This document shows, piece by piece, positions 1 through 64,000 of a stretch of DNA of 64,000 nt. Each line of letters starts with the position of its first letter. The first letter of the stretch is position 1. The notes under the pieces are model-generated. The model was not told the DNA's origin, searched no databases, and saw nothing but the letters and a program-made list of their open reading frames with translations. This DNA is from Candidatus Latescibacterota bacterium (GTDB taxonomy: Bacteria; Latescibacterota; UBA2968; UBA8231), in assembly GCA_965223905.1 (NCBI GenBank), contig CBDCXV010000011.1:416001-480000 (forward strand), given 5' to 3'. Made by a program: the position numbers and the translations under genes.

Positions 1-516
1 CTCCGCTTCGACCGCCCGGAGCCGCGGGAACTTCCCCAGAACCTCGAACATGACCTCGAAGTACTCTACATGGTCGGTGGCCATCCACAGTCGGCCTCCA
101 GGGATCAGGGTGCGCTCGATCTCGGCGATGAATTCGCTGTTGACCAAGCGGCGCTTGTGGTGGCGTTTCTTCGGCCAGGGGTCGGGAAAATAGATGTGGT
201 AAGCCCTGATGGAGTCGGCCGGCAGGAAGAATTCGACGAACTCTCGCGCATCCGCCCGCGCCAGCCTGACATTGCCGAGCTGGCGTTTCAGACATCGCTG
301 GTGGGCAATCCGCAGGTACTTGCTCGCCCACTCGACGCCGAAATAGTTCGTGCTCCCGTTGCGCTGAGCGGCATCGATCAGGAAACGCCCCTTCCCGATT
401 CCCAGCTCGACCTCTACCTCGTTGGCATTGCCGAACAGGTTCTCAAAGTCGAGGACGGGATCGCCGTCGCACCGCTCCTCGAGATCGAGAATCAGGTTTT
501 CAACTTGCCGGGTCAT
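1..516 (-). CDS. trmB: tRNA (guanine-N7)-methyltransferase, 3' end truncated by window edge
   Basis: Not in the ORF track. Manual minus-strand translation from ATG at 516 gives VEVELGIGKGRFL (SAM motif) and YHIYFPDPWPKKRHHKRRL (TrmB signature). Confidence 0.93.
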   Translation of the reverse strand, partial: MTRQVENLILDLEERCDGDPVLDFENLFGNANEVEVELGIGKGRFLIDAAQRNGSTNYFGVEWASKYLRIAHQRCLKRQLGNVRLARADAREFVEFFLPADSIRAYHIYFPDPWPKKRHHKRRLVNSEFIAEIERTLIPGGRLWMATDHVEYFEVMFEVLGKFPRLRAVEAE

Positions 517-629
517 CTTGCCCCATCAGACAGGCAGGGGTTACCCTGACCACCATCGGAAAACAGCACGGGCGCTGCCCTGCATGCCACGAGCAGCGCC
601 CGGATGATGGTTCCTGTTCCAGTTGCCTG

Positions 630-1817
630 TTATCCCGCCGCTTCGTGAGAGGGCAGGCCGCAGAACTGATCGTAGTCGATCAGCCCGGAAATCGAGGGGT
701 TCTCCCCGCATGCCGGACACTCGAGGTCGCGGCGGAGCTTGAGCTCGCGGAAGGTCATGTCCAAGGCGTCGTAGAGCACGAGCCGGCCGACCAGAGAGGA
801 CCCCTTGCCGAGAATTAGCTTGACGACCTCGGTCGCCTGGATCACGCCGACGATCCCCGGCAACACTCCGAGCACACCTCCTTCGGCGCAGCTGGGAACC
901 TCGCCGGGAGGGGGAGGTTCGGGATACTGGCAGCGGTAGCAGGGTCCCCCTGCGGCCGGATTGTACACGGTCGCCTGTCCTTCGAAGCGGAAGATGCTGC
1001 CGTCCACCACCGGCCTGCCCACAAGCACGGCGGCGTCGTTCACGAGATATCGCGTCGGGAAATTGTCGCATCCGTTGACTATGATGTCGTACTGCGGCAG
1101 GATCTCCATGGCGTTGTCCGAGGTCAGCAACTCGTAGTGGGCACGGACTTCCACTCCCGGGTTGAGGTCGAGGAGGCGTTGTTTGGCGGCCTCGACCTTC
1201 GGCTGCCCGACCATCGATTCGCCGAACAGCACTTGGCGCTGGAGATTGCTCTTGTCGACGACGTCGGCATCGACAAGGCCGATGGTCCCCACCCCGGCGG
1301 CTGCCAGGTAGAGCCCCGTGGGACATCCGAGTCCTCCTGCTCCAATCAACAGCACCTTGGCCTTAAGCAACTCCTGCTGCCCCTGCTCACCCACCTCGGG
1401 CAGCAGGATGTGCCGGGAGTAGCGCTGCAGGTCTTCCGCTGACAGGAGGCCGTTCTGCTCGATGCCGTAGCCGGCGTCTTTCCAGCCTTTGATGCCGCCG
1501 ATCATCGAGCTGACCTTGGAGTACCCCATCTCCTCCAGATCGCGGGCGGCCAGGGCGGATCGATTGCCCCCGGCGCAGTAGAGTACGATGCTCGCGTTCC
1601 TGTCCATGGTGACATCTTCCTCGATGTTGAGCTCGAGGAAGCCCCTTGGGATCAGCTCGGCACCCGGGATGTATCCGTCCAGGACCTCGTCCCGCTCGCG
1701 AACGTCGATGAGATGCCGAACCTCCCCGGACTGCAATCCGCGATGTACCGACTCGGGGCTGACTTCGGATATCTGCCGCTTTATCCTGTCCAGCAGCTGA
1801 CTTGAGGTGACTGACAT
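630..1817 (-). CDS. moeB: N-terminal rhodanese fused to ThiF/MoeB E1-like adenylyltransferase
   Basis: Rhodanese (LIDVRE...YCAGGNRS), then RYSRHILL, GAGGLG, SNLQRQ, CYRC...SCAEGGVLG and CPAC. AGGAG RBS upstream. Confidence 0.9.
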   Translation of the reverse strand: MSVTSSQLLDRIKRQISEVSPESVHRGLQSGEVRHLIDVRERDEVLDGYIPGAELIPRGFLELNIEEDVTMDRNASIVLYCAGGNRSALAARDLEEMGYSKVSSMIGGIKGWKDAGYGIEQNGLLSAEDLQRYSRHILLPEVGEQGQQELLKAKVLLIGAGGLGCPTGLYLAAAGVGTIGLVDADVVDKSNLQRQVLFGESMVGQPKVEAAKQRLLDLNPGVEVRAHYELLTSDNAMEILPQYDIIVNGCDNFPTRYLVNDAAVLVGRPVVDGSIFRFEGQATVYNPAAGGPCYRCQYPEPPPPGEVPSCAEGGVLGVLPGIVGVIQATEVVKLILGKGSSLVGRLVLYDALDMTFRELKLRRDLECPACGENPSISGLIDYDQFCGLPSHEAAG

Positions 1818-1950
1818 TTTTAAACTCCTGAAAGGGATTTGTTATGAGGTTATGTACTGTTTTCCTGGGTTCGCCTGCAACTGTCAAATAATTATCTATA
1901 GCCTGTTCCCACCATGTGCAACCCCGCGGTCCGGGCGCTACCGGTCTCGC

Positions 1951-3183
1951 CTAAGCCGCGGCCACGGACTTCCGCTCCTTGGCGATCGCAGAAAGGATGA
2001 AATCCACAGCCGACTCGATCTCTTCCTCAGTCGTAAAGCGACCGATCCCGAAGCGCACGGTCTCTGCTGCGGCCGTATCGTCGAGGCCGATCGCCTTGAG
2101 GACATGAGAGGGCCCGGCGCGGCCCGATTTGCAGGCCGATCCGGAAGAAAACGCGACCCTGTCGCGCAGGCCGTTCATCAACCTCCCGCTGTCGACATCC
2201 ACGAAACGAAGGCTGAGGCATCCCGGGAGCCGTCGCTCCGGGTGACCGTTGGCGACCGCTGTTCCCGCGGCTTCGAGTTTGCGCTGCAGGACCTCGCGAA
2301 GAGTGCGGAGCCGAGCTGCCTCCGCAGCCATCTCGAGACGGGCGATCTCACTGCCCTTACCGAGACCGACGGCACCCGGTACGTTGATGGTACCCGACCG
2401 CATTCCCCGCTCCTGTCCCCCGCCCTCGAGCTGCGCGGCAAGGCGCAGGCGCGGGCGACGATTCGAGCGCACATAGAGCGCCCCCTCTCCTTTCGGGGCA
2501 TAAAGTTTATGAGCCGAGATCGACAACAGGTCGATGCCGAGGGCGTCGACATCGAGAGGGATCTTGCCCACTGCCTGCGCCCCATCGCAGTGCCAGGGGA
2601 CGGCGAATTCGCGCGCCACTTCGCCGATTTCCACAAGCGATTGAATGGTTCCCAGTTCGTTGTTGGCTGCCATTACGGAAATGAGCAGGGTGTCCTCCGA
2701 AAGGGCCGCGCGCAGTTCCGCAGGATCGAGCATTCCGTACCTGTCGACGGGTAATACGACGATTTCGAAGCCGCGTTTTTCCAGCGACGCGCAACAGTCC
2801 AGGACCGAGGGGTGTTCGGTGGCACAGGTGATGATCCTGCCGCCGGGCCGGCCGCTGGCTTCCGCGACACCCTTCAGGGCGAGATTGTTTGCTTCCGTTG
2901 CACCGCTGGTGAAAACGATTTCCCGTTCCTTGGCGCCGATGAGCCGAGCGACCTCGGCTCGGGCCGCGGTCACCGCATCGGCAGCTTGCCAACCGAACCC
3001 GTGGGTCGTGCTCGAGGCATTGCCGAAATGCCTTTCCAGGAAGGGCAGGACGGCTTCCAGCACCCTCGGATCGACAGGCGTGGTCGCCAGGTTGTCGAGG
3101 TATATCGGAGCGTCTGGTGCAGGAGGGTGGCGGGTGTAACTAGGCGCTGAAGGATTCGCCACAGCCGCAGGTCGTGCGGGCAT
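1951..3183 (-). CDS. iscS: Cysteine desulfurase (IscS/NifS group); start uncertain
   Basis: IYLDNLATTP, FTSGATEANN, SAHKLY (PLP Lys), RSGT, SSGSAC (catalytic Cys). Confidence 0.92.
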   Translation of the reverse strand: MPARPAAVANPSAPSYTRHPPAPDAPIYLDNLATTPVDPRVLEAVLPFLERHFGNASSTTHGFGWQAADAVTAARAEVARLIGAKEREIVFTSGATEANNLALKGVAEASGRPGGRIITCATEHPSVLDCCASLEKRGFEIVVLPVDRYGMLDPAELRAALSEDTLLISVMAANNELGTIQSLVEIGEVAREFAVPWHCDGAQAVGKIPLDVDALGIDLLSISAHKLYAPKGEGALYVRSNRRPRLRLAAQLEGGGQERGMRSGTINVPGAVGLGKGSEIARLEMAAEAARLRTLREVLQRKLEAAGTAVANGHPERRLPGCLSLRFVDVDSGRLMNGLRDRVAFSSGSACKSGRAGPSHVLKAIGLDDTAAAETVRFGIGRFTTEEEIESAVDFILSAIAKERKSVAAA

Positions 3184-3463
3184 TGGGATTCTCGATCTGG
3201 AACCCGGAACCCATCAACCCGTCGTCGAAGTTCAATACGACTCCGTTCAGGTAGAGGCTGCTCTTGGGATCGACGAAGACGCGGACGCCGTTCGATTCGA
3301 CCACCTGGTCCATCTCTCCGGGAGCTTCCTCGAATTCGAGTTGATACTGGAATCCCGAGCAACCGCCCCCGCGTACGGCCACGCGCAGGCCTTGGGTCGG
3401 GTTCCCTTCCTTCTCGAGCAGGGTTCTGATTTTGACGGCGGCGCCGTCGGTGACAGTAATCAT
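3140..3463 (-). CDS. HesB/IscA/ErpA A-type Fe-S carrier protein
   Basis: GGGCSGFQY and NPNARTTCGCGESF motifs. Confidence 0.95.
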   Translation of the reverse strand: MITVTDGAAVKIRTLLEKEGNPTQGLRVAVRGGGCSGFQYQLEFEEAPGEMDQVVESNGVRVFVDPKSSLYLNGVVLNFDDGLMGSGFQIENPNARTTCGCGESFSA

Positions 3464-3495
3464 CGCTTTTCAGGTTCCCGTTAAATTGCCGGAAG

Positions 3496-3963
3496 TCAGC
3501 TCTTATAGATCGCGCAATCGACCAGGTCGGGTACATCTTCGATGCGCTGGTACACCTCGCAATTTTGACAATCGCGCTCGAACACCTTGATCGAACACCG
3601 CAGACACCCCTTCAGTGCTTCGATCCCGCGTGCGGTGCGCTGCCGCATTTCGGTGTAGTGGGCGAGCTTGTATTCGATCTCGCGTTGCTGCGCGTCGAGA
3701 AGCTCGATCATCGCCGTGGCCAGCTCGCCCCCGGTCCCAGCCTTGCGTCGCAGGCTGAACATATCGCCTATGCGATCGAGCTCAAAGCCGAGCGCTTTCA
3801 GACTCTGGATGATCTCGAGACGACGCAACTGCTCGGAGGAGTAGAGCCGGAAGCCACCATTGGTCCGCTCCTGAGGCTCGACCATTCCGAGCTCTTCGTA
3901 GTAGCGTATCGTGCGGGTCGATACCCCGGCGCGCGCTGCCAGATCGCCGATCCGCATCATCAT
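3496..3963 (-). CDS. MerR-family transcriptional regulator with Cys-rich C-terminus
   Basis: IGDLAARAGVSTRTIRYYEELG...GGFRLY MerR HTH, coiled coil, then CLRC-x8-CQNC. Confidence 0.9.
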   Translation of the reverse strand: MMMRIGDLAARAGVSTRTIRYYEELGMVEPQERTNGGFRLYSSEQLRRLEIIQSLKALGFELDRIGDMFSLRRKAGTGGELATAMIELLDAQQREIEYKLAHYTEMRQRTARGIEALKGCLRCSIKVFERDCQNCEVYQRIEDVPDLVDCAIYKS

Positions 3964-4022
3964 GGGGGGAAAACCTTGTCCGAGCTCAACATACCCAGGC
4001 TGACGTTTTTTTGGTTTTTTGG

Positions 4023-4051
4023 AATGTATCCACCCCCTTTCCGAGTGTCAA
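4023..4051 (-). promoter_or_regulatory. sigma70-type promoter for merR-iscA-iscS
   Basis: Minus strand TTGACA-17 nt-TACATT. Confidence 0.7.
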
Positions 4052-4164
4052 CGAAGCTGCCCTGCCCACGTTCTTTTCGCGTCGGCGCCGTTGCTACCTG
4101 AAGTAGGGAAAAACATTCGGACGTAGGGGAACTTTCGCATGCCGCACAGGTTGTACCGGACCAT

Positions 4165-4796
4165 ATGCTGATGAAACTGCAAATCCGGAAAAACGCGCTC
4201 CTCCGCGGACTGCCTGGCGGCGTTGTGGCGGTGCTGCTGGCATCCGCCTTGCCCTCGCCAGGGGGGCCGGCACCGACGCTCCATCAATTCGATCTGGAGG
4301 GCCTGGTGGAGAATGCCGAGCGCATCTTCCTCGGCAGGTGCGAAGCCGCGTCGACACTGAAACTTCACAGGCTGATCTGCACGCGGTACGTATCGCCGTT
4401 GACGAGATGCTGAAAGGAGAGAAAGCGGACCGCATCGTCGTGAACCTGCAGGGCGGTCGCTCGAAAGAATCGGATTTTCGCCTCGTCGGGATGCCCGTGT
4501 TCCTTCCCCGCGAACGCATCGTCCTGTTCCTGACGGGGCCCGACGCCGCGGGAAACCCGTGGCCGGTCGGTCTCGCCCGGGGAAAGTTCCGGATCGAAAG
4601 CGACCCTTCCCACATCGGAGAGCCAAGGGTGTACCAGTCGCTCCCCGGCCTCTTCCTCTACACTTCCGAAACCGGCTCTGGCAGTGCCAAGGCGAGCAAC
4701 CCGAACGGCGACGGACACCCATTGACCGAGTTTCTCTCCTCCATACGCCGCCTCGCCGGTTCCGAGTCGCCGGAGCCAGGCCGGGATGCTCGCTGA
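4165..4796 (+). pseudogene. Secreted hypothetical protein split by a frameshift near 4340-4380
   Basis: Signal-peptide ORF 4165..4413 (LEGLVENAERIFLGRC) continues coherently in the 4338..4796 frame (VDEMLKG...GMPVF...IVLFL...VGLARGKF). Confidence 0.6.
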
Positions 4797-5986
4797 CCGG
4801 TATTTCCGATCCGCCTCCCTGGCCGCGGCCGCCACCTTGGCGCTGGCCGCAACCTGGGCAGAGGGTTTCCTCATCCAGACGATCGAGGGTCGTTCCGGAT
4901 ATCTTCAGCTGACCTGGGCTTCGGAGCGGATTGCATTCTCACTCGACGCCGGGGGTACGAGGGATCTCGGCGCATCCCGCACGCACGGAATCCTGCGCGA
5001 GGCTTTCCAGGTGTGGCAGGAAGTCTCGACGGCGCGCATCGGGTTCGAGGACCGCGGCCTGACATCGACGTCTGCGAGCGGGCGGGACGGGGTCAACGTC
5101 CTTGACTTTCGACGAAACCGGGAAGTTCATACAGGCGCCCCCGGGGACGGGCCTGATCGCGGTCACCCGGATCCACTCGGATCCGGAGACCGGGAAGATC
5201 ACCGATGCCGACATCGTCTTCAACGGCCGCGACTTCACTTTCGGGGATGGTGCGGAGCCGGGTGCCGTCGAGTTGCGCGACGTGGCCGTCCACGAGATCG
5301 GCCACCTGCTCGGCCTCGACCACACCCCTCTGGAGGGACCGCTAGCGATTCGCCCGACCATGAACCCGTTTTACGACGACGGCGGTCCGGGCGAAGGATT
5401 CACCCTCGAAGCAGACGACATCGCCGGGGTTTCGATGATGTACCCTGCTCCCACTTTTGCGCTTTCGACAGGAAGAATCGCCGGCCGAATCACCGATGTC
5501 GAAGACACCCCCGTCTTCGGCGCTCTGGTGAGCGCCGAGAATCAGTCTTCGGGTGAGTCCTACGCCACCTTGTCCGGAGCCTTTCCCGAACTCGGAAGCC
5601 GCAGCCAGCCCCGCAGGGGGGAATTCCTGCTTGCAGGCCTCCTGCCCGGCGGGTATCGCCTGCTATATGGCTGATTCCGCCGGTCTCCCTACCCGGTTCG
5701 GCATCGACAGGCTCTACCCCAACCCCTTCAACGCTTCGGTACGGGTCGAATACTCCCTGAATCGACCAGTTGCTGCCTCCGGTGATGGGGCTGCGCGCCT
5801 GGAGATCTGCAACCTGCTGGGGCAAGCGTGCGGATCCTGGTCGACGAAAGGACGCTTCCCGGCAGGCATTTGGTTTTCCGGGACGAACGGGACGGGACCG
5901 GACTGCCGCTGGCCAGTGGTGTCTATTTCGCCGTCCTGCGCACCAAGGCGGCCATGAGCAGCCGGAAAGTACTGCTTCTCAGGTAG
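4786..5986 (+). pseudogene. Matrixin (M10-like) metalloprotease with carboxypeptidase-regulatory-like domain and C-terminal FlgD-Ig/secretion-sorting domain; multiple frameshifts
   Basis: Signal peptide, HEIGHLLGLDH zinc motif with Met-turn (TMNP), and LYPNPFN...NLLGQ...LASGVYF...RKVLLLR* spread over frames. Shifts near 5103, 5665 and 5826. Confidence 0.75.
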
Positions 5987-6061
5987 CGGGGTCGGCCGCT
6001 ACGACACCGCCCGGGCATCGTCGCGGATGAAACCCTCGACGCTGAGCGGGGTCGGCCGCTA
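5985..6061. repeat. 17-bp direct repeat AGCGGGGTCGGCCGCTA x2, each copy a small hairpin
   Basis: Copies at 5985-6001 and 6045-6061 overlap the stop codons of two convergent genes. Confidence 0.8.
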
Positions 6062-6967
6062 GTAGCGAAACCCCGTATCACAAAAGATGGTCACCAGCCG
6101 TTTCCCAGGGCCCAGGGTTGCGGCCACTTTCAGGGCTGCGGCGACGTTTGCGCCCGAGGACGGTCCAACCAACAACCCCTCCTCTTTTGCCAATCGCCGG
6201 GTGTAGGCGAAAGCCGTCTCGTCCGTCACGCGGACGACCTCGTCCATGACGTGCCGCCGCAGAATCGGCGGCACGAAGCCGGCGCCGATTCCCTGTATGC
6301 CGTGCAAGCCGGGCTCACCTCCCGACAAAACCGGCGAGCGCTCCGGTTCTACCGCGATGACGCGGACACCCGGGACCTCGCGCTTCAGCACCTCTCCCAC
6401 CCCCGAGATAGTGCCTCCCGTGCCGACTCCCGCTACAAATGCGTCGAGCTGGCCACCGGTCGCTTCGAGGATTTCACGCGCCGTGGTCTCGCGGTGGATT
6501 TGCGGGTTGGCGGCGTTGCAGAACTGCTGCGGCATGAAGATTCGCTCCGGGTTGGCGGCGACGAGCTCCTCCGCCTTCCGTATGGCCCCTGCCATATCTT
6601 CCGCGCCCGGAGTGAGGATGATGCGAGCGCCGTACGCAGCCATAACCGAAACACGCTCCCAGCTCATGCTGTCCGGCATCGTCAGGATGAGATCGTATCC
6701 CAGCGCCGAGGCGGCCATGGCAAGCGCGATCCCGGTGTTGCCGCTCGTCGGCTCGACGATCGCCATGCCCTTCTTCAGCACTCCCGCTTCCTCGGCGGCC
6801 CTGATCATGCTGAGACCGATGCGATCCTTGACACTGCCCCCCGGGTTGAGGGCTTCCAGCTTGCCGAGGATCTCCGACCCGTTCTCCGGCACGATCCTGG
6901 CCAGCCGGATCATAGGTGTGGCCCCGATGGTGTCGAGGATCGAATGGGCCGTTGACAGGGAGGTCAA
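6059..6967 (-). CDS. cysK: Cysteine synthase (O-acetylserine sulfhydrylase)
   Basis: KLEALNPGGSVKDR, EPTSGNTG, GVGTGGT, HGIQGIGAG. Confidence 0.93.
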   Translation of the reverse strand: MTSLSTAHSILDTIGATPMIRLARIVPENGSEILGKLEALNPGGSVKDRIGLSMIRAAEEAGVLKKGMAIVEPTSGNTGIALAMAASALGYDLILTMPDSMSWERVSVMAAYGARIILTPGAEDMAGAIRKAEELVAANPERIFMPQQFCNAANPQIHRETTAREILEATGGQLDAFVAGVGTGGTISGVGEVLKREVPGVRVIAVEPERSPVLSGGEPGLHGIQGIGAGFVPPILRRHVMDEVVRVTDETAFAYTRRLAKEEGLLVGPSSGANVAAALKVAATLGPGKRLVTIFCDTGFRY

Positions 6968-6973
6968 CAGGAA

Positions 6974-9142
6974 CTATCCAAAATCGTAATCATCTGGAGC
7001 GGGACTCCGGGCTTTCGCCGCCTCCGCCTGCGGGACGTGCCCTCCCGGAATCGCCTCCGCAAGTCGCTGTGCGAGTGCCTGGGGGGATTCGATCGGCGGC
7101 GAGCAGACCATCTCCTCGCAGACGTACGCGGCTGGCCGGCTGCCGACGCACTTTCCGGCGAGCAGCGGCACCAGGCGCTCCGCCTCCTCGGGTGGCGAGT
7201 CGCCCCCCGCCCGGGATGGCCAACCGCACACCACCTTGTTCGGAAGGAAATACTCGTAAACAGCGGCGGCGAGTGACCGGGGGCCTGCACTCTCGCCGAC
7301 AACGGCGATCTCGAGAGGGGTCTGCAACGAGAAATCCAACGCGCATCCCATCTGCGCGAAGGATGTCGGCGATCGCTCCAGAAGCCCTGCAAACGAATCA
7401 ACCGTGCGAACCCCTATATCCCACAGCGATTCATCTCCGGTAAGCGCCCCGAGGCGCATCATTGCCAGGGCGGCCATTGAGTTGCCGGAAGGCGTGGCAT
7501 TGTCGAACGGGTTCCTGCTGCGGACGATCAGGTCGGTGGCTCCTGCTTCCGTGAAGAAAAAGGAGGATCCGTCCGGGTCCCAGAATCGCTCCACCATTTG
7601 ACCCGTCAGCTCGACTGCCGCCCGCAACCACCCAGAATCGTAGGAAGCCTCGTACAGATCGACGAGACCGTTGATGAAACAGGCGTAATCGTCCTGGAAT
7701 CCACTCCCGCTCGATTTTCCGTCCTTGAAGGAATGCATCAGGGCGCCGGTATTCGAGCGCAATTCGGAAAGTATGAAGGTTGCCGCGGCGACCCCCGAGT
7801 CGAGGTAGCGCCGGTGACCAAGAACAGCTTGGGCCCGCGCCATGGCTGAAACCATCAGGCCGTTCCAGGCGACGACGATCTTGTCGTCACGACCGGGCCG
7901 AATGCGCTTCCCCCTGACCGCGAGCAGGAGTTCCCTGCCAAGCGCGACCGCGCGCTGCAGTTCATCGACCTCGACCCCGAGAAATGCCGCCAGGTCAGCC
8001 ATCTCCGAGCTGACGTGGAGGATGTTCTTTCCCTCGAAGTTTCCCTCGGGTGTGACGTCGTAGTAGCGGCAGAACAGCCGCGCCTGTTCCGCGGGAAGGT
8101 GGCGCTCGACTTCCTCGCTGGTCCACAGGAAAAACAGACCTTCCTCCCCCTCGCTGTCGGCATCCTGGGTGGCGAAGTACCCGCCTCGGGGCTGCGCCAT
8201 CTCGCGCAGAACGTAGTCCAGGGTCTCCTCCGCGACTCTGCGGTAGAGGCCCTTGCGCGTGACCTGGTAGGCTTCGAGGTAGGTCACCCCGAGCTGGGCG
8301 TTGTCGTAAAGCATTTTCTCGAAGTGCGGGACCAGCCAGCGCTCGTCCACGGAATAGCGGTGAAAACCGCCCCCTAAATGATCGTAGATACCGCCCCGGG
8401 CCATTTTTTCCAAGGTGCGCTCCACCATGTGCAAGGCGTGCTCATTCCCGCTACGAAGGTAGAAACGCAACAACTGCGAAAGCCCCATGCTGTGGGGGAA
8501 TTTGGGGGCGCTTCCGAAGCCGCCGAACTCGGCATCGAAGGTCTGGCGGTGGTGCCCGAAAGCGGCGGCCTGGGCAGCGTCCGAAGCGGCGGACTCGCGA
8601 CCTCCTCCACTGAGACCTGCAAGGTCGCATTGCCGCTGAAGGGCGGCCAGGAGACGCCCGGCCTGCTGCTCGATCCGGTCTCTGTGATTGCGGAAATGGT
8701 CGGCCACGGAGGCGATTACCCTGGGGAATCCAGGTCGTCCGTGGCGGTCCTCGGGAGGGTAGTAGGTCCCTCCGTAGAATGGCCGCAAGTCCGGAGTTAG
8801 AAAAACCGTCATCGGCCAGCCCCCACTTCCAGTCATCGCCTGAACCGCGGCCATGTAGATCTCATCGAGATCCGGTCGCTCTTCGCGGTCGACCTTGATA
8901 TTGACGAACAGGTCGTTCATCAGGGCCGCAATGCGGTCGTTTTCGAATGACTCGCGCTCCATCACGTGACACCAGTGGCATGCCGAATAGCCGATGGAAA
9001 GCAGGATGGGGCGGTCAAGGGAACAGGCGGACTCCAAGGCCTCCTCTCCCCAGGGATACCAGTTTACCGGGTTGCCTGCATGCTGCCGCAGGTAGGGGCT
9101 CGTCTCCAGGGCCAGGCGGTTCCGCCTGTCCGGCTCGCTCAT
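6974..9142 (-). CDS. YyaL/SSP411 thioredoxin-domain protein (DUF255)
   Basis: NRLALETSPYLRQHA, SIGYSACHWCHVMERESF, HFEKMLYDNA. Likely start ATG 9142. Confidence 0.92.
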   Translation of the reverse strand: MSEPDRRNRLALETSPYLRQHAGNPVNWYPWGEEALESACSLDRPILLSIGYSACHWCHVMERESFENDRIAALMNDLFVNIKVDREERPDLDEIYMAAVQAMTGSGGWPMTVFLTPDLRPFYGGTYYPPEDRHGRPGFPRVIASVADHFRNHRDRIEQQAGRLLAALQRQCDLAGLSGGGRESAASDAAQAAAFGHHRQTFDAEFGGFGSAPKFPHSMGLSQLLRFYLRSGNEHALHMVERTLEKMARGGIYDHLGGGFHRYSVDERWLVPHFEKMLYDNAQLGVTYLEAYQVTRKGLYRRVAEETLDYVLREMAQPRGGYFATQDADSEGEEGLFFLWTSEEVERHLPAEQARLFCRYYDVTPEGNFEGKNILHVSSEMADLAAFLGVEVDELQRAVALGRELLLAVRGKRIRPGRDDKIVVAWNGLMVSAMARAQAVLGHRRYLDSGVAAATFILSELRSNTGALMHSFKDGKSSGSGFQDDYACFINGLVDLYEASYDSGWLRAAVELTGQMVERFWDPDGSSFFFTEAGATDLIVRSRNPFDNATPSGNSMAALAMMRLGALTGDESLWDIGVRTVDSFAGLLERSPTSFAQMGCALDFSLQTPLEIAVVGESAGPRSLAAAVYEYFLPNKVVCGWPSRAGGDSPPEEAERLVPLLAGKCVGSRPAAYVCEEMVCSPPIESPQALAQRLAEAIPGGHVPQAEAAKARSPAPDDYDFG

Positions 9143-9348
9143 TGTCTTTTTAGGGAGGGAATGATGTAACCGCTTGTTGCAGCGGTAATTCCAGGAATGT
9201 AACCAGGCCGCCCCGGGGCGACAATTTGGCAAGTGTTACGAATGATACCCAGCGACGTCGCCTGGAGTTCACAGGCGGAGGCCCATTCATTCCGGCTGGT
9301 TTGCCCCTACCCCTTGCCCATCAAGGGGTTACGGCGTGCCACGAACTT

Positions 9349-9363
9349 TGGCATGGAACGTGC
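9349..9363 (+). promoter_or_regulatory. Putative sigma54 (-24/-12) promoter upstream of ssb
   Basis: TGGCATGGAACGTGC matches TGGCACG-N4-TTGC with correct GG/GC spacing. Confidence 0.55.
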
Positions 9364-9420
9364 GAAATGGCTGCATCGATCATCCCCCCCCAACCCCCGA
9401 TACCCAAGGGAGGTCAGAGC

Positions 9421-9846
9421 ATGTCCGAACTGAGGATGCCCGCTGTGAACCAAGTCTCCATGGCCGGCAGGCTGGTTCAGGATCCGGAGTACCGTATCAC
9501 CGACAACGGCAGTGCCAGGCTCAGTGCCCGCATTGCCGTCAACCGATCCTACCGCGACCACGACGGTGAATGGCAAGACGAAGCGTCTTTCTTCAACATC
9601 GTCGCATGGCAGAAGCTGGCCGAATTCGGCGCCGAGCGCTTGCGCAAAGGGACTCCCGTGTTCCTGACCGGTAGGCTTCGCAGCCACTCTTGGCGCGACG
9701 AAGAAGAGAACCCTCACTCGATCGTGGAGATTCAGGTGAGGAATCTCCAAATCCTGGAACGCACCGTTAATTCCGAGTCCTTGTCGAGCGTGGAAATCGA
9801 CCAAGAAGGCGAGGAGGAACTGGAGCTCGGAGCCGTTGCTGCCTAG
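9421..9846 (+). CDS. ssb: Single-stranded DNA-binding protein with atypical C-terminus
   Basis: NQVSMAGRLVQDPEYR...IAVNR...FFNIVAW...LRKG...GRL OB fold. GGAGG RBS before ATG 9421. Confidence 0.9.
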   Translation: MSELRMPAVNQVSMAGRLVQDPEYRITDNGSARLSARIAVNRSYRDHDGEWQDEASFFNIVAWQKLAEFGAERLRKGTPVFLTGRLRSHSWRDEEENPHSIVEIQVRNLQILERTVNSESLSSVEIDQEGEEELELGAVAA

Positions 9847-10072
9847 GTCGTTCGCAGGTCCGGAGAAAACCAAACCAGTGCGGAAGGGTTCGTCCTTGCG
9901 CACTGGAGCCCTGCTCGCAAGGAGTCGTGCGGCGAGCTTTAACCCCGTGCTAACTTCTGGAGGAGATTCCCTCGATGCAAAACGCCGGGGGAATCTGCGG
10001 TAATGGGCTCGCAGGCACTGAAACGAGGACTGTCAGAGGAGGGAGCGTCGGAAGAGCCCCTCCTCGACGCCT

Positions 10073-11257
10073 TTAGGCCGGGATCTCGAACAGCGTGGCT
10101 ATGCCCATTCCGCCTCCAATGCACAAAGCGGCGATACCGCGGCGGGCCCGGCGCCGCACCATCTCGTGAATCAGGGTGACCGCGATGCGGGCCCCACTCG
10201 CTCCGACGGCGTGGCCGAGAGCGATCGCTCCGCCGTTGACGTTGACCCGAGCTTCGTCCCAGTCCAGCTCCTGACCTACGGCCAGGGATTGGGCGGCGAA
10301 CGCTTCGTTCACTTCGAGAAGGTCGATGTCGTCCAGCGTCAAACCGGTTTTTCCCAACAGCTTGCGAATCGCCGGGGCAGGGCCGATCCCCATGATTCTC
10401 GGGTCGACTCCCGCCGTCGCCGTGGCGCTGACACAGGCGACGGGAACTGTGCCCTTGCGCCGGGCGCGATCGCCCGACATCAAAAGCAGAGCCGCGGCCC
10501 CGTCGTTGATGCCTGAGGAGTTTCCTGGGGTCACGGTGCCGTCATTTTTGAACGCGGGGCGGAGTTGCCCGAGACGCTCCAGGCTGGTGCCCTTGCGCGG
10601 GTGTTCGTCGACGTCGAACACCGATGGATCCCCCTTGCGCCACGGCACCATGACCGGGGCGATTTCGTCGGCGAACAGCCCGGCGGCGTGAGCGCGGTGA
10701 TAATGTTCCTGGCTCCGCATCGCAAAGCGGTCCTGGTCCTCGCGAGATATCCGGTACTGATCTGCCAGGTTCTCTGCGGTAATCCCCATGTGGCAATCGT
10801 AAAAGCAGTCCCAGAGACCATCCATAATCATCAGATCGGTCACTTCTCCATGGCCGAGACGCTGTCCCCACCGACTCCCCTGAAGGCCGTACGGTACCCT
10901 GCTCATGTTCTCCGCCCCACCCGCCACCACGACTTCGGCTTCCCCGGTGACGATCGCCTGGGCTCCCAGTGCTATCGACTTCAGTCCCGAGCCGCACAGC
11001 TTGTTTATGGTCATCGCCGGCACGCCGTACGGCACGCCCGCCCCGACCGCGGCCTGACGGGCGACGTTCGGTCCCAGGCCGCCTTGGTAGATCGTACCCA
11101 GGACGACCTCGTCGACGTCGGCCGGGTCAGTCTGCCCCCGCGCCAGCACGGCCTGGACAACCGTAGATCCGAGTGATTGCGTACCGACCTCGCGCAACGC
11201 ACCCCCAAAGGTCCCCGTGGCGGTGCGTACGGCGCTGACAACAACAGGGCTTGACAT
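10073..11257 (-). CDS. Acetyl-CoA C-acetyltransferase (thiolase)
   Basis: INKLCGSGL, NEAFA, GGAIALGH, ALCIGGGMG. Confidence 0.95.
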   Translation of the reverse strand: MSSPVVVSAVRTATGTFGGALREVGTQSLGSTVVQAVLARGQTDPADVDEVVLGTIYQGGLGPNVARQAAVGAGVPYGVPAMTINKLCGSGLKSIALGAQAIVTGEAEVVVAGGAENMSRVPYGLQGSRWGQRLGHGEVTDLMIMDGLWDCFYDCHMGITAENLADQYRISREDQDRFAMRSQEHYHRAHAAGLFADEIAPVMVPWRKGDPSVFDVDEHPRKGTSLERLGQLRPAFKNDGTVTPGNSSGINDGAAALLLMSGDRARRKGTVPVACVSATATAGVDPRIMGIGPAPAIRKLLGKTGLTLDDIDLLEVNEAFAAQSLAVGQELDWDEARVNVNGGAIALGHAVGASGARIAVTLIHEMVRRRARRGIAALCIGGGMGIATLFEIPA

Positions 11258-11295
11258 GGTCTTTCCTACCCTCACGATTTCGGGGAGAGGTCGCG

Positions 11296-11324
11296 TTGAC
11301 CAAATGTAGGTACGATCCTATCTT
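11296..11324 (+). promoter_or_regulatory. sigma70-type promoter upstream of tRNA-Ala
   Basis: TTGACC-17 nt-TATCTT. Confidence 0.55.
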
Positions 11325-11582
11325 TTGAAAAATCAACACCATAAGGATCATTCCGGGAGGGAGTGTGGGCCATTCTGAGAACAAGATCCTCTTGGAACAC
11401 GCAGTCCTCAAGCAGGGTTGCACGGAGAAGGTACAACTCTGAAATACGGAAAACTCTCCGAGCGTTTTAGGTAAGGAGGGACCGCTCCGACACAGCCGAA
11501 CAATTCGAGTGGCGAGGGCGGCGGGCCACCGGATCTTCGCCCTGATCGGTCGGACCTGACGTTCGGTTTCATAGTTTCTTTC

Positions 11583-11658
11583 GGGGCAGTAGCTCAGTTG
11601 GGAGAGCGCGGGCTTTGCAAGCCTGAGGTCGTCGGTTCGATCCCGATCTGCTCCACCA
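11583..11658 (+). tRNA. tRNA-Ala(UGC)
   Basis: 76-nt cloverleaf: GGGGCAG/CTGCTCC acceptor stem with G3:U70, anticodon loop TTTGCAA, GTTCGATC T-loop, encoded CCA. Confidence 0.98.
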
Positions 11659-11698
11659 GCCTTCCATGGACATTGCCGAGGGTGGGGGCTCACCCTCC

Positions 11699-12571
11699 TT
11701 ACCCGGTGTAGAGCACGGTCATGCTGACGGCGAGCCAGAGCAGAATCGCGGCCTGTAGCGGCCGATCCCGCCACAGTACTTCCTCCGGCTCTGCTCCTTC
11801 CTCCCTGCGGTAAACCAGGAACAGGTATCTCAGGACACCGTAGAGCACGAACGGAATGGTCCACTGCATGTTCCGGTCCGCCTGCCCCGGTTCTTCGTCG
11901 ACTCCCATAGCGTACAGGGCGTAACAAATCAAAGTCGCAGACGTAAGGATGGAGATCACCTGATCGAGAAACGGAAGGGAGTATTCCCGCAGTGTGGCGC
12001 GGTGACGCTCGGCTCTCCCCCGCAGGTGCACCATCTCCTGCCGGCGCTTGATAGTAGAGACAAACAAGGTGACCGCGAACGCGCAGAGTACGAACCAGGT
12101 CGAGATGTGCACGTCGATCACAACCGCCCCTCCCAGGGCACGCAGGAGATAGCCGGAGGCGACACACAGCACGTCTAACAGTACGACGTGCTTGAGGCGG
12201 ACCGAATAAGCGACGTTCAGGACCGTGTAGACCACAGTCACCCATCCGAAATCGCGATTGAGCAGGAAGGCGCAACCCCCACCCCCCGCGATCAGGAGGA
12301 CGCTGGAGACGATAGCGGCCGGGACGGGAAGCGCTCCAGATGCGAGCGGCCTTTTCGATTTGAGAGGGTGATTCCGATCCTGTTCGAGGTCGAGTAGATC
12401 GTTGACCAGGTAGATGCCGCCGCTCAGGGCCCAGAAACAGAGAAAAGCGCCGAGGGCGCGACTAGCGAACGACCATTCCAGCAGATGTTCGGAGAAAACC
12501 AGGGCGGGAAAGACGAACAGGTTCTTGAGCCACTGGCGAGGACGCGTAGACAACAACAGGTCAACAAGCAT
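11699..12571 (-). CDS. UbiA-family prenyltransferase (decaprenyl-phosphate phosphoribosyltransferase-like)
   Basis: RPRQWLKN, YLVNDLLDLEQDRNHPLKSKRPLASG, KRRQE. Multiple TM helices. Confidence 0.88.
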   Translation of the reverse strand: MLVDLLLSTRPRQWLKNLFVFPALVFSEHLLEWSFASRALGAFLCFWALSGGIYLVNDLLDLEQDRNHPLKSKRPLASGALPVPAAIVSSVLLIAGGGGCAFLLNRDFGWVTVVYTVLNVAYSVRLKHVVLLDVLCVASGYLLRALGGAVVIDVHISTWFVLCAFAVTLFVSTIKRRQEMVHLRGRAERHRATLREYSLPFLDQVISILTSATLICYALYAMGVDEEPGQADRNMQWTIPFVLYGVLRYLFLVYRREEGAEPEEVLWRDRPLQAAILLWLAVSMTVLYTG

Positions 12572-12793
12572 ACTGCAGTCGCGGCAGGCCAGCGTCCTGT
12601 CAGGGATGGATTGGTGAAAAAGGCAGCCGAGGCGCCCTCAACCCGCTTTGATCTTCTGCTCTCAAAAGCGGGTTCTTCACAGGCAATCGGGAAGTTCGGG
12701 GGCCGGAAGTGAATGGAGTAGTACAGGATTCCAGGACCGGCGAAACCAATGCACGAAATAGCGGTTTTGGGTTCGCCTGGATACATCCGGCGC

Positions 12794-13354
12794 CTACACT
12801 TCCATTATCTCTTTCGCCTTCACCTCGATGATCTCATCGACATGTTTAATGAAGTCGTCGGTGAGCTTCTGGATATGGTCTTGTGCGGAGCGGGCCTCGT
12901 CTTCGCCAATGTCTCCGTCATTCTTGGCTGCATCGACGAGGTAGAGACCATCGCGGCGGCCGTGTCTGACCGCCACTCGCCCTTCCTCGGCCCGGCTGCG
13001 GGCAACCTTGGTCAATTCGATACGGCGCTCACCGGTCAGTTCCGGGATAGGCAGGCGAATGATGGCACCGTCGTTGGAGGGATTCAGCCCCAGGTTTTTA
13101 TCGGCGAGAATGGCCTTTTCGATGTCGGGTATCAGATTTGGTTCGTACGGACGCACTACAATCAGCCTGGGCCCCGGGATGCTGATGGCTGCCAGTTGGT
13201 TCAAGGGAGTGGGTGTGCCGTAGTAGTCGATACGGATGCCGTCGAGCAGGGAAGCCGACGCCCTGCCGGTGCGAATTACGGCAAGATCGCGCTTCAGAGC
13301 ATCTATGGAGTTGCTCATCTGTCGCCGAACTTCCTCGTAGATCTCCTCCAACAT
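12794..13354 (-). CDS. frr: Ribosome recycling factor
   Basis: IRTGRAS, YYG.PTPLNQLA, GLNPSNDG, PELTGERR. Confidence 0.96.
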   Translation of the reverse strand: MLEEIYEEVRRQMSNSIDALKRDLAVIRTGRASASLLDGIRIDYYGTPTPLNQLAAISIPGPRLIVVRPYEPNLIPDIEKAILADKNLGLNPSNDGAIIRLPIPELTGERRIELTKVARSRAEEGRVAVRHGRRDGLYLVDAAKNDGDIGEDEARSAQDHIQKLTDDFIKHVDEIIEVKAKEIMEV

Positions 13355-13411
13355 GATCTTTGCCTCCAGCGAGGACCAAGTCCCGACAGATCGATCTCCC
13401 GACAGATCGAT

Positions 13412-14017
13412 CTATTGACTACCCTCGCCCAGCCGAAACACCGAGAAGCGACTGATCGATATTTTCTCGCCGACCTTCGATGTCAATTCGGTGACCAAGT
13501 CTTCAATCGACTGGTCGCTGTTCTTGACAAACGGTTGTTCCAGGAGGCAGACCTCCTGGAACAACTTTTCCAGGCGCCCGGAGACGATCTTCTCGGCAAT
13601 GTGATCGGGCTTGCCTTCGTTTTTCGCCTGTTCCAGGTAGATCTCGCGCTCGTGCGCAATCACCTCGGGGTCGATTGAATCTCTGTCGATCGCGCGCGGC
13701 TGTTCTGCGGCGATGTGCATGGCCACGTCCTTGGCGAACTGCTGAAAATCTTCGGTTCGCGCGACGAAGTCAGTCTCACAGTTTACCTCGACCAGGACAC
13801 CGAGGCGATTCCCGGGATGAATGTAGGAAGTCACCAGCCCTTCGAGCGCGTCGCGCCCGGCTCGCTTTTCCACAGCTGCCATCCCCTGCTTCCGCAGATA
13901 GTCGACTGCCTTGTCGAGATCGCCATTAGTCTCCTGCAAGGCCTTCTTGCAGTCCATCAACCCGATCCCCGTCTGTTCCCGCAGCTGCCTGACAACCGCC
14001 GCGGAGATGTCCGTCAT
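13412..14017 (-). CDS. tsf: Elongation factor Ts (short type)
   Basis: LREQTGIGLMDCKKAL, EVNCETDFVA, 201 aa. Confidence 0.97.
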   Translation of the reverse strand: MTDISAAVVRQLREQTGIGLMDCKKALQETNGDLDKAVDYLRKQGMAAVEKRAGRDALEGLVTSYIHPGNRLGVLVEVNCETDFVARTEDFQQFAKDVAMHIAAEQPRAIDRDSIDPEVIAHEREIYLEQAKNEGKPDHIAEKIVSGRLEKLFQEVCLLEQPFVKNSDQSIEDLVTELTSKVGEKISISRFSVFRLGEGSQ

Positions 14018-14059
14018 ACCTGTGCCGCCTTTCCCTTTGCAGATTGTCGCCTGTGCTGC

Positions 14060-14911
14060 CTACGAACGCTCGCTAGGTCGCCCGGAACCGATTGCCGACG
14101 GACTGACGGGCGTCGGAGGCCTCGGACTTCCAGAATCGGAAGAAGTGGAAAGCGAGCCGGCCCCCGCAACAGCCTGGTCTACCGCTTCCCCATCAACTCC
14201 CTCGGCCGCCACTGCTTCGGCCTCATCGGAAGCGGCCCGACCTTCGATCACCGCGTCGGCGATCAACGCCGTGATCAACTCGATGGATCGGAGGGCGTCG
14301 TCGTTGCCAGGTATCGGATAGGTCACGAGGTCGGGGTCGCAGTTCGTGTCGACGATGGCGACCGAGGGTATCCCCAGCTTCCTCGCTTCGGAGATTGCCA
14401 GCTTTTCCTTTTTGATGTCGACTATGTATACCAGACCGGGAGGAGTGGCCATCTTTCGAATGCCGGCAAGCGTTTTGGCCATGCGCGCCCGTTCCTTTTC
14501 CAGCAACAGCACTTCCTTCTTTTTCAGCTTTTCGTAGGTGCCGTCCGTGGCGATGCGATCAAGATGGTCGAGGTGGCGGATGTTCTGGCGGATGGTCAAC
14601 CAGTTGGTGAGCATCCCTCCGAGCCAGCGCTCGGTTACGTAGAACATCCCGGAGCGCTCCGATTCGCGCAGCACCACATCGACTGCCTGTTTCTTGGTGC
14701 CGACGAACAGAACCGATTTTCCTGCCCGGGCGGTATCGACGACCGCCTGGTAGGCTTCGCCCAGCATCGTCACCGTCTTCTGCAGATCGACGATGTGAAT
14801 GCCGTTGCGCTTTGTGAAAATGAACGGTCGCATTTTGGGATTCCAGCGTTGGGTCTGGTGGCCGAAATGCGTACCTGCTTCGAGAAGATCGCGTATCGCT
14901 ACGTCGGGCAT
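14060..14911 (-). CDS. rpsB: 30S ribosomal protein S2
   Basis: LLEAGTHFGHQTQRWNPKM, RWLGGMLTN, IPGNDDA. Confidence 0.98.
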   Translation of the reverse strand: MPDVAIRDLLEAGTHFGHQTQRWNPKMRPFIFTKRNGIHIVDLQKTVTMLGEAYQAVVDTARAGKSVLFVGTKKQAVDVVLRESERSGMFYVTERWLGGMLTNWLTIRQNIRHLDHLDRIATDGTYEKLKKKEVLLLEKERARMAKTLAGIRKMATPPGLVYIVDIKKEKLAISEARKLGIPSVAIVDTNCDPDLVTYPIPGNDDALRSIELITALIADAVIEGRAASDEAEAVAAEGVDGEAVDQAVAGAGSLSTSSDSGSPRPPTPVSPSAIGSGRPSERS

Positions 14912-15165
14912 GTCACACTCACTTTCGTTCGGTCGATGGCACGGGGGCCACAGCCCTCATCCCCCGAACCTGAACTCCCCTGCAAAGAGACCCTCGTGCG
15001 CAAAAAGGACCTGCTGTAACTCTTCACAAGGGCCATGTCATGAACTGCCGAAGGCATAGGAGATGCATCGGAACTTGAGGCGAGGAAATTGCCGGCTGGT
15101 CGATGGATTGAAAGTCGTCCAAACCACCCGCGGTTTGTCTTGCGCCCTCCGCAGTCGCGGAAAAC

Positions 15166-15561
15166 TCAGCGCTTGGAGAACTGGAAACGCTTGCGGGCTC
15201 CGGCCAAGCCGTACTTTTTGCGCTCCTTCTCCCTGGAGTCGCGGGTCAGAAAGCCCGCCTTTTTCAATGCCGGACGCCAAGTCGGATCGTACTGAATCAG
15301 CGCTCGGGCGATGCCCAGACAGGCGGCTCCTGCCTGTCCCTGCAGACCGCCTCCATGCACACTTATCTGGATGTCGAACCGCTGGCGCGATTCGGTCAGG
15401 TCGAGGGGTTGGACCATCATCATTTCAAGGGCGTCCCGCCTGAGGTAATCCTCGACACTGCGGCCATTCATCGCGATCGTTCCGGACCCGGGTCGGATGC
15501 GCACGCGGGCGACGGACGTTTTCCTGCGGCCGGTCGCCTCGAGAGTCTGTTCAGCCGTCAT
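15166..15561 (-). CDS. rpsI: 30S ribosomal protein S9
   Basis: TGRRKTSVARV...ERKKYGLAGARKRFQFSKR. Confidence 0.98.
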   Translation of the reverse strand: MTAEQTLEATGRRKTSVARVRIRPGSGTIAMNGRSVEDYLRRDALEMMMVQPLDLTESRQRFDIQISVHGGGLQGQAGAACLGIARALIQYDPTWRPALKKAGFLTRDSREKERKKYGLAGARKRFQFSKR

Positions 15562-15577
15562 CCCGCCCTTTCCCCAT

Positions 15578-16009
15578 TCAGAGGGCCAACTCTTCCGGCT
15601 TTTGCGCCGCGTGCCGATGTTCGGGACCAGCGTACACCCGCAGCTTCTTCATCGTCTGCCTCCCCAGCACATTGCGCGGCAGCATTCCGCGAACCGCTTT
15701 CCTGATCACGCGCTCGGGGTGTTTTTCCATCATCTCGCGGTAAGTCGTCGTGCGGAGGCCTCCGGGATATCCGGTGTGGCGGTAGTAAACCTTCCGCTCC
15801 TCCTTGCGACCCGTCACCGCGACCTTTTCGGCGTTGACGACGATCACGTGATCCCCCATGTCGAGATGCGGTGTAAAGGTCGGCTTGTGCTTGCCGCGAA
15901 GTACATGGGCGATCCGCGATGCCAGCCTGCCCAGTGTTTCGCCGCTCGCATCAACGACGTACCACTTGCGATCGATTTCGTGCACCTTGGGCGAGTATGT
16001 CTTTTCCAC
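15578..16009 (-). CDS. rplM: 50S ribosomal protein L13
   Basis: WYVVDA...LGRLAS...[10 protein letters not shown]...HTGYPGGL. Probable GTG start at 16009. Confidence 0.97.
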
Positions 16010-16051
16010 GCCTTGCTCCGCAGCGAGCATTCCTTAGAAAATAGACCTTTT

Positions 16052-16080
16052 AACTTAAGGGGGACATTGTTGACTGTCAA
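16052..16080 (-). promoter_or_regulatory. sigma70-type promoter of rplM-rpsI, inside the dedA 3' end
   Basis: TTGACA-17 nt-TAAGTT. The -35 lies in the palindrome TGTTGAC-N-GTCAACA. Confidence 0.65.
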
Positions 16081-16687
16081 CATGACGCCGGCGCCTCCAG
16101 GCCCGGAACAGGGCGAGGGCGACCAAGGTGGCGATCCCCGCGAGCACCGTTCGGTTGTAGTCCCCGAGCAGTTCGACGGCACGCTCCCAGTTGTTTCCGA
16201 CGAGCAGCCCGGCGTAGATCAGCAGGCCGTTCCAGATCGCCATGCTCACCAGCCCCAGTCCCACCACCGGTTTCCAGCCCATCCCCCCCATTCCCGCTGA
16301 AAGCGCGATCACGGAGCGGATGCCGCTGAGAAAGCGGTTGGCGAGCACCAGCCAGGCGCCGTAGCGCTCCAGCCATCGGCTCGCGCGCTCGAGGCTCTGT
16401 ACGGAGGCTATGCGAAGCCGGGACTGCAGGATGCGGGCCCCGTGTCTGGCGCCGAGCGCGAACATCACCGAGAAGCCCAGGGTTCCGCCGAGGCAGGTGC
16501 ATACGTACACTGGGATCCACTCCAGCACGCCGCGGCCGACGAGATAGGCGCTGAAGATGACCACAACGTCGCCGGGCACCGGGGGGATGAGGTTCTCCAG
16601 GAAAGCGCTGGCCACCAGTAGGATATAGGCCCACAGCGGATTCCATCGCCCCAATTCGGCAACCGCGCTGTTGATGAATTCGACCAA
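16055..16687 (-). CDS. DedA family membrane protein
   Basis: FLENLIPPVPGD, RFLSGIRS, hydrophobic helices. Confidence 0.9.
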   Translation of the reverse strand: MVEFINSAVAELGRWNPLWAYILLVASAFLENLIPPVPGDVVVIFSAYLVGRGVLEWIPVYVCTCLGGTLGFSVMFALGARHGARILQSRLRIASVQSLERASRWLERYGAWLVLANRFLSGIRSVIALSAGMGGMGWKPVVGLGLVSMAIWNGLLIYAGLLVGNNWERAVELLGDYNRTVLAGIATLVALALFRAWRRRRHVDSQQCPP

Positions 16688-16699
16688 TTGCGAGGGCGG

Positions 16700-17920
16700 C
16701 TACTTTTCAACCTGGGCTACGGCTTGCGCCGCCATGCCCTCGGAGCGCCCGATGAATCCGAGCCCCTCGGTCGTCGTCGCCTTGACAGAAACCGCCTCCA
16801 CGGGAATCTGCATCGCCTCCGAAAGCTTTCCCCGGATGGCGTCCATGTGGGGAGCAAGCCTCGGTTCCTGCGCCATGACCACCGCATCCACGTTGACCAC
16901 CCGCACCCCCTTTTCGCCGAGGAGATCGCGCACCCTGGCGAGCAGCACCAGGCTCGAGATGCCGCGATAGCTCTCGTCGTCGTCAGGGAAGTGCCGGCCA
17001 ATGTCGCCGAGAGCGGCCGCTCCCAGCAAGGCATCGATTATGGCGTGAGTGAGAACATCGGCGTCGGAGTGCCCTTCCAGACCTGCAGAGTGGGGAATGG
17101 TCAACCCGCCGAGTATCAGCGGCTTGCCCGGCACCAGGCGATGAACGTCGTATCCCTGCCCCACCCTCGTGCAGGAAACGACTGCCGTGGCTTCCGGACT
17201 GTCTGCGGGTTTTTCCAGACCGCGCTTGTCCATGTACCATTCGGCTTTCTCGAAGTCTTCGGGAGTCGTCATCTTGATGTTAACGGAATCGCCGGGAACG
17301 ACGCGTACCTTCACACCCATGCGCTCCAGCAACGTCGCCTCGTCGGTCGCCGGGCCGGCACCTGCTGCGGCACTGTGGACGAACGCGGCGAGGAGGGAAT
17401 CCCTGCGGAATCCCTGGGGGGTTTGCGCGTTCCACAAAGATCGCCGGTCCGGCGTCCCGACGACCACCTCCCCGCTCACTTCCTTCACGGTCTCGATAAC
17501 AGGCCGGGCCGGAATGGCGGCCCCGGACTGCTCGGTCGCCTCGATTACCCGGTCGATCAGCTCTCCAGTGACCAGTGGACGCACGGCGTCGTGAATCAGG
17601 ACGATCTCGTCCTCCGCCGTTGTCGCGCTTAGGGCGGAGCGAACCGAGTCGCAGCGCTCCCTGCCGCCGTCGACAGCCTGCCGCAGCTTGGAAAAGTCGC
17701 CGGCAAATTCTTCATATCGGGCGCGATCGGCGGGATTGAGGACGACGATGATTCCCCCTACCGATCGGGTCTCCTCGAAGCAGCGCAGCGTATGCCACAA
17801 TACCGGCTTGCCCAGCAGTTTCCGGAACTGTTTGGGTACCACGCCCGGCATCCGCGTCCCGCGGCCGGCCGCGGGAATCACAACGACGACCTTGCCTGCT
17901 GTTTTGCTGGCTTCAGACAT
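16700..17920 (-). CDS. ispDF: Bifunctional IspD/IspF (MEP pathway)
   Basis: IPAAGRGTRM...PKQF, HDAVRP, QTPQGF, then GQGYDVH, GHSDADV, KATTTEGLGF. Start ATG 17920. Confidence 0.95.
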   Translation of the reverse strand: MSEASKTAGKVVVVIPAAGRGTRMPGVVPKQFRKLLGKPVLWHTLRCFEETRSVGGIIVVLNPADRARYEEFAGDFSKLRQAVDGGRERCDSVRSALSATTAEDEIVLIHDAVRPLVTGELIDRVIEATEQSGAAIPARPVIETVKEVSGEVVVGTPDRRSLWNAQTPQGFRRDSLLAAFVHSAAAGAGPATDEATLLERMGVKVRVVPGDSVNIKMTTPEDFEKAEWYMDKRGLEKPADSPEATAVVSCTRVGQGYDVHRLVPGKPLILGGLTIPHSAGLEGHSDADVLTHAIIDALLGAAALGDIGRHFPDDDESYRGISSLVLLARVRDLLGEKGVRVVNVDAVVMAQEPRLAPHMDAIRGKLSEAMQIPVEAVSVKATTTEGLGFIGRSEGMAAQAVAQVEK

Positions 17921-17949
17921 GGTGGTCGGGGCCCTTCCTGGCCGGGAAT

Positions 17950-18990
17950 TCACGAGATGAACATGGCGTCGCCGTAGCTGTAGAAGCGATATCCCGCGGC
18001 TACCGCTTCGCGATAGGCGGCAAGGACCGCATCCGTTCCGGCGAACGCCGACACCAGCATGAGCAGGGTCGAACGCGGCAGGTGGAAATTGGTCAACAGT
18101 GCATCGACAGCCCGGAAGCGATAGGGGGGCAGGATGTAATATTCGGTCCATCCGGCCCCGCCGCGAACCAGGCCCTCCTCCGACGCCAGCGTTTCCAGAG
18201 TCCGCGCGGTGGTCGTACCGATGGCGACAATACGGCCTCCTGCTCGCTTTCGACGACATATCTCCCCGGCCTCCGATTCGCCCAGCTCGTACCACTCCGC
18301 TTCCAATCGATGTTTGCGAGGATCGGTCTTTCGGACCGGTTCGAATGTTCCGGGTCCGACGTTAAGGGTCAAGGGGATTACCCCCACCCCCACCTGCCGC
18401 AGGCGACCGATCATGTCCAAGGTAAAGTGAAGACCCGCGGTCGGGGCAGCGACCGCTCCCTCGCTGCGGGCATATACCGTTTGATAGCGCTCGAAGTCTT
18501 CGGAAATCGGACGCCGCTGAAGGTACGGGGGCAGCGGGACCTCGCCATGGGCGCGGATGATTTCCCGGTCCGGCCGACCACCTTCGAATCGAATGCTGAG
18601 GCGGCCGTCCGGCCCGATCGCAAGAACACGAATGGCCGCCCCGGGACGGTCTCCTGCGACGAGTTCCAGCCTTTCGGATTCCTTAAGGCGCCTTGTCGGC
18701 TTGCCGAGGGCTTGCCAGCAGCCCTCTTCGGTACGGTGAATCAGCAGCAGTTCGATCCGCCCCCCACCGCTCATCCTGCGGGCCTGGAGCCGCGCCGGAA
18801 AGACCTTGGCGTCGTTGATGACGAGGGCGTCCGCGGGGCTGAGCAGATCGGGGAAATCGGCGAATTCAAGGTGCTCGTGCGAGCCGCCGTCGCGACGCAG
18901 ATGCAGAAGACGCGAGCCATCGCGAGCTTCCGCAGGATGTTTGGCTATCTGGCTCGGAGGGAGGGCAAAGTCGAAATCGGATAGGTCCAT
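17950..18990 (-). CDS. queA: S-adenosylmethionine:tRNA ribosyltransferase-isomerase
   Basis: PLPPY, YQTVYA, AAPTAGLHFT, TNFHLPRSTL, YRFYSYGDAM. Confidence 0.97.
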   Translation of the reverse strand: MDLSDFDFALPPSQIAKHPAEARDGSRLLHLRRDGGSHEHLEFADFPDLLSPADALVINDAKVFPARLQARRMSGGGRIELLLIHRTEEGCWQALGKPTRRLKESERLELVAGDRPGAAIRVLAIGPDGRLSIRFEGGRPDREIIRAHGEVPLPPYLQRRPISEDFERYQTVYARSEGAVAAPTAGLHFTLDMIGRLRQVGVGVIPLTLNVGPGTFEPVRKTDPRKHRLEAEWYELGESEAGEICRRKRAGGRIVAIGTTTARTLETLASEEGLVRGGAGWTEYYILPPYRFRAVDALLTNFHLPRSTLLMLVSAFAGTDAVLAAYREAVAAGYRFYSYGDAMFIS

Positions 18991-19223
18991 CGAAAAGGGG
19001 CGAAGCCCAAAAAGCGGAGGAGAGGGAGACCGGAAACCGGAGGGCCCAACCTACCCGGCTCGCCTGCAGGGGTCAAGCAGAGTGGTCGGGGGAACAAGGC
19101 GGAGGGAGCGGTCGACGCGGCAGCGGGAATCCGGGATGTCCCGGTGAACAGGGCCATCGCAACGCTGAAGGGAATAGCCACACCGGAACCGGGGATCCAA
19201 AGCTCCTGTCCGGCAAATCGGAA

Positions 19224-19964
19224 TTACCGGGAATGACGGTAAATCGTGGAGAGAATCTTGAGGCCTGCCCGGATGCTTCCGGCCACTGTGCCGCTGATCT
19301 TCGACTCCCCAATGCGCCTTCGATAACTGACGGGTACCTCCACGATGCGCAGGCCCCTTTTTGCCGCCTTTATCTGCATCTCCACCGTCCATCCGAAATC
19401 GCGGTCCTCCATTCCCAACTGCTTGAGTGCCCGCCGGCTTATTGCCCGGAAGGGACCGAGATCGGTGTAAGACACCCCGAACAACAGGCGGATCAGCGAA
19501 GTGGCGAGAAGGTTGCCGAGCCGGGACTGGGGGGGAAGGGCGCCTGGTTGGCGACGGCCCAGCACTCGGGAACCGATGACGAGGTCCGCCCGATCGGCCC
19601 AGATGGGGGTCAGCAGTCGCGCCATTTCTTCGGGATGGTCGCTGTAGTCGCCGTCCAGGAAAACAACGACGTCGCACTCCCTGAGCGCGGCAATACCCGC
19701 CAGGCACGCCTGGCCGTACCCCTTTCGAGGTTCGCTGACCACCTCTGCGCCGGCCTCCTCCGCCCTGGCCGCGGTGTCGTCGGTCGAGCCGTTGTCCACG
19801 ACTACGACCTGGTCGACCACAGCATCGATCTGCCGGCCGTCCGCGAACCGCTTCGGTATGTCGGCGAGCACCCTGCCGATCGCTTCCCCCTCGTCGCGAG
19901 CCGGTATGACAACACCGACCGACCGCCTGGGCAGGGAAGCCTGGGAAGGATCACCGAGAGACAT
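19224..19964 (-). CDS. Glycosyltransferase family 2 (DPM1-like)
   Basis: VVIPARDE, VVVDNGSTD, FLDGD, TDLGPFRAI, GWTVEMQ. Confidence 0.9.
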   Translation of the reverse strand: MSLGDPSQASLPRRSVGVVIPARDEGEAIGRVLADIPKRFADGRQIDAVVDQVVVVDNGSTDDTAARAEEAGAEVVSEPRKGYGQACLAGIAALRECDVVVFLDGDYSDHPEEMARLLTPIWADRADLVIGSRVLGRRQPGALPPQSRLGNLLATSLIRLLFGVSYTDLGPFRAISRRALKQLGMEDRDFGWTVEMQIKAAKRGLRIVEVPVSYRRRIGESKISGTVAGSIRAGLKILSTIYRHSR

Positions 19965-20166
19965 ACCTCGCGTTCGCGCGGCTAGCGCGAAAACCGGAGG
20001 GAAGGGAGGACCGCGAGCAATCGCGGGCCAAGTAAGGCAGGAGCCCCTGCGCAAACGGCCGCGTACCCCCGGTCCGCATCAGGCTGCCCGCTGGAAATGG
20101 AAATCAAACTGGTTTTCCACCAGCTCCCGGAAGGGAGTCAGCTTGAACCGGGGATCGGGGGATCTG

Positions 20167-21024
20167 CTACAAATGCGTCTCGATCCAGGAGAGCAGCGTG
20201 TCGACGACTTCGGGGTCTTGCAGCATGTCAAGCCCGTGTGCGTCCTGACCTGGGAAAACTTTCAAGTATTTCGGATCGCCTGTGCGGTCATTCAGGTACG
20301 AGGCGAGGGCTGGGTAGGTCAATATCTCCGTTTCGCTGATCTGTCCAAGAATGTCGTTTTCGGAGACGAGGAACATCATCGAGTGCGGAGAGAAGTTCTC
20401 CACCTGCTCACCGACAGCGAGCAGTTCCAGCGTACGGGGATCCAAGACTCCGGGAGAGAGGGCGACACCTGCCCGGAGATCGTCCGGGAAAGCCCCCATG
20501 CTCACGTAAGCGACATTGCCTCCTACTCCGGCACCGACGATGGCGACGCGGCCGATGTCCGCGGAGGGCTCGGTTTTCAACCAGTTCAGGGCGGCGCGGA
20601 CATCGAGGTGGAAGTTTCCGATATCGGAGATCAGCAGGACCTGCTGGGGGCGGCCGTCGTCCGGGTACGGAGTGTTGCCGTGGCCGCGCAGGTCGATGGC
20701 CAGGGGGGAATACCCCTCTTCGAGGAGCCGTTCGAACAAGCCGGCGATCAACCATTCCAGCCCGCCGAAGAACCCGCTCATTTCCCCGATATCGTGGACG
20801 AGGATCACCACCGGGTTCGGCCCGGGCCCCGTCGTGTGACCGTAACGGGCGCTGATCTCGACGCTGTCCACCGTTGTGAAGGTGACATCCTTGACTGGAT
20901 AGACAATGCCCGGTCCGGTGGGAAAATCCGGCCCTTCTATGGCGATTTCGTCGTCCTCGGTGCCGCAGCCTGCGGCCAGCAAGAACACCAAGGGGAAGAG
21001 CAGTTGCCGAACGAAGGTTTTCAT
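20167..21024 (-). CDS. Alpha/beta-hydrolase-fold lipoprotein
   Basis: Lipobox LLAAGC, VVILVH, DLRGHG, nucleophile elbow GAGVGG, C-terminal His (AHG). Confidence 0.75.
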   Translation of the reverse strand: MKTFVRQLLFPLVFLLAAGCGTEDDEIAIEGPDFPTGPGIVYPVKDVTFTTVDSVEISARYGHTTGPGPNPVVILVHDIGEMSGFFGGLEWLIAGLFERLLEEGYSPLAIDLRGHGNTPYPDDGRPQQVLLISDIGNFHLDVRAALNWLKTEPSADIGRVAIVGAGVGGNVAYVSMGAFPDDLRAGVALSPGVLDPRTLELLAVGEQVENFSPHSMMFLVSENDILGQISETEILTYPALASYLNDRTGDPKYLKVFPGQDAHGLDMLQDPEVVDTLLSWIETHL

Positions 21025-21158
21025 GCTACTCCTGTGGTTCTTCCCCTTGCGAATTTCCCTTGCCATTGCGTACAGCGCATGGATTTGCACAGCTCGTAAA
21101 TTTAAGGTAACCAGGGAAATCGAGCGGTGCCAACCAATACTACCTAACTCCCGGATCG

Positions 21159-22898
21159 ATGATTCGCATACGAGACCTGCGTTTCTCCTTTCCCGGTGCC
21201 AGTACGAGCGCCCTGGACAGGGTGAGCATCGATATCGCACCCGGAGAGCGGGTCGCCGTCATCGGACCGAACGCCTCGGGCAAGACCACCCTTGCCCGCT
21301 GCCTGAACGGACTCCTGCTGCCGGGCTCCGGTTCGGTAACGGTCGATGATCTCGACACCCGGAATCGAGATTCGCTCCCGTCGCTGCGCCGCCTCGTGGC
21401 GATGGTGTTTCAGAACCCCGACGATCAGCTGGTCGCCACCACGGTGGAAACCGAGATCGCCTTCGGGCTGGAAAACCTCGGCGTTCCGCCCCCGCGGATG
21501 CGGCAGCGCGTTGCCGAAGTGCTGGATCGCTTCGGGCTGGAGCGCTACCGAGGCCATCCGCCCCACCTGCTGTCGGGCGGAGAGAAGCAGCGCTTGGCCA
21601 TCGCCGCGGGTTTCGCCCTGCGGCCTCGCTATTTCGTCCTGGACGAGCCGACCTCGATGCTGGATTCGGTTGGTCGCGCACAGCTGCTCGACGAAATCGA
21701 TGAACTGAGCTCGAGAGAGCGGATCGCGACAATCCAGATCACCCAAGATGCCGAAGAAGCCTGTCGCGCCGATCGCGTGATCGTGATGGAACGCGGCCGC
21801 ATCCTGCTCGATGCGGCCCCCGATGCGGTCTTTGCCGAGAGGGAACGCCTGCAGGAAATCGGTCTGGAAATCCCCTTTCTCTTCGCACTCGCCCGGAAGG
21901 TTTCGGCTGCTGGTGGAACGGTTCCCGTGCGGCCGTCGCTCCCCGATCTCGCCAAGCGCGTGGTCGATCTGTGCGATGGAGAAGGCGGGTTTTGTTTCGG
22001 GAGCCTTCAGAGCGGTGGCATCGAAAGCATCGGCGAGACGCCCCCTTCCCTGCGGGTCGAAGACATCCACTTCTCCTATGAGGTAGGTCCTGGTCGAAAG
22101 ATAGAGGCGCTGGAAGGGGTAACCGCGAACCTATCCACCGGAGGGGCAGTCGGGATCATCGGCAGGAGCGGTTCGGGAAAGAGCACCCTCGCCCAACATC
22201 TGAACGGGCTGCTCGCCCCAAGTCGCGGGCGGGTGCTGCTCGACCACAAGGATCTGTCGCACCCTTCCGAGACAGCCCGCATCCGCAGACGCATCGGCCT
22301 GGTTTTTCAGTACCCCGAGGTTCAGCTTTTCGAGGAGACCGTCGCTGCGGACGTCGCATTCGGTCCGGTGAGCGCCGGCTGCGACGCCGGCGAAACGCAG
22401 CGTCGCGTACGCGCGGCTCTGGCAGCCGTGGCGCTGCCTCACGAGCAGTACGGTGCCCGCCCCCCGACCGCCCTCAGCGGCGGGGAGCGGCGGCGGGCGG
22501 CCATAGCCGGAGTGCTGGCCATGGAGCCGGAGGTGCTGGTCATGGACGAACCCACCGCCGGCCTCGACCCCGCCGGGTTCGCCGGCCTCCTCAACCTCCT
22601 CGCCAAGCTGCGAAAACAGGGAGTCCTTCTGGTGCTGATAACCCACGACGTCAGACTCGTGGCCGCGGCGACCGCCTGGGTCGTCGCCCTCGACCGGGGA
22701 CGGGTCGTGCTCGAAGGCAGAACCGAGGAGGTGCTGACCCATCCGGATTTCAGCCGCCTGACCGGGCTGGAACCTCCCCCCGCGGTGCGCTTTGCACAGC
22801 AGCTGTCGGCGGCTGGTCTTCCGGTCCCCCCGGGCATCACGCGCCAGAAGCAGGTTCTGGATTTAGTAGGCGCCCTGACTGGAGTTGCCGATGAGTGA
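21159..22898 (+). CDS. Fused double ECF-transporter ATPase (EcfA-EcfA')
   Basis: Two ABC domains: GPNASGKTT/FQNPDDQ/LSGGEKQR/DEPTSMLD and GRSGSGKST/FQYPEVQLF/LSGGERRR/DEPTAGLD. Confidence 0.88.
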   Translation: MIRIRDLRFSFPGASTSALDRVSIDIAPGERVAVIGPNASGKTTLARCLNGLLLPGSGSVTVDDLDTRNRDSLPSLRRLVAMVFQNPDDQLVATTVETEIAFGLENLGVPPPRMRQRVAEVLDRFGLERYRGHPPHLLSGGEKQRLAIAAGFALRPRYFVLDEPTSMLDSVGRAQLLDEIDELSSRERIATIQITQDAEEACRADRVIVMERGRILLDAAPDAVFAERERLQEIGLEIPFLFALARKVSAAGGTVPVRPSLPDLAKRVVDLCDGEGGFCFGSLQSGGIESIGETPPSLRVEDIHFSYEVGPGRKIEALEGVTANLSTGGAVGIIGRSGSGKSTLAQHLNGLLAPSRGRVLLDHKDLSHPSETARIRRRIGLVFQYPEVQLFEETVAADVAFGPVSAGCDAGETQRRVRAALAAVALPHEQYGARPPTALSGGERRRAAIAGVLAMEPEVLVMDEPTAGLDPAGFAGLLNLLAKLRKQGVLLVLITHDVRLVAAATAWVVALDRGRVVLEGRTEEVLTHPDFSRLTGLEPPPAVRFAQQLSAAGLPVPPGITRQKQVLDLVGALTGVADE

Positions 22899-24192
22899 AA
22901 CAGTCGTCATCCGCAATGGGCGCGTCCTCGACCCCGGGAACGGCTTAGACGCCGTTGCCGATGTCTGGATTGAGGACGGAGCAGTGCGCGCGGTAGGAGC
23001 CGGACTGCAGATTCCCGACGGGACGGCTTCGCTCGATGCGAGCGGCATGCTGGTCACCCCGGGCTGGATCGACTCGCACGTCCATTTCCGTGAGCCGGGT
23101 TTCGAGGCCAAGGAGACCATCGCCAGCGGCAGCGCCGCCGCGGCCGCCGGGGGATTCACCGCGGTCGCCACCATGCCCAATACCGAGCTGCCACCCGATT
23201 CCGCGGCCGCCCTTGCCGACCTGCAGGCACGGGCGGCAGGGGCCTGCGTACGCGTCTACCCGATCGGCTGCGTCACCGAGAGGCGTGCGGGGAAACGCTT
23301 GGCCCCGCTGGCGGATCTCGCCGCCGCAGGGGCGGTGGCCTTTTCGGACGACGGCGATCCGGTAGCCGATGCGGGCCTGATGGAAGCGGCCCTCGCGGTC
23401 TCGCGGCAGACCGGGGTTCCCCTGTTCCCGCACGAGGAGGTCAAGGAGTTGACAGCGGGGGGCTGCATGCACGAGGGAGCGGTTTCTCGGCGCCTCGGAG
23501 TCCAGGGCATGCCCTCGGCTGGGGAAGAGGAGATGATCGCCCGCGACATCGGGCTCGTCGAACGTTGCGGAGGACACCTGCACGTAGCGCACATCAGTAC
23601 GGCTGGCTCGGTCTTTCTGGTTCGCGAAGCCAAGGGAAGGGGGCTGGCAGTTACCTGCGAGGTGCTGCCGCACCATTTCGCCCTGACCGACCAGGCCGTC
23701 GCGGAGCAGGGCACGGCTGCCAAGATGAGCCCCCCGCTGCGCGGGAAATCGGACGTCGAGGCGATGCTCGCCGGACTGCGGGACGGCACCATCGACACGA
23801 TCGCCACCGACCATGCCCCTCACACCGCCGCGGAGAAACGACTCCCGCTCACCGAGGCGCCGTTCGGCATCGTCGGACTGGAAACCGCGGTCGGCCTGAC
23901 CTTCACCTGTCTGGTCGAGACCGGGGTCCTCGGCGCCGCCCAGGCGATCGCAAAATGGACCACCGAGCCGGCGCGCATACTCAAGCTGCCGGGAGGGCGG
24001 CTCGACATCGGCGCACCCGGCGACGTGACGGTCATTGATCCCGCCAGGCGCTGGACCGTAAGGCCGGAGCGTTTCCGGTCGAAGTCGAGCAACACCCCGT
24101 TCGCAGGCTGCAGGCTCACCGGCAAGGCGGTGGCCACCATAGTCGGAGGCCGCGTCGTTCACGACGAGATTTCAGAGCGAAAAGAAGGGTGA
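22891..24192 (+). CDS. pyrC: Dihydroorotase
   Basis: DSHVHFREPG, MPNT, HVAHIST, PPLR, ATDHAPH, SKSSNTPF. Confidence 0.92.
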   Translation: MSETVVIRNGRVLDPGNGLDAVADVWIEDGAVRAVGAGLQIPDGTASLDASGMLVTPGWIDSHVHFREPGFEAKETIASGSAAAAAGGFTAVATMPNTELPPDSAAALADLQARAAGACVRVYPIGCVTERRAGKRLAPLADLAAAGAVAFSDDGDPVADAGLMEAALAVSRQTGVPLFPHEEVKELTAGGCMHEGAVSRRLGVQGMPSAGEEEMIARDIGLVERCGGHLHVAHISTAGSVFLVREAKGRGLAVTCEVLPHHFALTDQAVAEQGTAAKMSPPLRGKSDVEAMLAGLRDGTIDTIATDHAPHTAAEKRLPLTEAPFGIVGLETAVGLTFTCLVETGVLGAAQAIAKWTTEPARILKLPGGRLDIGAPGDVTVIDPARRWTVRPERFRSKSSNTPFAGCRLTGKAVATIVGGRVVHDEISERKEG

Positions 24193-25515
24193 GGACTGGA
24201 AAGCGTCCTCGACATGGGTGACAGCGCCTTCCTCCTCCCCGGGCCCTAGCTGCACGGCTATAACGTCGAACCTCACCTCGCATTTCCGGGGGATACCGCG
24301 GCGGCGTATGAAATGCCTGGCAGCGCGCGTCACGCGTTCCTGTTTTTGGGCATCCACCCTCAGCTCCGGGGGGTAGAGCCGGGATTCGCTCGCCTTGACC
24401 TCGACGAACACCAGGCAGTTCAGTCCGCGTGCCACGATGTCGACCTCCGCCCCGGCGCCGCGGTAGTTGCGCTCTAGCAGGCGATACCCCATGCCAACCA
24501 GGTGATCCGCGGCCAGCTGCTCGCCGCGGGCGCCGATATCCCGCAAGCGCCTGCGGCGCTCCCGAACCGAAACCTCGAACTGTCGCTCCTCGTCCTTTGA
24601 AAGGGGAATCGCCGTCTTTTCGGAACGCAGCCAGCGCTCGAGGTCCTCCCAGCTGGTCAAAGCCTCCAGCTGCCGGCGTCGCTGCCGGAGGGCCAGGCTG
24701 GGGGCGGGGCGAAGGCGTTCTGCAACCGGCTCGAAAGAGCGCCGGTGCAGAGGACAGGGGCCGTATTTCTCGAGGGCCTTGCGATGGCGAGCGCTCGCGT
24801 AGCCCTTGTTACTGGCGAATCCGTACTGCGGGTATCTCAGATCCAGCTCGACCATCATCCGGTCGCGGTGCACCTTGGCGACGATCGCCGCCGCGGCGAT
24901 GGATACCGAGCGTTCGTCACCGCGAACAATGGCCGTCTCCGGGAATGGGGTTCCGGGCTTGAAGGCGCCGTCGACGAGAACCCGATCGGGCCGTGGGTCC
25001 AGTTCCAGCAGGGCTTTTCTCATCGCCTTCAGGGAAGCCTGCAGGATGTTGAGCTCGTCGATCTCAGGGACCTCGACGGACGCTACCGCGGAGCAATGTG
25101 CCTGTTCGAGAATCTGCCCGAAAAGCCCCTCGCGCACCTCCGGTTGCAGCTTCTTCGAATCGTCGACCTCCCACAACTCGACGCCTGGGCGGAAGGCGAC
25201 GGCCGCGGCCACCACTGGCCCGGCCAGGCACCCGCGGCCGACTTCGTCCACTCCTGCCACCACCTGAACCCCCGACTGCCAGAGTCGGGTTTCGAATTCC
25301 CGCATCCGTCGGGCGCGGGTGCACTCGGACTCGCGCCGGCGCATTTGCTCGCGGGCCCGAACGGCGATCCTGCGCACCCCTGCTCGCCGGTCGCGCTCGA
25401 GAACCCGGCAAGCACGCTGGTCGATGTCGGGGTGGGACCGTATCAGCTCGTCTACCTGGGAGACCGAGAGCCGTTCGACGACTCTGGGTGTTATGCGAGT
25501 TACGGCCGTGGCCAT
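24172..25515 (-). CDS. rnhB: Ribonuclease HII fused to C-terminal YraN (UPF0102) domain
   Basis: AGVDEVGRGCLAGPV, DSKKL, SIAAAAIVAKV, NKGY, HRRSF, then GARGEQLA...RNYR...EVDIVA...VFVEVK...RFDVIAV. Confidence 0.92.
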   Translation of the reverse strand: MATAVTRITPRVVERLSVSQVDELIRSHPDIDQRACRVLERDRRAGVRRIAVRAREQMRRRESECTRARRMREFETRLWQSGVQVVAGVDEVGRGCLAGPVVAAAVAFRPGVELWEVDDSKKLQPEVREGLFGQILEQAHCSAVASVEVPEIDELNILQASLKAMRKALLELDPRPDRVLVDGAFKPGTPFPETAIVRGDERSVSIAAAAIVAKVHRDRMMVELDLRYPQYGFASNKGYASARHRKALEKYGPCPLHRRSFEPVAERLRPAPSLALRQRRRQLEALTSWEDLERWLRSEKTAIPLSKDEERQFEVSVRERRRRLRDIGARGEQLAADHLVGMGYRLLERNYRGAGAEVDIVARGLNCLVFVEVKASESRLYPPELRVDAQKQERVTRAARHFIRRRGIPRKCEVRFDVIAVQLGPGEEEGAVTHVEDAFQSSPFFSL

Positions 25516-25640
25516 GGCCTCATCCCGTCCATAGTGCGATTGACACGGCCTCTGGGTCCTTTATGTTGACGCACGTGCATGCAAGTCGGTTGAGGGAAAC
25601 CCTCCCGGTTTTTTCGGGTCCATAGTCTGAAGGGGATCCA

Positions 25641-26258
25641 ATGTCGGTGGATAAAATGGCAAAGATTGCAGCCGCGGTCCTGGTGGCTGCGGGGTTTGCG
25701 TTACGGCCGCTGCCCGTCCCGGCGCAGACCGACATCGAAATACAGCCACTGACCCAGTCGGACACCCGGCTGTACCTCAACGACGGCACAGTCGTTATGG
25801 GCCGCCTGATCGAGCACAGCAAGGACCTCGTAATCGTTCAGGTAAAAGAGCAGGTCTTCACCTTCGAGCTCGAGGAGATCGACCGCATCGTAACCCTCGA
25901 TTCTCTCGGAGCGGGGGCGCGGACCGTCTCCGTAATCGAGTTTCCGTATATCAGCTTTCTCGGCGGAACCGTCGCGTTCGGCCTGCTGTCGTGGCTGCAG
26001 TTCGACACCGCTTCGGACCGCGACCGCGACGCCGACCTCAACGCGGCCAGCGGCGTCTTCGAACGTGCCCGCGAGCTGCGCGACAAGGCCGAGCGCGCGC
26101 GTCTGCTGGGGTGGTCCACGACGGTACTGGCCGCCGGCAGCACCGTCGTGGCGCTGGTTCCGCGCAGGGAGAAACGGCGGATTTTTCCCGAACTCACGCT
26201 GCAGCCTCCAGCCTCCGGCTCACCCGGGTTTCTGCTGGCCTACAACAGACGCTTCTGA
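25641..26258 (+). CDS. Hypothetical exported/membrane protein
   Basis: Signal peptide, small beta domain (LYLNDGTVVMGRLIE), two hydrophobic segments. Fills the gap between assigned genes. Confidence 0.7.
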   Translation: MSVDKMAKIAAAVLVAAGFALRPLPVPAQTDIEIQPLTQSDTRLYLNDGTVVMGRLIEHSKDLVIVQVKEQVFTFELEEIDRIVTLDSLGAGARTVSVIEFPYISFLGGTVAFGLLSWLQFDTASDRDRDADLNAASGVFERARELRDKAERARLLGWSTTVLAAGSTVVALVPRREKRRIFPELTLQPPASGSPGFLLAYNRRF

Positions 26259-26352
26259 TCCGCAAGCGGCTAGTGTGCCGCCCCGAGAGGAACCTGCCAA
26301 TTCGAAGGCGGCGAAACGCACTCTTTCGTACTGGTACTCACGCACGCAGGCG

Positions 26353-26838
26353 CTATTTTGCCTCCGGGGGTTCCGACCGCGGGTCGGGAGAAGGCACCCT
26401 GGCCGCGATGAAGTCGACAAGGCCGCGCAAAGCCAGCAGGTAGCTGTCGCTACCGAACCCTGCAATCTGTCCGACGCACACTGGCGCCACGACCGAGTTC
26501 CTGCGGAACCGCTCTCGGGCGTGCACGTTCGTAAGGTGAACTTCCACCGCCGGGAGACCCGCCGCCGCCACTGAGTCCCTTACGGCCAGACTGTAGTGGG
26601 TGAGGGCTCCGGGGTTGATGACCACACCCTGCGCCCAGCCGCCGGCCTCGTGAATAGCGTCGATTATCGCGCCCTCGTGATTCGATTGCTCGATCCTGAG
26701 TTCGACACCGAGCTCTCCGGCAAGGGCTCGCAGAGCAGCATCGATGTCGGCAAGCGTTCCGGAGCCGTACACCTCGGGTTCGCGCCTGCCCAGCAGGTTG
26801 AGATTGGGACCGTGTACGACCAGAACTCGTAGCGCCAC
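26353..26838 (-). CDS. aroQ: Type II 3-dehydroquinate dehydratase
   Basis: [37 protein letters not shown]. Confidence 0.96.
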
Positions 26839-26853
26839 TGTTGTCCTGCCCTT

Positions 26854-27591
26854 CTATTGACCTGTCACTCGGATATGGCGAGCGGCGCGTTCCAGCACCA
26901 GCGCCGACAGAACCACGCAGGCGGTATCCGCCCGCAGCGTTCGCTCTCCCCAGGAGAACGGCTGCACACCCGAGGCGACCGCTGCCGCCTCCTCTGTTCC
27001 CGAGAAGCCCCCTTCCGGGCCTGTCATCAGACCGACGGAGGCATCATCCGCATTCAGGAACTCCCATTCCGGGTGCGCCTTCCCTCGGGGGACCGAAGCC
27101 ATCACCACGGTGCCGCAATCGCGCAGCAAGGCAGCCAGAGCATCCTCGAAGTCACGTGGCTCCCTTACCTGAGGTACCTGGGAGCGACCGCATTGTTTTG
27201 CCGCCTCCCGCGCCAAGCGCTGCCAGCGCTGAGAACGGCTTCCGGTCGCAACCCCCCTTTCCGCCATCATCGGCCGGATCGAGGCCACTCCGACCTCCGT
27301 CGCCTTTTCGACGACATGATCAAAGCGATGACTGCCCTTCATCACCGCCGCGGCGAGATGGAGCCGCACCGGACTTTCGCCGCGCTCAGGCTCTCTGTCC
27401 ATAATAAGGCCGTGCACCGAGGTGCGCTCGATTCTATCGATGCGCACACGGTAGAATCCCCCCTGCCCGTCGACAACCTCGACGAAGTCTCCGACGGAAT
27501 ACCTGCGGACAGTGACGTGGTGGGCTTCATCCCCCCGCAGCGTCAGCCGATCGGCGACGATATCATCGGGGTGTACGAGAAAGGAAGGCAT
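26854..27591 (-). CDS. rsmE: 16S rRNA m3U1498 methyltransferase
   Basis: EKATEVG, EAAKQCGR, GPEGGFS, LRADTA. Confidence 0.93.
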   Translation of the reverse strand: MPSFLVHPDDIVADRLTLRGDEAHHVTVRRYSVGDFVEVVDGQGGFYRVRIDRIERTSVHGLIMDREPERGESPVRLHLAAAVMKGSHRFDHVVEKATEVGVASIRPMMAERGVATGSRSQRWQRLAREAAKQCGRSQVPQVREPRDFEDALAALLRDCGTVVMASVPRGKAHPEWEFLNADDASVGLMTGPEGGFSGTEEAAAVASGVQPFSWGERTLRADTACVVLSALVLERAARHIRVTGQ

Positions 27592-27613
27592 TTTCTCCCT
27601 CTTGTGCGGGGGC

Positions 27614-28507
27614 TCACAACGGGCGGGCGGAAATACCGAGCCAGCAGTTCCTCTCCCAGCGGCGAACGACGGCGAGGCCTGCCTCGCACAACCGGGATTC
27701 GAATCGATCCCGCTCGGCGGCCAGAAGACCGGAAAACAGGATTCTCCCGTCGGCGGCGATCAATTTCCGCAAGACAGGCAGGATCGGAAGCTGGAATCGG
27801 CTCTCGAGATTGGCGGCGATCACGTCGAAAGGGCCCTCTCCGGCGGCCTCGACGCTGCCGAGGAGGACGCACACGCGGCCGCGGGCGCCATCCGCATTCG
27901 ATCCGAGGTTGGCCTCCACGTTTTTCCGCGCACAGTTGACGGCGTCGGAATCGACATCGACGGCGACCACCTCCCTCGCATCGAGTTTGACCGCGGCAAT
28001 CGCCAGAATGCCGGTGCCGGTGCCGACGTCGAGGCAGCGCCGCCCGCGCAGTTCCGTGCCCGCGAGCCCTTCGAGGCACAGCTGTGTCGACTCGTGGGTG
28101 CCAGTCCCGAAGGCCATCGCAGGCTCGATTGCGATGGCGATGTCTCCGGGGGAGGTCTCGACCTCGATCCAGGGAGGGTGGACGACCATGTCGGGGGTTG
28201 GCCGCACTTCCTTGTAGAAACGCCGCCATTCCGCGTTCCAGTCGCGGTCGGCGATGGAGTCTGAGTCGATGCCCAGTGGCGAGATTGCGCCCCCTTTGAG
28301 CGCCTCTTCAAGAGTAGAACGGAGAGGCCGCTGTGCCGAGGGAGGCTCATTCTCGAAGTAGGCGACGATTGTGGACGTGTCACTGGCCTCGTCGATCACC
28401 TCGACGCCGGTGCTGCCGCAGTCGAAGCAGAGTCCGACCGCGGCATCTACATCCTTGCCGCGTAAGGTGAGGGCGACGCGCTGCCAACTCGCCGCTGTCG
28501 GGCTCAC
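27614..28507 (-). CDS. prmA: Ribosomal protein L11 methyltransferase
   Basis: IEPAMAFGTGTHEST, LDVGTGTGILAI, ANL, SGLL. GTG start overlaps the mrp stop. Confidence 0.92.
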   Translation of the reverse strand: MSPTAASWQRVALTLRGKDVDAAVGLCFDCGSTGVEVIDEASDTSTIVAYFENEPPSAQRPLRSTLEEALKGGAISPLGIDSDSIADRDWNAEWRRFYKEVRPTPDMVVHPPWIEVETSPGDIAIAIEPAMAFGTGTHESTQLCLEGLAGTELRGRRCLDVGTGTGILAIAAVKLDAREVVAVDVDSDAVNCARKNVEANLGSNADGARGRVCVLLGSVEAAGEGPFDVIAANLESRFQLPILPVLRKLIAADGRILFSGLLAAERDRFESRLCEAGLAVVRRWERNCWLGISARPL

Positions 28508-29322
28508 GGGGCAGGCAAGTCCTCCAGCGACGCCAACACCCGGGCTGCGAGGGAGTCGAAAATCCGTTTCTCCTCGCCGCCGCTGCCTGCCGCTACCGGA
28601 TGGCCGCGATCCCCACCCGACCGGATTCTCTGCGATATCGGGATCTCCCCGAGGAAGGTAATGTCGAGGCGCTCTGCGAGAGCCCGGCCCCCGCCTTCCC
28701 CGAAAAGACGATGGCGTTTGCCACACGACGGACAGTCGTAGTAGCTCATGTTCTCTATGAGCCCCAACACCTCGACCTCGACCTTGTCGAACATGGCGAT
28801 GCCGCGCTCGACGTCGTCGAGGGCGACGTCCTGCGGGGTCGTGACGATTGCGGCCCCCGACAGGGCCACCGCCTGGCTGAGAGTCAGGGGGATATCTCCC
28901 GTACCGGGAGGGAGGTCGATGAAGAGACAGTCGAGCTCCCCCCATTCGACTTGGCCGAGAAACTGCTGCACAGCCTGCGCCAACAGTGGACCGCGCCAGA
29001 CCACGGGGGTGTTCTCGTCGGCGATGAATCCCATCGACATGACGGCGACGCCGCGGCGGAGGATCGGAAGCAGGCGATCGCCGTCCGTCAACTCCGGCTG
29101 CTCCTTGATCCCGAGCATCAGTGGGGCGCTGGGCCCGTAGATATCGGCGTCCAGGAGGCCGACCCGCGCCCCAGTGCCGGCGGCGCTCAGCGCTAGGTTG
29201 ACGCTGACGGTGGACTTGCCCACCCCTCCCTTGGCGCTGGCTACCGCAACGATGTTGCGCACTCCCGGAACGGTTGCGTTCGCGGGTACCGTGCGCGGCA
29301 CCGAGGCCGTCCGTTCACCCAC
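28504..29322 (-). CDS. mrp: Mrp/NBP35/ApbC Fe-S carrier ATPase
   Basis: [45 protein letters not shown]. Confidence 0.93.
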
Positions 29323-30457
29323 GGAAGGCGTCCCGCATGCGGTCGAAAAAACCTCTGCCTTCCCTGGCCGCACGATCCTTGTCGAGGCGATCGAGCTCCT
29401 CGAAAAGACGGCGCTCCTTCGCGCTCAGGTGGGTGGGGGTCCAGACCGCGATCTCGACCAGCTGGTCGCCGACGCCGCGACCGTCGACATCGGGAATCCC
29501 CTTGCCGCGCAGTCTCAGCACGTGACCCGACTGGGTCCCTTCCGGGATGGGCATCCTGACCTTGCCGACCAGAGTCGGCACCTGGGCGTTGTCCCCGAGG
29601 GCGGCCTGGCTGATGGTGATCGGCAGGCGGTAGAGCACATCGTTTCCCTCCCGCACGAAGTCCGGGTGCGGCTGCTCCTCGATGAAGACCTGACAATCGC
29701 CTGCCGGGCCGCCGCGACGGCCCGCGTCTCCCTCCCCCCGCAACGGGATGTAGTTGCCGCGACTGACACCGGCCGGAATCCTGACCGTAAGGGTGGCCCT
29801 GTCCCTTACGGTTCCCTCGCCGCGGCACTCGCGGCAGGGATCGGCAATGACCTTCCCCTCACCCTGGCAGGTGGGGCACGCTGTCACCGTCACAGACTGT
29901 CCGAAGAAGGAGCGCGAGACCTGCTGCACCTTGCCTACCCCGCCGCAGGTTTCACAACGGCGAGGCGAGGATCCGGAGGCGGCGCCCGAACCACCGCATT
30001 CGCCGCACCGCCCCTGGCGGTTGAGGTGAATTTTCTTCTCGACCCCGATAGCGATCTCTTCGAGAGTGAGCTCGACGGCGACCTTGAGATCCCGCCCTTT
30101 CGGCGGCCCGGACGGACCTCGCTGCCGGCGGCTGCTGCCGAAGATGTCGCCGAAGAGATCCCCGAACAGGTCCTCGAAATCAGAAGCATGCGTGAAGTCC
30201 GACCACTGGAAACCGCCTGAGCCGAAGTTGCTTTCGATCCCGGCATGGCCGTAGCGGTCGTAGGCCGATTTCTTCTCCGGGTCGCTCAGGACCTCGTAGG
30301 CTTCGGAGGCCTCCTTGAATTTCGCCTCCGCTTCGCTGTCCCCCTGATTGCGGTCGGGGTGGTATTTGAGGGCCTGCTTGCGGTAGGCGCTCTTGATGTC
30401 GGCGTCCGAAGCCTCTGGCTGAATTCCGAGAACTTCGTAGTAATCGCGTTTCGCCAT
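29315..30457 (-). CDS. dnaJ: Chaperone DnaJ
   Basis: J domain with HPD, G/F region, four CxxCxGxG repeats. Confidence 0.97.
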
Positions 30458-30481
30458 CAGACCCGCCCTCCATGGCGGCCC

Positions 30482-31234
30482 TTATTTCTCGCCGCTCTCT
30501 TCACTTTCCCCCTTTTTCGCGGGAGCCTTGCCGACGACTACGCGCGCCGGCCGCAAGACCTTCTCCCTCAGCCGGTACCCCTTTTCCATCTCCTCCAGGA
30601 CCGTGCCGGGCTCGCAGTCGGCGCTCTCCACCTCCAGCATGGCCTCGTGGAGGTTGGGGTCGAAGGGTTTCCCCGCGGCCTCGATCTCCTCGAGACCGTA
30701 GCCGTTCAGGATCGTCTGAAACTGGGACAGGATGAGCTCTACACCCTGTTTCAGGGACTGGGCTTCGGCGGCTTCCTGAGCGAGGGCCCGCCTCATGTTG
30801 TCCATCAGGGGAGCGATCTGGAGGAGAAGGTCGCGCAGGGTTTCCTCGCGCGACTCCGCCCGCATGCGAACCGCCCGCTTGCGGAAATTGTCCAGCTCTG
30901 CCGCGGCCCTCAGGTAGCGGTCGTAGTTGTCGGCGGCTTCGGCGCGGGCTTTTTCCAGCTCAACGAGGGACTCGTCATCCGGCGTGGTCTCCTCTTCTTC
31001 TGCCGGGGCATCCTCTTCGCTGCCGCGGTCCTGCCGTTCGGTCAGGTCTTCGGGACCGGCGCGGTCTCCGGGACCTGCTCCATCCCCGAGATCGGTCGAC
31101 GCGGTCTCAGACAAATCGGGGGTGTCACCGGTCGACGGCGACTCCCGGGCGGCCGAACCACCCTCCGCCCGGGTCTCCTGCTCGCTGCCGTCGCTGTCGG
31201 ATGGCGAGGTCTCCTCGCTGGTGAATCTGTTCAT
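30482..31234 (-). CDS. grpE: Nucleotide exchange factor GrpE
   Basis: AELDNFRKR, FDPNLHEA, GYRLREKVLRPARV. Confidence 0.95.
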   Translation of the reverse strand: MNRFTSEETSPSDSDGSEQETRAEGGSAARESPSTGDTPDLSETASTDLGDGAGPGDRAGPEDLTERQDRGSEEDAPAEEEETTPDDESLVELEKARAEAADNYDRYLRAAAELDNFRKRAVRMRAESREETLRDLLLQIAPLMDNMRRALAQEAAEAQSLKQGVELILSQFQTILNGYGLEEIEAAGKPFDPNLHEAMLEVESADCEPGTVLEEMEKGYRLREKVLRPARVVVGKAPAKKGESEESGEK

Positions 31235-31331
31235 GGCGCCTGTCTGTTACTATGCCTGTGATAGGAAAGTGCTGTCGTCGGCCCGGTCGCACCGGCCGGT
31301 TTGTTTGTAAAAGGAAGGCACTGCCCGAACG

Positions 31332-32438
31332 TCAACCGACGAAGTCAGCGGTGCGGGAAGCGGTGTAGTTCAGCAGGGCTACGAGGCGCTTGTAGGGCAT
31401 TCGCGTCGGCCCGATTATTCCCAGCACGCCAACGGCGTCCTGCGTGGTGTAGCTGGCCGTTACGACGCTGCACTGGCGCATCTCCATGGGCTCGTTCTCC
31501 TCGCCTATCGTCACCACCACGCCCTCGCGGCCAGCAAGCAGGTCGGCGAGCACTTCCTTGCGCTCCAGCAGGTCCACCAGCCCGGCGACTTCGGACGAAT
31601 CGCTGAACTCCGGCTGTTCGAAAATGTGGCGCGCCCCGGCTACGAACAGGCCGTGGCCGGGCGGCGCCAGCAGCGATTCGATTTCGTCCAGCACGACCCG
31701 CAGGAGTTGCGGGTGTGAGGTCCTCATGCCGCCCAGCCGCTCTCTGGCAGTCGACCTGATCTCGCTCATCGTGAGACCGGCGAGACGCTCGTTGAGCAGT
31801 TGCCTGACGGCATTCATATCGGACTCCGAGACCTCGGAGTCGACCTCGATAACCAGGCTCTGCACCGGTCCGCGGCCCAAGACGGCCACCAGCAGCAGCT
31901 GCTGCGAGGTCAGCCGCACCAGCTCCAGACCCTGGAAAACCGCCTGTTCGAACCGGGGTGCCAGCGCCAGTCCGAGTTGGTTGGAAACGTCCCCCAGGAT
32001 GGCGGCGAGCTGTCCGTGGATCTCGTCGGCGCGAACCTGCTGGAACACCTCTTCGAGATTGCTGCGCAGGGACTCGAACTCCTCTGCTGTCAGATCCAGT
32101 TTCTGCGTCTGTCCCTCGTCGACGAAGAAGCGGTAGCCCTCGTCCGTAGGGAGCCTTCCCGCTGAGGTGTGCGGTTGCCGAACGAACCCCTTGCGCTCCA
32201 GGCTCGACAGCGTCTTGCGCATGGTCGCCGGACTGAACTCGAAGCCCTCGCGCCGCAGGATGGTTCTCGACCCGACCGGGGTACGCAAATCGACATAGGC
32301 CCTGACGAGGGCCTCGAGGACGAGGCGCTCCCGTTTGGTCAGAGATTCGGAAAGCAAGTCCGGCGACCTCCGAAATGTGTTTGGAAATGTGTCGAGCGGC
32401 GGTATTTCCGGGGCGGCGCCCGATGGGCTGCGTACCAC
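31332..32438 (-). CDS. hrcA: Heat-inducible transcription repressor
   Basis: PVGSR, SPATMR, QPHTSAGRLPT..GYRFFVD, GIIGPTRMPY. Confidence 0.95.
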   Translation of the reverse strand: MVRSPSGAAPEIPPLDTFPNTFRRSPDLLSESLTKRERLVLEALVRAYVDLRTPVGSRTILRREGFEFSPATMRKTLSSLERKGFVRQPHTSAGRLPTDEGYRFFVDEGQTQKLDLTAEEFESLRSNLEEVFQQVRADEIHGQLAAILGDVSNQLGLALAPRFEQAVFQGLELVRLTSQQLLLVAVLGRGPVQSLVIEVDSEVSESDMNAVRQLLNERLAGLTMSEIRSTARERLGGMRTSHPQLLRVVLDEIESLLAPPGHGLFVAGARHIFEQPEFSDSSEVAGLVDLLERKEVLADLLAGREGVVVTIGEENEPMEMRQCSVVTASYTTQDAVGVLGIIGPTRMPYKRLVALLNYTASRTADFVG

Positions 32439-32479
32439 CTAAATGCGAGAATAAACACCCCCTTCCGCGCCATCGCGAG

Positions 32480-32507
32480 AAAGTACTGTCGCTACAGGGC
32501 ATGTCAA
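32480..32507 (-). promoter_or_regulatory. Putative sigma70-type promoter of the hrcA operon
   Basis: TTGACA-16 nt-TACTTT. Confidence 0.5.
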
Positions 32508-32746
32508 GAGTTCGCCACGACCCGAAAGGGAGCGCCGCCCCTGGGCTTCCCGGGCCCTGATTCCGTCCTCGAGCCGGCCTCGGCATCGCTGTGACCGCGT
32601 TTGCGGCTGCCATGCCATCGGAACCGGAAACCCTGGTTGGAACCGGTCCGCAACTGACATAGTTTCCCATCCATGCAGCCCGTCCTCCCGGTCCGTGGGC
32701 GAAACGACAATAGCGCCTCGGGCCGCGGCTTCCCCAGCAATCGTCT

Positions 32747-33379
32747 ATGAGATACACTGCCATTCCGTTCCCCATCCTGCTTTCCCTCCTCCTGTGCTCC
32801 CCTGTGCGAACCGAAGCGGAAACCGCTTCGAAGGGGCGGATGGCCGAAACCGACGCCGGCATGATCGAGCTGGCCGGGTTCTCCATCGACAGGTTCGAGT
32901 TCCCCAATATCGAAGGAGTGCTTCCGACCGTCGGGGTCAGCTGGCACGAAGCCCTGGAACTTTGCAGATCGCGGGGCAAGCGGCTCTGTTCGGAGCGGGA
33001 GTGGGGGATCGCCTGCCGGGGGCCGGAAAACTTCCGGTTCGGATACGGCGACGAATACGAACCCCGGCGCTGCAACGTCCCCTTTTTCCATGACGGGCGC
33101 TGGATTCGCAGCGGACCTGCGGCCAGCGGCCTCCACCCCGAATGCATCTCCCCTCACGGCGTACAGGACATGATCGGCAATGTCTGGGAGTGGACGGACG
33201 GCTGGTACGACGCGGACAGGCGGTGGCGGGTGGTGCGCGGAGGCTCCTGGTTCAACAGCGTCAACTTCGCCCGCGTCGATGGCCGTTACGGCCTGCGCCT
33301 AACCCCCGATTACCGGCTCGACCTGATCGGCTTCCGCTGTTGCCGGTCAGCCCCGGAGACACCCCCAGGGAATCAGTGA
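32747..33379 (+). CDS. Exported FGE-sulfatase (SUMF1/EgtB/PvdO-like) domain protein
   Basis: Signal peptide, VSWHEA..C...GKRLCSEREW, DMIGNVWEW, RGGSW, GFRCC. Confidence 0.85.
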   Translation: MRYTAIPFPILLSLLLCSPVRTEAETASKGRMAETDAGMIELAGFSIDRFEFPNIEGVLPTVGVSWHEALELCRSRGKRLCSEREWGIACRGPENFRFGYGDEYEPRRCNVPFFHDGRWIRSGPAASGLHPECISPHGVQDMIGNVWEWTDGWYDADRRWRVVRGGSWFNSVNFARVDGRYGLRLTPDYRLDLIGFRCCRSAPETPPGNQ

Positions 33380-33500
33380 CCCGGAAAGGCCGGCCGAGCC
33401 CTGTTCGGCGCGGGCTCCGTTTTTCCGCCGCGTTGTTACCGGCGCTGATGGCATAGGCCGTGGCTCCGGCACCCCGGTCCCCGAGCGAGGACGCCTACTG

Positions 33501-34616
33501 CTATGCAAGGGTGTCGTAGATCGACTCCAACGCTCGCGTCTGGCGGCTGGCGTTGTACTGGTTCTCGACGTGGGCGCGGCCCGCTCGTCCCATCGCCGGC
33601 CACCGCGAGGGATTCTCGAGCAGGGCCACCAGCCTGTCCGCCAGGCCTTCGACATCCCCTTCCCCGGCGAGCAGACCGCTGGTTTCATCGACGACGTACT
33701 CGGGAATATCGGCGTGACGGGTCGCCACCACCGGCATCCCCGCGGCCTGCGCCTCGAGCAGAATCACCGGGGCACCTCCCTCCCCGTCCCCATCCGCCGC
33801 GGTCCTGCTCGGCTGGAGCAGGATGTGACAGCGGCCCAGCTCTTCGAGGAGTCGCGAATAAGGGAGGAACCCCAGGCGCTCGGTGCACCGCCCGATTCCC
33901 GTCGCCGCCAGCGCTTCCTCGACCGCAGGCCGCTCCGGACCGTCCCCGACCAGCACGAGCCGGACGTCGGCCCCGGAGCGCTCGCGGGCGCGCGCGAGCG
34001 CTCTGATCCCGTCGGGGATCCCCTTCTTTTCCCGAAACGAGGCGCAGATCAGAACGCGGGTCTGCTCCCCGGCAGCCTGTGGATCGAACGGTATGCGGGC
34101 GAGATCGACTCCGAGATGGTGGACGGCGACCTTTTCTTCCGGGCACCCGATGCGGCCCAACTGCGCGGCCATGGAGCTCCCCTCCGCGAGAAACAGCTCT
34201 CCCTCGTGGAACAGGCGCTGAAATAGCGCCCGCCATTTCGGATTGCGGGCCGCCTGTGTGGCGTCGGCGCCGTAAAACGACGTCACCATCGGCAGGGCGG
34301 AACGGCGCCTGGCCCCCAGGCAGCGAACCCCCTGGAAGCCGTGGTGCGCGTGAATGAGATCGGCTTGGTGCGCCCGCAGCACTCCCTGGTAAAATGGGTA
34401 CTGTCCGGTAATGCGGCGTATCAGGCGGTTGGCAGCCGACTTTACAAACCCGAACGACTCGGCGGTGAAGACCGCCGCGACAGGGTACTGCTCGAGGTTC
34501 CTGGCCTCCTGGGTGAGGGCGACCGCCCGGTACGACTGCAGCGAGGCCAGCTGGCTGTAGATCCAGGAGCCGGTCTCGGGAAGAAAGGGAGTGGCGCAGT
34601 GGGCTACGGTCTTCAT
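33501..34616 (-). CDS. Glycosyltransferase family 4 (WcaL-like)
   Basis: IHAHHG, EKKG, EGGAPVILLEAQAAGMPVVATRHADIPE. Confidence 0.88.
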   Translation of the reverse strand: MKTVAHCATPFLPETGSWIYSQLASLQSYRAVALTQEARNLEQYPVAAVFTAESFGFVKSAANRLIRRITGQYPFYQGVLRAHQADLIHAHHGFQGVRCLGARRRSALPMVTSFYGADATQAARNPKWRALFQRLFHEGELFLAEGSSMAAQLGRIGCPEEKVAVHHLGVDLARIPFDPQAAGEQTRVLICASFREKKGIPDGIRALARARERSGADVRLVLVGDGPERPAVEEALAATGIGRCTERLGFLPYSRLLEELGRCHILLQPSRTAADGDGEGGAPVILLEAQAAGMPVVATRHADIPEYVVDETSGLLAGEGDVEGLADRLVALLENPSRWPAMGRAGRAHVENQYNASRQTRALESIYDTLA

Positions 34617-34793
34617 CGCAGGTTCTTCATCCGGGAGCTGCCGCTATACTGCCAACTGATTCCCCGCCCGGCAAGGAGCGCGGGCAGGGTGCCACCCTTC
34701 CCCTAGGGAGCCCGTTGATCGCCGCGGCCGGGCGATCCTACATTCCGACCCTGCCTTCGGAGATTTCCCCGAAACCTGGTTATAAATGCATCC

Positions 34794-35480
34794 ATGTCTA
34801 AGCAGCTCAAGCAACTCGCAGGAAGAAAAGCGGTCGAGCAGGTCCACGACGGAATGGTCGTCGGCCTCGGCTCCGGATCGACCGCGGAATACGCCATCCG
34901 TGCCCTCGGCGAACGCTGCGCTGCCGAGGGATTCAACATTTGCTGCGTGCCGACGTCGGAGGCATCCGGACGCCTCGGCCGGGAGGTTGGCCTGAAGATA
35001 ACGAGCCTCGAGGAAAAGCCGGCTATCGACTTGACGATCGACGGCGCTGACGAGGTCGACCCCGACCTCAACCTCGTCAAGGGCCTCGGCGGCGCCCTTC
35101 TTCGCGAAAAGATCGTCGCCGCGGCGAGCACCAGGGAAATCATCATCGTCGACCCGTCGAAACTGGTCGACCGCCTCGGAACAAGAAGCCCGCTGCCGGT
35201 GGAAGTCCTCCCCTTCGCCTGGGCGCTCGCCCGCACCAGGTTGATGGAATTCGCCAGCTCCGCCTTGATGCGCCGCAACACCGGTGGAGGCGAATACCTG
35301 ACCGACAACGGCAACTACATTCTGGACTGCAGCTTCGAGGAAGGGATCGGGAATGCCGCGGCTGTCGAGGAGGACATCAACCGGATCCCTGGAGTGGTGG
35401 AGAACGGCCTCTTCGTCGGCCTCGCTGACCTAGTCATCGTCGCGCAGGAGGATGGGACCTGTCGCGAATTGAAGTCCTGA
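34794..35480 (+). CDS. rpiA: Ribose-5-phosphate isomerase A
   Basis: GLGSGST, DGADEVD, KGLGGALLREK, TDNGN, PGVVENGLF. Confidence 0.96.
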   Translation: MSKQLKQLAGRKAVEQVHDGMVVGLGSGSTAEYAIRALGERCAAEGFNICCVPTSEASGRLGREVGLKITSLEEKPAIDLTIDGADEVDPDLNLVKGLGGALLREKIVAAASTREIIIVDPSKLVDRLGTRSPLPVEVLPFAWALARTRLMEFASSALMRRNTGGGEYLTDNGNYILDCSFEEGIGNAAAVEEDINRIPGVVENGLFVGLADLVIVAQEDGTCRELKS

Positions 35481-35573
35481 GCTCGAGGTCCCAAGGACCT
35501 TCCCGCGCAGACCAGGTAACCCCTGAAACGCATTGTGCTCAGGGGCTTCCTGTCATCGAGATCTATTCCTGAG

Positions 35574-35613
35574 CCGGGCCGGGATTGTTCCGTCCTGGCC
35601 CGGGTAGCTTTTT
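35574..35613 (+). terminator. Possible intrinsic terminator between convergent rpiA and the DUF2231-like gene
   Basis: Stem CCGGGCCGGGA/TCCTGGCCCGG, followed after 5 nt by TTTTT. Confidence 0.4.
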
Positions 35614-35684
35614 AAAATAACCACCGCGTCCGCAGCGGAACCCCGATCCAAACCGCCCGGCTTGGAAATCGGAGATCCCCTCCC

Positions 35685-36191
35685 TCACCGACTGACTTCG
35701 ACACCTGCCGGACCGGTGCCTCTGGCCTCCTCCAGTGGTTGCCTCAGGGTGCCGGAACCGGCTCCCTGTCGCTGCACCCCTACTCCGTGGCGATAAACGA
35801 GCTCACCGCCGTACAGACTGGCCGTGTACAGGACACCGCAGCCGGCAAGAGCGGCGATTACCAGGCACCGCAGGGCCCGGCCCTGGGTCCGTCCCCGCAG
35901 CTGCAGCGGCAGGCGTCCGAGGAGGATTGCCAGAAACAGGATGAAAGCGGCAGATCCCCAGTCGTCGTGGCGCTGCACCAGCTCGCTTACCGCCTCATCG
36001 TCTCGGTACGGCAGGGCCGCCTGGTTCCCGGTGATCACCGCTGCGGCCGCGGCTGCGGTTCCGAGCAGAAGCAGTGCGTATCCCGTCGTGTGCCAGGCCG
36101 GTCGCCGCCAGAAAACCGCGGCCAGGTCGACAAGGACGCCGACCGGAAGCAGGGCGATCGCGTAGTGGACGATCCAGGGGTGCCAGCTCAT
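35685..36191 (-). CDS. DUF2231-like membrane protein
   Basis: HP.IVH.AIAL start, four TM helices, GGELVYRHGVGV end. Confidence 0.75.
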   Translation of the reverse strand: MSWHPWIVHYAIALLPVGVLVDLAAVFWRRPAWHTTGYALLLLGTAAAAAAVITGNQAALPYRDDEAVSELVQRHDDWGSAAFILFLAILLGRLPLQLRGRTQGRALRCLVIAALAGCGVLYTASLYGGELVYRHGVGVQRQGAGSGTLRQPLEEARGTGPAGVEVSR

Positions 36192-36242
36192 GGCCAGGTA
36201 CGTTACCCGGCGCCCGCTGGAGAGGCAAGCAGGGCAGGTCGG

Positions 36243-36272
36243 TTGACACCCGCGCGGGCAGGTCAGTATGCT
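36243..36272 (+). promoter_or_regulatory. sigma70-type promoter of the amidohydrolase gene
   Basis: TTGACA-18 nt-TATGCT, with GGGCAGGTC repeated at 36232 and 36256. Confidence 0.55.
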
Positions 36273-36307
36273 CCGGGATTATGCCATCTCGTAACCTGGA
36301 GCCTACC

Positions 36308-37615
36308 ATGGCTACTGACCTGCAGCAGCACATCGATCGGACCGCTATCTGCGATACCCACGAACACCTGAAAAAGGAGGCGGACTGGGTCGACCAGGGT
36401 CCTGCGGACGTTCTCGTCGACCTCTTCACCAACTACGTTCCCGCGGACCTGCACACTGCCGGAGCCTCTCGCGAGGCGCTGCAGCGATTGACCGATGCGG
36501 GGGACCCGGACCTCGGGGCGCGCTTCGACGGCATCCGCGACGCCTGGGAGGCGATTCGTTTCACCGGGTACGGGGAGGCGGTGCGGATACTGGGGGAGGA
36601 GCTCTACGGCCTCAGGGACTGGTCGGCCGCGGAGTTCGAGCGGGCGCAGGCGCGATTGATGGAGTGGCGCCGGCCCGGGGGGCGCTACCGCCTGTTGACC
36701 GAGGTCGCCAACCTCGACCACACCCAGACCGACGACGGCTGCTGGCCCTGCCTGCCGGACGCCTCCGGACCGGAGTTCTTCTTCTACGACATCAGCTGGG
36801 CGGCGTTCTGCCGCGGCGACGTCGACCCCGAGGCGGTCGAGCGGGAAACTGGCGTTGCCGTTACCGATACGGCCACCCTGAGCCAGGCCATGGGGGCCAT
36901 CTTCGACAAGTACGCCGCCTGCGCCATCGCGGTGAAGGCGCAGCACGCGTACAGCCGCACCCTCGCCTGGCGGGAACGCAGCGAGGCCGAGGCAGCCCCG
37001 GTTCTCGAGCGCGCCCTGGGCGGCGAGTCGCTGGCGCCGGAAACGCGCAACGTCCTCGGCGACTGGTGCTGGGCGCGGGGCTGCGAGCTCGCCGCGGAGC
37101 ACAACCTCCCCTTCAAGCTCCACACCGGGTACTACGCCGGCAACGACCGCATGCCGGTCGATTTCATCAAGGGGGGCAACCTCTGCGCCCTGCTGGCGAG
37201 GTACCCGGAATGCCGCTTCGTCCTGATGCACATCGCCTACCCGTATTGCGACGAGCTCGTCGCCCTGACAAAGCATTACCGCAACGTGTATGCCGATCTC
37301 TGCTGGGCCTGGTCGATCGACCCGTACAGCTCCGGGGATTTCGTGCGCCGCTTCCTTCACGCCGCCCCGGTCAACAAGCTGTTCGCCTTCGGCGGCGACA
37401 CCGGCAATCCCACCAGCGCCACCGCCTACGCCATCCAGACGCGCCGCTGGCTGACGCGCACCCTGGAGGCCGAGGTCGCCGAGGGGCTGATGTCGGAAGC
37501 CGAGGCGATGGAGGTCGCCACCCGCCTGCTGCGCCGCAACCAGCTTGATTGCTTCGATCTGGAAAGGACCCGGGCGGCCTGCCGGGGAGCAGTCGAAGCC
37601 GCGGCAGCGGGGTGA
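36308..37615 (+). CDS. Amidohydrolase superfamily protein (Amidohydro_2-like)
   Basis: DTHEH, KLHTG, LMHIAYP, FGGD metal-ligand pattern. Confidence 0.82.
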   Translation: MATDLQQHIDRTAICDTHEHLKKEADWVDQGPADVLVDLFTNYVPADLHTAGASREALQRLTDAGDPDLGARFDGIRDAWEAIRFTGYGEAVRILGEELYGLRDWSAAEFERAQARLMEWRRPGGRYRLLTEVANLDHTQTDDGCWPCLPDASGPEFFFYDISWAAFCRGDVDPEAVERETGVAVTDTATLSQAMGAIFDKYAACAIAVKAQHAYSRTLAWRERSEAEAAPVLERALGGESLAPETRNVLGDWCWARGCELAAEHNLPFKLHTGYYAGNDRMPVDFIKGGNLCALLARYPECRFVLMHIAYPYCDELVALTKHYRNVYADLCWAWSIDPYSSGDFVRRFLHAAPVNKLFAFGGDTGNPTSATAYAIQTRRWLTRTLEAEVAEGLMSEAEAMEVATRLLRRNQLDCFDLERTRAACRGAVEAAAAG

Positions 37616-37854
37616 AGCAGGCCGGGCGGCCCGCCGCGGGCGGCCTGATATTCCGCATCTGCTCGAGGACGGACGGGACGCCGCGGTTTCGCTGAACTGT
37701 CCCCCAGGACCCTATCTTCTCCTTGAAATTCCTGCACTCGGGTCGCGCAGGTGTGGGCACTTCTCCCCTGTGAATCGGCTAGCCCCGAGCTAGTGCCTGC
37801 CCGATCCCGCCGAAAGCGGCCGAATTCATCCGAGAAAGGCATGGCAGAAGCGAC

Positions 37855-39525
37855 ATGACCGACATGAGACAGCACAGCAGAACCATCGTCGAGGGCCCCC
37901 ACCGGGCCGGCGCGCGGGCGATGTACAAGGCCGTGGGGTACGGCGACGAGGCGTTGTCGAAGCCACTGATCGGAATCGCCAATACCTGGACGGAGATCGG
38001 CCCCTGCAACTACCACCTGCGCCGCCTGGCGGAGTTCGTAAAAAAGGGGGTTCGCGAGGCGGGGGGAACGCCGCTGGAGTTCAACACCGTGACCGTCTCC
38101 GACGGCATCACCATGGGTACGGAGGGGATGAAGACCTCCCTCGTCAGCCGCGAGGTGATCGCCGACTCCATGGAGCTGGTCGCCCGCGGCCACATGCTCG
38201 ACGGGCTCGTCGCCATGACCGGGTGCGACAAGACGACTCCCGGCGCGGCGATGGCCCTGGGACGCCTGCAGATACCGTCGCTCGTGTTCTACGGCGGCAG
38301 CATCATGCCGGGGAAATTCGAGGGCCGCGACGTCACCATCCAGGACGTGTTCGAAGCCATGGGTGCCCACGCCAAGGGGCGCCTCGACGCCGCCGGCCTC
38401 AAGGGAATCGAGGACGCCGCCTGCCCAGGTGCGGGCGCCTGCGGAGGCCAGTTCACCGCCAACACCATGGCCACCGCGGTCGAGATGCTCGGCATCGCCG
38501 CCATGGGCAGCGGCTCGGTGCCGGCCACCGACCCGAACAAGCAGGAGGTCGCCGTGGAAATCGGACGCCTCGCCGTCGACCTCGTGCGCCGCGGGGTACG
38601 CCCCGGAGATATCGTCACCCGGGCTGCAGTCGAAAACGCCATCGCCGCCATCGCCACCACGGGGGGCTCGACCAACGGGGTGCTCCACATGCTTGCGATC
38701 GCGCGTGAATTCGGCATCGACCTCGAGCTCGACGATTTCCAGGAAATCAGCAGCGCCACCCCGCTCATGGTCAGCCTGAAACCGGGGGGCCTGTTCGTCG
38801 CCCCGGATCTCCACCGGGCCGGGGGCATCGCCCTGGTCGCCAGGCGGCTGCAGCAGGCCGGGGTGCTGCGCGAGCAGTGCCTGACGGTCACCGGACGCAC
38901 CATCGGCGAGGAGGCTGAAGCCGCCCGCGAAACCCCGGGGCAGGAGGTGGTCCGGCCGGTCGACAAGCCGATCAAGGCGAGCGGCGGCCTGGTGATCCTG
39001 CACGGCAACCTCGCTCCCGAAGGCTGCGTCGTTAAGCTGGCCGGGTACGAGCGCACCCGGCACGTGGGACCGGCCCGGGTGTTCGAGCGCGAGGAAGAGG
39101 TCCTGCCGGCGATCGAGAACGGCACCGTCTCCCAAGGGGACGTGGTCGTCATCCGCTACGAAGGGCCGGTCGGGGGGCCCGGCATGCGCGAAATGCTGCA
39201 CGTGACCGGCGCCATCATGGGAGCCGGCCTCGGAGACTCGGTGGCGCTGATAACCGACGGCCGCTTCTCCGGTGCGACCCGCGGCCTGATGCTCGGACAC
39301 GTCTCCCCGGAAGCGGCTCGCGGGGGTCCGCTTGCCGCGGTTCGGGACGGCGACGAGATCACCATCGACACCGAGGCCCAGCGTCTCGACGCCGCCCTCG
39401 ACGACGACGAGATCGCCGCGAGACTGCGGGACTGGAAGGCGCCGGAGCCGCGCTACCGGACCGGCGTCATGGCCAAGTACGCAAAGCTGGTCTCGTCCGC
39501 TTCCGAAGGGGCGGTCACAGGCTAG
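37855..39525 (+). CDS. ilvD: Dihydroxy-acid dehydratase
   Basis: [38 protein letters not shown]. Confidence 0.96.
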
Positions 39526-39564
39526 CTGGCGGGGGACGGCCGCACGCCAGTGGGTGCGTCTGCG

Positions 39565-40710
39565 ATGAGGGGCAGCATTCTGTGCAGGGGCTGCGAGGCG
39601 GATTTCGGCTTCGCCATCCCCTTCCACCGCTGCCCCGAGTGCGGGGGAGCCCTCTCCTTCTCCCTGGACCGCGCCTTTCCCCTCGCCGAGATCGCCGCGC
39701 GGCCTCCCGGCATGTGGCGCTACCGCGAGGCCCTTCCGGCTTTCGAGGAGGTGATCTCCCTCGGCGAGCAGGCGACTCCCCTGGTCCCGGTGGCGCCTCG
39801 GGAGCTCGGACGGGAGGGGGTGCTTTTTAAGTGCGAGTACACCCTTCCGACCGGGTCCTACAAGGACCGCGGCGCCGCCACCCTCGTCAGCTACCTGAAA
39901 TCAGTCGGTGTCGAGGAAGCGGTCGAGGATTCGTCCGGGAATGCCGGGGCCTCGATGGCGGCCTACTGCGCCCGTTCCGGAATCTCCCTGAAGGTATTCT
40001 GCCCGCAATCCGCCTCCGCGGGAAAGCTGACGCAGATCCGGCTGTACGGGGCCGAGCTGGTGCGGGTTCCCGGGCCGCGCCCGCGGGCGACCGAGGCATT
40101 GCTCGAGCACGTCGAGGCCACCGGCAGCGCCTACGCCTCCCACCTCTGGCACCCGCTCTTCCTCGAAGGGATTCGCAGCATGGCGTACGAGATCGCCGAA
40201 CAGCTCGGCTGGGCGGCGCCCGATTTCGTCCTCTGCCCCGTCGGAGCCGGGAGCATCCTGCTGGGGCTGTTCGAGGGGTTTTCCGACCTGCTCGCCGCCG
40301 GCGTCATAGCGCGTCTGCCGCGGCTGGTTGCGGTGCAGGCGGCCAACGTCGCCGCCGTCTGCGACGCCGTGCGCACCGGCGCCGTGCGAGTAGAGCCGGC
40401 CTGCGATCCGCAGCCGACCCTGGCGGAAGGAATCGCCCTGCCGGCCCCGGTCCGGGACCGCGAGGTGCTGCACGCGATCCGCGCCTCCGGGGGAACGGCC
40501 GTCTCTGTCGTCGAAGAGGAGATCGCCGCGGGAGCGGCAACGCTCGGCAAGGCCGGCTTCTGCGTCGAACCGACTTCCGCTGTGGTCTGGAATGGGCTGC
40601 GGAAGCTGATCGAAAGCCCTTCCCCCCCTCCCCCCGGCGCCACCATCGTCGCCGTGCTGTCAGGGCACGGCCTCAAGGCCTCCCCGGCTCTGGCTGAAAT
40701 CCTCCCCTGA
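39565..40710 (+). CDS. Threonine synthase-like PLP enzyme with N-terminal Zn ribbon
   Basis: CRGC...CPEC, PTGSYKDRG, DSSGNAG, EPTSA, SGHGLK. Confidence 0.82.
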   Translation: MRGSILCRGCEADFGFAIPFHRCPECGGALSFSLDRAFPLAEIAARPPGMWRYREALPAFEEVISLGEQATPLVPVAPRELGREGVLFKCEYTLPTGSYKDRGAATLVSYLKSVGVEEAVEDSSGNAGASMAAYCARSGISLKVFCPQSASAGKLTQIRLYGAELVRVPGPRPRATEALLEHVEATGSAYASHLWHPLFLEGIRSMAYEIAEQLGWAAPDFVLCPVGAGSILLGLFEGFSDLLAAGVIARLPRLVAVQAANVAAVCDAVRTGAVRVEPACDPQPTLAEGIALPAPVRDREVLHAIRASGGTAVSVVEEEIAAGAATLGKAGFCVEPTSAVVWNGLRKLIESPSPPPPGATIVAVLSGHGLKASPALAEILP

Positions 40711-40784
40711 GCCGGCGGACGGTTCCTCTGCTCCGGCTACAATCCCTGCCCTCGCGCAATTCCGCGTGAATCCGGTCGCGTTTC

Positions 40785-42293
40785 TTACCCGGATTTGCGC
40801 GCGCTGGCTTTGAGTTCCTTGAGCCGCTGCGCGGCTTCCGAGCTCCTGTAGAAATCGTCGAGAGGGAAGCAGCCGCTGACCATGCCGTTGCGCGGGGCGG
40901 TGGTGCAGTCGCTGAAGGTGCGGCAGATCAGCTTGCGGGCCAGCTGGCCCCCGCCGTGGAGCAGATCGTGCGGCAGGTCGGGGTACGACAGCACCATGCG
41001 GCCCAGACCGACGAAATCGACGGCCCCCGAACGCACCGCGGCCTGGGCGACGTGGGGCAGGAACTCCTGCAGGTAGCTGTAACCCGATCCCACGAACACA
41101 CGGTCCGGGAACGACCTCTTCAGCCGGGCGGCGGCGGCGATCTGCCTGGCCACCCCGGCGAGCGGGTCCTCGGGCGGCTGGTACCCGTCGGAGGGCGGGA
41201 ACAGCGCCGGACGCTGAATGTGGGGGTTGTAGTAGGGGCTGCCGCAGGTGAGGTTGACGAGGTTCACCCCCCACTCGCCGAGGGCGGCAATGAAGCGGCG
41301 GGGCTCGTCGAGATCGATTTCCAGCGGGTCGCGGGGGTCGAGGCCGAACCCGTACTGGTAGGGCAGAAGGGTGTCGAAGGGTTCGGGGACCCCGGTACCG
41401 GGCTTGCCTCCGACTTCGCCGGGACCGGCTCGAAACGGCACGAAGTCATAGACACTAAGGCGCACTCCTACTTGAAGTTGAGGTGCCTCACTATTGATGC
41501 CCTCGACGATTTCCCGGCAAAAGCGGGTGCGGTTGTCGAATGAGCCGCCGAACCTGCCGGGGCGCGTGCGCGCGCTCAGCAGCTCGTGACCGAGATAGCC
41601 GTGGCAGTGCTTGACGTCGACGAAGTGGAACCCTGCGTCGCGGGCGATGCAGGCCGCTTCGACGTAGAGCTCGATCAGCCGTTGCAGGTAGTCGTCGGTG
41701 ACGGGTGCATGGCCGGGGTCGAGTCCGAACCTGCGGTCGAGGATGGGGTGCCGGTAGGCGATGCAGGGCTCCATCCGGTCCTTGCGGAAGGGCCGGCAGA
41801 AGCGTCCCGAATGGGTCAGCTGAAGGCCGACCACGAGGTCGTCGGCAGAGCCGAAGCGCTCCCGGTGCGCCGCGGTGAGGATCTCCCACAGCTCCCGAAC
41901 TCCGTCGCGGGTCGTGGCGCAAGCCATCAGCTGGTTGGGATTGGCCCTCCCCTCGGGGCACACGGCAAACGCCTCGCCTCCCCAGATCAGCTTGGCGCCG
42001 CTGCGCCCGAAGTTGCGCCAGCGGCGGCGCACGAAATCGGTGGGCATGCCGTCCCCGGTGCCGTCCCAGCCCTCCATCGGCTGGATGGCGAAGCGGTTTC
42101 CCGCACGCCTTTCGCCAATTTCGCAGGGCTGTGCCAGCGGCGATTCGGGTGCCGGCAGCGGTGCCTCGTCACAGGGAAGCGAGGCCCCGATGGCCTCGAG
42201 GTGGGCGCGGAAATCGGCGACCTGCCGGAAGGCGGACACCCGCGGATGCCGGTCCCGGCGCCGCGGGGCCTCTCCCGAATCGGTCTCAGCCAT
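40785..42293 (-). CDS. NADH:flavin oxidoreductase (Old Yellow Enzyme family)
   Basis: NRFAIQPMEG, QLTHSGR, KHCHGYL, GGSFDNRTR, VGLGR, C-terminal CRTFSDC...C. Confidence 0.88.
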   Translation of the reverse strand: MAETDSGEAPRRRDRHPRVSAFRQVADFRAHLEAIGASLPCDEAPLPAPESPLAQPCEIGERRAGNRFAIQPMEGWDGTGDGMPTDFVRRRWRNFGRSGAKLIWGGEAFAVCPEGRANPNQLMACATTRDGVRELWEILTAAHRERFGSADDLVVGLQLTHSGRFCRPFRKDRMEPCIAYRHPILDRRFGLDPGHAPVTDDYLQRLIELYVEAACIARDAGFHFVDVKHCHGYLGHELLSARTRPGRFGGSFDNRTRFCREIVEGINSEAPQLQVGVRLSVYDFVPFRAGPGEVGGKPGTGVPEPFDTLLPYQYGFGLDPRDPLEIDLDEPRRFIAALGEWGVNLVNLTCGSPYYNPHIQRPALFPPSDGYQPPEDPLAGVARQIAAAARLKRSFPDRVFVGSGYSYLQEFLPHVAQAAVRSGAVDFVGLGRMVLSYPDLPHDLLHGGGQLARKLICRTFSDCTTAPRNGMVSGCFPLDDFYRSSEAAQRLKELKASARKSG

Positions 42294-43068
42294 CGGGGCT
42301 TCGGCGGTCGCGCGCTTCCGGGCCGGACCTCAGCAGGTGTACGGTCCCCGCGATTCCTGCAATCATCAGCGTCAGGCTGATAAGCTGCGCCCCGGTCAGG
42401 CCCCAGGCCACGACCGGATTCAGGCGAATGAACTCCACTGCGAAACGGGCGCCGCCGCTGAGCATCATGTAGAGGAAAAACGTGGTGCCGGGCACCCGCA
42501 GGCGCATCCGCGTCGACCAGAGGACGGCGAAGATCGCCAATCCCATCAGGGTCTCGTAGACCGGGGCCGGATGGACTTTCTCGTAGGTGGGGACGACGCC
42601 GTCCGGGTAGGCCATCCCCCAGGGCAGATCGGTAGGCACGCCGTAGTCGCCGTCGCCGGCCAGCTGGCAGCCGATTCTGCCGATGGCGTAGCCGATCGCC
42701 AGGCCGATGCCGACGGCGTCGGCCACCTCCGGCAAAGGCGCACCGCGGCGGCGCACCACCCAGATGACCGCGGCCGTCGCCAGGAAGAAGCCGCCGTGCC
42801 AGGTTAGGCCGCTGCCGGAGAACACGGCGCCGAAGGACTCGCTCCAGGTGGCGCCCGGTGGAAGCTCGAAGAGGATGAAGTAGAGCTTGGCTCCGGCGAG
42901 GCCGGCGAGGATGCCGGCGGTGAGGATGGAGGAGGCGAGCTCGGGGTCTATTCCCTTGCGGCGCAATTCCTTCTGGATGAAGAAGTGGCCGGTTAGGAAA
43001 CCGAGAACGACCATGGGACCGAAGGTGGGCAGCTTGAAGCCGCCGATTTCCAGCCAGTAGGGGTACAT
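42286..43068 (-). CDS. lgt: Prolipoprotein diacylglyceryl transferase family protein
   Basis: GLTWHGG, GRIGC, LPWGM, HPAPVYE, RFAVEFIR. Multiple TM helices. Confidence 0.9.
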   Translation of the reverse strand: MYPYWLEIGGFKLPTFGPMVVLGFLTGHFFIQKELRRKGIDPELASSILTAGILAGLAGAKLYFILFELPPGATWSESFGAVFSGSGLTWHGGFFLATAAVIWVVRRRGAPLPEVADAVGIGLAIGYAIGRIGCQLAGDGDYGVPTDLPWGMAYPDGVVPTYEKVHPAPVYETLMGLAIFAVLWSTRMRLRVPGTTFFLYMMLSGGARFAVEFIRLNPVVAWGLTGAQLISLTLMIAGIAGTVHLLRSGPEARDRRSPDG

Positions 43069-46000
43069 CAGCCCGTCGCCCCGGCGGCGCTGTTGCCGCC
43101 TTCCTCCGCTTTCCCGGCGAGGCGCGCGATCTCCCGCCGCACCTGCGCGGTGACCTCCCTGTAGACCTCGTAGTTCCCCAGGCGCTGGCGGCGGGCGGCG
43201 TACGGGGCCATCTCCACGGGGGGTCCGAAGTTCAGCCGCACCGGGTTGCGGCGGGGAAAACGGCCGTGTTTCGGCAGCGCTTCCCGGGTACCGAGGACGT
43301 GCACCGGCACGATCGGCAGGTCGAGCTCCACCGCCAGCAGACCCACCCCGGTCCTGAACGGCTGCAGCCGGCCGCTCGGGGACCGCGTTCCCTCCGGAAA
43401 GACCAGCAGCGGCCTGCGCACCCCGATCAGGCGGCGCAGGGCCAGCAGGCTTTCGAGGAACTCCTCCTGCCGGTCGAAGGGGACGGCGTCGAGCATGGTG
43501 TGCAGGAACCAGCTCAGCAGCGGCGACCTGGAGAAGTAGTCCCTTGCCGCGGCGAGGCTGAGGCGGTCGACGTGAGGCCTGACCGCCAGCAGTATGGAGG
43601 GGGCGTCGAGATGGCTCGAGTGATTGGCTGCGATCACGTAGGGACGGTCGGCTGGAAGGTGCTCCAGTCCCCTGGCCTTCAGCGAAAAATAGAGGCGGAA
43701 CAATCCCCCACCGGCGCTCCAGAATGCTTCCCGCAGGGCGCCGGAACCGCCTTCGGCCGGGCGCCGGTGTTCCCTGTTCCCGTCTTCTCCCCGCAGCGCC
43801 CGGGTCCAGTACCCGCCCTCGTTCACGGAGGAAACGACCTCCTTTCCCGCGTCCGCAAACAGAGGCTCCAGTTTATCCATCAGGCTTCTCAGCGTGGGGC
43901 TGCGGTGGATCTCCCGGGGAAGCGAACGGCCGAGCGTCTCCTCGACGACCGCGGCGAACTCGACCGACATCAACGAATCGAGCAGGCTGTTGAGGGGGGC
44001 GTCGCCGTGGGCGAGCACCTCTGCCGCCGTCAGTCCCGTTATCCTGCTCAGCAGGTCGTAGACCGACCTCTCCCACGGCGCCAGGCTTTCGTCGACCTCG
44101 ACCTCGGCGCCATGCAGCTGATGCTGCAGCTCCTCCAGCACCCGGGTCCGGTCGACTTCACCGGCGTGGTTGCGCGGCAGCGGCCGGCTGCGCACGTGCA
44201 GGCGTTGAATCCGCTGGTAGGTCGGCAGGTGGCGGGAAATCCCGTACGCCGCCTCCTTCACCCTCGCGGCCGCGGCTTCCCCGGCCCCCTCCTCCAGGAC
44301 CGCCACTCCGTGAGCTTCCTCGCTCAGGGTGCGCGGCGACCTCACCCCGACTACGCTCAGCTCCGCCACCTCGGGCAGGCCGCGGTACAGCCCCTCCACT
44401 TCACCGGGGTAGACGTTTTTGCCCGCGCCGGTGACGATCAGGTCCTTGCAGCGGCCGGTGATGAACAGGTACCCGTCGTCGTCGAGGTAGCCGATGTCGC
44501 CGCTGTGCAACCAGCCGTCCATGAGGACCTCGGCGGTCAGTTCGGGACTGTCGAGATACCCGGGCATGACGTTGGGCCCGCGCACGAGGATCTCGCCACA
44601 GCCGCGGGGATCCGGCTCGTCGATGCGCAACTCGACCCCGGGCAGCGGGATTCCGACCGATCCCTTCCTGGTCTTCCCCGGCGGGTTGACGGTGACGATG
44701 GGGGACGTCTCTGTAAGGCCGTACCCCTCGTACACGGTAACCCCCATGCGCCGGTAGCTCTCGAAGATTCCCGAAGCCAGGGGCGCGCCCCCGCTGACGA
44801 CGAGCTTGAGCCTGGAAATCAGGGCGGCGCTGTCGCGATTCAGGGCGTTGCGCTCCTCCTCGCCGTGCCTGCCGAGACGTTCGATGCGATCGGCGAGGAT
44901 TTTCAGCAGCCGGGGCACCGCGAGCAGCGCCGTCGTGCCGGTCTCCCGCATCGTTTCGAGGATGACCCGGCTGTTGAGGGTCTCGAGGTAGGTGATCGTC
45001 GCCCCGCTGAGCAGCGACATCAGCAGCGAGCCGGTGAACTCCAGGCCGTGGTGGAGGGGGAGCAGGGAGAGGACGCGGTCCCCCCTGTCGAGGCGCTGCA
45101 CCTCGGCCAGGGCGAGCAGATCGGAGAGGAAATTGCGGTGCGTCAGCACCACTCCCCTCGGTTCGATCGCGGTGCCGGCCGTGAAGATGATCGACGCCTC
45201 CATCTCCGGGGTGACCTCGGGCGGTTTCCGGTCCCCCTGCGGGGCAGGCTGCGCCTCCTCTGATGCCCCATCCGGCGGCGGGGACGGCCTGCCTTCGTTT
45301 TCGAGGTCGAAGACAGGCAGCGGCCAGCCGGCCAACCCCGACCCCGCTTCGGGGTTCAAAGTCTCGAAGCAGGGGCGCGAGGCGATCAGGCCCCGGGCCC
45401 TGGTGAACGCCGCCAGCTTCCACACCTCCTCCCCGCGGGTCTGCGGGTCGACGGGAACCACCGACAGACCGCCGACCGACGCCGCCATGTAGGCGATCAC
45501 CCACTCGGGACTGTTTGCCGCGTACAGCAGCACGCGGTCGCCCGACTCGAGCCCGCAGCGCTGCCACAAGTCCGCCTGGGCCTCTGCCCGGGCCAACAAC
45601 CCCCCGAAGGCGACCTTCCTCCAGGAATTCCCGCGCTTCATCTGCAGGGCCGTGACCTCCCCGTAGCGGGCGCACGACCAGCGCAGCAGGTCGGGAATCG
45701 TCTGCAGCTCTTCCTCCTGCTGCCAGCGCTCCTCTTCCGAGCCGACCTCGGCCGGCGCCTCGCGGAAGATCTCCTCTTCCCCGGCGTCCCTCAGGACGTG
45801 CCGCCTGAGTCCGGGCAGATGGACGTCGCAGATGTAGCGCTCCCAATCGATGCGCTCGACGTCCATGTTGAAATCCTGCCGCTCCCCTTCCGGCAGACGC
45901 GCGTAGAGCGAGCGGGCGCGGTCGGTGGCAAAGCTGCAGGTCAGGTGGGTGTACGGATGGTAGATGTCGGCGTAGTACAGCACCCTCTGGAGACGGATCT

Positions 46001-47414
46001 TCATCGTCGACAGGAGCCGGCGTTTCTGCGGGGAAGCCCAGCGCCATCCCGAAGGCAGGCGCTTGAGCCACCAGGAATGAAGCGCCAGCGGCAGCGAGTA
46101 CTTGAGCCGGAATTTCAGCCGGAAGCGGCGCACGCCGGGGTAGGTCCAGCTCGCCAGGTGCGGAGCGCGGCCGTCGCGGCCGAGAAGCGGGTTGGCGCTG
46201 AAGTAGGTCACCAGGCTGTCGTAGAGCTGGGAAATCCGCACCGGGTTCCGGCTCGCCGTGGCCGCGTGGTAGACCTGCACCTCCCCGGGGGAGGCCTGGG
46301 TCGCCGCGGCCAGGGTGGTGTTGACGACGACGTCGACCGGGACGATGTCGAGGGCGAGATCGGGCCGCGCCGGAAAATCGGGCAACAATCCCTTGCCGTA
46401 CGCCGCCACCAGGGGATCCATCACCTTCAGCCCGGTGATCCACCCCGGCTCGGGATCCTCGAGGGAGCTTTCGATGATGCTCGGCCGCACGATGACGAGC
46501 GCCTGGCCGTCGCGGTTCCCGACCAGCAGCTGCTCCCCCATCGCCTTGGTGAAGGTGTAGACGTCGTTCCAGCCGTGCTCCCTGGCGCGCCGCATGCCCT
46601 CGTCGACGAGGCGGCGCTCGATCCAGTGCCTGCTTCGGTCCTCGGTGAGCTTCTCGAGCCGGCTCTTCGACAGCGGCCGGGTGCGGTGCTGCCGCAGGAT
46701 GGCGCGCTCGAACCCGCGGCGGAGCGCCTCTCCCCGGCCCTCCTCGTACACCCCCCGGCAGAACTCCTCGCAGTCGGCGATCTCGCGCTCGGGATCGAAC
46801 GGCGCCGACCCGGCACCCGGATTCGCCATCTGGCTGATGTCCCGGTCCAGGGGCAGGGGCTCCTCCGGTATGACCCCGGTAAGGCGGCCGTTGACGTAGG
46901 CGGTGGAGACGTGGACGAAGTCGACCGGCTTGCGGCAGCCTGCGGCGAATTGCAGGAGGGCGAGCGGGCCGTGGGTGTTGAGGCGGATCGAGTCGTCGAG
47001 GGGCTCGTCGAAGACCACGGTCGCGGCGCTGTTGAAGATGGTGTCGATCTCCTGGCGCAGGCGGTCGAGCATCGCCGGTTCGACCCCGAAGTCCGGCTTG
47101 TCCGTGTCCCACGGGACGGCAACGACCTTGGCTGCCTGGGGCGCGAATCCTTCGGGATCTCCGTCGCGGTGGCGGCGGAAGACCGCGTCCTCCGCCAGCA
47201 TCCGCTGCACCCGCTCTTCCGCGGAAAGGGTCTCGCCGTTGCGGCCGCGGCCCGGGCGGGCGAAGGCGTAAATCCGCTCCACCTGCGGCAGGTCGCGAAG
47301 GATTTTCGCGATCAAAGCCTGGCCCAGGAAACCGGTGCCGCCGGTGATCAACAGACTGCGGCCGGCGAAATACTCGCGGATCATCTCGAGACCTGTCCCG
47401 TCATCTCGCGGCAC
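43068..47414 (-). CDS. Multidomain fatty acyl reductase / AMP-binding / carrier / acyltransferase protein (ElbD-like architecture)
   Basis: FAR: TGGTGFLG, HVSTAYV, YTFTK, RPSII. ANL fold: YEGYGLTE, GWLHSGD, GRCKDLI..GKNVYP. Carrier: LDSL. PlsC type: NHSSHLD, FPEGTRS. Confidence 0.9.
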   Translation of the reverse strand: MPRDDGTGLEMIREYFAGRSLLITGGTGFLGQALIAKILRDLPQVERIYAFARPGRGRNGETLSAEERVQRMLAEDAVFRRHRDGDPEGFAPQAAKVVAVPWDTDKPDFGVEPAMLDRLRQEIDTIFNSAATVVFDEPLDDSIRLNTHGPLALLQFAAGCRKPVDFVHVSTAYVNGRLTGVIPEEPLPLDRDISQMANPGAGSAPFDPEREIADCEEFCRGVYEEGRGEALRRGFERAILRQHRTRPLSKSRLEKLTEDRSRHWIERRLVDEGMRRAREHGWNDVYTFTKAMGEQLLVGNRDGQALVIVRPSIIESSLEDPEPGWITGLKVMDPLVAAYGKGLLPDFPARPDLALDIVPVDVVVNTTLAAATQASPGEVQVYHAATASRNPVRISQLYDSLVTYFSANPLLGRDGRAPHLASWTYPGVRRFRLKFRLKYSLPLALHSWWLKRLPSGWRWASPQKRRLLSTMKIRLQRVLYYADIYHPYTHLTCSFATDRARSLYARLPEGERQDFNMDVERIDWERYICDVHLPGLRRHVLRDAGEEEIFREAPAEVGSEEERWQQEEELQTIPDLLRWSCARYGEVTALQMKRGNSWRKVAFGGLLARAEAQADLWQRCGLESGDRVLLYAANSPEWVIAYMAASVGGLSVVPVDPQTRGEEVWKLAAFTRARGLIASRPCFETLNPEAGSGLAGWPLPVFDLENEGRPSPPPDGASEEAQPAPQGDRKPPEVTPEMEASIIFTAGTAIEPRGVVLTHRNFLSDLLALAEVQRLDRGDRVLSLLPLHHGLEFTGSLLMSLLSGATITYLETLNSRVILETMRETGTTALLAVPRLLKILADRIERLGRHGEEERNALNRDSAALISRLKLVVSGGAPLASGIFESYRRMGVTVYEGYGLTETSPIVTVNPPGKTRKGSVGIPLPGVELRIDEPDPRGCGEILVRGPNVMPGYLDSPELTAEVLMDGWLHSGDIGYLDDDGYLFITGRCKDLIVTGAGKNVYPGEVEGLYRGLPEVAELSVVGVRSPRTLSEEAHGVAVLEEGAGEAAAARVKEAAYGISRHLPTYQRIQRLHVRSRPLPRNHAGEVDRTRVLEELQHQLHGAEVEVDESLAPWERSVYDLLSRITGLTAAEVLAHGDAPLNSLLDSLMSVEFAAVVEETLGRSLPREIHRSPTLRSLMDKLEPLFADAGKEVVSSVNEGGYWTRALRGEDGNREHRRPAEGGSGALREAFWSAGGGLFRLYFSLKARGLEHLPADRPYVIAANHSSHLDAPSILLAVRPHVDRLSLAAARDYFSRSPLLSWFLHTMLDAVPFDRQEEFLESLLALRRLIGVRRPLLVFPEGTRSPSGRLQPFRTGVGLLAVELDLPIVPVHVLGTREALPKHGRFPRRNPVRLNFGPPVEMAPYAARRQRLGNYEVYREVTAQVRREIARLAGKAEEGGNSAAGATG

Positions 47415-47503
47415 TGCCGGCGCTCGCCCACCCCACTCGGGGGCCTTGCGAGACAGGTGCCTCGGCGGCGCAATCCTGGCAATCCATTTCCGGGACGGAA
47501 CAC

Positions 47504-47764
47504 TTATTGTTCATCCGGGTCGGAGGGGTCGTCTTGTTCATCCGGGTCGGAGGGGTCGTCGGCGCGGAGGCCTTGAGTCGAGAGGTCCGATCCGTTGCCT
47601 TCCTGTTCTGTCCGTTGGCGGTCGGAGCCCTGCGGGGGCTCGAGCCCCTGCCCGGTTATGTACGGGTGCCGGAAATGCTTTCTCAGCGCCTCCAGGAGCG
47701 GCTTGTCCAGCCGGTCCGGGGCGCCGTCGCCGCTGCCGGTTCCGTCTTCGGGACGCCTCGCCAT
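47504..47764 (-). CDS. Putative small acidic protein (86 aa) upstream of the ElbD-like gene
   Basis: GAAGGA RBS before ATG 47764. MARRPEDG...LDKPLLEALRKHFRHPYI...(DDPSDPDEQ)x2. Confidence 0.45.
   Translation of the reverse strand: MARRPEDGTGSGDGAPDRLDKPLLEALRKHFRHPYITGQGLEPPQGSDRQRTEQEGNGSDLSTQGLRADDPSDPDEQDDPSDPDEQ
47507..47560. repeat. Perfect 27-bp tandem duplication
   Basis: TTGTTCATCCGGGTCGGAGGGGTCGTC at 47507-47533 and 47534-47560. Confidence 0.92.
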
Positions 47765-47863
47765 TGCCATTCCTTCAGGTAAACTCACTGAAGATACGGC
47801 GCCCCGTGGTGTCAGCAATTTGAACGGCGGCAGCACCGCCGCGGCAGGGGAGCCCGCACAGGA

Positions 47864-48787
47864 ATGGAAAAGAATCAGACCGCCACGGGACGCTGGGCCA
47901 TCATCGCCAATCCGGCCGCGGCCCGGGGCCGCGCCCCGCTCCTTGCGGCCGCGGCTTCGCGCTACCTTGGCGAACGCGGGATCGCCGCGGACCTGTTGGT
48001 TTCGGAGGGCCGCGGCCACGCCTGCGAGCTCGCCCGCAAAGCGATCGCCGAAGGAGCCGGCCGCATCGTGACGTGCGGAGGGGACGGCACCGTCAACGAG
48101 ATCCTGCCCGCGGTCGCCGGCTCGCGGGCCGCTCTCGGACTGCTGCCTTGCGGAACCGCCAACGACTTCGCGCGCGCCCTCGGGATACCGCGGCAACCGC
48201 GTCGGGCGCTGCGCAACCTGGTCGAGGGACGCGAGGTCCGCGTCGACCTCGGGGCCTGCGGCGACCGCTACTTCTGCACCGTCGCCGCCTGCGGGTTCGA
48301 CGCCGAGGTCAGCGAGGCGATGCGCGAGGGCCGCCGCCTGCCGGGAACGGCAGGGTACCTCTGGGCGGCGCTCCGCCACTTGTTCCGCTTCGAGCCGGCG
48401 AAGGTGGCGGCGACGGGGGATTTCGGCCGCCTGGAGACCGAGGTGCTGCTGGTCGCCGCGGCGGTAACGCGAAGCTACGGCGGCGGCATGCGGATCGCTC
48501 CGCACGCCGATCCCGCGGACGGGAGGTTCGACGTCGTCATCATCGGCCCGGTCGCCAGAAGAACGGTGGTGGCGATGCTCCCCCGCCTGTTCCGGGGCAG
48601 CCACGTCGGGCATCCCGCGGTGCGCATCGAGCGTTCCTCGTTCCTCGAGATCGAGACACCGGGCGGCGCCCGGCCGCTGTACGCCGACGGCGAGCCCCTG
48701 GGAGAGACGCCGGTTTCCCTGCGCATCGCCCCGGGGTCGCTTCGCGTCATTGTTCCGCGGCCCCCGGCCCTCGGGATGCCGCCGTGA
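47864..48787 (+). CDS. Diacylglycerol/lipid kinase family protein (YegS/DagK-like)
   Basis: IANPAA, GGDGTVNE, GTANDFAR, YGGG, DGE. Confidence 0.9.
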   Translation: MEKNQTATGRWAIIANPAAARGRAPLLAAAASRYLGERGIAADLLVSEGRGHACELARKAIAEGAGRIVTCGGDGTVNEILPAVAGSRAALGLLPCGTANDFARALGIPRQPRRALRNLVEGREVRVDLGACGDRYFCTVAACGFDAEVSEAMREGRRLPGTAGYLWAALRHLFRFEPAKVAATGDFGRLETEVLLVAAAVTRSYGGGMRIAPHADPADGRFDVVIIGPVARRTVVAMLPRLFRGSHVGHPAVRIERSSFLEIETPGGARPLYADGEPLGETPVSLRIAPGSLRVIVPRPPALGMPP

Positions 48788-48897
48788 CCGCAGCGCGCCG
48801 CCGGACATTGGCGATCCAAAAAGGGAGGCGGCGAGTCTCTCCTTGCCCGCATCCGCTATTTTCGCCAAATTACAAGACCCCCCACAGCAGCGCTCTG

Positions 48898-48910
48898 CCC
48901 CCCCCCCCCC
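48898..48910. repeat. Poly-C homopolymer (C13) upstream of the MCE gene
   Basis: Thirteen consecutive C ending 37 nt before ATG 48948. Confidence 0.8.
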
Positions 48911-48947
48911 ACTCGTCCCATTCCCCCCTTTTGAGCCGTGACGCCCC

Positions 48948-49919
48948 ATGGCATCCCGGGCCCAGAAAATCCGTCTGGCCGTCTTCCTGCTTTCCGCCGC
49001 CGGCGTGCTTCTGCTGTTCCTGTTCTACGTGGCCGGTCGCAGCGTCCTCACACCGCGGCAGACCTACTTCATCGATTTCCCCGATTCGATCGGGGGACTT
49101 CGGCGCGGGGACAAGGTCAAGTACCTCGGGATCGAAGCCGGACGCGTCGAGAACACCTCGATCTCCCCTGACGATCACTCGGTGATCGTCGTCGAGATCT
49201 CCATCGAGGGGGACAAGGTCCCCAACGTCATCCGCGAAGACACCCGGGCGCGGCTGAAAAGCGTCGGCCTCACCGGGTTGAAGCACATCGAGCTCGTCTC
49301 CGGATCGCCGGACTCGCCGGTGCTCCCTCCCGATTCCCGCATAGCCTCGAGTCCGACCTTCCTGTCGGAAATGGGCGACCGCGCCGAGGAGCTGACCGAC
49401 AAGTTTGGAGTTCTGCTCGATAACGTGACCGAGATGACCGACCGGGAAAACAGCGCCCGGCTCAACCGCATGCTCGCCACGGGCAGCGAGTTCACCGCCA
49501 GCGCCAACGAGTTGATGAACGACAACCGCCGGCAGATCGACGAAAGCTTCCGCAACCTCGCGGCCATGACCAGGTCGCTCGCCGGGGCCGCGGCCTCCCT
49601 GCACACAACCATGGACTCGGTGAACGCCCTGGTCACCGACGGCGAACTGCGCGGCACCCTCACCGACCTGCGCCGAACCAGCCGTTCCCTGCAGCTTCAG
49701 ATGGAGGGGCCGGTTCCGCAGCTGCTGGCCAACCTCTCGCGCATGGCCGGCAACATCGACACCACCTTCATGCGACTGGACCGCACCGTGATGCAGGGCC
49801 GCAGGAACTTCCTCGACGCGATCCAGGACCTCCAGGAAACCATGCTCAACGTCCGCCAGGCGACGGAGCTGATCCGGGAGAACCCCTCGATCCTGATTCG
49901 CGGCCGCGCCGATCGCTAG
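48948..49919 (+). CDS. MCE (MlaD-family) protein with long helical C-terminal region
   Basis: N-terminal TM, SIGGLRRGDKVKYLGIEAGRV, GLTGLKHIEL, helical tail ending ENPSILIRG. Confidence 0.9.
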   Translation: MASRAQKIRLAVFLLSAAGVLLLFLFYVAGRSVLTPRQTYFIDFPDSIGGLRRGDKVKYLGIEAGRVENTSISPDDHSVIVVEISIEGDKVPNVIREDTRARLKSVGLTGLKHIELVSGSPDSPVLPPDSRIASSPTFLSEMGDRAEELTDKFGVLLDNVTEMTDRENSARLNRMLATGSEFTASANELMNDNRRQIDESFRNLAAMTRSLAGAAASLHTTMDSVNALVTDGELRGTLTDLRRTSRSLQLQMEGPVPQLLANLSRMAGNIDTTFMRLDRTVMQGRRNFLDAIQDLQETMLNVRQATELIRENPSILIRGRADR

Positions 49920-49929
49920 CTCCGTGCCG

Positions 49930-50721
49930 ATGCCTGTGTCCATCCCCAGTTGCTCCCGGTACCTGCGGTCGGCGGCGATCGCCCTTGCCGCCGCCTTCAT
50001 CTCCTGCACGAGCCTGATCGGCGGCAAGGCCGAGATCCGCGAAAAGCGCAAGTTCATCATAGAGTCGGCGCCGTTGTCGCTGAACCTGCCGAACTCGGAG
50101 CGCCCCTACGCCCTGCACGTCGAGGTCGGCAAGTTCGACATCTCCAGGCTGTACGACCGCAACCAGATCATCCTCAGGCAGTCCGCCGAGGAGGTCCGCG
50201 AGAAGGCCCACCACTCCTGGGCGGTGCGGCCCAGCGAGATGATCACCGACGCCGTCGAGGGCTACCTGAAAGAGGCCCGCCTGTTCACCGATATCCGCCA
50301 GGACTTCGTCGACGTCATCCCCGACTACCGGATCACCGGCACCGTCAAGTCGCTGGAACGCCTCGACAGCGGCGACCAGTGGTACGCCAACTTCAGGCTG
50401 TCGGTGCAGCTGGTCGACGGCAGGAACGAGGTCGTCAAGAGATGGGACTTCGACGACGAAGCGGAGCGCGTGTACCACCGGGATTTCGTGCACACGGTGA
50501 CGGCATTCAACGAACTGCTAAGGCGCTACATGTACCGGGTGATCCGCGACATGGACCACATGTTCCTCATCCGCAAGCTGCAGCGGGAGAACCGTCCGTA
50601 CCAGCACATCCTCGACGTGCCGAACGGCCGCGCCTCCGCCCCCGCCGACACCGCGGTCAGCGACAGCACCCGGGACGCCCCGCATCCCGACTACGATATC
50701 ATCCCCGGAAAGGGCCTGTAG
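49930..50721 (+). CDS. ABC-type transport auxiliary (PqiC-like) lipoprotein
   Basis: Lipobox-like AFISC, YDRNQIILR...HSWAVRPSEMI, position after the MCE gene. Confidence 0.72.
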   Translation: MPVSIPSCSRYLRSAAIALAAAFISCTSLIGGKAEIREKRKFIIESAPLSLNLPNSERPYALHVEVGKFDISRLYDRNQIILRQSAEEVREKAHHSWAVRPSEMITDAVEGYLKEARLFTDIRQDFVDVIPDYRITGTVKSLERLDSGDQWYANFRLSVQLVDGRNEVVKRWDFDDEAERVYHRDFVHTVTAFNELLRRYMYRVIRDMDHMFLIRKLQRENRPYQHILDVPNGRASAPADTAVSDSTRDAPHPDYDIIPGKGL

Positions 50722-50722
50722 C

Positions 50723-52264
50723 ATGCGCTGTTGCCGCTCCGCTCCCACGGCCCTCTGCCTCGCGTTCCCCGCGGTCCTGTTCGTTGCATTCGCCGCGGCC
50801 GACGAGAGCACCTGGTCGGCGCCTCCGGGGCGCGTGCAGCTGGCCGAGGACCCGCAGCTGATCCCCAAGGGGAAGGGGATGCTGTTCGTGCCGATGATGA
50901 GCGTTCCCCACGGCAACGAGCCCAGCTACCAGATCTACAGGAAGGGCGGCGACCTCGTCGGTTCCGCCAGTCCCGGAAGCGGCGTACTGCTGCCCCCCGG
51001 AAGCTACCGGGTGCGCATCGGTTCCGGGGCGATCTCGCAGATGATCAAGAAGACGGTGGAAGTGGTGGAGGGGAGCAGCACCCTGCTCAAACCGGACTGG
51101 TCGGCCCTGGTGATCGACGTCATCGACCAGACCCGCACCCCGGTCAGCGAATCGTACGAGCTCTACCAGGAGGAGACCCAGGAGAACTTCGGCCAGGGGC
51201 TCGGCATCGAGGAAGAACGCGGGGAAAAGGTCCGCACCTGGCTCCTGAAGCCGGGCGTCTACCACGTCGTCAGGGTCGGCGAGTCGTTCTCGACCATCCG
51301 CAAGTTCAGCGTCCGGCTGGAACCTGGAAAGCTGGTGCAGCGCGACCTCGTCTACGACGCTTCCTCGGGGAACTTCATCGGTTTCTACGCACGCCCCATG
51401 CTTCCATACGGGACCGCCCGAATCGCCAGGAACGTCACCTCGCAGACCGAGCTCAGCGGATCGACACTGTTCCACACCTCCCAGAACACCGCCGGCGAGG
51501 ACATGTCGAGCACCTCGCTGTCGCTGCAGGTCTTCAACCGGACCCGCTACAGCACCGAGCAGCACTTCGCCAACCTGCGGCTGATCTTCGAGGAGGGGGC
51601 CACCCAGGAGGGAGACAAGGGCTTCCACAAGTCGATCGACAAGCTCGAGCTGCGGGGCACCTACATCTACCGCGTGTCGACCGCGTTCGGCCCCTACCTG
51701 CGCGGGGTGCTCAACACCAAGCTGTTCTCCGACGACATCACGTTCGACCGTCCGTTCGCAGGGGATTTCATCAAATACGGCGCCCTGGAGGACACCCTCA
51801 ACATCATCCCCAACCCGGCGGAGGTGATCCTGTCCCCCGCGTTCTTCCCCCTGCGCCTGCGCCAAGGGGTCGGGATCAACTCCCAGCTGGTGCGCTCGTT
51901 CGCCCTCAACGCCGACGTCCGCCTCGGTTTCGGAGCCCGGCAGACCTACGTCTCCCACTCGTTCGAGCTCGCCTCGAACCAGCGCTCCGCCACCGAGCTG
52001 GAGAACGCCTTCAGCAGAGGCTTCGAGGCGGTGTTCATCACCGACGCGCGCCTGGCCAAATCGATCAACTTCGACTCGGAATTCGACATCCTGATCCCTG
52101 GGGGGAACCGGGACGACTGGGTGTTCAGCTGGCAGAATCGCCTGCGCATCTTCCTCACGAGCTTCATCAACCTCGACCTGGTGGGGGATCTCGAGCGCGA
52201 AGAGACGCTGAAGCGGCTGCAGGGACGGGAGCAGATCCTGTTGCGGTTCTCCCGTTTCTTCTGA
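50723..52264 (+). CDS. Exported protein with N-terminal beta-sandwich repeats and probable C-terminal outer-membrane beta-barrel
   Basis: Signal peptide, LPPGSYRV and LKPGVYHV Ig-like repeats, amphipathic strands, terminal Phe (LLRFSRFF). Confidence 0.6.
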   Translation: MRCCRSAPTALCLAFPAVLFVAFAAADESTWSAPPGRVQLAEDPQLIPKGKGMLFVPMMSVPHGNEPSYQIYRKGGDLVGSASPGSGVLLPPGSYRVRIGSGAISQMIKKTVEVVEGSSTLLKPDWSALVIDVIDQTRTPVSESYELYQEETQENFGQGLGIEEERGEKVRTWLLKPGVYHVVRVGESFSTIRKFSVRLEPGKLVQRDLVYDASSGNFIGFYARPMLPYGTARIARNVTSQTELSGSTLFHTSQNTAGEDMSSTSLSLQVFNRTRYSTEQHFANLRLIFEEGATQEGDKGFHKSIDKLELRGTYIYRVSTAFGPYLRGVLNTKLFSDDITFDRPFAGDFIKYGALEDTLNIIPNPAEVILSPAFFPLRLRQGVGINSQLVRSFALNADVRLGFGARQTYVSHSFELASNQRSATELENAFSRGFEAVFITDARLAKSINFDSEFDILIPGGNRDDWVFSWQNRLRIFLTSFINLDLVGDLEREETLKRLQGREQILLRFSRFF

Positions 52265-52277
52265 CCGCCCCCGACCG

Positions 52278-53369
52278 ATGAGCGAGGTCGCTGACATCGA
52301 CGCGGGCATTCGCCTCACCGGCCCCCTCACCCTGGAGACGCTGCCCGGACTGGGAAGCCGCTGCCGGCGTCTGATCGACAGCCATCCGCACACCCGTTTG
52401 TCGGCCGACGTCACCGCGGTAAGCGCCATCGACACCGCCGGGGTCGTTTTCCTGCGCGGCCTGCCTAAAGCGGCCGGGGCTTCGGGCAAGGAGCTGGTGG
52501 TCGGCCCCCTTCCGGAGAACCTTCAGCCGTTCTACGACTTCGTACGGCCCCCGCAGGCCGCGGCCAGCGAAGCGCCTGCGCGTCCTGCGCTCGGCCAGCG
52601 CCTCGGCGACGCCGCGGAGGATCTCGTCGACCGCGCCGCGGATTTCCTCTACCTCGCCTCCGACCTCACCTGGGTCGCAGCGGCGGCGATCTTCCGGAGA
52701 TTCGGCATCCGCCGCGGCTCCTTCGTCGATCAGGCGGTCGCCATCGGCTCCCGGGGCCTGCCGATCGTCGCGCTCATACTGTTCCTCGTCGGCGGGGTAT
52801 CGACCCTGCAGGCCGCGGCCCAGCTGCGCCAGTTCGGCGCCAACATCTTCGTCGCCGACCTGCTCGCCATCGGCGTCAGCCGCGAGCTCGGGCCGCTGAT
52901 GACGGCGATCATCGTCGCCGGCCGCAGCGGCTCGGCGATCGCCGCGGAAATTGCGACGATGAAGTTCACCGAGGAGATCGACGCCCTGCGCACCATGGCT
53001 CTCGATCCCCTGCGCATGGTAGCCGTCCCCAAGATGTGGGCGATGCTGCTGACGGTTCCCCTGCTTACGGTGATGGCGGTTTTCTGCGGCCTCCTCGGAG
53101 GGACCCTCACCGGGGTTCTCTCCCTCGACATCGCCCCCACCACCTTCGTCGCCCGGATCACCGACGCCCTCCAGCTCAAGGACATCCTCACCGGCCTGGT
53201 CAAGAGCGTCTCCTTCGCCTGGATCATCACCGTGATCGGCGTCCACCGCGGCCTCAACTCCACGGGCGGAACGACCGGGGTCGGGGTCTCCACCACCTCG
53301 TCGGTGGTCAGCTCGATCTTCGGCATCATCGTCCTCGACCTCTCCTGGGGTCTCTTCTTCTACCTGTGA
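52278..53369 (+). CDS. mlaE: MlaE-family permease with N-terminal STAS domain
   Basis: STAS (VSAIDTAG), RELGPLMTAIIVAGRSGSAIAAEIATMK..EEIDAL, VGVSTTSSVV. Confidence 0.92.
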   Translation: MSEVADIDAGIRLTGPLTLETLPGLGSRCRRLIDSHPHTRLSADVTAVSAIDTAGVVFLRGLPKAAGASGKELVVGPLPENLQPFYDFVRPPQAAASEAPARPALGQRLGDAAEDLVDRAADFLYLASDLTWVAAAAIFRRFGIRRGSFVDQAVAIGSRGLPIVALILFLVGGVSTLQAAAQLRQFGANIFVADLLAIGVSRELGPLMTAIIVAGRSGSAIAAEIATMKFTEEIDALRTMALDPLRMVAVPKMWAMLLTVPLLTVMAVFCGLLGGTLTGVLSLDIAPTTFVARITDALQLKDILTGLVKSVSFAWIITVIGVHRGLNSTGGTTGVGVSTTSSVVSSIFGIIVLDLSWGLFFYL

Positions 53370-53377
53370 CAACGTCG

Positions 53378-54127
53378 ATGGCAGCGGATGCGCAGGCGGT
53401 CCCGGCGATCGACATAGAGCGCCTGCGCGTGGCCTACGGGGACCACCTCGTGCTGCGCGACGTCAGCCTGCGCGTCGGGCAGGGAGGGATCGTCGTCGTC
53501 GTCGGGGGCAGCGGCTGCGGCAAGAGCACCCTGCTCAAGGCGGCCATCGGCCTCGTGGAGCCGAGCTCGGGGGCGGTGCGCCTGCTGGGTTCGGAGCTGC
53601 GCTCGCTGGAAGAATCCCGGCAGAGAGAGCTGAAGAAGCGGATCGGGGTGATGTTCCAGTACGGAGCCCTGCTGAACTCGCTGACGATCGGCGAGAACGT
53701 CGCCCTGCCGCTGGAGATGCACACCGACCTCGAAGCCGACCTGGTGCGCGAAGTGGTTTCCACGCGACTGCAGCTGGTCGGCATCGGGCAGGCGATCGAC
53801 CGCCTTCCCACCGAGCTTTCCGGCGGCATGCGCAAGCGCGCCGCCCTTGCCCGCGCCATGGCCCTGGAGCCGGATATCCTTTTCTGCGACGAGCCGGGTG
53901 CCGGGCTCGATCCGGTGACCGCGGCCGAGGTCGACCGCCTGCTGCTCACCGTCAACCGCAGCCTCGGCGTAACCCTCGTCGTCGTCACCCACGAGCTGCT
54001 CAGCATCGAGAGACTCGGGGGGGACCTGCTGATGCTCGCCGGGGGAGAGGTCCTGTTCTCGGGCCGCTCCGAGGAAGCGCGCCTCTCCGGCAAACCGGAG
54101 CTGGCGGGCTTTTTCAACCCGCAGTGA
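53378..54127 (+). CDS. mlaF: MlaF-family ABC ATPase
   Basis: GGSGCGKST, FQYGAL, LSGGMRKRAALARA, DEPGAGLDP. Confidence 0.92.
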   Translation: MAADAQAVPAIDIERLRVAYGDHLVLRDVSLRVGQGGIVVVVGGSGCGKSTLLKAAIGLVEPSSGAVRLLGSELRSLEESRQRELKKRIGVMFQYGALLNSLTIGENVALPLEMHTDLEADLVREVVSTRLQLVGIGQAIDRLPTELSGGMRKRAALARAMALEPDILFCDEPGAGLDPVTAAEVDRLLLTVNRSLGVTLVVVTHELLSIERLGGDLLMLAGGEVLFSGRSEEARLSGKPELAGFFNPQ

Positions 54128-54174
54128 TGCCGCCGCGCCCCGGCTGAATCCACCCTTCGAGTGCTGGTCCCGAC

Positions 54175-54870
54175 TTGAAATCGATTCCCCCCTTTCTCGC
54201 CCGCTTGCCTGACCGCTTCCGGAAAAACGGGTTGGTGCGCGGTTTCCGGGCCTCCTACCTGGCGCGGATCTGTCGCCCCGGCACCGTCTTCGACGTCGGC
54301 GTCGGGCGCGGCACGGAGGAGCTGTACCGCGCATTTCCGAAAGCGAGAATGCTGCTGATCGAACCGCTGACCGAGTACCGCGAGGCGCTCGAGCGCATCT
54401 CGGGGAACTACGATTGCCGGATCATCGACAAGGCAGTCGGTAGCCGCTGCGGGCCGGCCGAGATCGCCGTCGACAGAGGCGACCCGCACAAGTCTTCGTT
54501 GGGCCGCCTCACCCTCCCGGTTGCTTCCGGCCGTCCCCTGAGCGCGCGCGCCGTCGAGATGACGACCCTGGATCAGATCCTGCGGGAAAACCCGGATCTC
54601 GAGCCCCCCTTCCTCCTCAAGATCGACACCGAGGGGCACGAGCTCGAAGTGGTCGAAGGGGCGGAAGAGCTGCTGCAACGGACCGAGGTCGTCATCGCCG
54701 AGGTATCTGTAGCCGAGCGCTTCGAGGGCGGGTACCGGTTCGAGGAGTTCGTCGCCGCCATGGGCGCCCGCGGCTTCCGGGTCTTCGACTTCCTCAGGGT
54801 CCGCTACGTCAAGGGGGCGCCGGGGACGCGGTTCGCCGACGTCGTTTTCAGGAAGGCGGAGGCGGGGTGA
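54175..54870 (+). CDS. FkbM-family methyltransferase
   Basis: VFDVGVGRG, LIEP, TLD, LLKIDTEGHELEV. Confidence 0.85.
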   Translation: MKSIPPFLARLPDRFRKNGLVRGFRASYLARICRPGTVFDVGVGRGTEELYRAFPKARMLLIEPLTEYREALERISGNYDCRIIDKAVGSRCGPAEIAVDRGDPHKSSLGRLTLPVASGRPLSARAVEMTTLDQILRENPDLEPPFLLKIDTEGHELEVVEGAEELLQRTEVVIAEVSVAERFEGGYRFEEFVAAMGARGFRVFDFLRVRYVKGAPGTRFADVVFRKAEAG

Positions 54871-55391
54871 GGATCGTCCTGATGGCGGCGGTGTCCGCGG
54901 ACCGCGTCATCGGCCGGGACGGCGCCATTCCCTGGCATTACCCGGCCGATATGCGCTACGTCAGAAAGACGACTATCGGCCACCCCTGCGTGATGGGGCG
55001 GAAGACCTGGGAATCCCTCCCACACCGCCCGCTTCCGGGGCGGCCCAACCTCGTTCTCACCCGCCGAGCGGACTACGAGGTCGCTCCCGGAGTGATCGTC
55101 TGCGCCAGCTTCGAAGAGGCGCGACGACGCTGCGGGGCGATGGCCGCGGAGCGCATGTTCGTCCTCGGAGGGGAAGCGGTCTTCCGCGAGGCGATGGCCG
55201 TAGGGGACGAGATGCTGATCACCCAGGTCCCCGACCGCGTCGAGGGAGACGTGCATTTCCCGGAATGGGACGAGGAGCAATGGATGCTGGCCGGAAGCCG
55301 AGAGCAGGAAGGCCTGCGCTTCGCGAGGTACGTTCGCCGGCGCGACCCCCATGGAACCCGAACCGAGAGAGAAACGGAGAGCGATGTTTGA
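54867..55391 (+). CDS. folA: Dihydrofolate reductase
   Basis: VIGRDGAIPW, MGRKTWES, PLPGRPN, GG, GDVHFP. Confidence 0.93.
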   Translation: MRIVLMAAVSADRVIGRDGAIPWHYPADMRYVRKTTIGHPCVMGRKTWESLPHRPLPGRPNLVLTRRADYEVAPGVIVCASFEEARRRCGAMAAERMFVLGGEAVFREAMAVGDEMLITQVPDRVEGDVHFPEWDEEQWMLAGSREQEGLRFARYVRRRDPHGTRTERETESDV

Positions 55392-56583
55392 ACACCTGGA
55401 GCAGGCGCCGGCCGACCCGATCCTGGGTTTGACCGCCGCTTTCAAGGAGGACCCCGACCCCGGCAAGATCAACCTCGGGGTCGGCGTGTACTGCGACGAC
55501 CGGGGGGAGACCCCGGTTTTCGCCGCGGTGAAGGAGGCGGAAAACCGCCTGCTGGCCGCCCAGTCGACGAAAAACTACCTGCCGATCGACGGCACCGCGG
55601 ACTTCGGCCGCGAAGTGCGCGAGCTGCTTTTCGGGCCGCAGCTGGCCGCGGAGTACGGCGCCGCCGCGGTGACCGTGCAGGCCCCCGGCGGCACCGGGGC
55701 CCTGCGCCTGGCCGGCGATTTCCTCGAGCGCCTGGTCCCCGGGGCCACCGTCTGGCTCAGCGAGCCGACGTGGGCAAACCACTCCAAGGTGTTCGCCGCA
55801 GCGGGTCTGCAGACCGCCACCTACCCCTACTTCGACGCCGGGGCCAACAGCCTCGACTTCGATGCCTTCTGCACGGCATTGGAATCGGTGCCGGCAGGTG
55901 ACGCCGTCCTGCTTCACGGCTGCTGTCACAACCCGACCGGGGTCGACCCGACCCCGGAGCAGTGGCGGCGGATCGGGGGAATCCTCGCTGCCGGCGGGGC
56001 CGTGCCGCTGGTCGATTTCCCCTACCAGGGGCTGGGAACCGGAATCGAGGAGGACGCCGCGGGGTTGCGCGAGCTGTGCGCCTGCTGCGGCGAGCTCCTG
56101 ATCGCCAACTCCTTCTCGAAGAACTTCGGCCTCTACCAGGAGCGCGTCGGCTCGCTGACCGCGGTGACCGGCTCCCCGGAGCAGGGCGCTTCCGTCCTCA
56201 GCCATCTCAAGACCTGCGCCCGCAGCAACTTCTCCAATCCCCCGGCGCACGGGTCCGCCATCGTCACCGAGGTCCTTCAGGACCCGCGGCTGCGGTCGGA
56301 CTGGGACCGGGAGCTCGGGGAGATGCGGGACCGCATCAACGGGGTGCGCCGGCTGTTCGTGGAGACCCTGAAGGATCAGGGAATCGAGCGGGACTTCGGC
56401 TTCATCGAGCGGCAGCGGGGGATGTTCTCCTTTTCCGGACTGAACCCCGGGCAGGTGGCCCTGCTGCGGGAGAGACACTCGATCTACATCGTCGATTCGG
56501 GGCGCATCAACGTCGCCGGGATCACCTCGGCGAACATCGACAGGCTGTGCCGGGCAATCGCCGAGGTGATCGCCGAAAACTAG
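55384..56583 (+). CDS. aspC: Aspartate/aromatic aminotransferase (AspC/TyrB type)
   Basis: PADPILGL, NLGVGVY, HNPTG, SFSKNFGLY.ERVG, GMFS, SGRIN. Confidence 0.92.
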   Translation: MFEHLEQAPADPILGLTAAFKEDPDPGKINLGVGVYCDDRGETPVFAAVKEAENRLLAAQSTKNYLPIDGTADFGREVRELLFGPQLAAEYGAAAVTVQAPGGTGALRLAGDFLERLVPGATVWLSEPTWANHSKVFAAAGLQTATYPYFDAGANSLDFDAFCTALESVPAGDAVLLHGCCHNPTGVDPTPEQWRRIGGILAAGGAVPLVDFPYQGLGTGIEEDAAGLRELCACCGELLIANSFSKNFGLYQERVGSLTAVTGSPEQGASVLSHLKTCARSNFSNPPAHGSAIVTEVLQDPRLRSDWDRELGEMRDRINGVRRLFVETLKDQGIERDFGFIERQRGMFSFSGLNPGQVALLRERHSIYIVDSGRINVAGITSANIDRLCRAIAEVIAEN

Positions 56584-56673
56584 CCGTTCAGGGAGAGACA
56601 GGCGTTCGGGCCGCAGGCAGGCGGAGCCCGGTTGCCGGGGGCTGCGCGGGATCCCGGCAGCCCGGGAAAGCTG

Positions 56674-57873
56674 TCAAACAGGCTCGGTCGACAGCTCCCG
56701 CAGGCGCCCGACGATCCCCGGGAGCAGCTCGAGACAGCGCGCCACCTCCGCCCCGGTGTTCCCCCACCCCAGGCTGAAGCGAACCGACGAGGAGGCGAGG
56801 CGCGGCTCCAGCCCCATGGCGAGCAGGACGTGCGAGGGCTCGGGGGCCCCGGAGGTGCAGGCCGAGCCGCTGGCAACCGCGATTCCCTCGAGGTCAAGAC
56901 CGAGAATGACCGCCTCCGCCTCGACCCCGCGAAAGGCGGCGTTGCAGGTGTTCGGCAGGCGGCCGGGATCCCCGCCGGCAGCGGAAGCCCCGGCGCTCCT
57001 GCCGTTGATCTCGACAGACTCCAGGCTCGCCAAGATGCCCGCTTCGAGCTGGTCCCGCAGCCTGCCGACCCGCTTGGCCGGGGTCTCTCCGGGCCCTTGC
57101 AGTTCCTCCTGGGCGAGGGCCGCGGCCGCCCCGAAACCGACGATTCCGGCGACGTTCTCCGTTCCGGCGCGTAGCCCCCCCTCGTGGCCGCCGCCGTGGG
57201 CGAGCGGGTGCAGCGGGATCCCCGGGCGCACGCAGAGGGCGCCCACCCCCTTGGGGCCGTTTATCTTGTGCGCCGAGATCGAAATCAGGTCGGCCCCGAG
57301 GTCGGCCGCCCGCCACGGCAGCTTGCCGAACGACTGCACCGCGTCGACGTGGAAGAGGCTGCCCCGCTCCCTGGCCGCGGCGGCGATTCCGGCGACCGGC
57401 TGCAGGCGCCCGGTCTCGTTGTTGGCGTGCATGACCGAGACCAGCAGGGTCTCGTCGTCGATCAGCTCCTCGACCCCCTCGGGAAGCACGGTGCCCTCCG
57501 CATCGACCGGGGCGTACGCGACCTCCATTCCCAGCTCCTGCAGGTGCTCGCAGGCATGCCAAACCGCGTGGTGCTCGATGGAGGAAGTGACGATGCGGCG
57601 GCGCCTGCTCCCTGCGGCGCGGGCTGCCGATACCACCCCCTTGATCGCCCAGTTGTCCGACTCGGTACCGCCGCTGGTAAAGCATACCTCGCCGGGGGCG
57701 CAGCCGAGGGCGACCGCCACCTGCTCGCGCGCCTTGTCGACATCCGACCTGGCCCGGCGCCCGGCCGCGTGCAGGCTCGAGGGGTTCCCGGCCAGCCCGC
57801 CGAGGTGGGGCATCATCGCTTCGAGCACCTCCGGCCGCACCGGGGTGGTGGCGTTGTGGTCGAAGTAGATCAT
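56674..57873 (-). CDS. Second cysteine desulfurase (IscS/NifS group)
   Basis: MIYFDHNATTP, FTSGGTESDN, SAHKINGPKG, RAGTEN, SGSACTSG. Confidence 0.92.
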   Translation of the reverse strand: MIYFDHNATTPVRPEVLEAMMPHLGGLAGNPSSLHAAGRRARSDVDKAREQVAVALGCAPGEVCFTSGGTESDNWAIKGVVSAARAAGSRRRRIVTSSIEHHAVWHACEHLQELGMEVAYAPVDAEGTVLPEGVEELIDDETLLVSVMHANNETGRLQPVAGIAAAARERGSLFHVDAVQSFGKLPWRAADLGADLISISAHKINGPKGVGALCVRPGIPLHPLAHGGGHEGGLRAGTENVAGIVGFGAAAALAQEELQGPGETPAKRVGRLRDQLEAGILASLESVEINGRSAGASAAGGDPGRLPNTCNAAFRGVEAEAVILGLDLEGIAVASGSACTSGAPEPSHVLLAMGLEPRLASSSVRFSLGWGNTGAEVARCLELLPGIVGRLRELSTEPV

Positions 57874-57874
57874 G

Positions 57875-59098
57875 TCAGTTGGGCTGGACCTCGAAGGAGA
57901 GGGCGCGCACCAGAATCGGGGCCGCCGAGTGGACCTCGGGCACGCTCTCGAAGGTATCGCCGTTGGAGTAGGTGAAGGTCTCGGAGTCTCCGCTTTCGAT
58001 CTCCCCGGTGCGAAGCACCTCGACCACGGGCGAACCATCGAGCTGGTTCTGCAGGAACCCGGCGAGCGTGGAATCCAGCAGTTCGAGACCCTGGAAGCGA
58101 TTGAGGTGGCCGTTGCTCACGAGATCGGCGATCTGCTCAAAGAGATCTTCGCGGAGCTCATCCTCCAGGCGCTCGGCGACGACGAAATAGAGCGTGTACA
58201 CCTCGTTTTCCTGGTCGAGATGGATCCAGCCGTTTTCGCCGCCGGGACCGTACTGCAGGCGGGTAGCGTACACACGGTCGCCGGAGAAGATTCCCTCCCG
58301 CCCTCCGTTCGAGAGCTGCAGGAAAGCCCAGACGGCGCAGGTCTTGCTGACCCGAAACCGCACCTGCAGCTGGTCTCCGCCGCGCAATTCTCCGCCCTCG
58401 CTCACATCGACCAGTTGCGGGAACTCCCCTTCGAGTCGCCGCACCAGCAGGTGGAAATCGATGTCCGCGGCAAAGTCCGAAATTGCGGCCTCCCCTCCGC
58501 TGCCCCGCAGCTCGGCCAGGGCGCGCCCGCGGCGGTCCAGCTCCCCTTCCGACACCCTGCCCCGGGCACTGCTCAGAACCGTGCCGTCCGCCCGGTCGAC
58601 GAGCACCAGACGCAGGTACGCCCACGGCGACTCGTAGCGCACCTGTCCGCCGAGCAGCCGGGGGGCCTCTAGCTCCTCCCATTTCCGGGGCAGGAAGGAC
58701 CCCATCGACCAGCGCAACGCAGGCTCGCCCCGCAGCTCTTCGAGAAGGCCGATGTCGAGGGCGACGGGCAAACCGTGGGACAGGGCGGCAGACATCAGGG
58801 CCTCGTCGAGCACCTCGGTGCGCACCGAGCGCCTGCCGTCGCCGTCGCGAAAGCCGAGCAGGGCGACCCGCGAGTCCTCCGGGGCCCCGGACGCCGTCGC
58901 AGACACCATGTTACGAAGAACCTCGGCCACCCTCTCTTCGGGGGGATGGGCAGCGAAGAAGCTGCACCCACCCCAGCCCAGGACGAGCCCGGCAAGCGCC
59001 GCGGCGGCCGCAGTGCGGCGCAAAACTCGCCGGAACTTCGGGCCGCGGTCAGGGCCTTGGGACCTGTCGAGGGAACCGGGAATCACGATCGACCCCAC
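57875..59098 (-). CDS. Hypothetical lipoprotein (FlgO/CsgG-like N-terminal fold, DUF4384-like C-terminal domain)
   Basis: RR-rich signal ending GWGGC, RVALLGF...LRLVLVDRADGTVLSSA, LRGGDQLQVRF. Domain names are tentative. Confidence 0.6.
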   Translation of the reverse strand: MGSIVIPGSLDRSQGPDRGPKFRRVLRRTAAAAALAGLVLGWGGCSFFAAHPPEERVAEVLRNMVSATASGAPEDSRVALLGFRDGDGRRSVRTEVLDEALMSAALSHGLPVALDIGLLEELRGEPALRWSMGSFLPRKWEELEAPRLLGGQVRYESPWAYLRLVLVDRADGTVLSSARGRVSEGELDRRGRALAELRGSGGEAAISDFAADIDFHLLVRRLEGEFPQLVDVSEGGELRGGDQLQVRFRVSKTCAVWAFLQLSNGGREGIFSGDRVYATRLQYGPGGENGWIHLDQENEVYTLYFVVAERLEDELREDLFEQIADLVSNGHLNRFQGLELLDSTLAGFLQNQLDGSPVVEVLRTGEIESGDSETFTYSNGDTFESVPEVHSAAPILVRALSFEVQPN

Positions 59099-59379
59099 TT
59101 GCCGGCAGATCCCGGAGCACCCAGGTCAATGCCTTCGTGGTCTAGGGCCTTCATTTCGGAAAATCGAACACTCATTTGTCGTTGCCGTGAATATAACATT
59201 CTCGAGGCTCCGGAAGTCGGCTGGCGTATGACCGAAACCATCGCCCTGCACCTTACCCGCCCTGCACCTTACCGAATCGAAGCCCCGTCCCGGGAGCGAG
59301 GCCGGCTCGACGAAGATTCCCTTCGAGGGACACACGGAGATACGTCGAGATCGGCCGCGGGCCGATGGAAAGAGGGAAA

Positions 59380-61132
59380 TTACCGCTCGAGCTGCTGAAC
59401 GACGGGCAGGAAGTAGTCGCCGGCCACCCTCTCCCAGCTCATTTTCGAGGCGATCTCGTACCCCCTGCGCAGGTTGTCGGCGAGATGGTCCCCGGCGAGC
59501 CGCAGCAGTTCGGCGAGCTGCCTGGCGGCCTCGCGGCTGCGAGCCTCCTCCGCCCGGCGCCGGGCGTCCGCTCCGATCTCCAGGGCTCCGGCGAGGTCAG
59601 GTTCCCGGTCGAGCCGGGTGTAGTCGGCGCGGATGTAGCCGCTGCCGGCCCCCCCCTCTCCGGCGCTGGCCTGCAGGAATCCCAGGCAGCCGCAGACATC
59701 GCTGACGACGCTGAGGCTCCCGAAACCGATCGGCTCGATCTGGGCTATCCCGAACGGCTCGTAGATCGACTGCCCGAACTCGGCGTCGGTTCCCTGCCGC
59801 AGGTCGCTGAAATCGATGCCGGGCATCCCGCCCCCCCAGGAGTCGGGGTCGATGCCGAACTGGTTGACGAACACCACTTTGACGGCCCGCGAACGGGCGT
59901 TGAAGCGGCGCACCTGCTCGTCGAAATCCTCCTCTCCGCCGGCGAGGTCGGGGAAACCCTCGCGGTGAACGAGCGGCCAGCCGTACTCCGCGGCCATGCG
60001 CCTGACCGCCGCGGCCTCCCGGCGTCCGGCCGCGGTCGCCAGCACGACCAGCACGGCGCTGCGGCCACGCCCGACCAAGATCTCGTCGAGGGCCCGGCAG
60101 ACCAGCAGGTCCCGCCACAGCCCCTTGCTCTGCACCATCCTCGACACGTGGGTGAGGACGTAGTCGGCCCGGAAACCGAGAAGCCGCTCGGCGAACTCGG
60201 CGAGCCTGCCGCGCGGCCGACATCCTGTCTCCGGGGGAGATCTTCTCGGCCTCGACGTCGTTGTACACCAGCACCGGCGGGTCGGAGCGGAACTCGCTGC
60301 CGAGGAAGGCGAGCTCCCGCATCACGAGGTCCCCCACCGCCAGGACCTTGTCGCAGTGCCAGGCGAGGCGCACCAGGGCGTGCTTGAAGTAGTCGTCCTG
60401 GCTGCCGAAGACCTCCTCGAGCCCGGCCCCGTTTTCCGCGGCGGCGCGCAGGGCGTTGTAGAACATCACGTCCTGCCCGGGGGACCCCTCGACAATACGG
60501 CGCACCGTGGCGACCTCGTGGGCGTGGAACAGGGTCGCGAAGCGGGGGTCTCCGGATAGAATCGACCGGAAAGCGGTGGGAAGCCCCATGAATTCGTGCG
60601 CCACTACGACGCAGCGCGACGGGGCCGGAACCAGGCGGGCGACGGCGTCGAACGCCGGACCGGCAAGGCGCACGTACTGCTCGTATTCCGGATCGGCCTC
60701 GTAGCGGTCCGAGGTCAGCCCGAAGCGCCTGTAGAGCTCGTGCTTGAATCCGCCCAACCTCTTTGGTGGGGTGGTTACGTCGACCAGAACCACCTCGGTC
60801 GCAACTCCTTGGGCGAGCGGCCGCCGCCCGTACACCAGGCGCACCCCGTGCTCCCTCTCGACTTCCTCCAGGGCAGTGGCGGCCGCCGTGTCCCCGACGC
60901 CGGCGAGGCGGTCGTAGAGCAGAACTCCCCGCGGCCCGAGCGGCTGCCCTGCCGACGGATCGAACAGCGGTCCAACCAGGATGGAGCGCTCCACCGACTC
61001 GCGGTACGGCCGGCTCGCCAGCAGGCCCCGCAGGACAGCGCCTGTGCCGCCGATCTTCTCGACCGCTTCGTGGGTTACGTGGGCGATGGCCGTCAACGTT
61101 GCAGCGTCATTCGAGCGGGTCCCTGACTGCAT
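59380..61132 (-). pseudogene. Glycogen-synthase-like (GT3/GT-B) glycosyltransferase with one frameshift near 60205-60215
   Basis: N-part HVTHEAVEKIGG and AHEFMG...HAHE. C-part THVSRMV.SKG and SIYEPFG lies in a different frame. Confidence 0.68.
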
Positions 61133-61295
61133 GACGTTCCCCGGATCTCAAGCCGAGATTCCTCGCGTGGACGCGAGCGGGAGTCTTCGGGGCCATGTTC
61201 GCAAGGTGGGTAGAGAAAGGCCGAGCCGTATCGCCTTTCTTCATGGATGGCAAACGGCTTTCGGTGCGCGGCGGTCCAGAGACACGCCGGGCCGG

Positions 61296-62368
61296 TCAGG
61301 AGGACAGCCAGTGAATCAGACGCACCAGGGGCGGCATGAGGTTGCCGGCGAAACAGGCGGTCAGCACCACTGCCATCGCGATCACCGGCACGAACGGGAT
61401 CGTCTCTTCCACCTCCACGAGCTCTTCCGCGGACTGGTGCCCGCCGTCGACCAGGGAGCGCAGCCTGGAGACCTGTCTCCCGGTGAGCGGCTTTCCCCCG
61501 TCGCAGACGAGTCCCTCGCTTCCCTTTGGAGCGGCGACCTCCAACCTGTGTACCGGTATCGCGCCGGGGTGCAGGTAGCGTACCGGCAGGGTCTGCACGT
61601 AGGAATGGTTGTGCCAGCGCCGCACGAACAGGTAGGCCACTTCGAGGACCCAGGCGACGCCGAGGAGCTTGAGGTATGCGGCCCAGCCGCCGAACGCGAA
61701 GGAGAAGTAGGCCAGGGCCGCCAGCCCCGGGATCGCGATCAGCAGCCAGCGCCGGTTTTCAGCCAGTGGTCGACGAGGCGGTCCCCGATCAGCAGAATTC
61801 CGAAGGTTTCGAGGGGAGGCAACGGGTGGTCCAGCGCCAGGTGCCCGAGCCCCAGGGTCAGGCCCAGGATCCCGGCGAGCCGCACCGCGGCCTTGCCCGC
61901 CTCCCGCATCCCCGGCGGTTCGAGTTCCCCCGGCCAACCCCACAGGCGCCGGCACAGAGGGAGGAGAAGAAGCACAAACAGGTAACAGGCCAGCACGTTG
62001 AGAAGCAGGGCCCAGGGCGTGGCCTGCGGCGACAGCGCCTCCGTCCTCGCCGACAGGGAAGGCGGCAACGCCACCACCGCCGCGAAGAAGAACTTGGCGT
62101 CTCCCGAAGCCCAGAAATGAAACCAAAGCAGGGCACCGGCGATCACCACCGCGGTGCCGGCGTTGGCCAGGACCCGGCCCGCGGTCACCACCTCGAGCTG
62201 CACCATCAGGATCTGGCCCGCGACGCCGGCGAGCACCAGCCCGAGGACATACGGGTTCGGTACCCGCCGCGTCGAGAAGTCGACGTGACTCAGGTACAGC
62301 CCCGCGAACAGGAGAGCGGAGAGCATGGCCGCTTCAGTGAGAAAGACGGGATCGTCGTAGAGATTCAT
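61296..62368 (-). pseudogene. A24 (prepilin/preflagellin) peptidase with long C-terminal membrane extension, frameshift near 61760
   Basis: HVDFSTRRVPN and WASGDAK aspartate motifs. Continues in another frame to IPFVPVIAMA. Confidence 0.72.
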
Positions 62369-62872
62369 CTGCTCCCCTTTTCCAGCACCCTCAATCTCGC
62401 CAGCACCCGCTCGATACAGCCGGCGCCGCTTTCTCCCGCCTTGATGATCCCGCCCCCGTCGACGAGCAGGGCGCTGGGAACCCGGTCGACGCCGTAGGCG
62501 CGGCCCACGGACAAGAGGCTGTCGTACCCGGTAAAGGCCGCTATCTCGTGGTCGGCGAGCTTGCGCTTCAGCTCCGCTCTCGACCCGGCGCCGACTATGA
62601 AGACGGGCAGCTTTTCCGCCGCCTGTCTTACCGATGGATAGGTCGCATCGCATGCCCTGCACCCGGTGTCGGTGAAGAAGATCAGCGAGGAGACCGGCCT
62701 CTCGCCGGGACCCGGCGCACCCGGATGCGGCAAGGTGAGGGTCTCGCCGTTCAGTCCCGGCAGAGAGAGTCCGGGCGCCGGCATTTCGAGAAGAGCGGCG
62801 AACGGTTGCGGCTTCAGGGGCCGGCGGATGGGCTTTGGCGTATGGGTTCAGGTCGGGGAAGATGACAGAAAA
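62365..62872 (-). pseudogene. Redoxin/TlpA-like thioredoxin-fold protein, 5' end apparently cut by IS
   Basis: APGLSLPGLNGE, FFTDTGCRAC, YGVDRVPSALLVD. Intact frame is 62365..62784; upstream sequence is out of frame and abuts the IS end. Confidence 0.62.
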
Positions 62873-64000
62873 CCCTAACGTTGCATAAATCAGCTTGAAG
62901 GAGGTGGTTGTGGTCAGGCCGCATCCTTCAGTGTATCGAGAAAATGCAACAGATCCTTTTCGATTTTTGGATTCGAGTTCATGGTCAGGGTCAACTCTCC
63001 CTTGGGCTGAGTGAGACGCCCGGCGCGATGCAGGAAGCGCTGACGCAAGGTGCCCAGGGTCTGGAAGGTCCACGCCGCCGGACGTTTGCCACGCGAATAG
63101 TTGGATCGCGCCTGCGCCAGCATCTGCATTTCGCGCCCCAGGTTGTGGGCCATCATCGCACCCAAAGTAACCATCTGGTTTCCGAGCAGCCGTCGGGTGG
63201 GGATCAGATCCAGCCCGGCATGTTGCTTGGCCTCGGCGAAGATCCCTTCCTGAGCGCCGCGGCCATAGTGGAAGAGGAGCACGCTACGTGCCGAGGCTCG
63301 GCTTGTTGGTAACCACAACGCGGTACTCGTGATCGAATGCTCGGGGTTCGAACAGATCCAGTTGCAGCGCTTCCTTGGTCGTGCGCCGTACCCTACGGCG
63401 CACGAAGAGAAACCGGTACGAGGCCGGCCAGCTTTTGGGTTTCCAGTCACTCTCGAAATAGGAGCATTGCTCATCGAGATAGCACCAGCGCTGGCGCGCC
63501 TCGATTTTGTCCTTGAGTAGCGCAAAGCGTTCGAAAGGGACACTGATCGTGCATTCGACGCCATACAGGTCCATGAGGGTAAGCGTGTGTTGGCTGAAGA
63601 AGGCGCTGTCCAGTCGGGACTCGAGCACGGGGTGCGCCAGTTCGTCGCCCACGCGATCGAAAACGTTCATCATGAATTCATGAGCGTCCTTGCTGTCATG
63701 GACGTTGCCGGGCCGGTGAAGGACATCGAAGAATTGACCGGTTTGGGCCACCGTGCAAAACAGGTTGTAGTAGCTGCGCGCCCCTTTTTTCTTGGGATTG
63801 TAGCCGACCGCGGTACCTTCAGCATGACCACAAGTGGAGGACACCGAGCCGTCGAAGTCGAGGGTCAGGCGAGGACAGCGTTCGCGCTGGAGCGCTTGCA
63901 CCACCAAGGTCGAAGACAGGTGGCGCACTTTTTCGACACTGGAATGGCCCATTTTCGCCAGCGTGCGACTGACGGTGGCCACATCCGGCAGGCGACGTAC
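62873..64000 (-). mobile_element. IS1380-family insertion sequence, partial (runs off window)
   Basis: IS1380-type transposase, visibly lower GC, CC-initial candidate terminus CCCTAACGTTGCATAAATC about 40 nt past the transposase stop. Confidence 0.8.
62914..64000 (-). pseudogene. IS1380-family DDE transposase with frameshift near 63295
   Basis: LDFDGS...[28 protein letters not shown], then in another frame HYGRGAQEGIFAEAK...TLRQRFLHRAGRL. Confidence 0.85.

What the first reader, a model, noticed from the sequence alone, without database searches (positions are those of the whole stretch)
40785..47764. ElbD-like lipid megaenzyme translationally coupled to Lgt and a flavin oxidoreductase: candidate specialised (ether) lipid-to-protein transfer system
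Seen: the 1448-aa FAR-adenylation-carrier-acyltransferase gene's TGA overlaps the lgt ATG (TGATG at 43068). lgt in turn overlaps an OYE-family gene by 8 nt, and a small ORF precedes the unit. Known: this domain order matches Myxococcus xanthus ElbD, implicated in alkyl-ether lipid synthesis; Lgt transfers a diacylglyceryl group from phosphatidylglycerol to lipobox Cys; OYEs reduce activated C=C bonds. Inference: the operon may build an alkyl/alkenyl-glycerol lipid, adjust its saturation and attach it to lipoproteins. I know of no described ElbD-Lgt coupling, but could not search for one.
Basis: partly seen in the sequence, partly recalled or inferred. Interest (0 to 1): 0.85.

Follow-up and report, generated by a model that had tools for sequence, protein, structure and literature searches.

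The report
ElbD lipid gene beside housekeeping lgt
A large ether-lipid-type enzyme gene sits in one operon with the bacterium's only lipoprotein-anchoring gene and a flavin reductase gene, but this looks like gene order inherited within one lineage rather than a special system for putting ether lipids on proteins.

Summary
On the minus strand an ElbD-architecture gene (FAR, adenylating ligase, carrier, acyltransferase), lgt and an OYE-family gene follow each other with 1-nt (TGATG) and 8-nt overlaps. The preceding small ORF is not conserved.

The proposed specialised ether-lipid-to-protein system is not supported:
- **Only lgt copy.** This lgt is the only one found in the 7.9-Mb genome. LspA, Lnt and a BamD with an LLSGC lipobox are present, so it is the housekeeping copy.
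- **Narrow linkage.** Of 27 sampled phylum genomes holding both lgt and the OYE orthologue, 4 have them adjacent, all from one family. Thirteen have them at least 177 kb apart on one contig.
- **Single origin.** On an OYE tree all linked copies form one clade.
- **ElbD without the partners.** One genus in that family has ElbD in the same syntenic block without lgt or OYE.
- **OYE context elsewhere.** OYE orthologues elsewhere sit beside sugar-acid-type genes.
- **Lgt residues.** Its unusual residues match a described "CD" variant, and F at the Y26 position is common in that subtype.

Best reading: an ElbD homologue for ether-lipid synthesis (AGPS lies elsewhere, DAG-kinase and Mla genes adjacent), co-transcribed with housekeeping lgt.

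The parts
43068..47414 (-). ElbD-architecture multidomain lipid enzyme. The ORF runs from GTG 47414; the likely start is ATG 47384, giving 1438 aa. Domains: FAR about 47348-45789, adenylating ligase about 45683-44160, carrier about 44063-43875, AGPAT-type acyltransferase about 43679-43299.
   Evidence: Pfam domains. Long-chain acyl-CoA ligase families in NCBIfam, all below their cut-offs. In an alignment of 19 full-length homologues these residues are invariant or nearly so: T24/G25/G28, Y286/K290, D1146/S1147, N1264/H1265/D1270, P1340/E1341. 1039 full-length-range homologues at E<=1e-50.
42286..43068 (-). lgt: prolipoprotein diacylglyceryl transferase of the 'CD' variant type. It is the only lgt found in the genome.
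   Evidence: PF01790 157.4 bits. TIGR00544 100.4 bits, below its 118.9 cut-off. E. coli Lgt 5azb at E 5.6e-07. One match in G000. Motif survey.
40785..42293 (-). 502-aa OYE-superfamily flavoprotein, a member of a conserved family of about 490 aa.
   Evidence: PF00724 77.8 bits. Homologues at 60-74% identity. Alignment A1. AF2 model with pLDDT 84.9. Top Foldseek hits are the ene-reductases TsER, XenA and YqjM, E down to 6e-22.
47504..47770 (-). Small ORF of 88 aa in the divergent intergenic region; probably not a gene.
   Evidence: No family match. Found by tblastn only in the 94%-identical L002.
47507..47560 (.). Perfect 27-bp tandem duplication (2.0 copies) at the 3' end of the small ORF.
   Evidence: Tandem Repeats Finder, 100% matches, score 108.
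47864..48787 (+). Divergently transcribed DAG-kinase/YegS-type lipid kinase; the likelier functional partner of ElbD.
   Evidence: DAGK_cat 3.2e-30 and YegS_C 4e-41. Present beside full-length ElbD in L002-L007, L017, L026 and L034, and three genes downstream of ElbD in G015.
48948..54127 (+). Mla-like lipid ABC transport genes downstream of the kinase: MlaD 48948-49919, ABC_trans_aux 49924-50721, a 513-aa protein 50723-52264, STAS-MlaE 52278-53369, and an ABC ATPase within ORF 53036-54127.
   Evidence: Pfam. Syntenic in relatives of the same family.

Best explanation
This is an envelope-lipid operon of a Latescibacterota bacterium. Its first gene is an ElbD homologue, an enzyme required for alkyl ether lipid formation in Myxococcus.

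Inferred from the domains: the adenylating domain activates a fatty acid and loads it on the carrier domain. The N-terminal FAR domain reduces it to the aldehyde or alcohol. The C-terminal AGPAT-type domain acylates a glycerol-phosphate or DHAP backbone. Together with the AGPS gene found elsewhere in the genome, this gives a route to 1-O-alkyl glycerolipids. The divergently transcribed DAG-kinase-type lipid kinase and the Mla-like transporter are the likelier functional neighbours.

The lgt that follows is the organism's single housekeeping prolipoprotein diacylglyceryl transferase, of a known 'CD' sequence variant. The OYE-family gene encodes an ene-reductase-like flavoprotein. Its orthologues elsewhere are unlinked to lipid genes.

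The three genes are co-transcribed in this lineage. The arrangement arose once in one family-level clade and is best read as inherited gene order, at most co-regulation of envelope functions. It is not a dedicated ether-lipid-to-protein pathway.
For: **ElbD identity**
- Domain order and intact motifs.
- The architecture matches ElbD as described in PMC9131029.
- Latescibacterota elbD and agps hits are already reported in bioRxiv 10.64898/2026.06.23.733905.

**AGPS**
- G000 C11:2082686-2084509 matches mammalian AGPS 4bby at E 2.3e-147.

**Housekeeping lgt**
- 1 lgt match in G000, 1 lspA and 2 Lnt_N matches.
- The BamD-like protein carries an LLSGC lipobox.
- 52 of 61 sampled phylum genomes have exactly one lgt match.

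**Linkage is narrow**
- Of 27 genomes with both lgt and an OYE orthologue (E<=1e-100), 4 are linked (G000, G043, G055, G060). 13 are at least 177 kb apart on one contig, and 10 are on different contigs.
- Of 80 metagenome loci with OYE orthologues, lgt is adjacent in 4, all with f1-type synteny. 57 of the 80 have at least 900 nt upstream of OYE.
- The 15 linked OYE copies plus one of unknown status form one clade, SH-aLRT 99.
- G056, in the same family, has MlaD<>ElbD followed by cupin and GFO_IDH_MocA genes on the opposite strand. It has no lgt or OYE there and no OYE orthologue at E<=1e-20. Its genus's lgt, seen in G045 (locus L025), is of another type and lies elsewhere.

**DAGK association recurs**
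- It is seen in f1, in G015 and in sponge symbiont clades according to the preprint.

**Co-transcription (weak)**
- RNA-library contigs bridge both junctions in 2 of 4 runs of one study.
Against: - The FAR-Lgt-OYE core stays together even where ElbD is reduced to FAR alone and the flanks have changed (G060/L016, L008, L030, L033). This could reflect selection for the trio rather than inertia.
- Gene overlaps suggest translational coupling.
- The lgt carries residues that inactivate E. coli Lgt when introduced there (Y26F, Y235S; PMC4728403 passages). Its activity and donor preference are therefore untested assumptions.
- The genome is 93.6% complete, so a second lgt in the missing part is not excluded.
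- No biochemical data exist for any of these proteins.
- M. xanthus ElbD itself could not be aligned here.
Confidence: 0.7

Rival explanations
1. First reader's reading. The operon is a dedicated system: ElbD builds an alkyl or alkenyl glycerolipid, the OYE adjusts its saturation, and this Lgt transfers the ether-linked glyceryl group to lipobox cysteines.
For: - Tight operon with overlaps, and RNA-library contigs across both junctions.
- The FAR-Lgt-OYE core is retained across the linked clade, including the FAR-only forms.
- Within the phylum sample, F at the Y26 position occurs in 14 of 14 linked Lgts and in 0 of 45 unlinked ones. Y26 hydrogen-bonds the donor lipid in E. coli Lgt (PMC4728403).
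- No competing description of the coupling was found in print.
Against: - This is the sole lgt, with a normal LspA/Lnt/lipobox set, so it cannot be a specialised extra copy.
- The linkage has a single origin inside a large syntenic block.
- Sister lineages keep FAR, lgt and OYE dispersed.
- G056 keeps ElbD without lgt or OYE beside it and without any OYE orthologue.
- F at the Y26 position is common in the subtype: 67 of the 150 best cluster representatives, with Y in 64. It is not a special adaptation.
- OYE orthologues elsewhere lie beside DHDPS/DUF993-like, SDR, MFS and GH88-like genes.
- OYEs reduce activated C=C bonds. A vinyl ether is not such a substrate (established chemistry, recalled).
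Confidence: 0.08
2. In this clade the OYE-family flavoprotein has been recruited to the ElbD pathway. For example, it might reduce an enoyl or enal intermediate held on the carrier or released by the FAR domain. lgt would be a passenger.
For: - OYE is always the last gene of the unit in the linked clade.
- In the phylum sample, 25 of the 28 genomes with an OYE orthologue (E<=1e-100) also have a FAR-domain match.
- The fold and the conserved KHCHGYL/ENRTRF motifs fit an active ene-reductase.
Against: - The co-occurrence is phylogenetically confounded.
- G004, G010 and G025 have the OYE but no FAR-domain match at E<=1e-30. G045, G056 and G015 have ElbD without a close OYE orthologue.
- In G007 and G057 the OYE sits beside a 2-hydroxyacid dehydrogenase. 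In other metagenome loci it sits beside sugar-acid-type genes.
Confidence: 0.1
3. The Lgt homologue moonlights as an ether-bond-forming enzyme. It would transfer a diacylglyceryl group from phosphatidylglycerol to the fatty alcohol made by the FAR domain, giving alkyl-diacylglycerol, by the same alkyl-transfer chemistry it uses on cysteine thiols.
For: - The ether-forming step of the ElbD route is unknown (PMC9131029 passages).
- FAR directly precedes lgt in every linked locus, including the FAR-only forms.
- The chemistry is analogous. This is inference only.
Against: - The same lgt type is unlinked in sister lineages that also have FAR.
- It is the only lgt, so it must serve lipoproteins.
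- The genome has AGPS, a known ether-forming enzyme.
- None of 10 long Lgt-containing representatives scanned is a fusion to FAR or OYE.
Confidence: 0.03

Closest known systems
Myxococcus xanthus ElbD and the elbA-E operon (Lorenzen et al. 2014, known here only through PMC9131029 passages)
   Same: Same four-domain order: FAR-like reductase, acyl-activating domain, carrier, AGPAT-like acyltransferase. The catalytic motifs are intact. An AGPS gene lies elsewhere in the genome, as in M. xanthus.
   Different: No ElbB (HAD), ElbC or ElbE/ElbA (NAD-dependent epimerase) type neighbours. Instead lgt and an OYE gene lie downstream, and a DAG-kinase plus Mla-like transporter is transcribed divergently. 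Direct sequence identity to M. xanthus ElbD was not measured.
elb-like gene clusters of sponge symbionts (bioRxiv 10.64898/2026.06.23.733905; passages)
   Same: The preprint reports elbD and agps hits in Latescibacterota MAGs, split or Re-domain-only variants, and DAG kinases beside elbD in some clades. All of this is seen here. RNA libraries labelled sponge metagenome hold parts of this stretch.
   Different: The preprint calls the Latescibacterota hits 'standalone'. Its main text holds none of the words Lgt, lipoprotein, flavin or oxidoreductase. Its figure and supplementary tables could not be seen.
E. coli Lgt (PDB 5azb/5azc) and the 'CD/CC' Lgt variants (PMC4728403; bioRxiv 10.1101/2025.03.27.645668; passages)
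   Same: PF01790 membership. H103, G104, G142, R143, G145, G154, R239, E243 and R246 equivalents are kept. N146 to C and E151 to D is the described 'CD' replacement.
   Different: F at Y26 and S at Y235 are changes that inactivate the E. coli enzyme. The protein is 260 aa with a shorter head region. TIGR00544 scores below its cut-off.
Thermophilic-like ene-reductases TsER, XenA and YqjM (OYE family)
   Same: TIM-barrel fold: Foldseek E 6e-22 to 2e-18, TM-score normalised to target 0.7-0.8. OYE-type motifs QLTHSGR, HGYL, ENRTRF and GLGR are conserved.
   Different: About 150 residues longer, with insertions and a C-terminal segment holding invariant Cys457/Cys463/Cys475. Only 20-24% identity. 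The Pfam match covers only two thirds of the model.

Membership tests
ElbD-type multifunctional ether-lipid enzyme | Domain order: FAR-like reductase, acyl-activating (AMP-binding) domain, carrier protein, AGPAT-like acyltransferase, all in one polypeptide | tested here: met
   Pfam. The carrier domain is just below cut-off (19.0 vs 20.8 bits), but D1146-S1147 is invariant in 19 homologues.
ElbD-type multifunctional ether-lipid enzyme | Catalytic motifs of each domain present: Rossmann GxxGxxG and YxxxK, DSL serine, HX4D and FPEG | tested here: met
   Sequence and invariant columns T24/G25/G28, Y286/K290, D1146/S1147, N1264/H1265/D1270, P1340/E1341. The motif names are recalled.
ElbD-type multifunctional ether-lipid enzyme | Sequence homology to the characterised M. 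xanthus ElbD | not tested
   No tool gave that sequence.
ElbD-type multifunctional ether-lipid enzyme | elb operon context (elbB HAD, elbC, elbE NAD-dependent epimerase) | tested here: not met
   Neighbours are lgt, OYE, DAGK, Mla-like genes, PALP and IlvD.
ElbD-type multifunctional ether-lipid enzyme | Needed for alkyl ether lipid formation | not testable with these tools
   Requires lipidomics or genetics.
Lgt (prolipoprotein diacylglyceryl transferase) | Family profile match | tested here: met
   PF01790 157.4 bits against a 24.9 cut-off. However, the NCBIfam equivalog TIGR00544 scores 100.4, below its 118.9 cut-off.
Lgt (prolipoprotein diacylglyceryl transferase) | 13-residue Lgt motif Y26-H103-G104-G142-R143-G145-N146-E151-G154-Y235-R239-E243-R246 | tested here: inconclusive
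   Nine positions are kept. Four differ: F at Y26, C at N146, D at E151, S at Y235. The C/D pair is a described variant. F at Y26 occurs in 67 of 150 subtype representatives.
Lgt (prolipoprotein diacylglyceryl transferase) | Acts as the cell's lipoprotein-modifying enzyme: single copy, with LspA, Lnt and lipobox substrates present | tested here: met
   1 lgt, 1 lspA, 2 Lnt_N matches, and a BamD-like protein with LLSGC. This is indirect; the genome is 93.6% complete.
Lgt (prolipoprotein diacylglyceryl transferase) | Diacylglyceryl transfer from phosphatidylglycerol to Cys | not testable with these tools
   Requires complementation or an enzyme assay.
Old Yellow Enzyme (FMN ene-reductase) family | Family profile match and TIM-barrel fold | tested here: met
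   PF00724 77.8 bits against a 27 cut-off, model positions 2-231 of 342. AF2 pLDDT 84.9. Foldseek top hits are all OYEs.
Old Yellow Enzyme (FMN ene-reductase) family | Active-site His/Asn pair and proton-donor Tyr | tested here: inconclusive
   Invariant K228, C230, H231 and Y233 and nearly invariant H229 in KHCHGYL. The mapping onto YqjM residues is recalled, not aligned here.
Old Yellow Enzyme (FMN ene-reductase) family | FMN binding and reduction of activated C=C | not testable with these tools
   Requires biochemistry.

The most novel reading that the evidence does not exclude
In this Latescibacterota clade the single Lgt may have become physically and translationally coupled to ether-lipid synthesis because its natural donor is an ether-containing phosphatidylglycerol. 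Lipoproteins of these bacteria would then carry alkyl-acyl-glyceryl (ether) anchors. That would be a bacterial lipoprotein anchor chemistry not found described in the literature searches made here. The FAR-Lgt-OYE core would be a functional module.
Probability: 0.07. Interest if true: 0.75.

Novelty: new member of a known kind. Interest (0 to 1): 0.3.

Why it matters
The finding adds a well-resolved example of an ElbD-type enzyme, plus AGPS, in Latescibacterota. That phylum has only recently been flagged as a possible ether-lipid producer. It points to a DAG-kinase-type lipid kinase and an Mla-like transporter as the more recurrent neighbours of ElbD, which may help fill the unknown steps of the bacterial aerobic ether-lipid route.

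It also shows that a striking overlap between a lipid megaenzyme and lgt need not mean a new pathway. The lgt here is the housekeeping copy, and the gene order arose once.

If ether lipids are abundant in these cells, whether the sole Lgt passes ether-linked glyceryl groups to lipoproteins remains a fair experimental question. The genomic evidence gives no special reason to expect it.

Tried and rejected
- **Apparent Lgt-OYE fusion in G055.** My alignment seemed to show one. It was an artefact. The two genes share a frame but are separated by a stop codon (gene list), and MAFFT drops '*'.
- **F at the Y26 position as a clade-specific adaptation.** Within the phylum it separates linked from unlinked loci perfectly: 14 of 14 linked have F, and 0 of 45 unlinked do. 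Among the 150 best 50%-identity cluster representatives of this Lgt subtype, however, F occurs in 67, Y in 64, a gap in 18 and P in 1. I dropped it as evidence.
- **Lgt fusions to FAR or OYE.** Ten long Lgt-containing representatives were scanned. Partners were TPR, a periplasmic binding protein, a methyltransferase, a redoxin, or nothing recognisable.
- **Promoter and terminator scan of 40300-48000.** 0 promoter-like and 5 terminator-like sites, against 3.8 expected. Uninformative.
- **Rfam on the whole window.** One tRNA only.
- **Stretches without RNA-library contigs.** These, and the depths, are not interpretable.
- **OYE neighbours in G007, G057, G003 and G015** (2-hydroxyacid dehydrogenase, HemD/methylase, MreC, lysine-decarboxylase-like, GDSL lipase). 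They gave no lipid link.
- **Tools and files not available.** Supplements of the two preprints (neighbour tables for Latescibacterota elbD hits; Suppl. Fig. 5 of the Lgt preprint) could not be seen and may bear on the 'not in print' and 'CD variant' statements.


Full report
**What is there**

On the minus strand of the window three ORFs follow one another: 47414-43068 (1448 codons from GTG), 43068-42286 (260 aa) and 42293-40785 (502 aa).

Pfam assigns the first to NAD_binding_4 plus Sterile (a FAR-type reductase), AMP-binding, a carrier domain just under cut-off, and Acyltransferase. The second is LGT and the third Oxidored_FMN. NCBIfam gives only sub-threshold matches for all three. For lgt, TIGR00544 scores 100.4 against a 118.9 cut-off.

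The real start of the large gene is probably ATG 47384. Relatives align from residue 10-11, and an identical database protein has 1438 aa.

The small upstream ORF (47770-47504) has no family match. It is not found beyond a 94%-identical relative. It ends in a perfect 27-bp tandem duplication. I do not count it as a gene.

**Surroundings**

Divergently transcribed from the unit are a DAG-kinase/YegS-type lipid kinase (47864-48787) and an Mla-like set: MlaD, an ABC auxiliary lipoprotein component, a 513-aa protein, STAS-MlaE and an ABC ATPase.

Convergent on the other side are a PLP-dependent enzyme and IlvD.

Record titles of related loci name Candidatus Latescibacterota. Four RNA libraries labelled sponge metagenome, all from one study, hold parts of the stretch.

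**Is the lgt a special copy?**

No. The evidence is as follows.
- The 7.9-Mb assembly (93.6% complete) has one PF01790 match, which is this gene.
- It also has one lspA and two Lnt_N matches.
- A BamD-like protein has a signal peptide ending in an LLSGC lipobox.
- In a sample of 61 genomes of the phylum, 58 have lgt and 52 have exactly one match. Each of the three other genomes with the linkage has one.

The residues that look odd against E. coli Lgt are C at N146 and D at E151. These are the 'CD' replacement described for distant Lgts in bioRxiv 10.1101/2025.03.27.645668 (passages). C at that position is the majority state in this phylum.

F at Y26 and S at Y235 would inactivate the E. coli enzyme (PMC4728403 passages). 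F at Y26 is found in 14 of 14 linked Lgts and in none of 45 unlinked ones in the phylum. I took this as a possible signal until I checked the subtype at large. Among the 150 best cluster representatives, F occurs in 67 and Y in 64. It is an ordinary variant.

**Is the adjacency conserved?**

Only in one lineage.

The six genome loci with full-length ElbD at 50-94% identity (L002-L007) have MlaD-DAGK<>ElbD-Lgt-OYE<IlvD. A seventh locus (L008) has a FAR-only gene followed by Lgt and OYE.

The linked loci share a syntenic block of more than 20 kb. Their agreement is therefore inheritance.

In the 61-genome sample, 28 genomes have an OYE orthologue at E<=1e-100, and 27 of these also have lgt.
- 4 have lgt and OYE adjacent: G000, G043, G055 and G060, all of family f1.
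- 13 have them on one contig at least 177 kb apart.
- 10 have them on different contigs.

The FAR or ElbD gene is likewise elsewhere in those unlinked genomes.

Genus g3 of the same family has ElbD in the same block, but followed by cupin and GFO_IDH_MocA genes on the other strand. It has no OYE orthologue at E<=1e-20. Its lgt is of the N146 type and lies elsewhere.

G015, from another family, has a full-length ElbD (37-40% identity) followed by an alcohol dehydrogenase, a LarA-like gene and a DAG kinase, with no lgt or OYE nearby.

Of 80 metagenome loci holding OYE orthologues, lgt is adjacent in 4, all with f1-type synteny. 57 of the 80 have at least 900 nt upstream of OYE.

On a maximum-likelihood tree of 95 OYE rows, the 15 linked copies form one clade with SH-aLRT 99. 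The clade also holds one locus whose contig starts inside the gene, so its status is unknown. The sister group is the unlinked copies of G007 and G057. The linkage arose once.

**What the parts most likely do**

*ElbD homologue.* It keeps the motifs of all four domains in an alignment of 19 homologues at 37-64% identity. It belongs to a set of 1039 full-length-range relatives at E<=1e-50.

According to PMC9131029 (passages), M. xanthus ElbD is required for alkyl ether lipid formation. Its acyl-activating and carrier activities were shown in vitro. The ether-forming steps remain unknown. Its operon partners are HAD, unknown and NAD-epimerase proteins, none of which is here.

*AGPS.* The genome holds a clear AGPS at C11:2082686-2084509, E 2.3e-147 to PDB 4bby. 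In G057 a FAR-only gene lies two genes from an AGPS-like gene. Ether-lipid capacity seems general in this class. This agrees with the sponge-symbiont preprint, which reports elbD and agps hits in Latescibacterota MAGs.

*DAG kinase.* It is the more recurrent neighbour. It lies beside all ten full-length ElbD genes of the linked clade that could be checked and near ElbD in G015. The preprint reports it in other phyla. It is missing where ElbD is reduced to FAR (L016, L030) and in G056. I infer that it phosphorylates the (alkyl)acylglycerol product. This is inference only.

*OYE-family protein.* It belongs to a conserved family of about 490 aa with 60-74% identity among the best hits. It has OYE motifs and four invariant cysteines, a confident TIM-barrel model and ene-reductases as top structural matches.

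Outside the linked clade its neighbours are as follows.
- A 2-hydroxyacid dehydrogenase in G007 and G057.
- In metagenome loci: DHDPS/DUF993-like (20 loci), SDR (17), MFS (17), GH88-like (13), cupin (9) and GFO_IDH_MocA (6) genes.

That context suggests a sugar-derived enone rather than a lipid substrate.

**Expression**

Contigs assembled from RNA libraries bridge the ElbD/lgt junction (X20 43019-43510; X21 43010-43511). They also bridge the lgt/OYE junction (X20 42186-42344; X21 42093-42506), at depths of 2-6. This fits one transcript but does not prove it. DNA carry-over was not controlled.

**Verdict**

The proposed specialised lipid-to-protein system meets two of its author's three refutation conditions.

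The locus is a new, well-resolved member of the ElbD kind in a phylum where elbD hits were recently noted. It has a lineage-specific gene order that places the housekeeping lgt and an unrelated-looking flavoprotein behind it.

No ElbD-Lgt coupling was found in print in the searches, nor in the preprint's main text. Its figure and supplements were not seen.

What remains open is whether the sole Lgt of an ether-lipid-making cell passes ether-linked glyceryl groups to lipoproteins. That is an experimental question, and I give it a low prior.

Noticed in passing
G000 C11:2082686-2084509 (locus L027), outside the window: A clear alkyl-DHAP synthase (AGPS) homologue: E 2.3e-147 to mammalian AGPS 4bby, and 61% identical to an AGPS-like gene of G057. 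The genome therefore has the classic ether-forming enzyme as well as ElbD.
   Followed up: partly
L013 (G057) 6080-7693 and 9135-11534: In a genome of a sister family, a FAR-only gene lies two genes from a 799-aa AGPS-like FAD oxidase. This FAR+AGPS pairing recalls the M. xanthus MXAN_1675/1676 operon.
   Followed up: no
window 47864-54127: The DAG-kinase-type lipid kinase is followed by a full Mla-like ABC transport set: MlaD, auxiliary lipoprotein component, STAS-MlaE, ATPase. It is syntenic across the family.
   Followed up: partly
L016 (G060), L030, L008, L033: Within the linked clade, some loci have only the FAR part of ElbD before lgt-OYE. Where the upstream region is visible (L016, L030), the DAG-kinase gene is missing too. 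The kinase seems tied to the ligase-carrier-acyltransferase half.
   Followed up: partly
window 40785-42293 (protein residues 230, 457, 463, 475): The OYE family has four invariant cysteines, three in a C-terminal C-x5-C-x11-C stretch with low model confidence. From recall, this resembles part of the Fe-S motif of FadH-type OYE relatives. Not tested.
   Followed up: no
L025 (G045) 6813-7700 and L024 (G056): Genus g3 of the same family has an N146-type Lgt only 26% identical to the window's. It resembles the Lgt of family f3, while its ElbD block lacks lgt and OYE. This looks like replacement of one lgt type by another.
   Followed up: partly
L005, L006, L008 and proteins P0075, P0143: Loci and proteins falling in the same tight OYE/ElbD clade carry record names of different phyla: Gemmatimonadaceae, Planctomycetota, Handelsmanbacteria, Latescibacterota. 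MAG labels here are inconsistent.
   Followed up: no
window 47507-47560: A perfect 27-bp tandem duplication in the ElbD/DAGK intergenic region.
   Followed up: no
L030-L109 (metagenome loci): Outside the linked clade, OYE orthologues recur beside DHDPS/DUF993-like, SDR, MFS, GH88-like, cupin and GFO_IDH_MocA genes. This may be an uncharacterised sugar-acid catabolic cluster.
   Followed up: partly
window 11583-11655: One tRNA gene, the only Rfam match at gathering threshold in the window.
   Followed up: no
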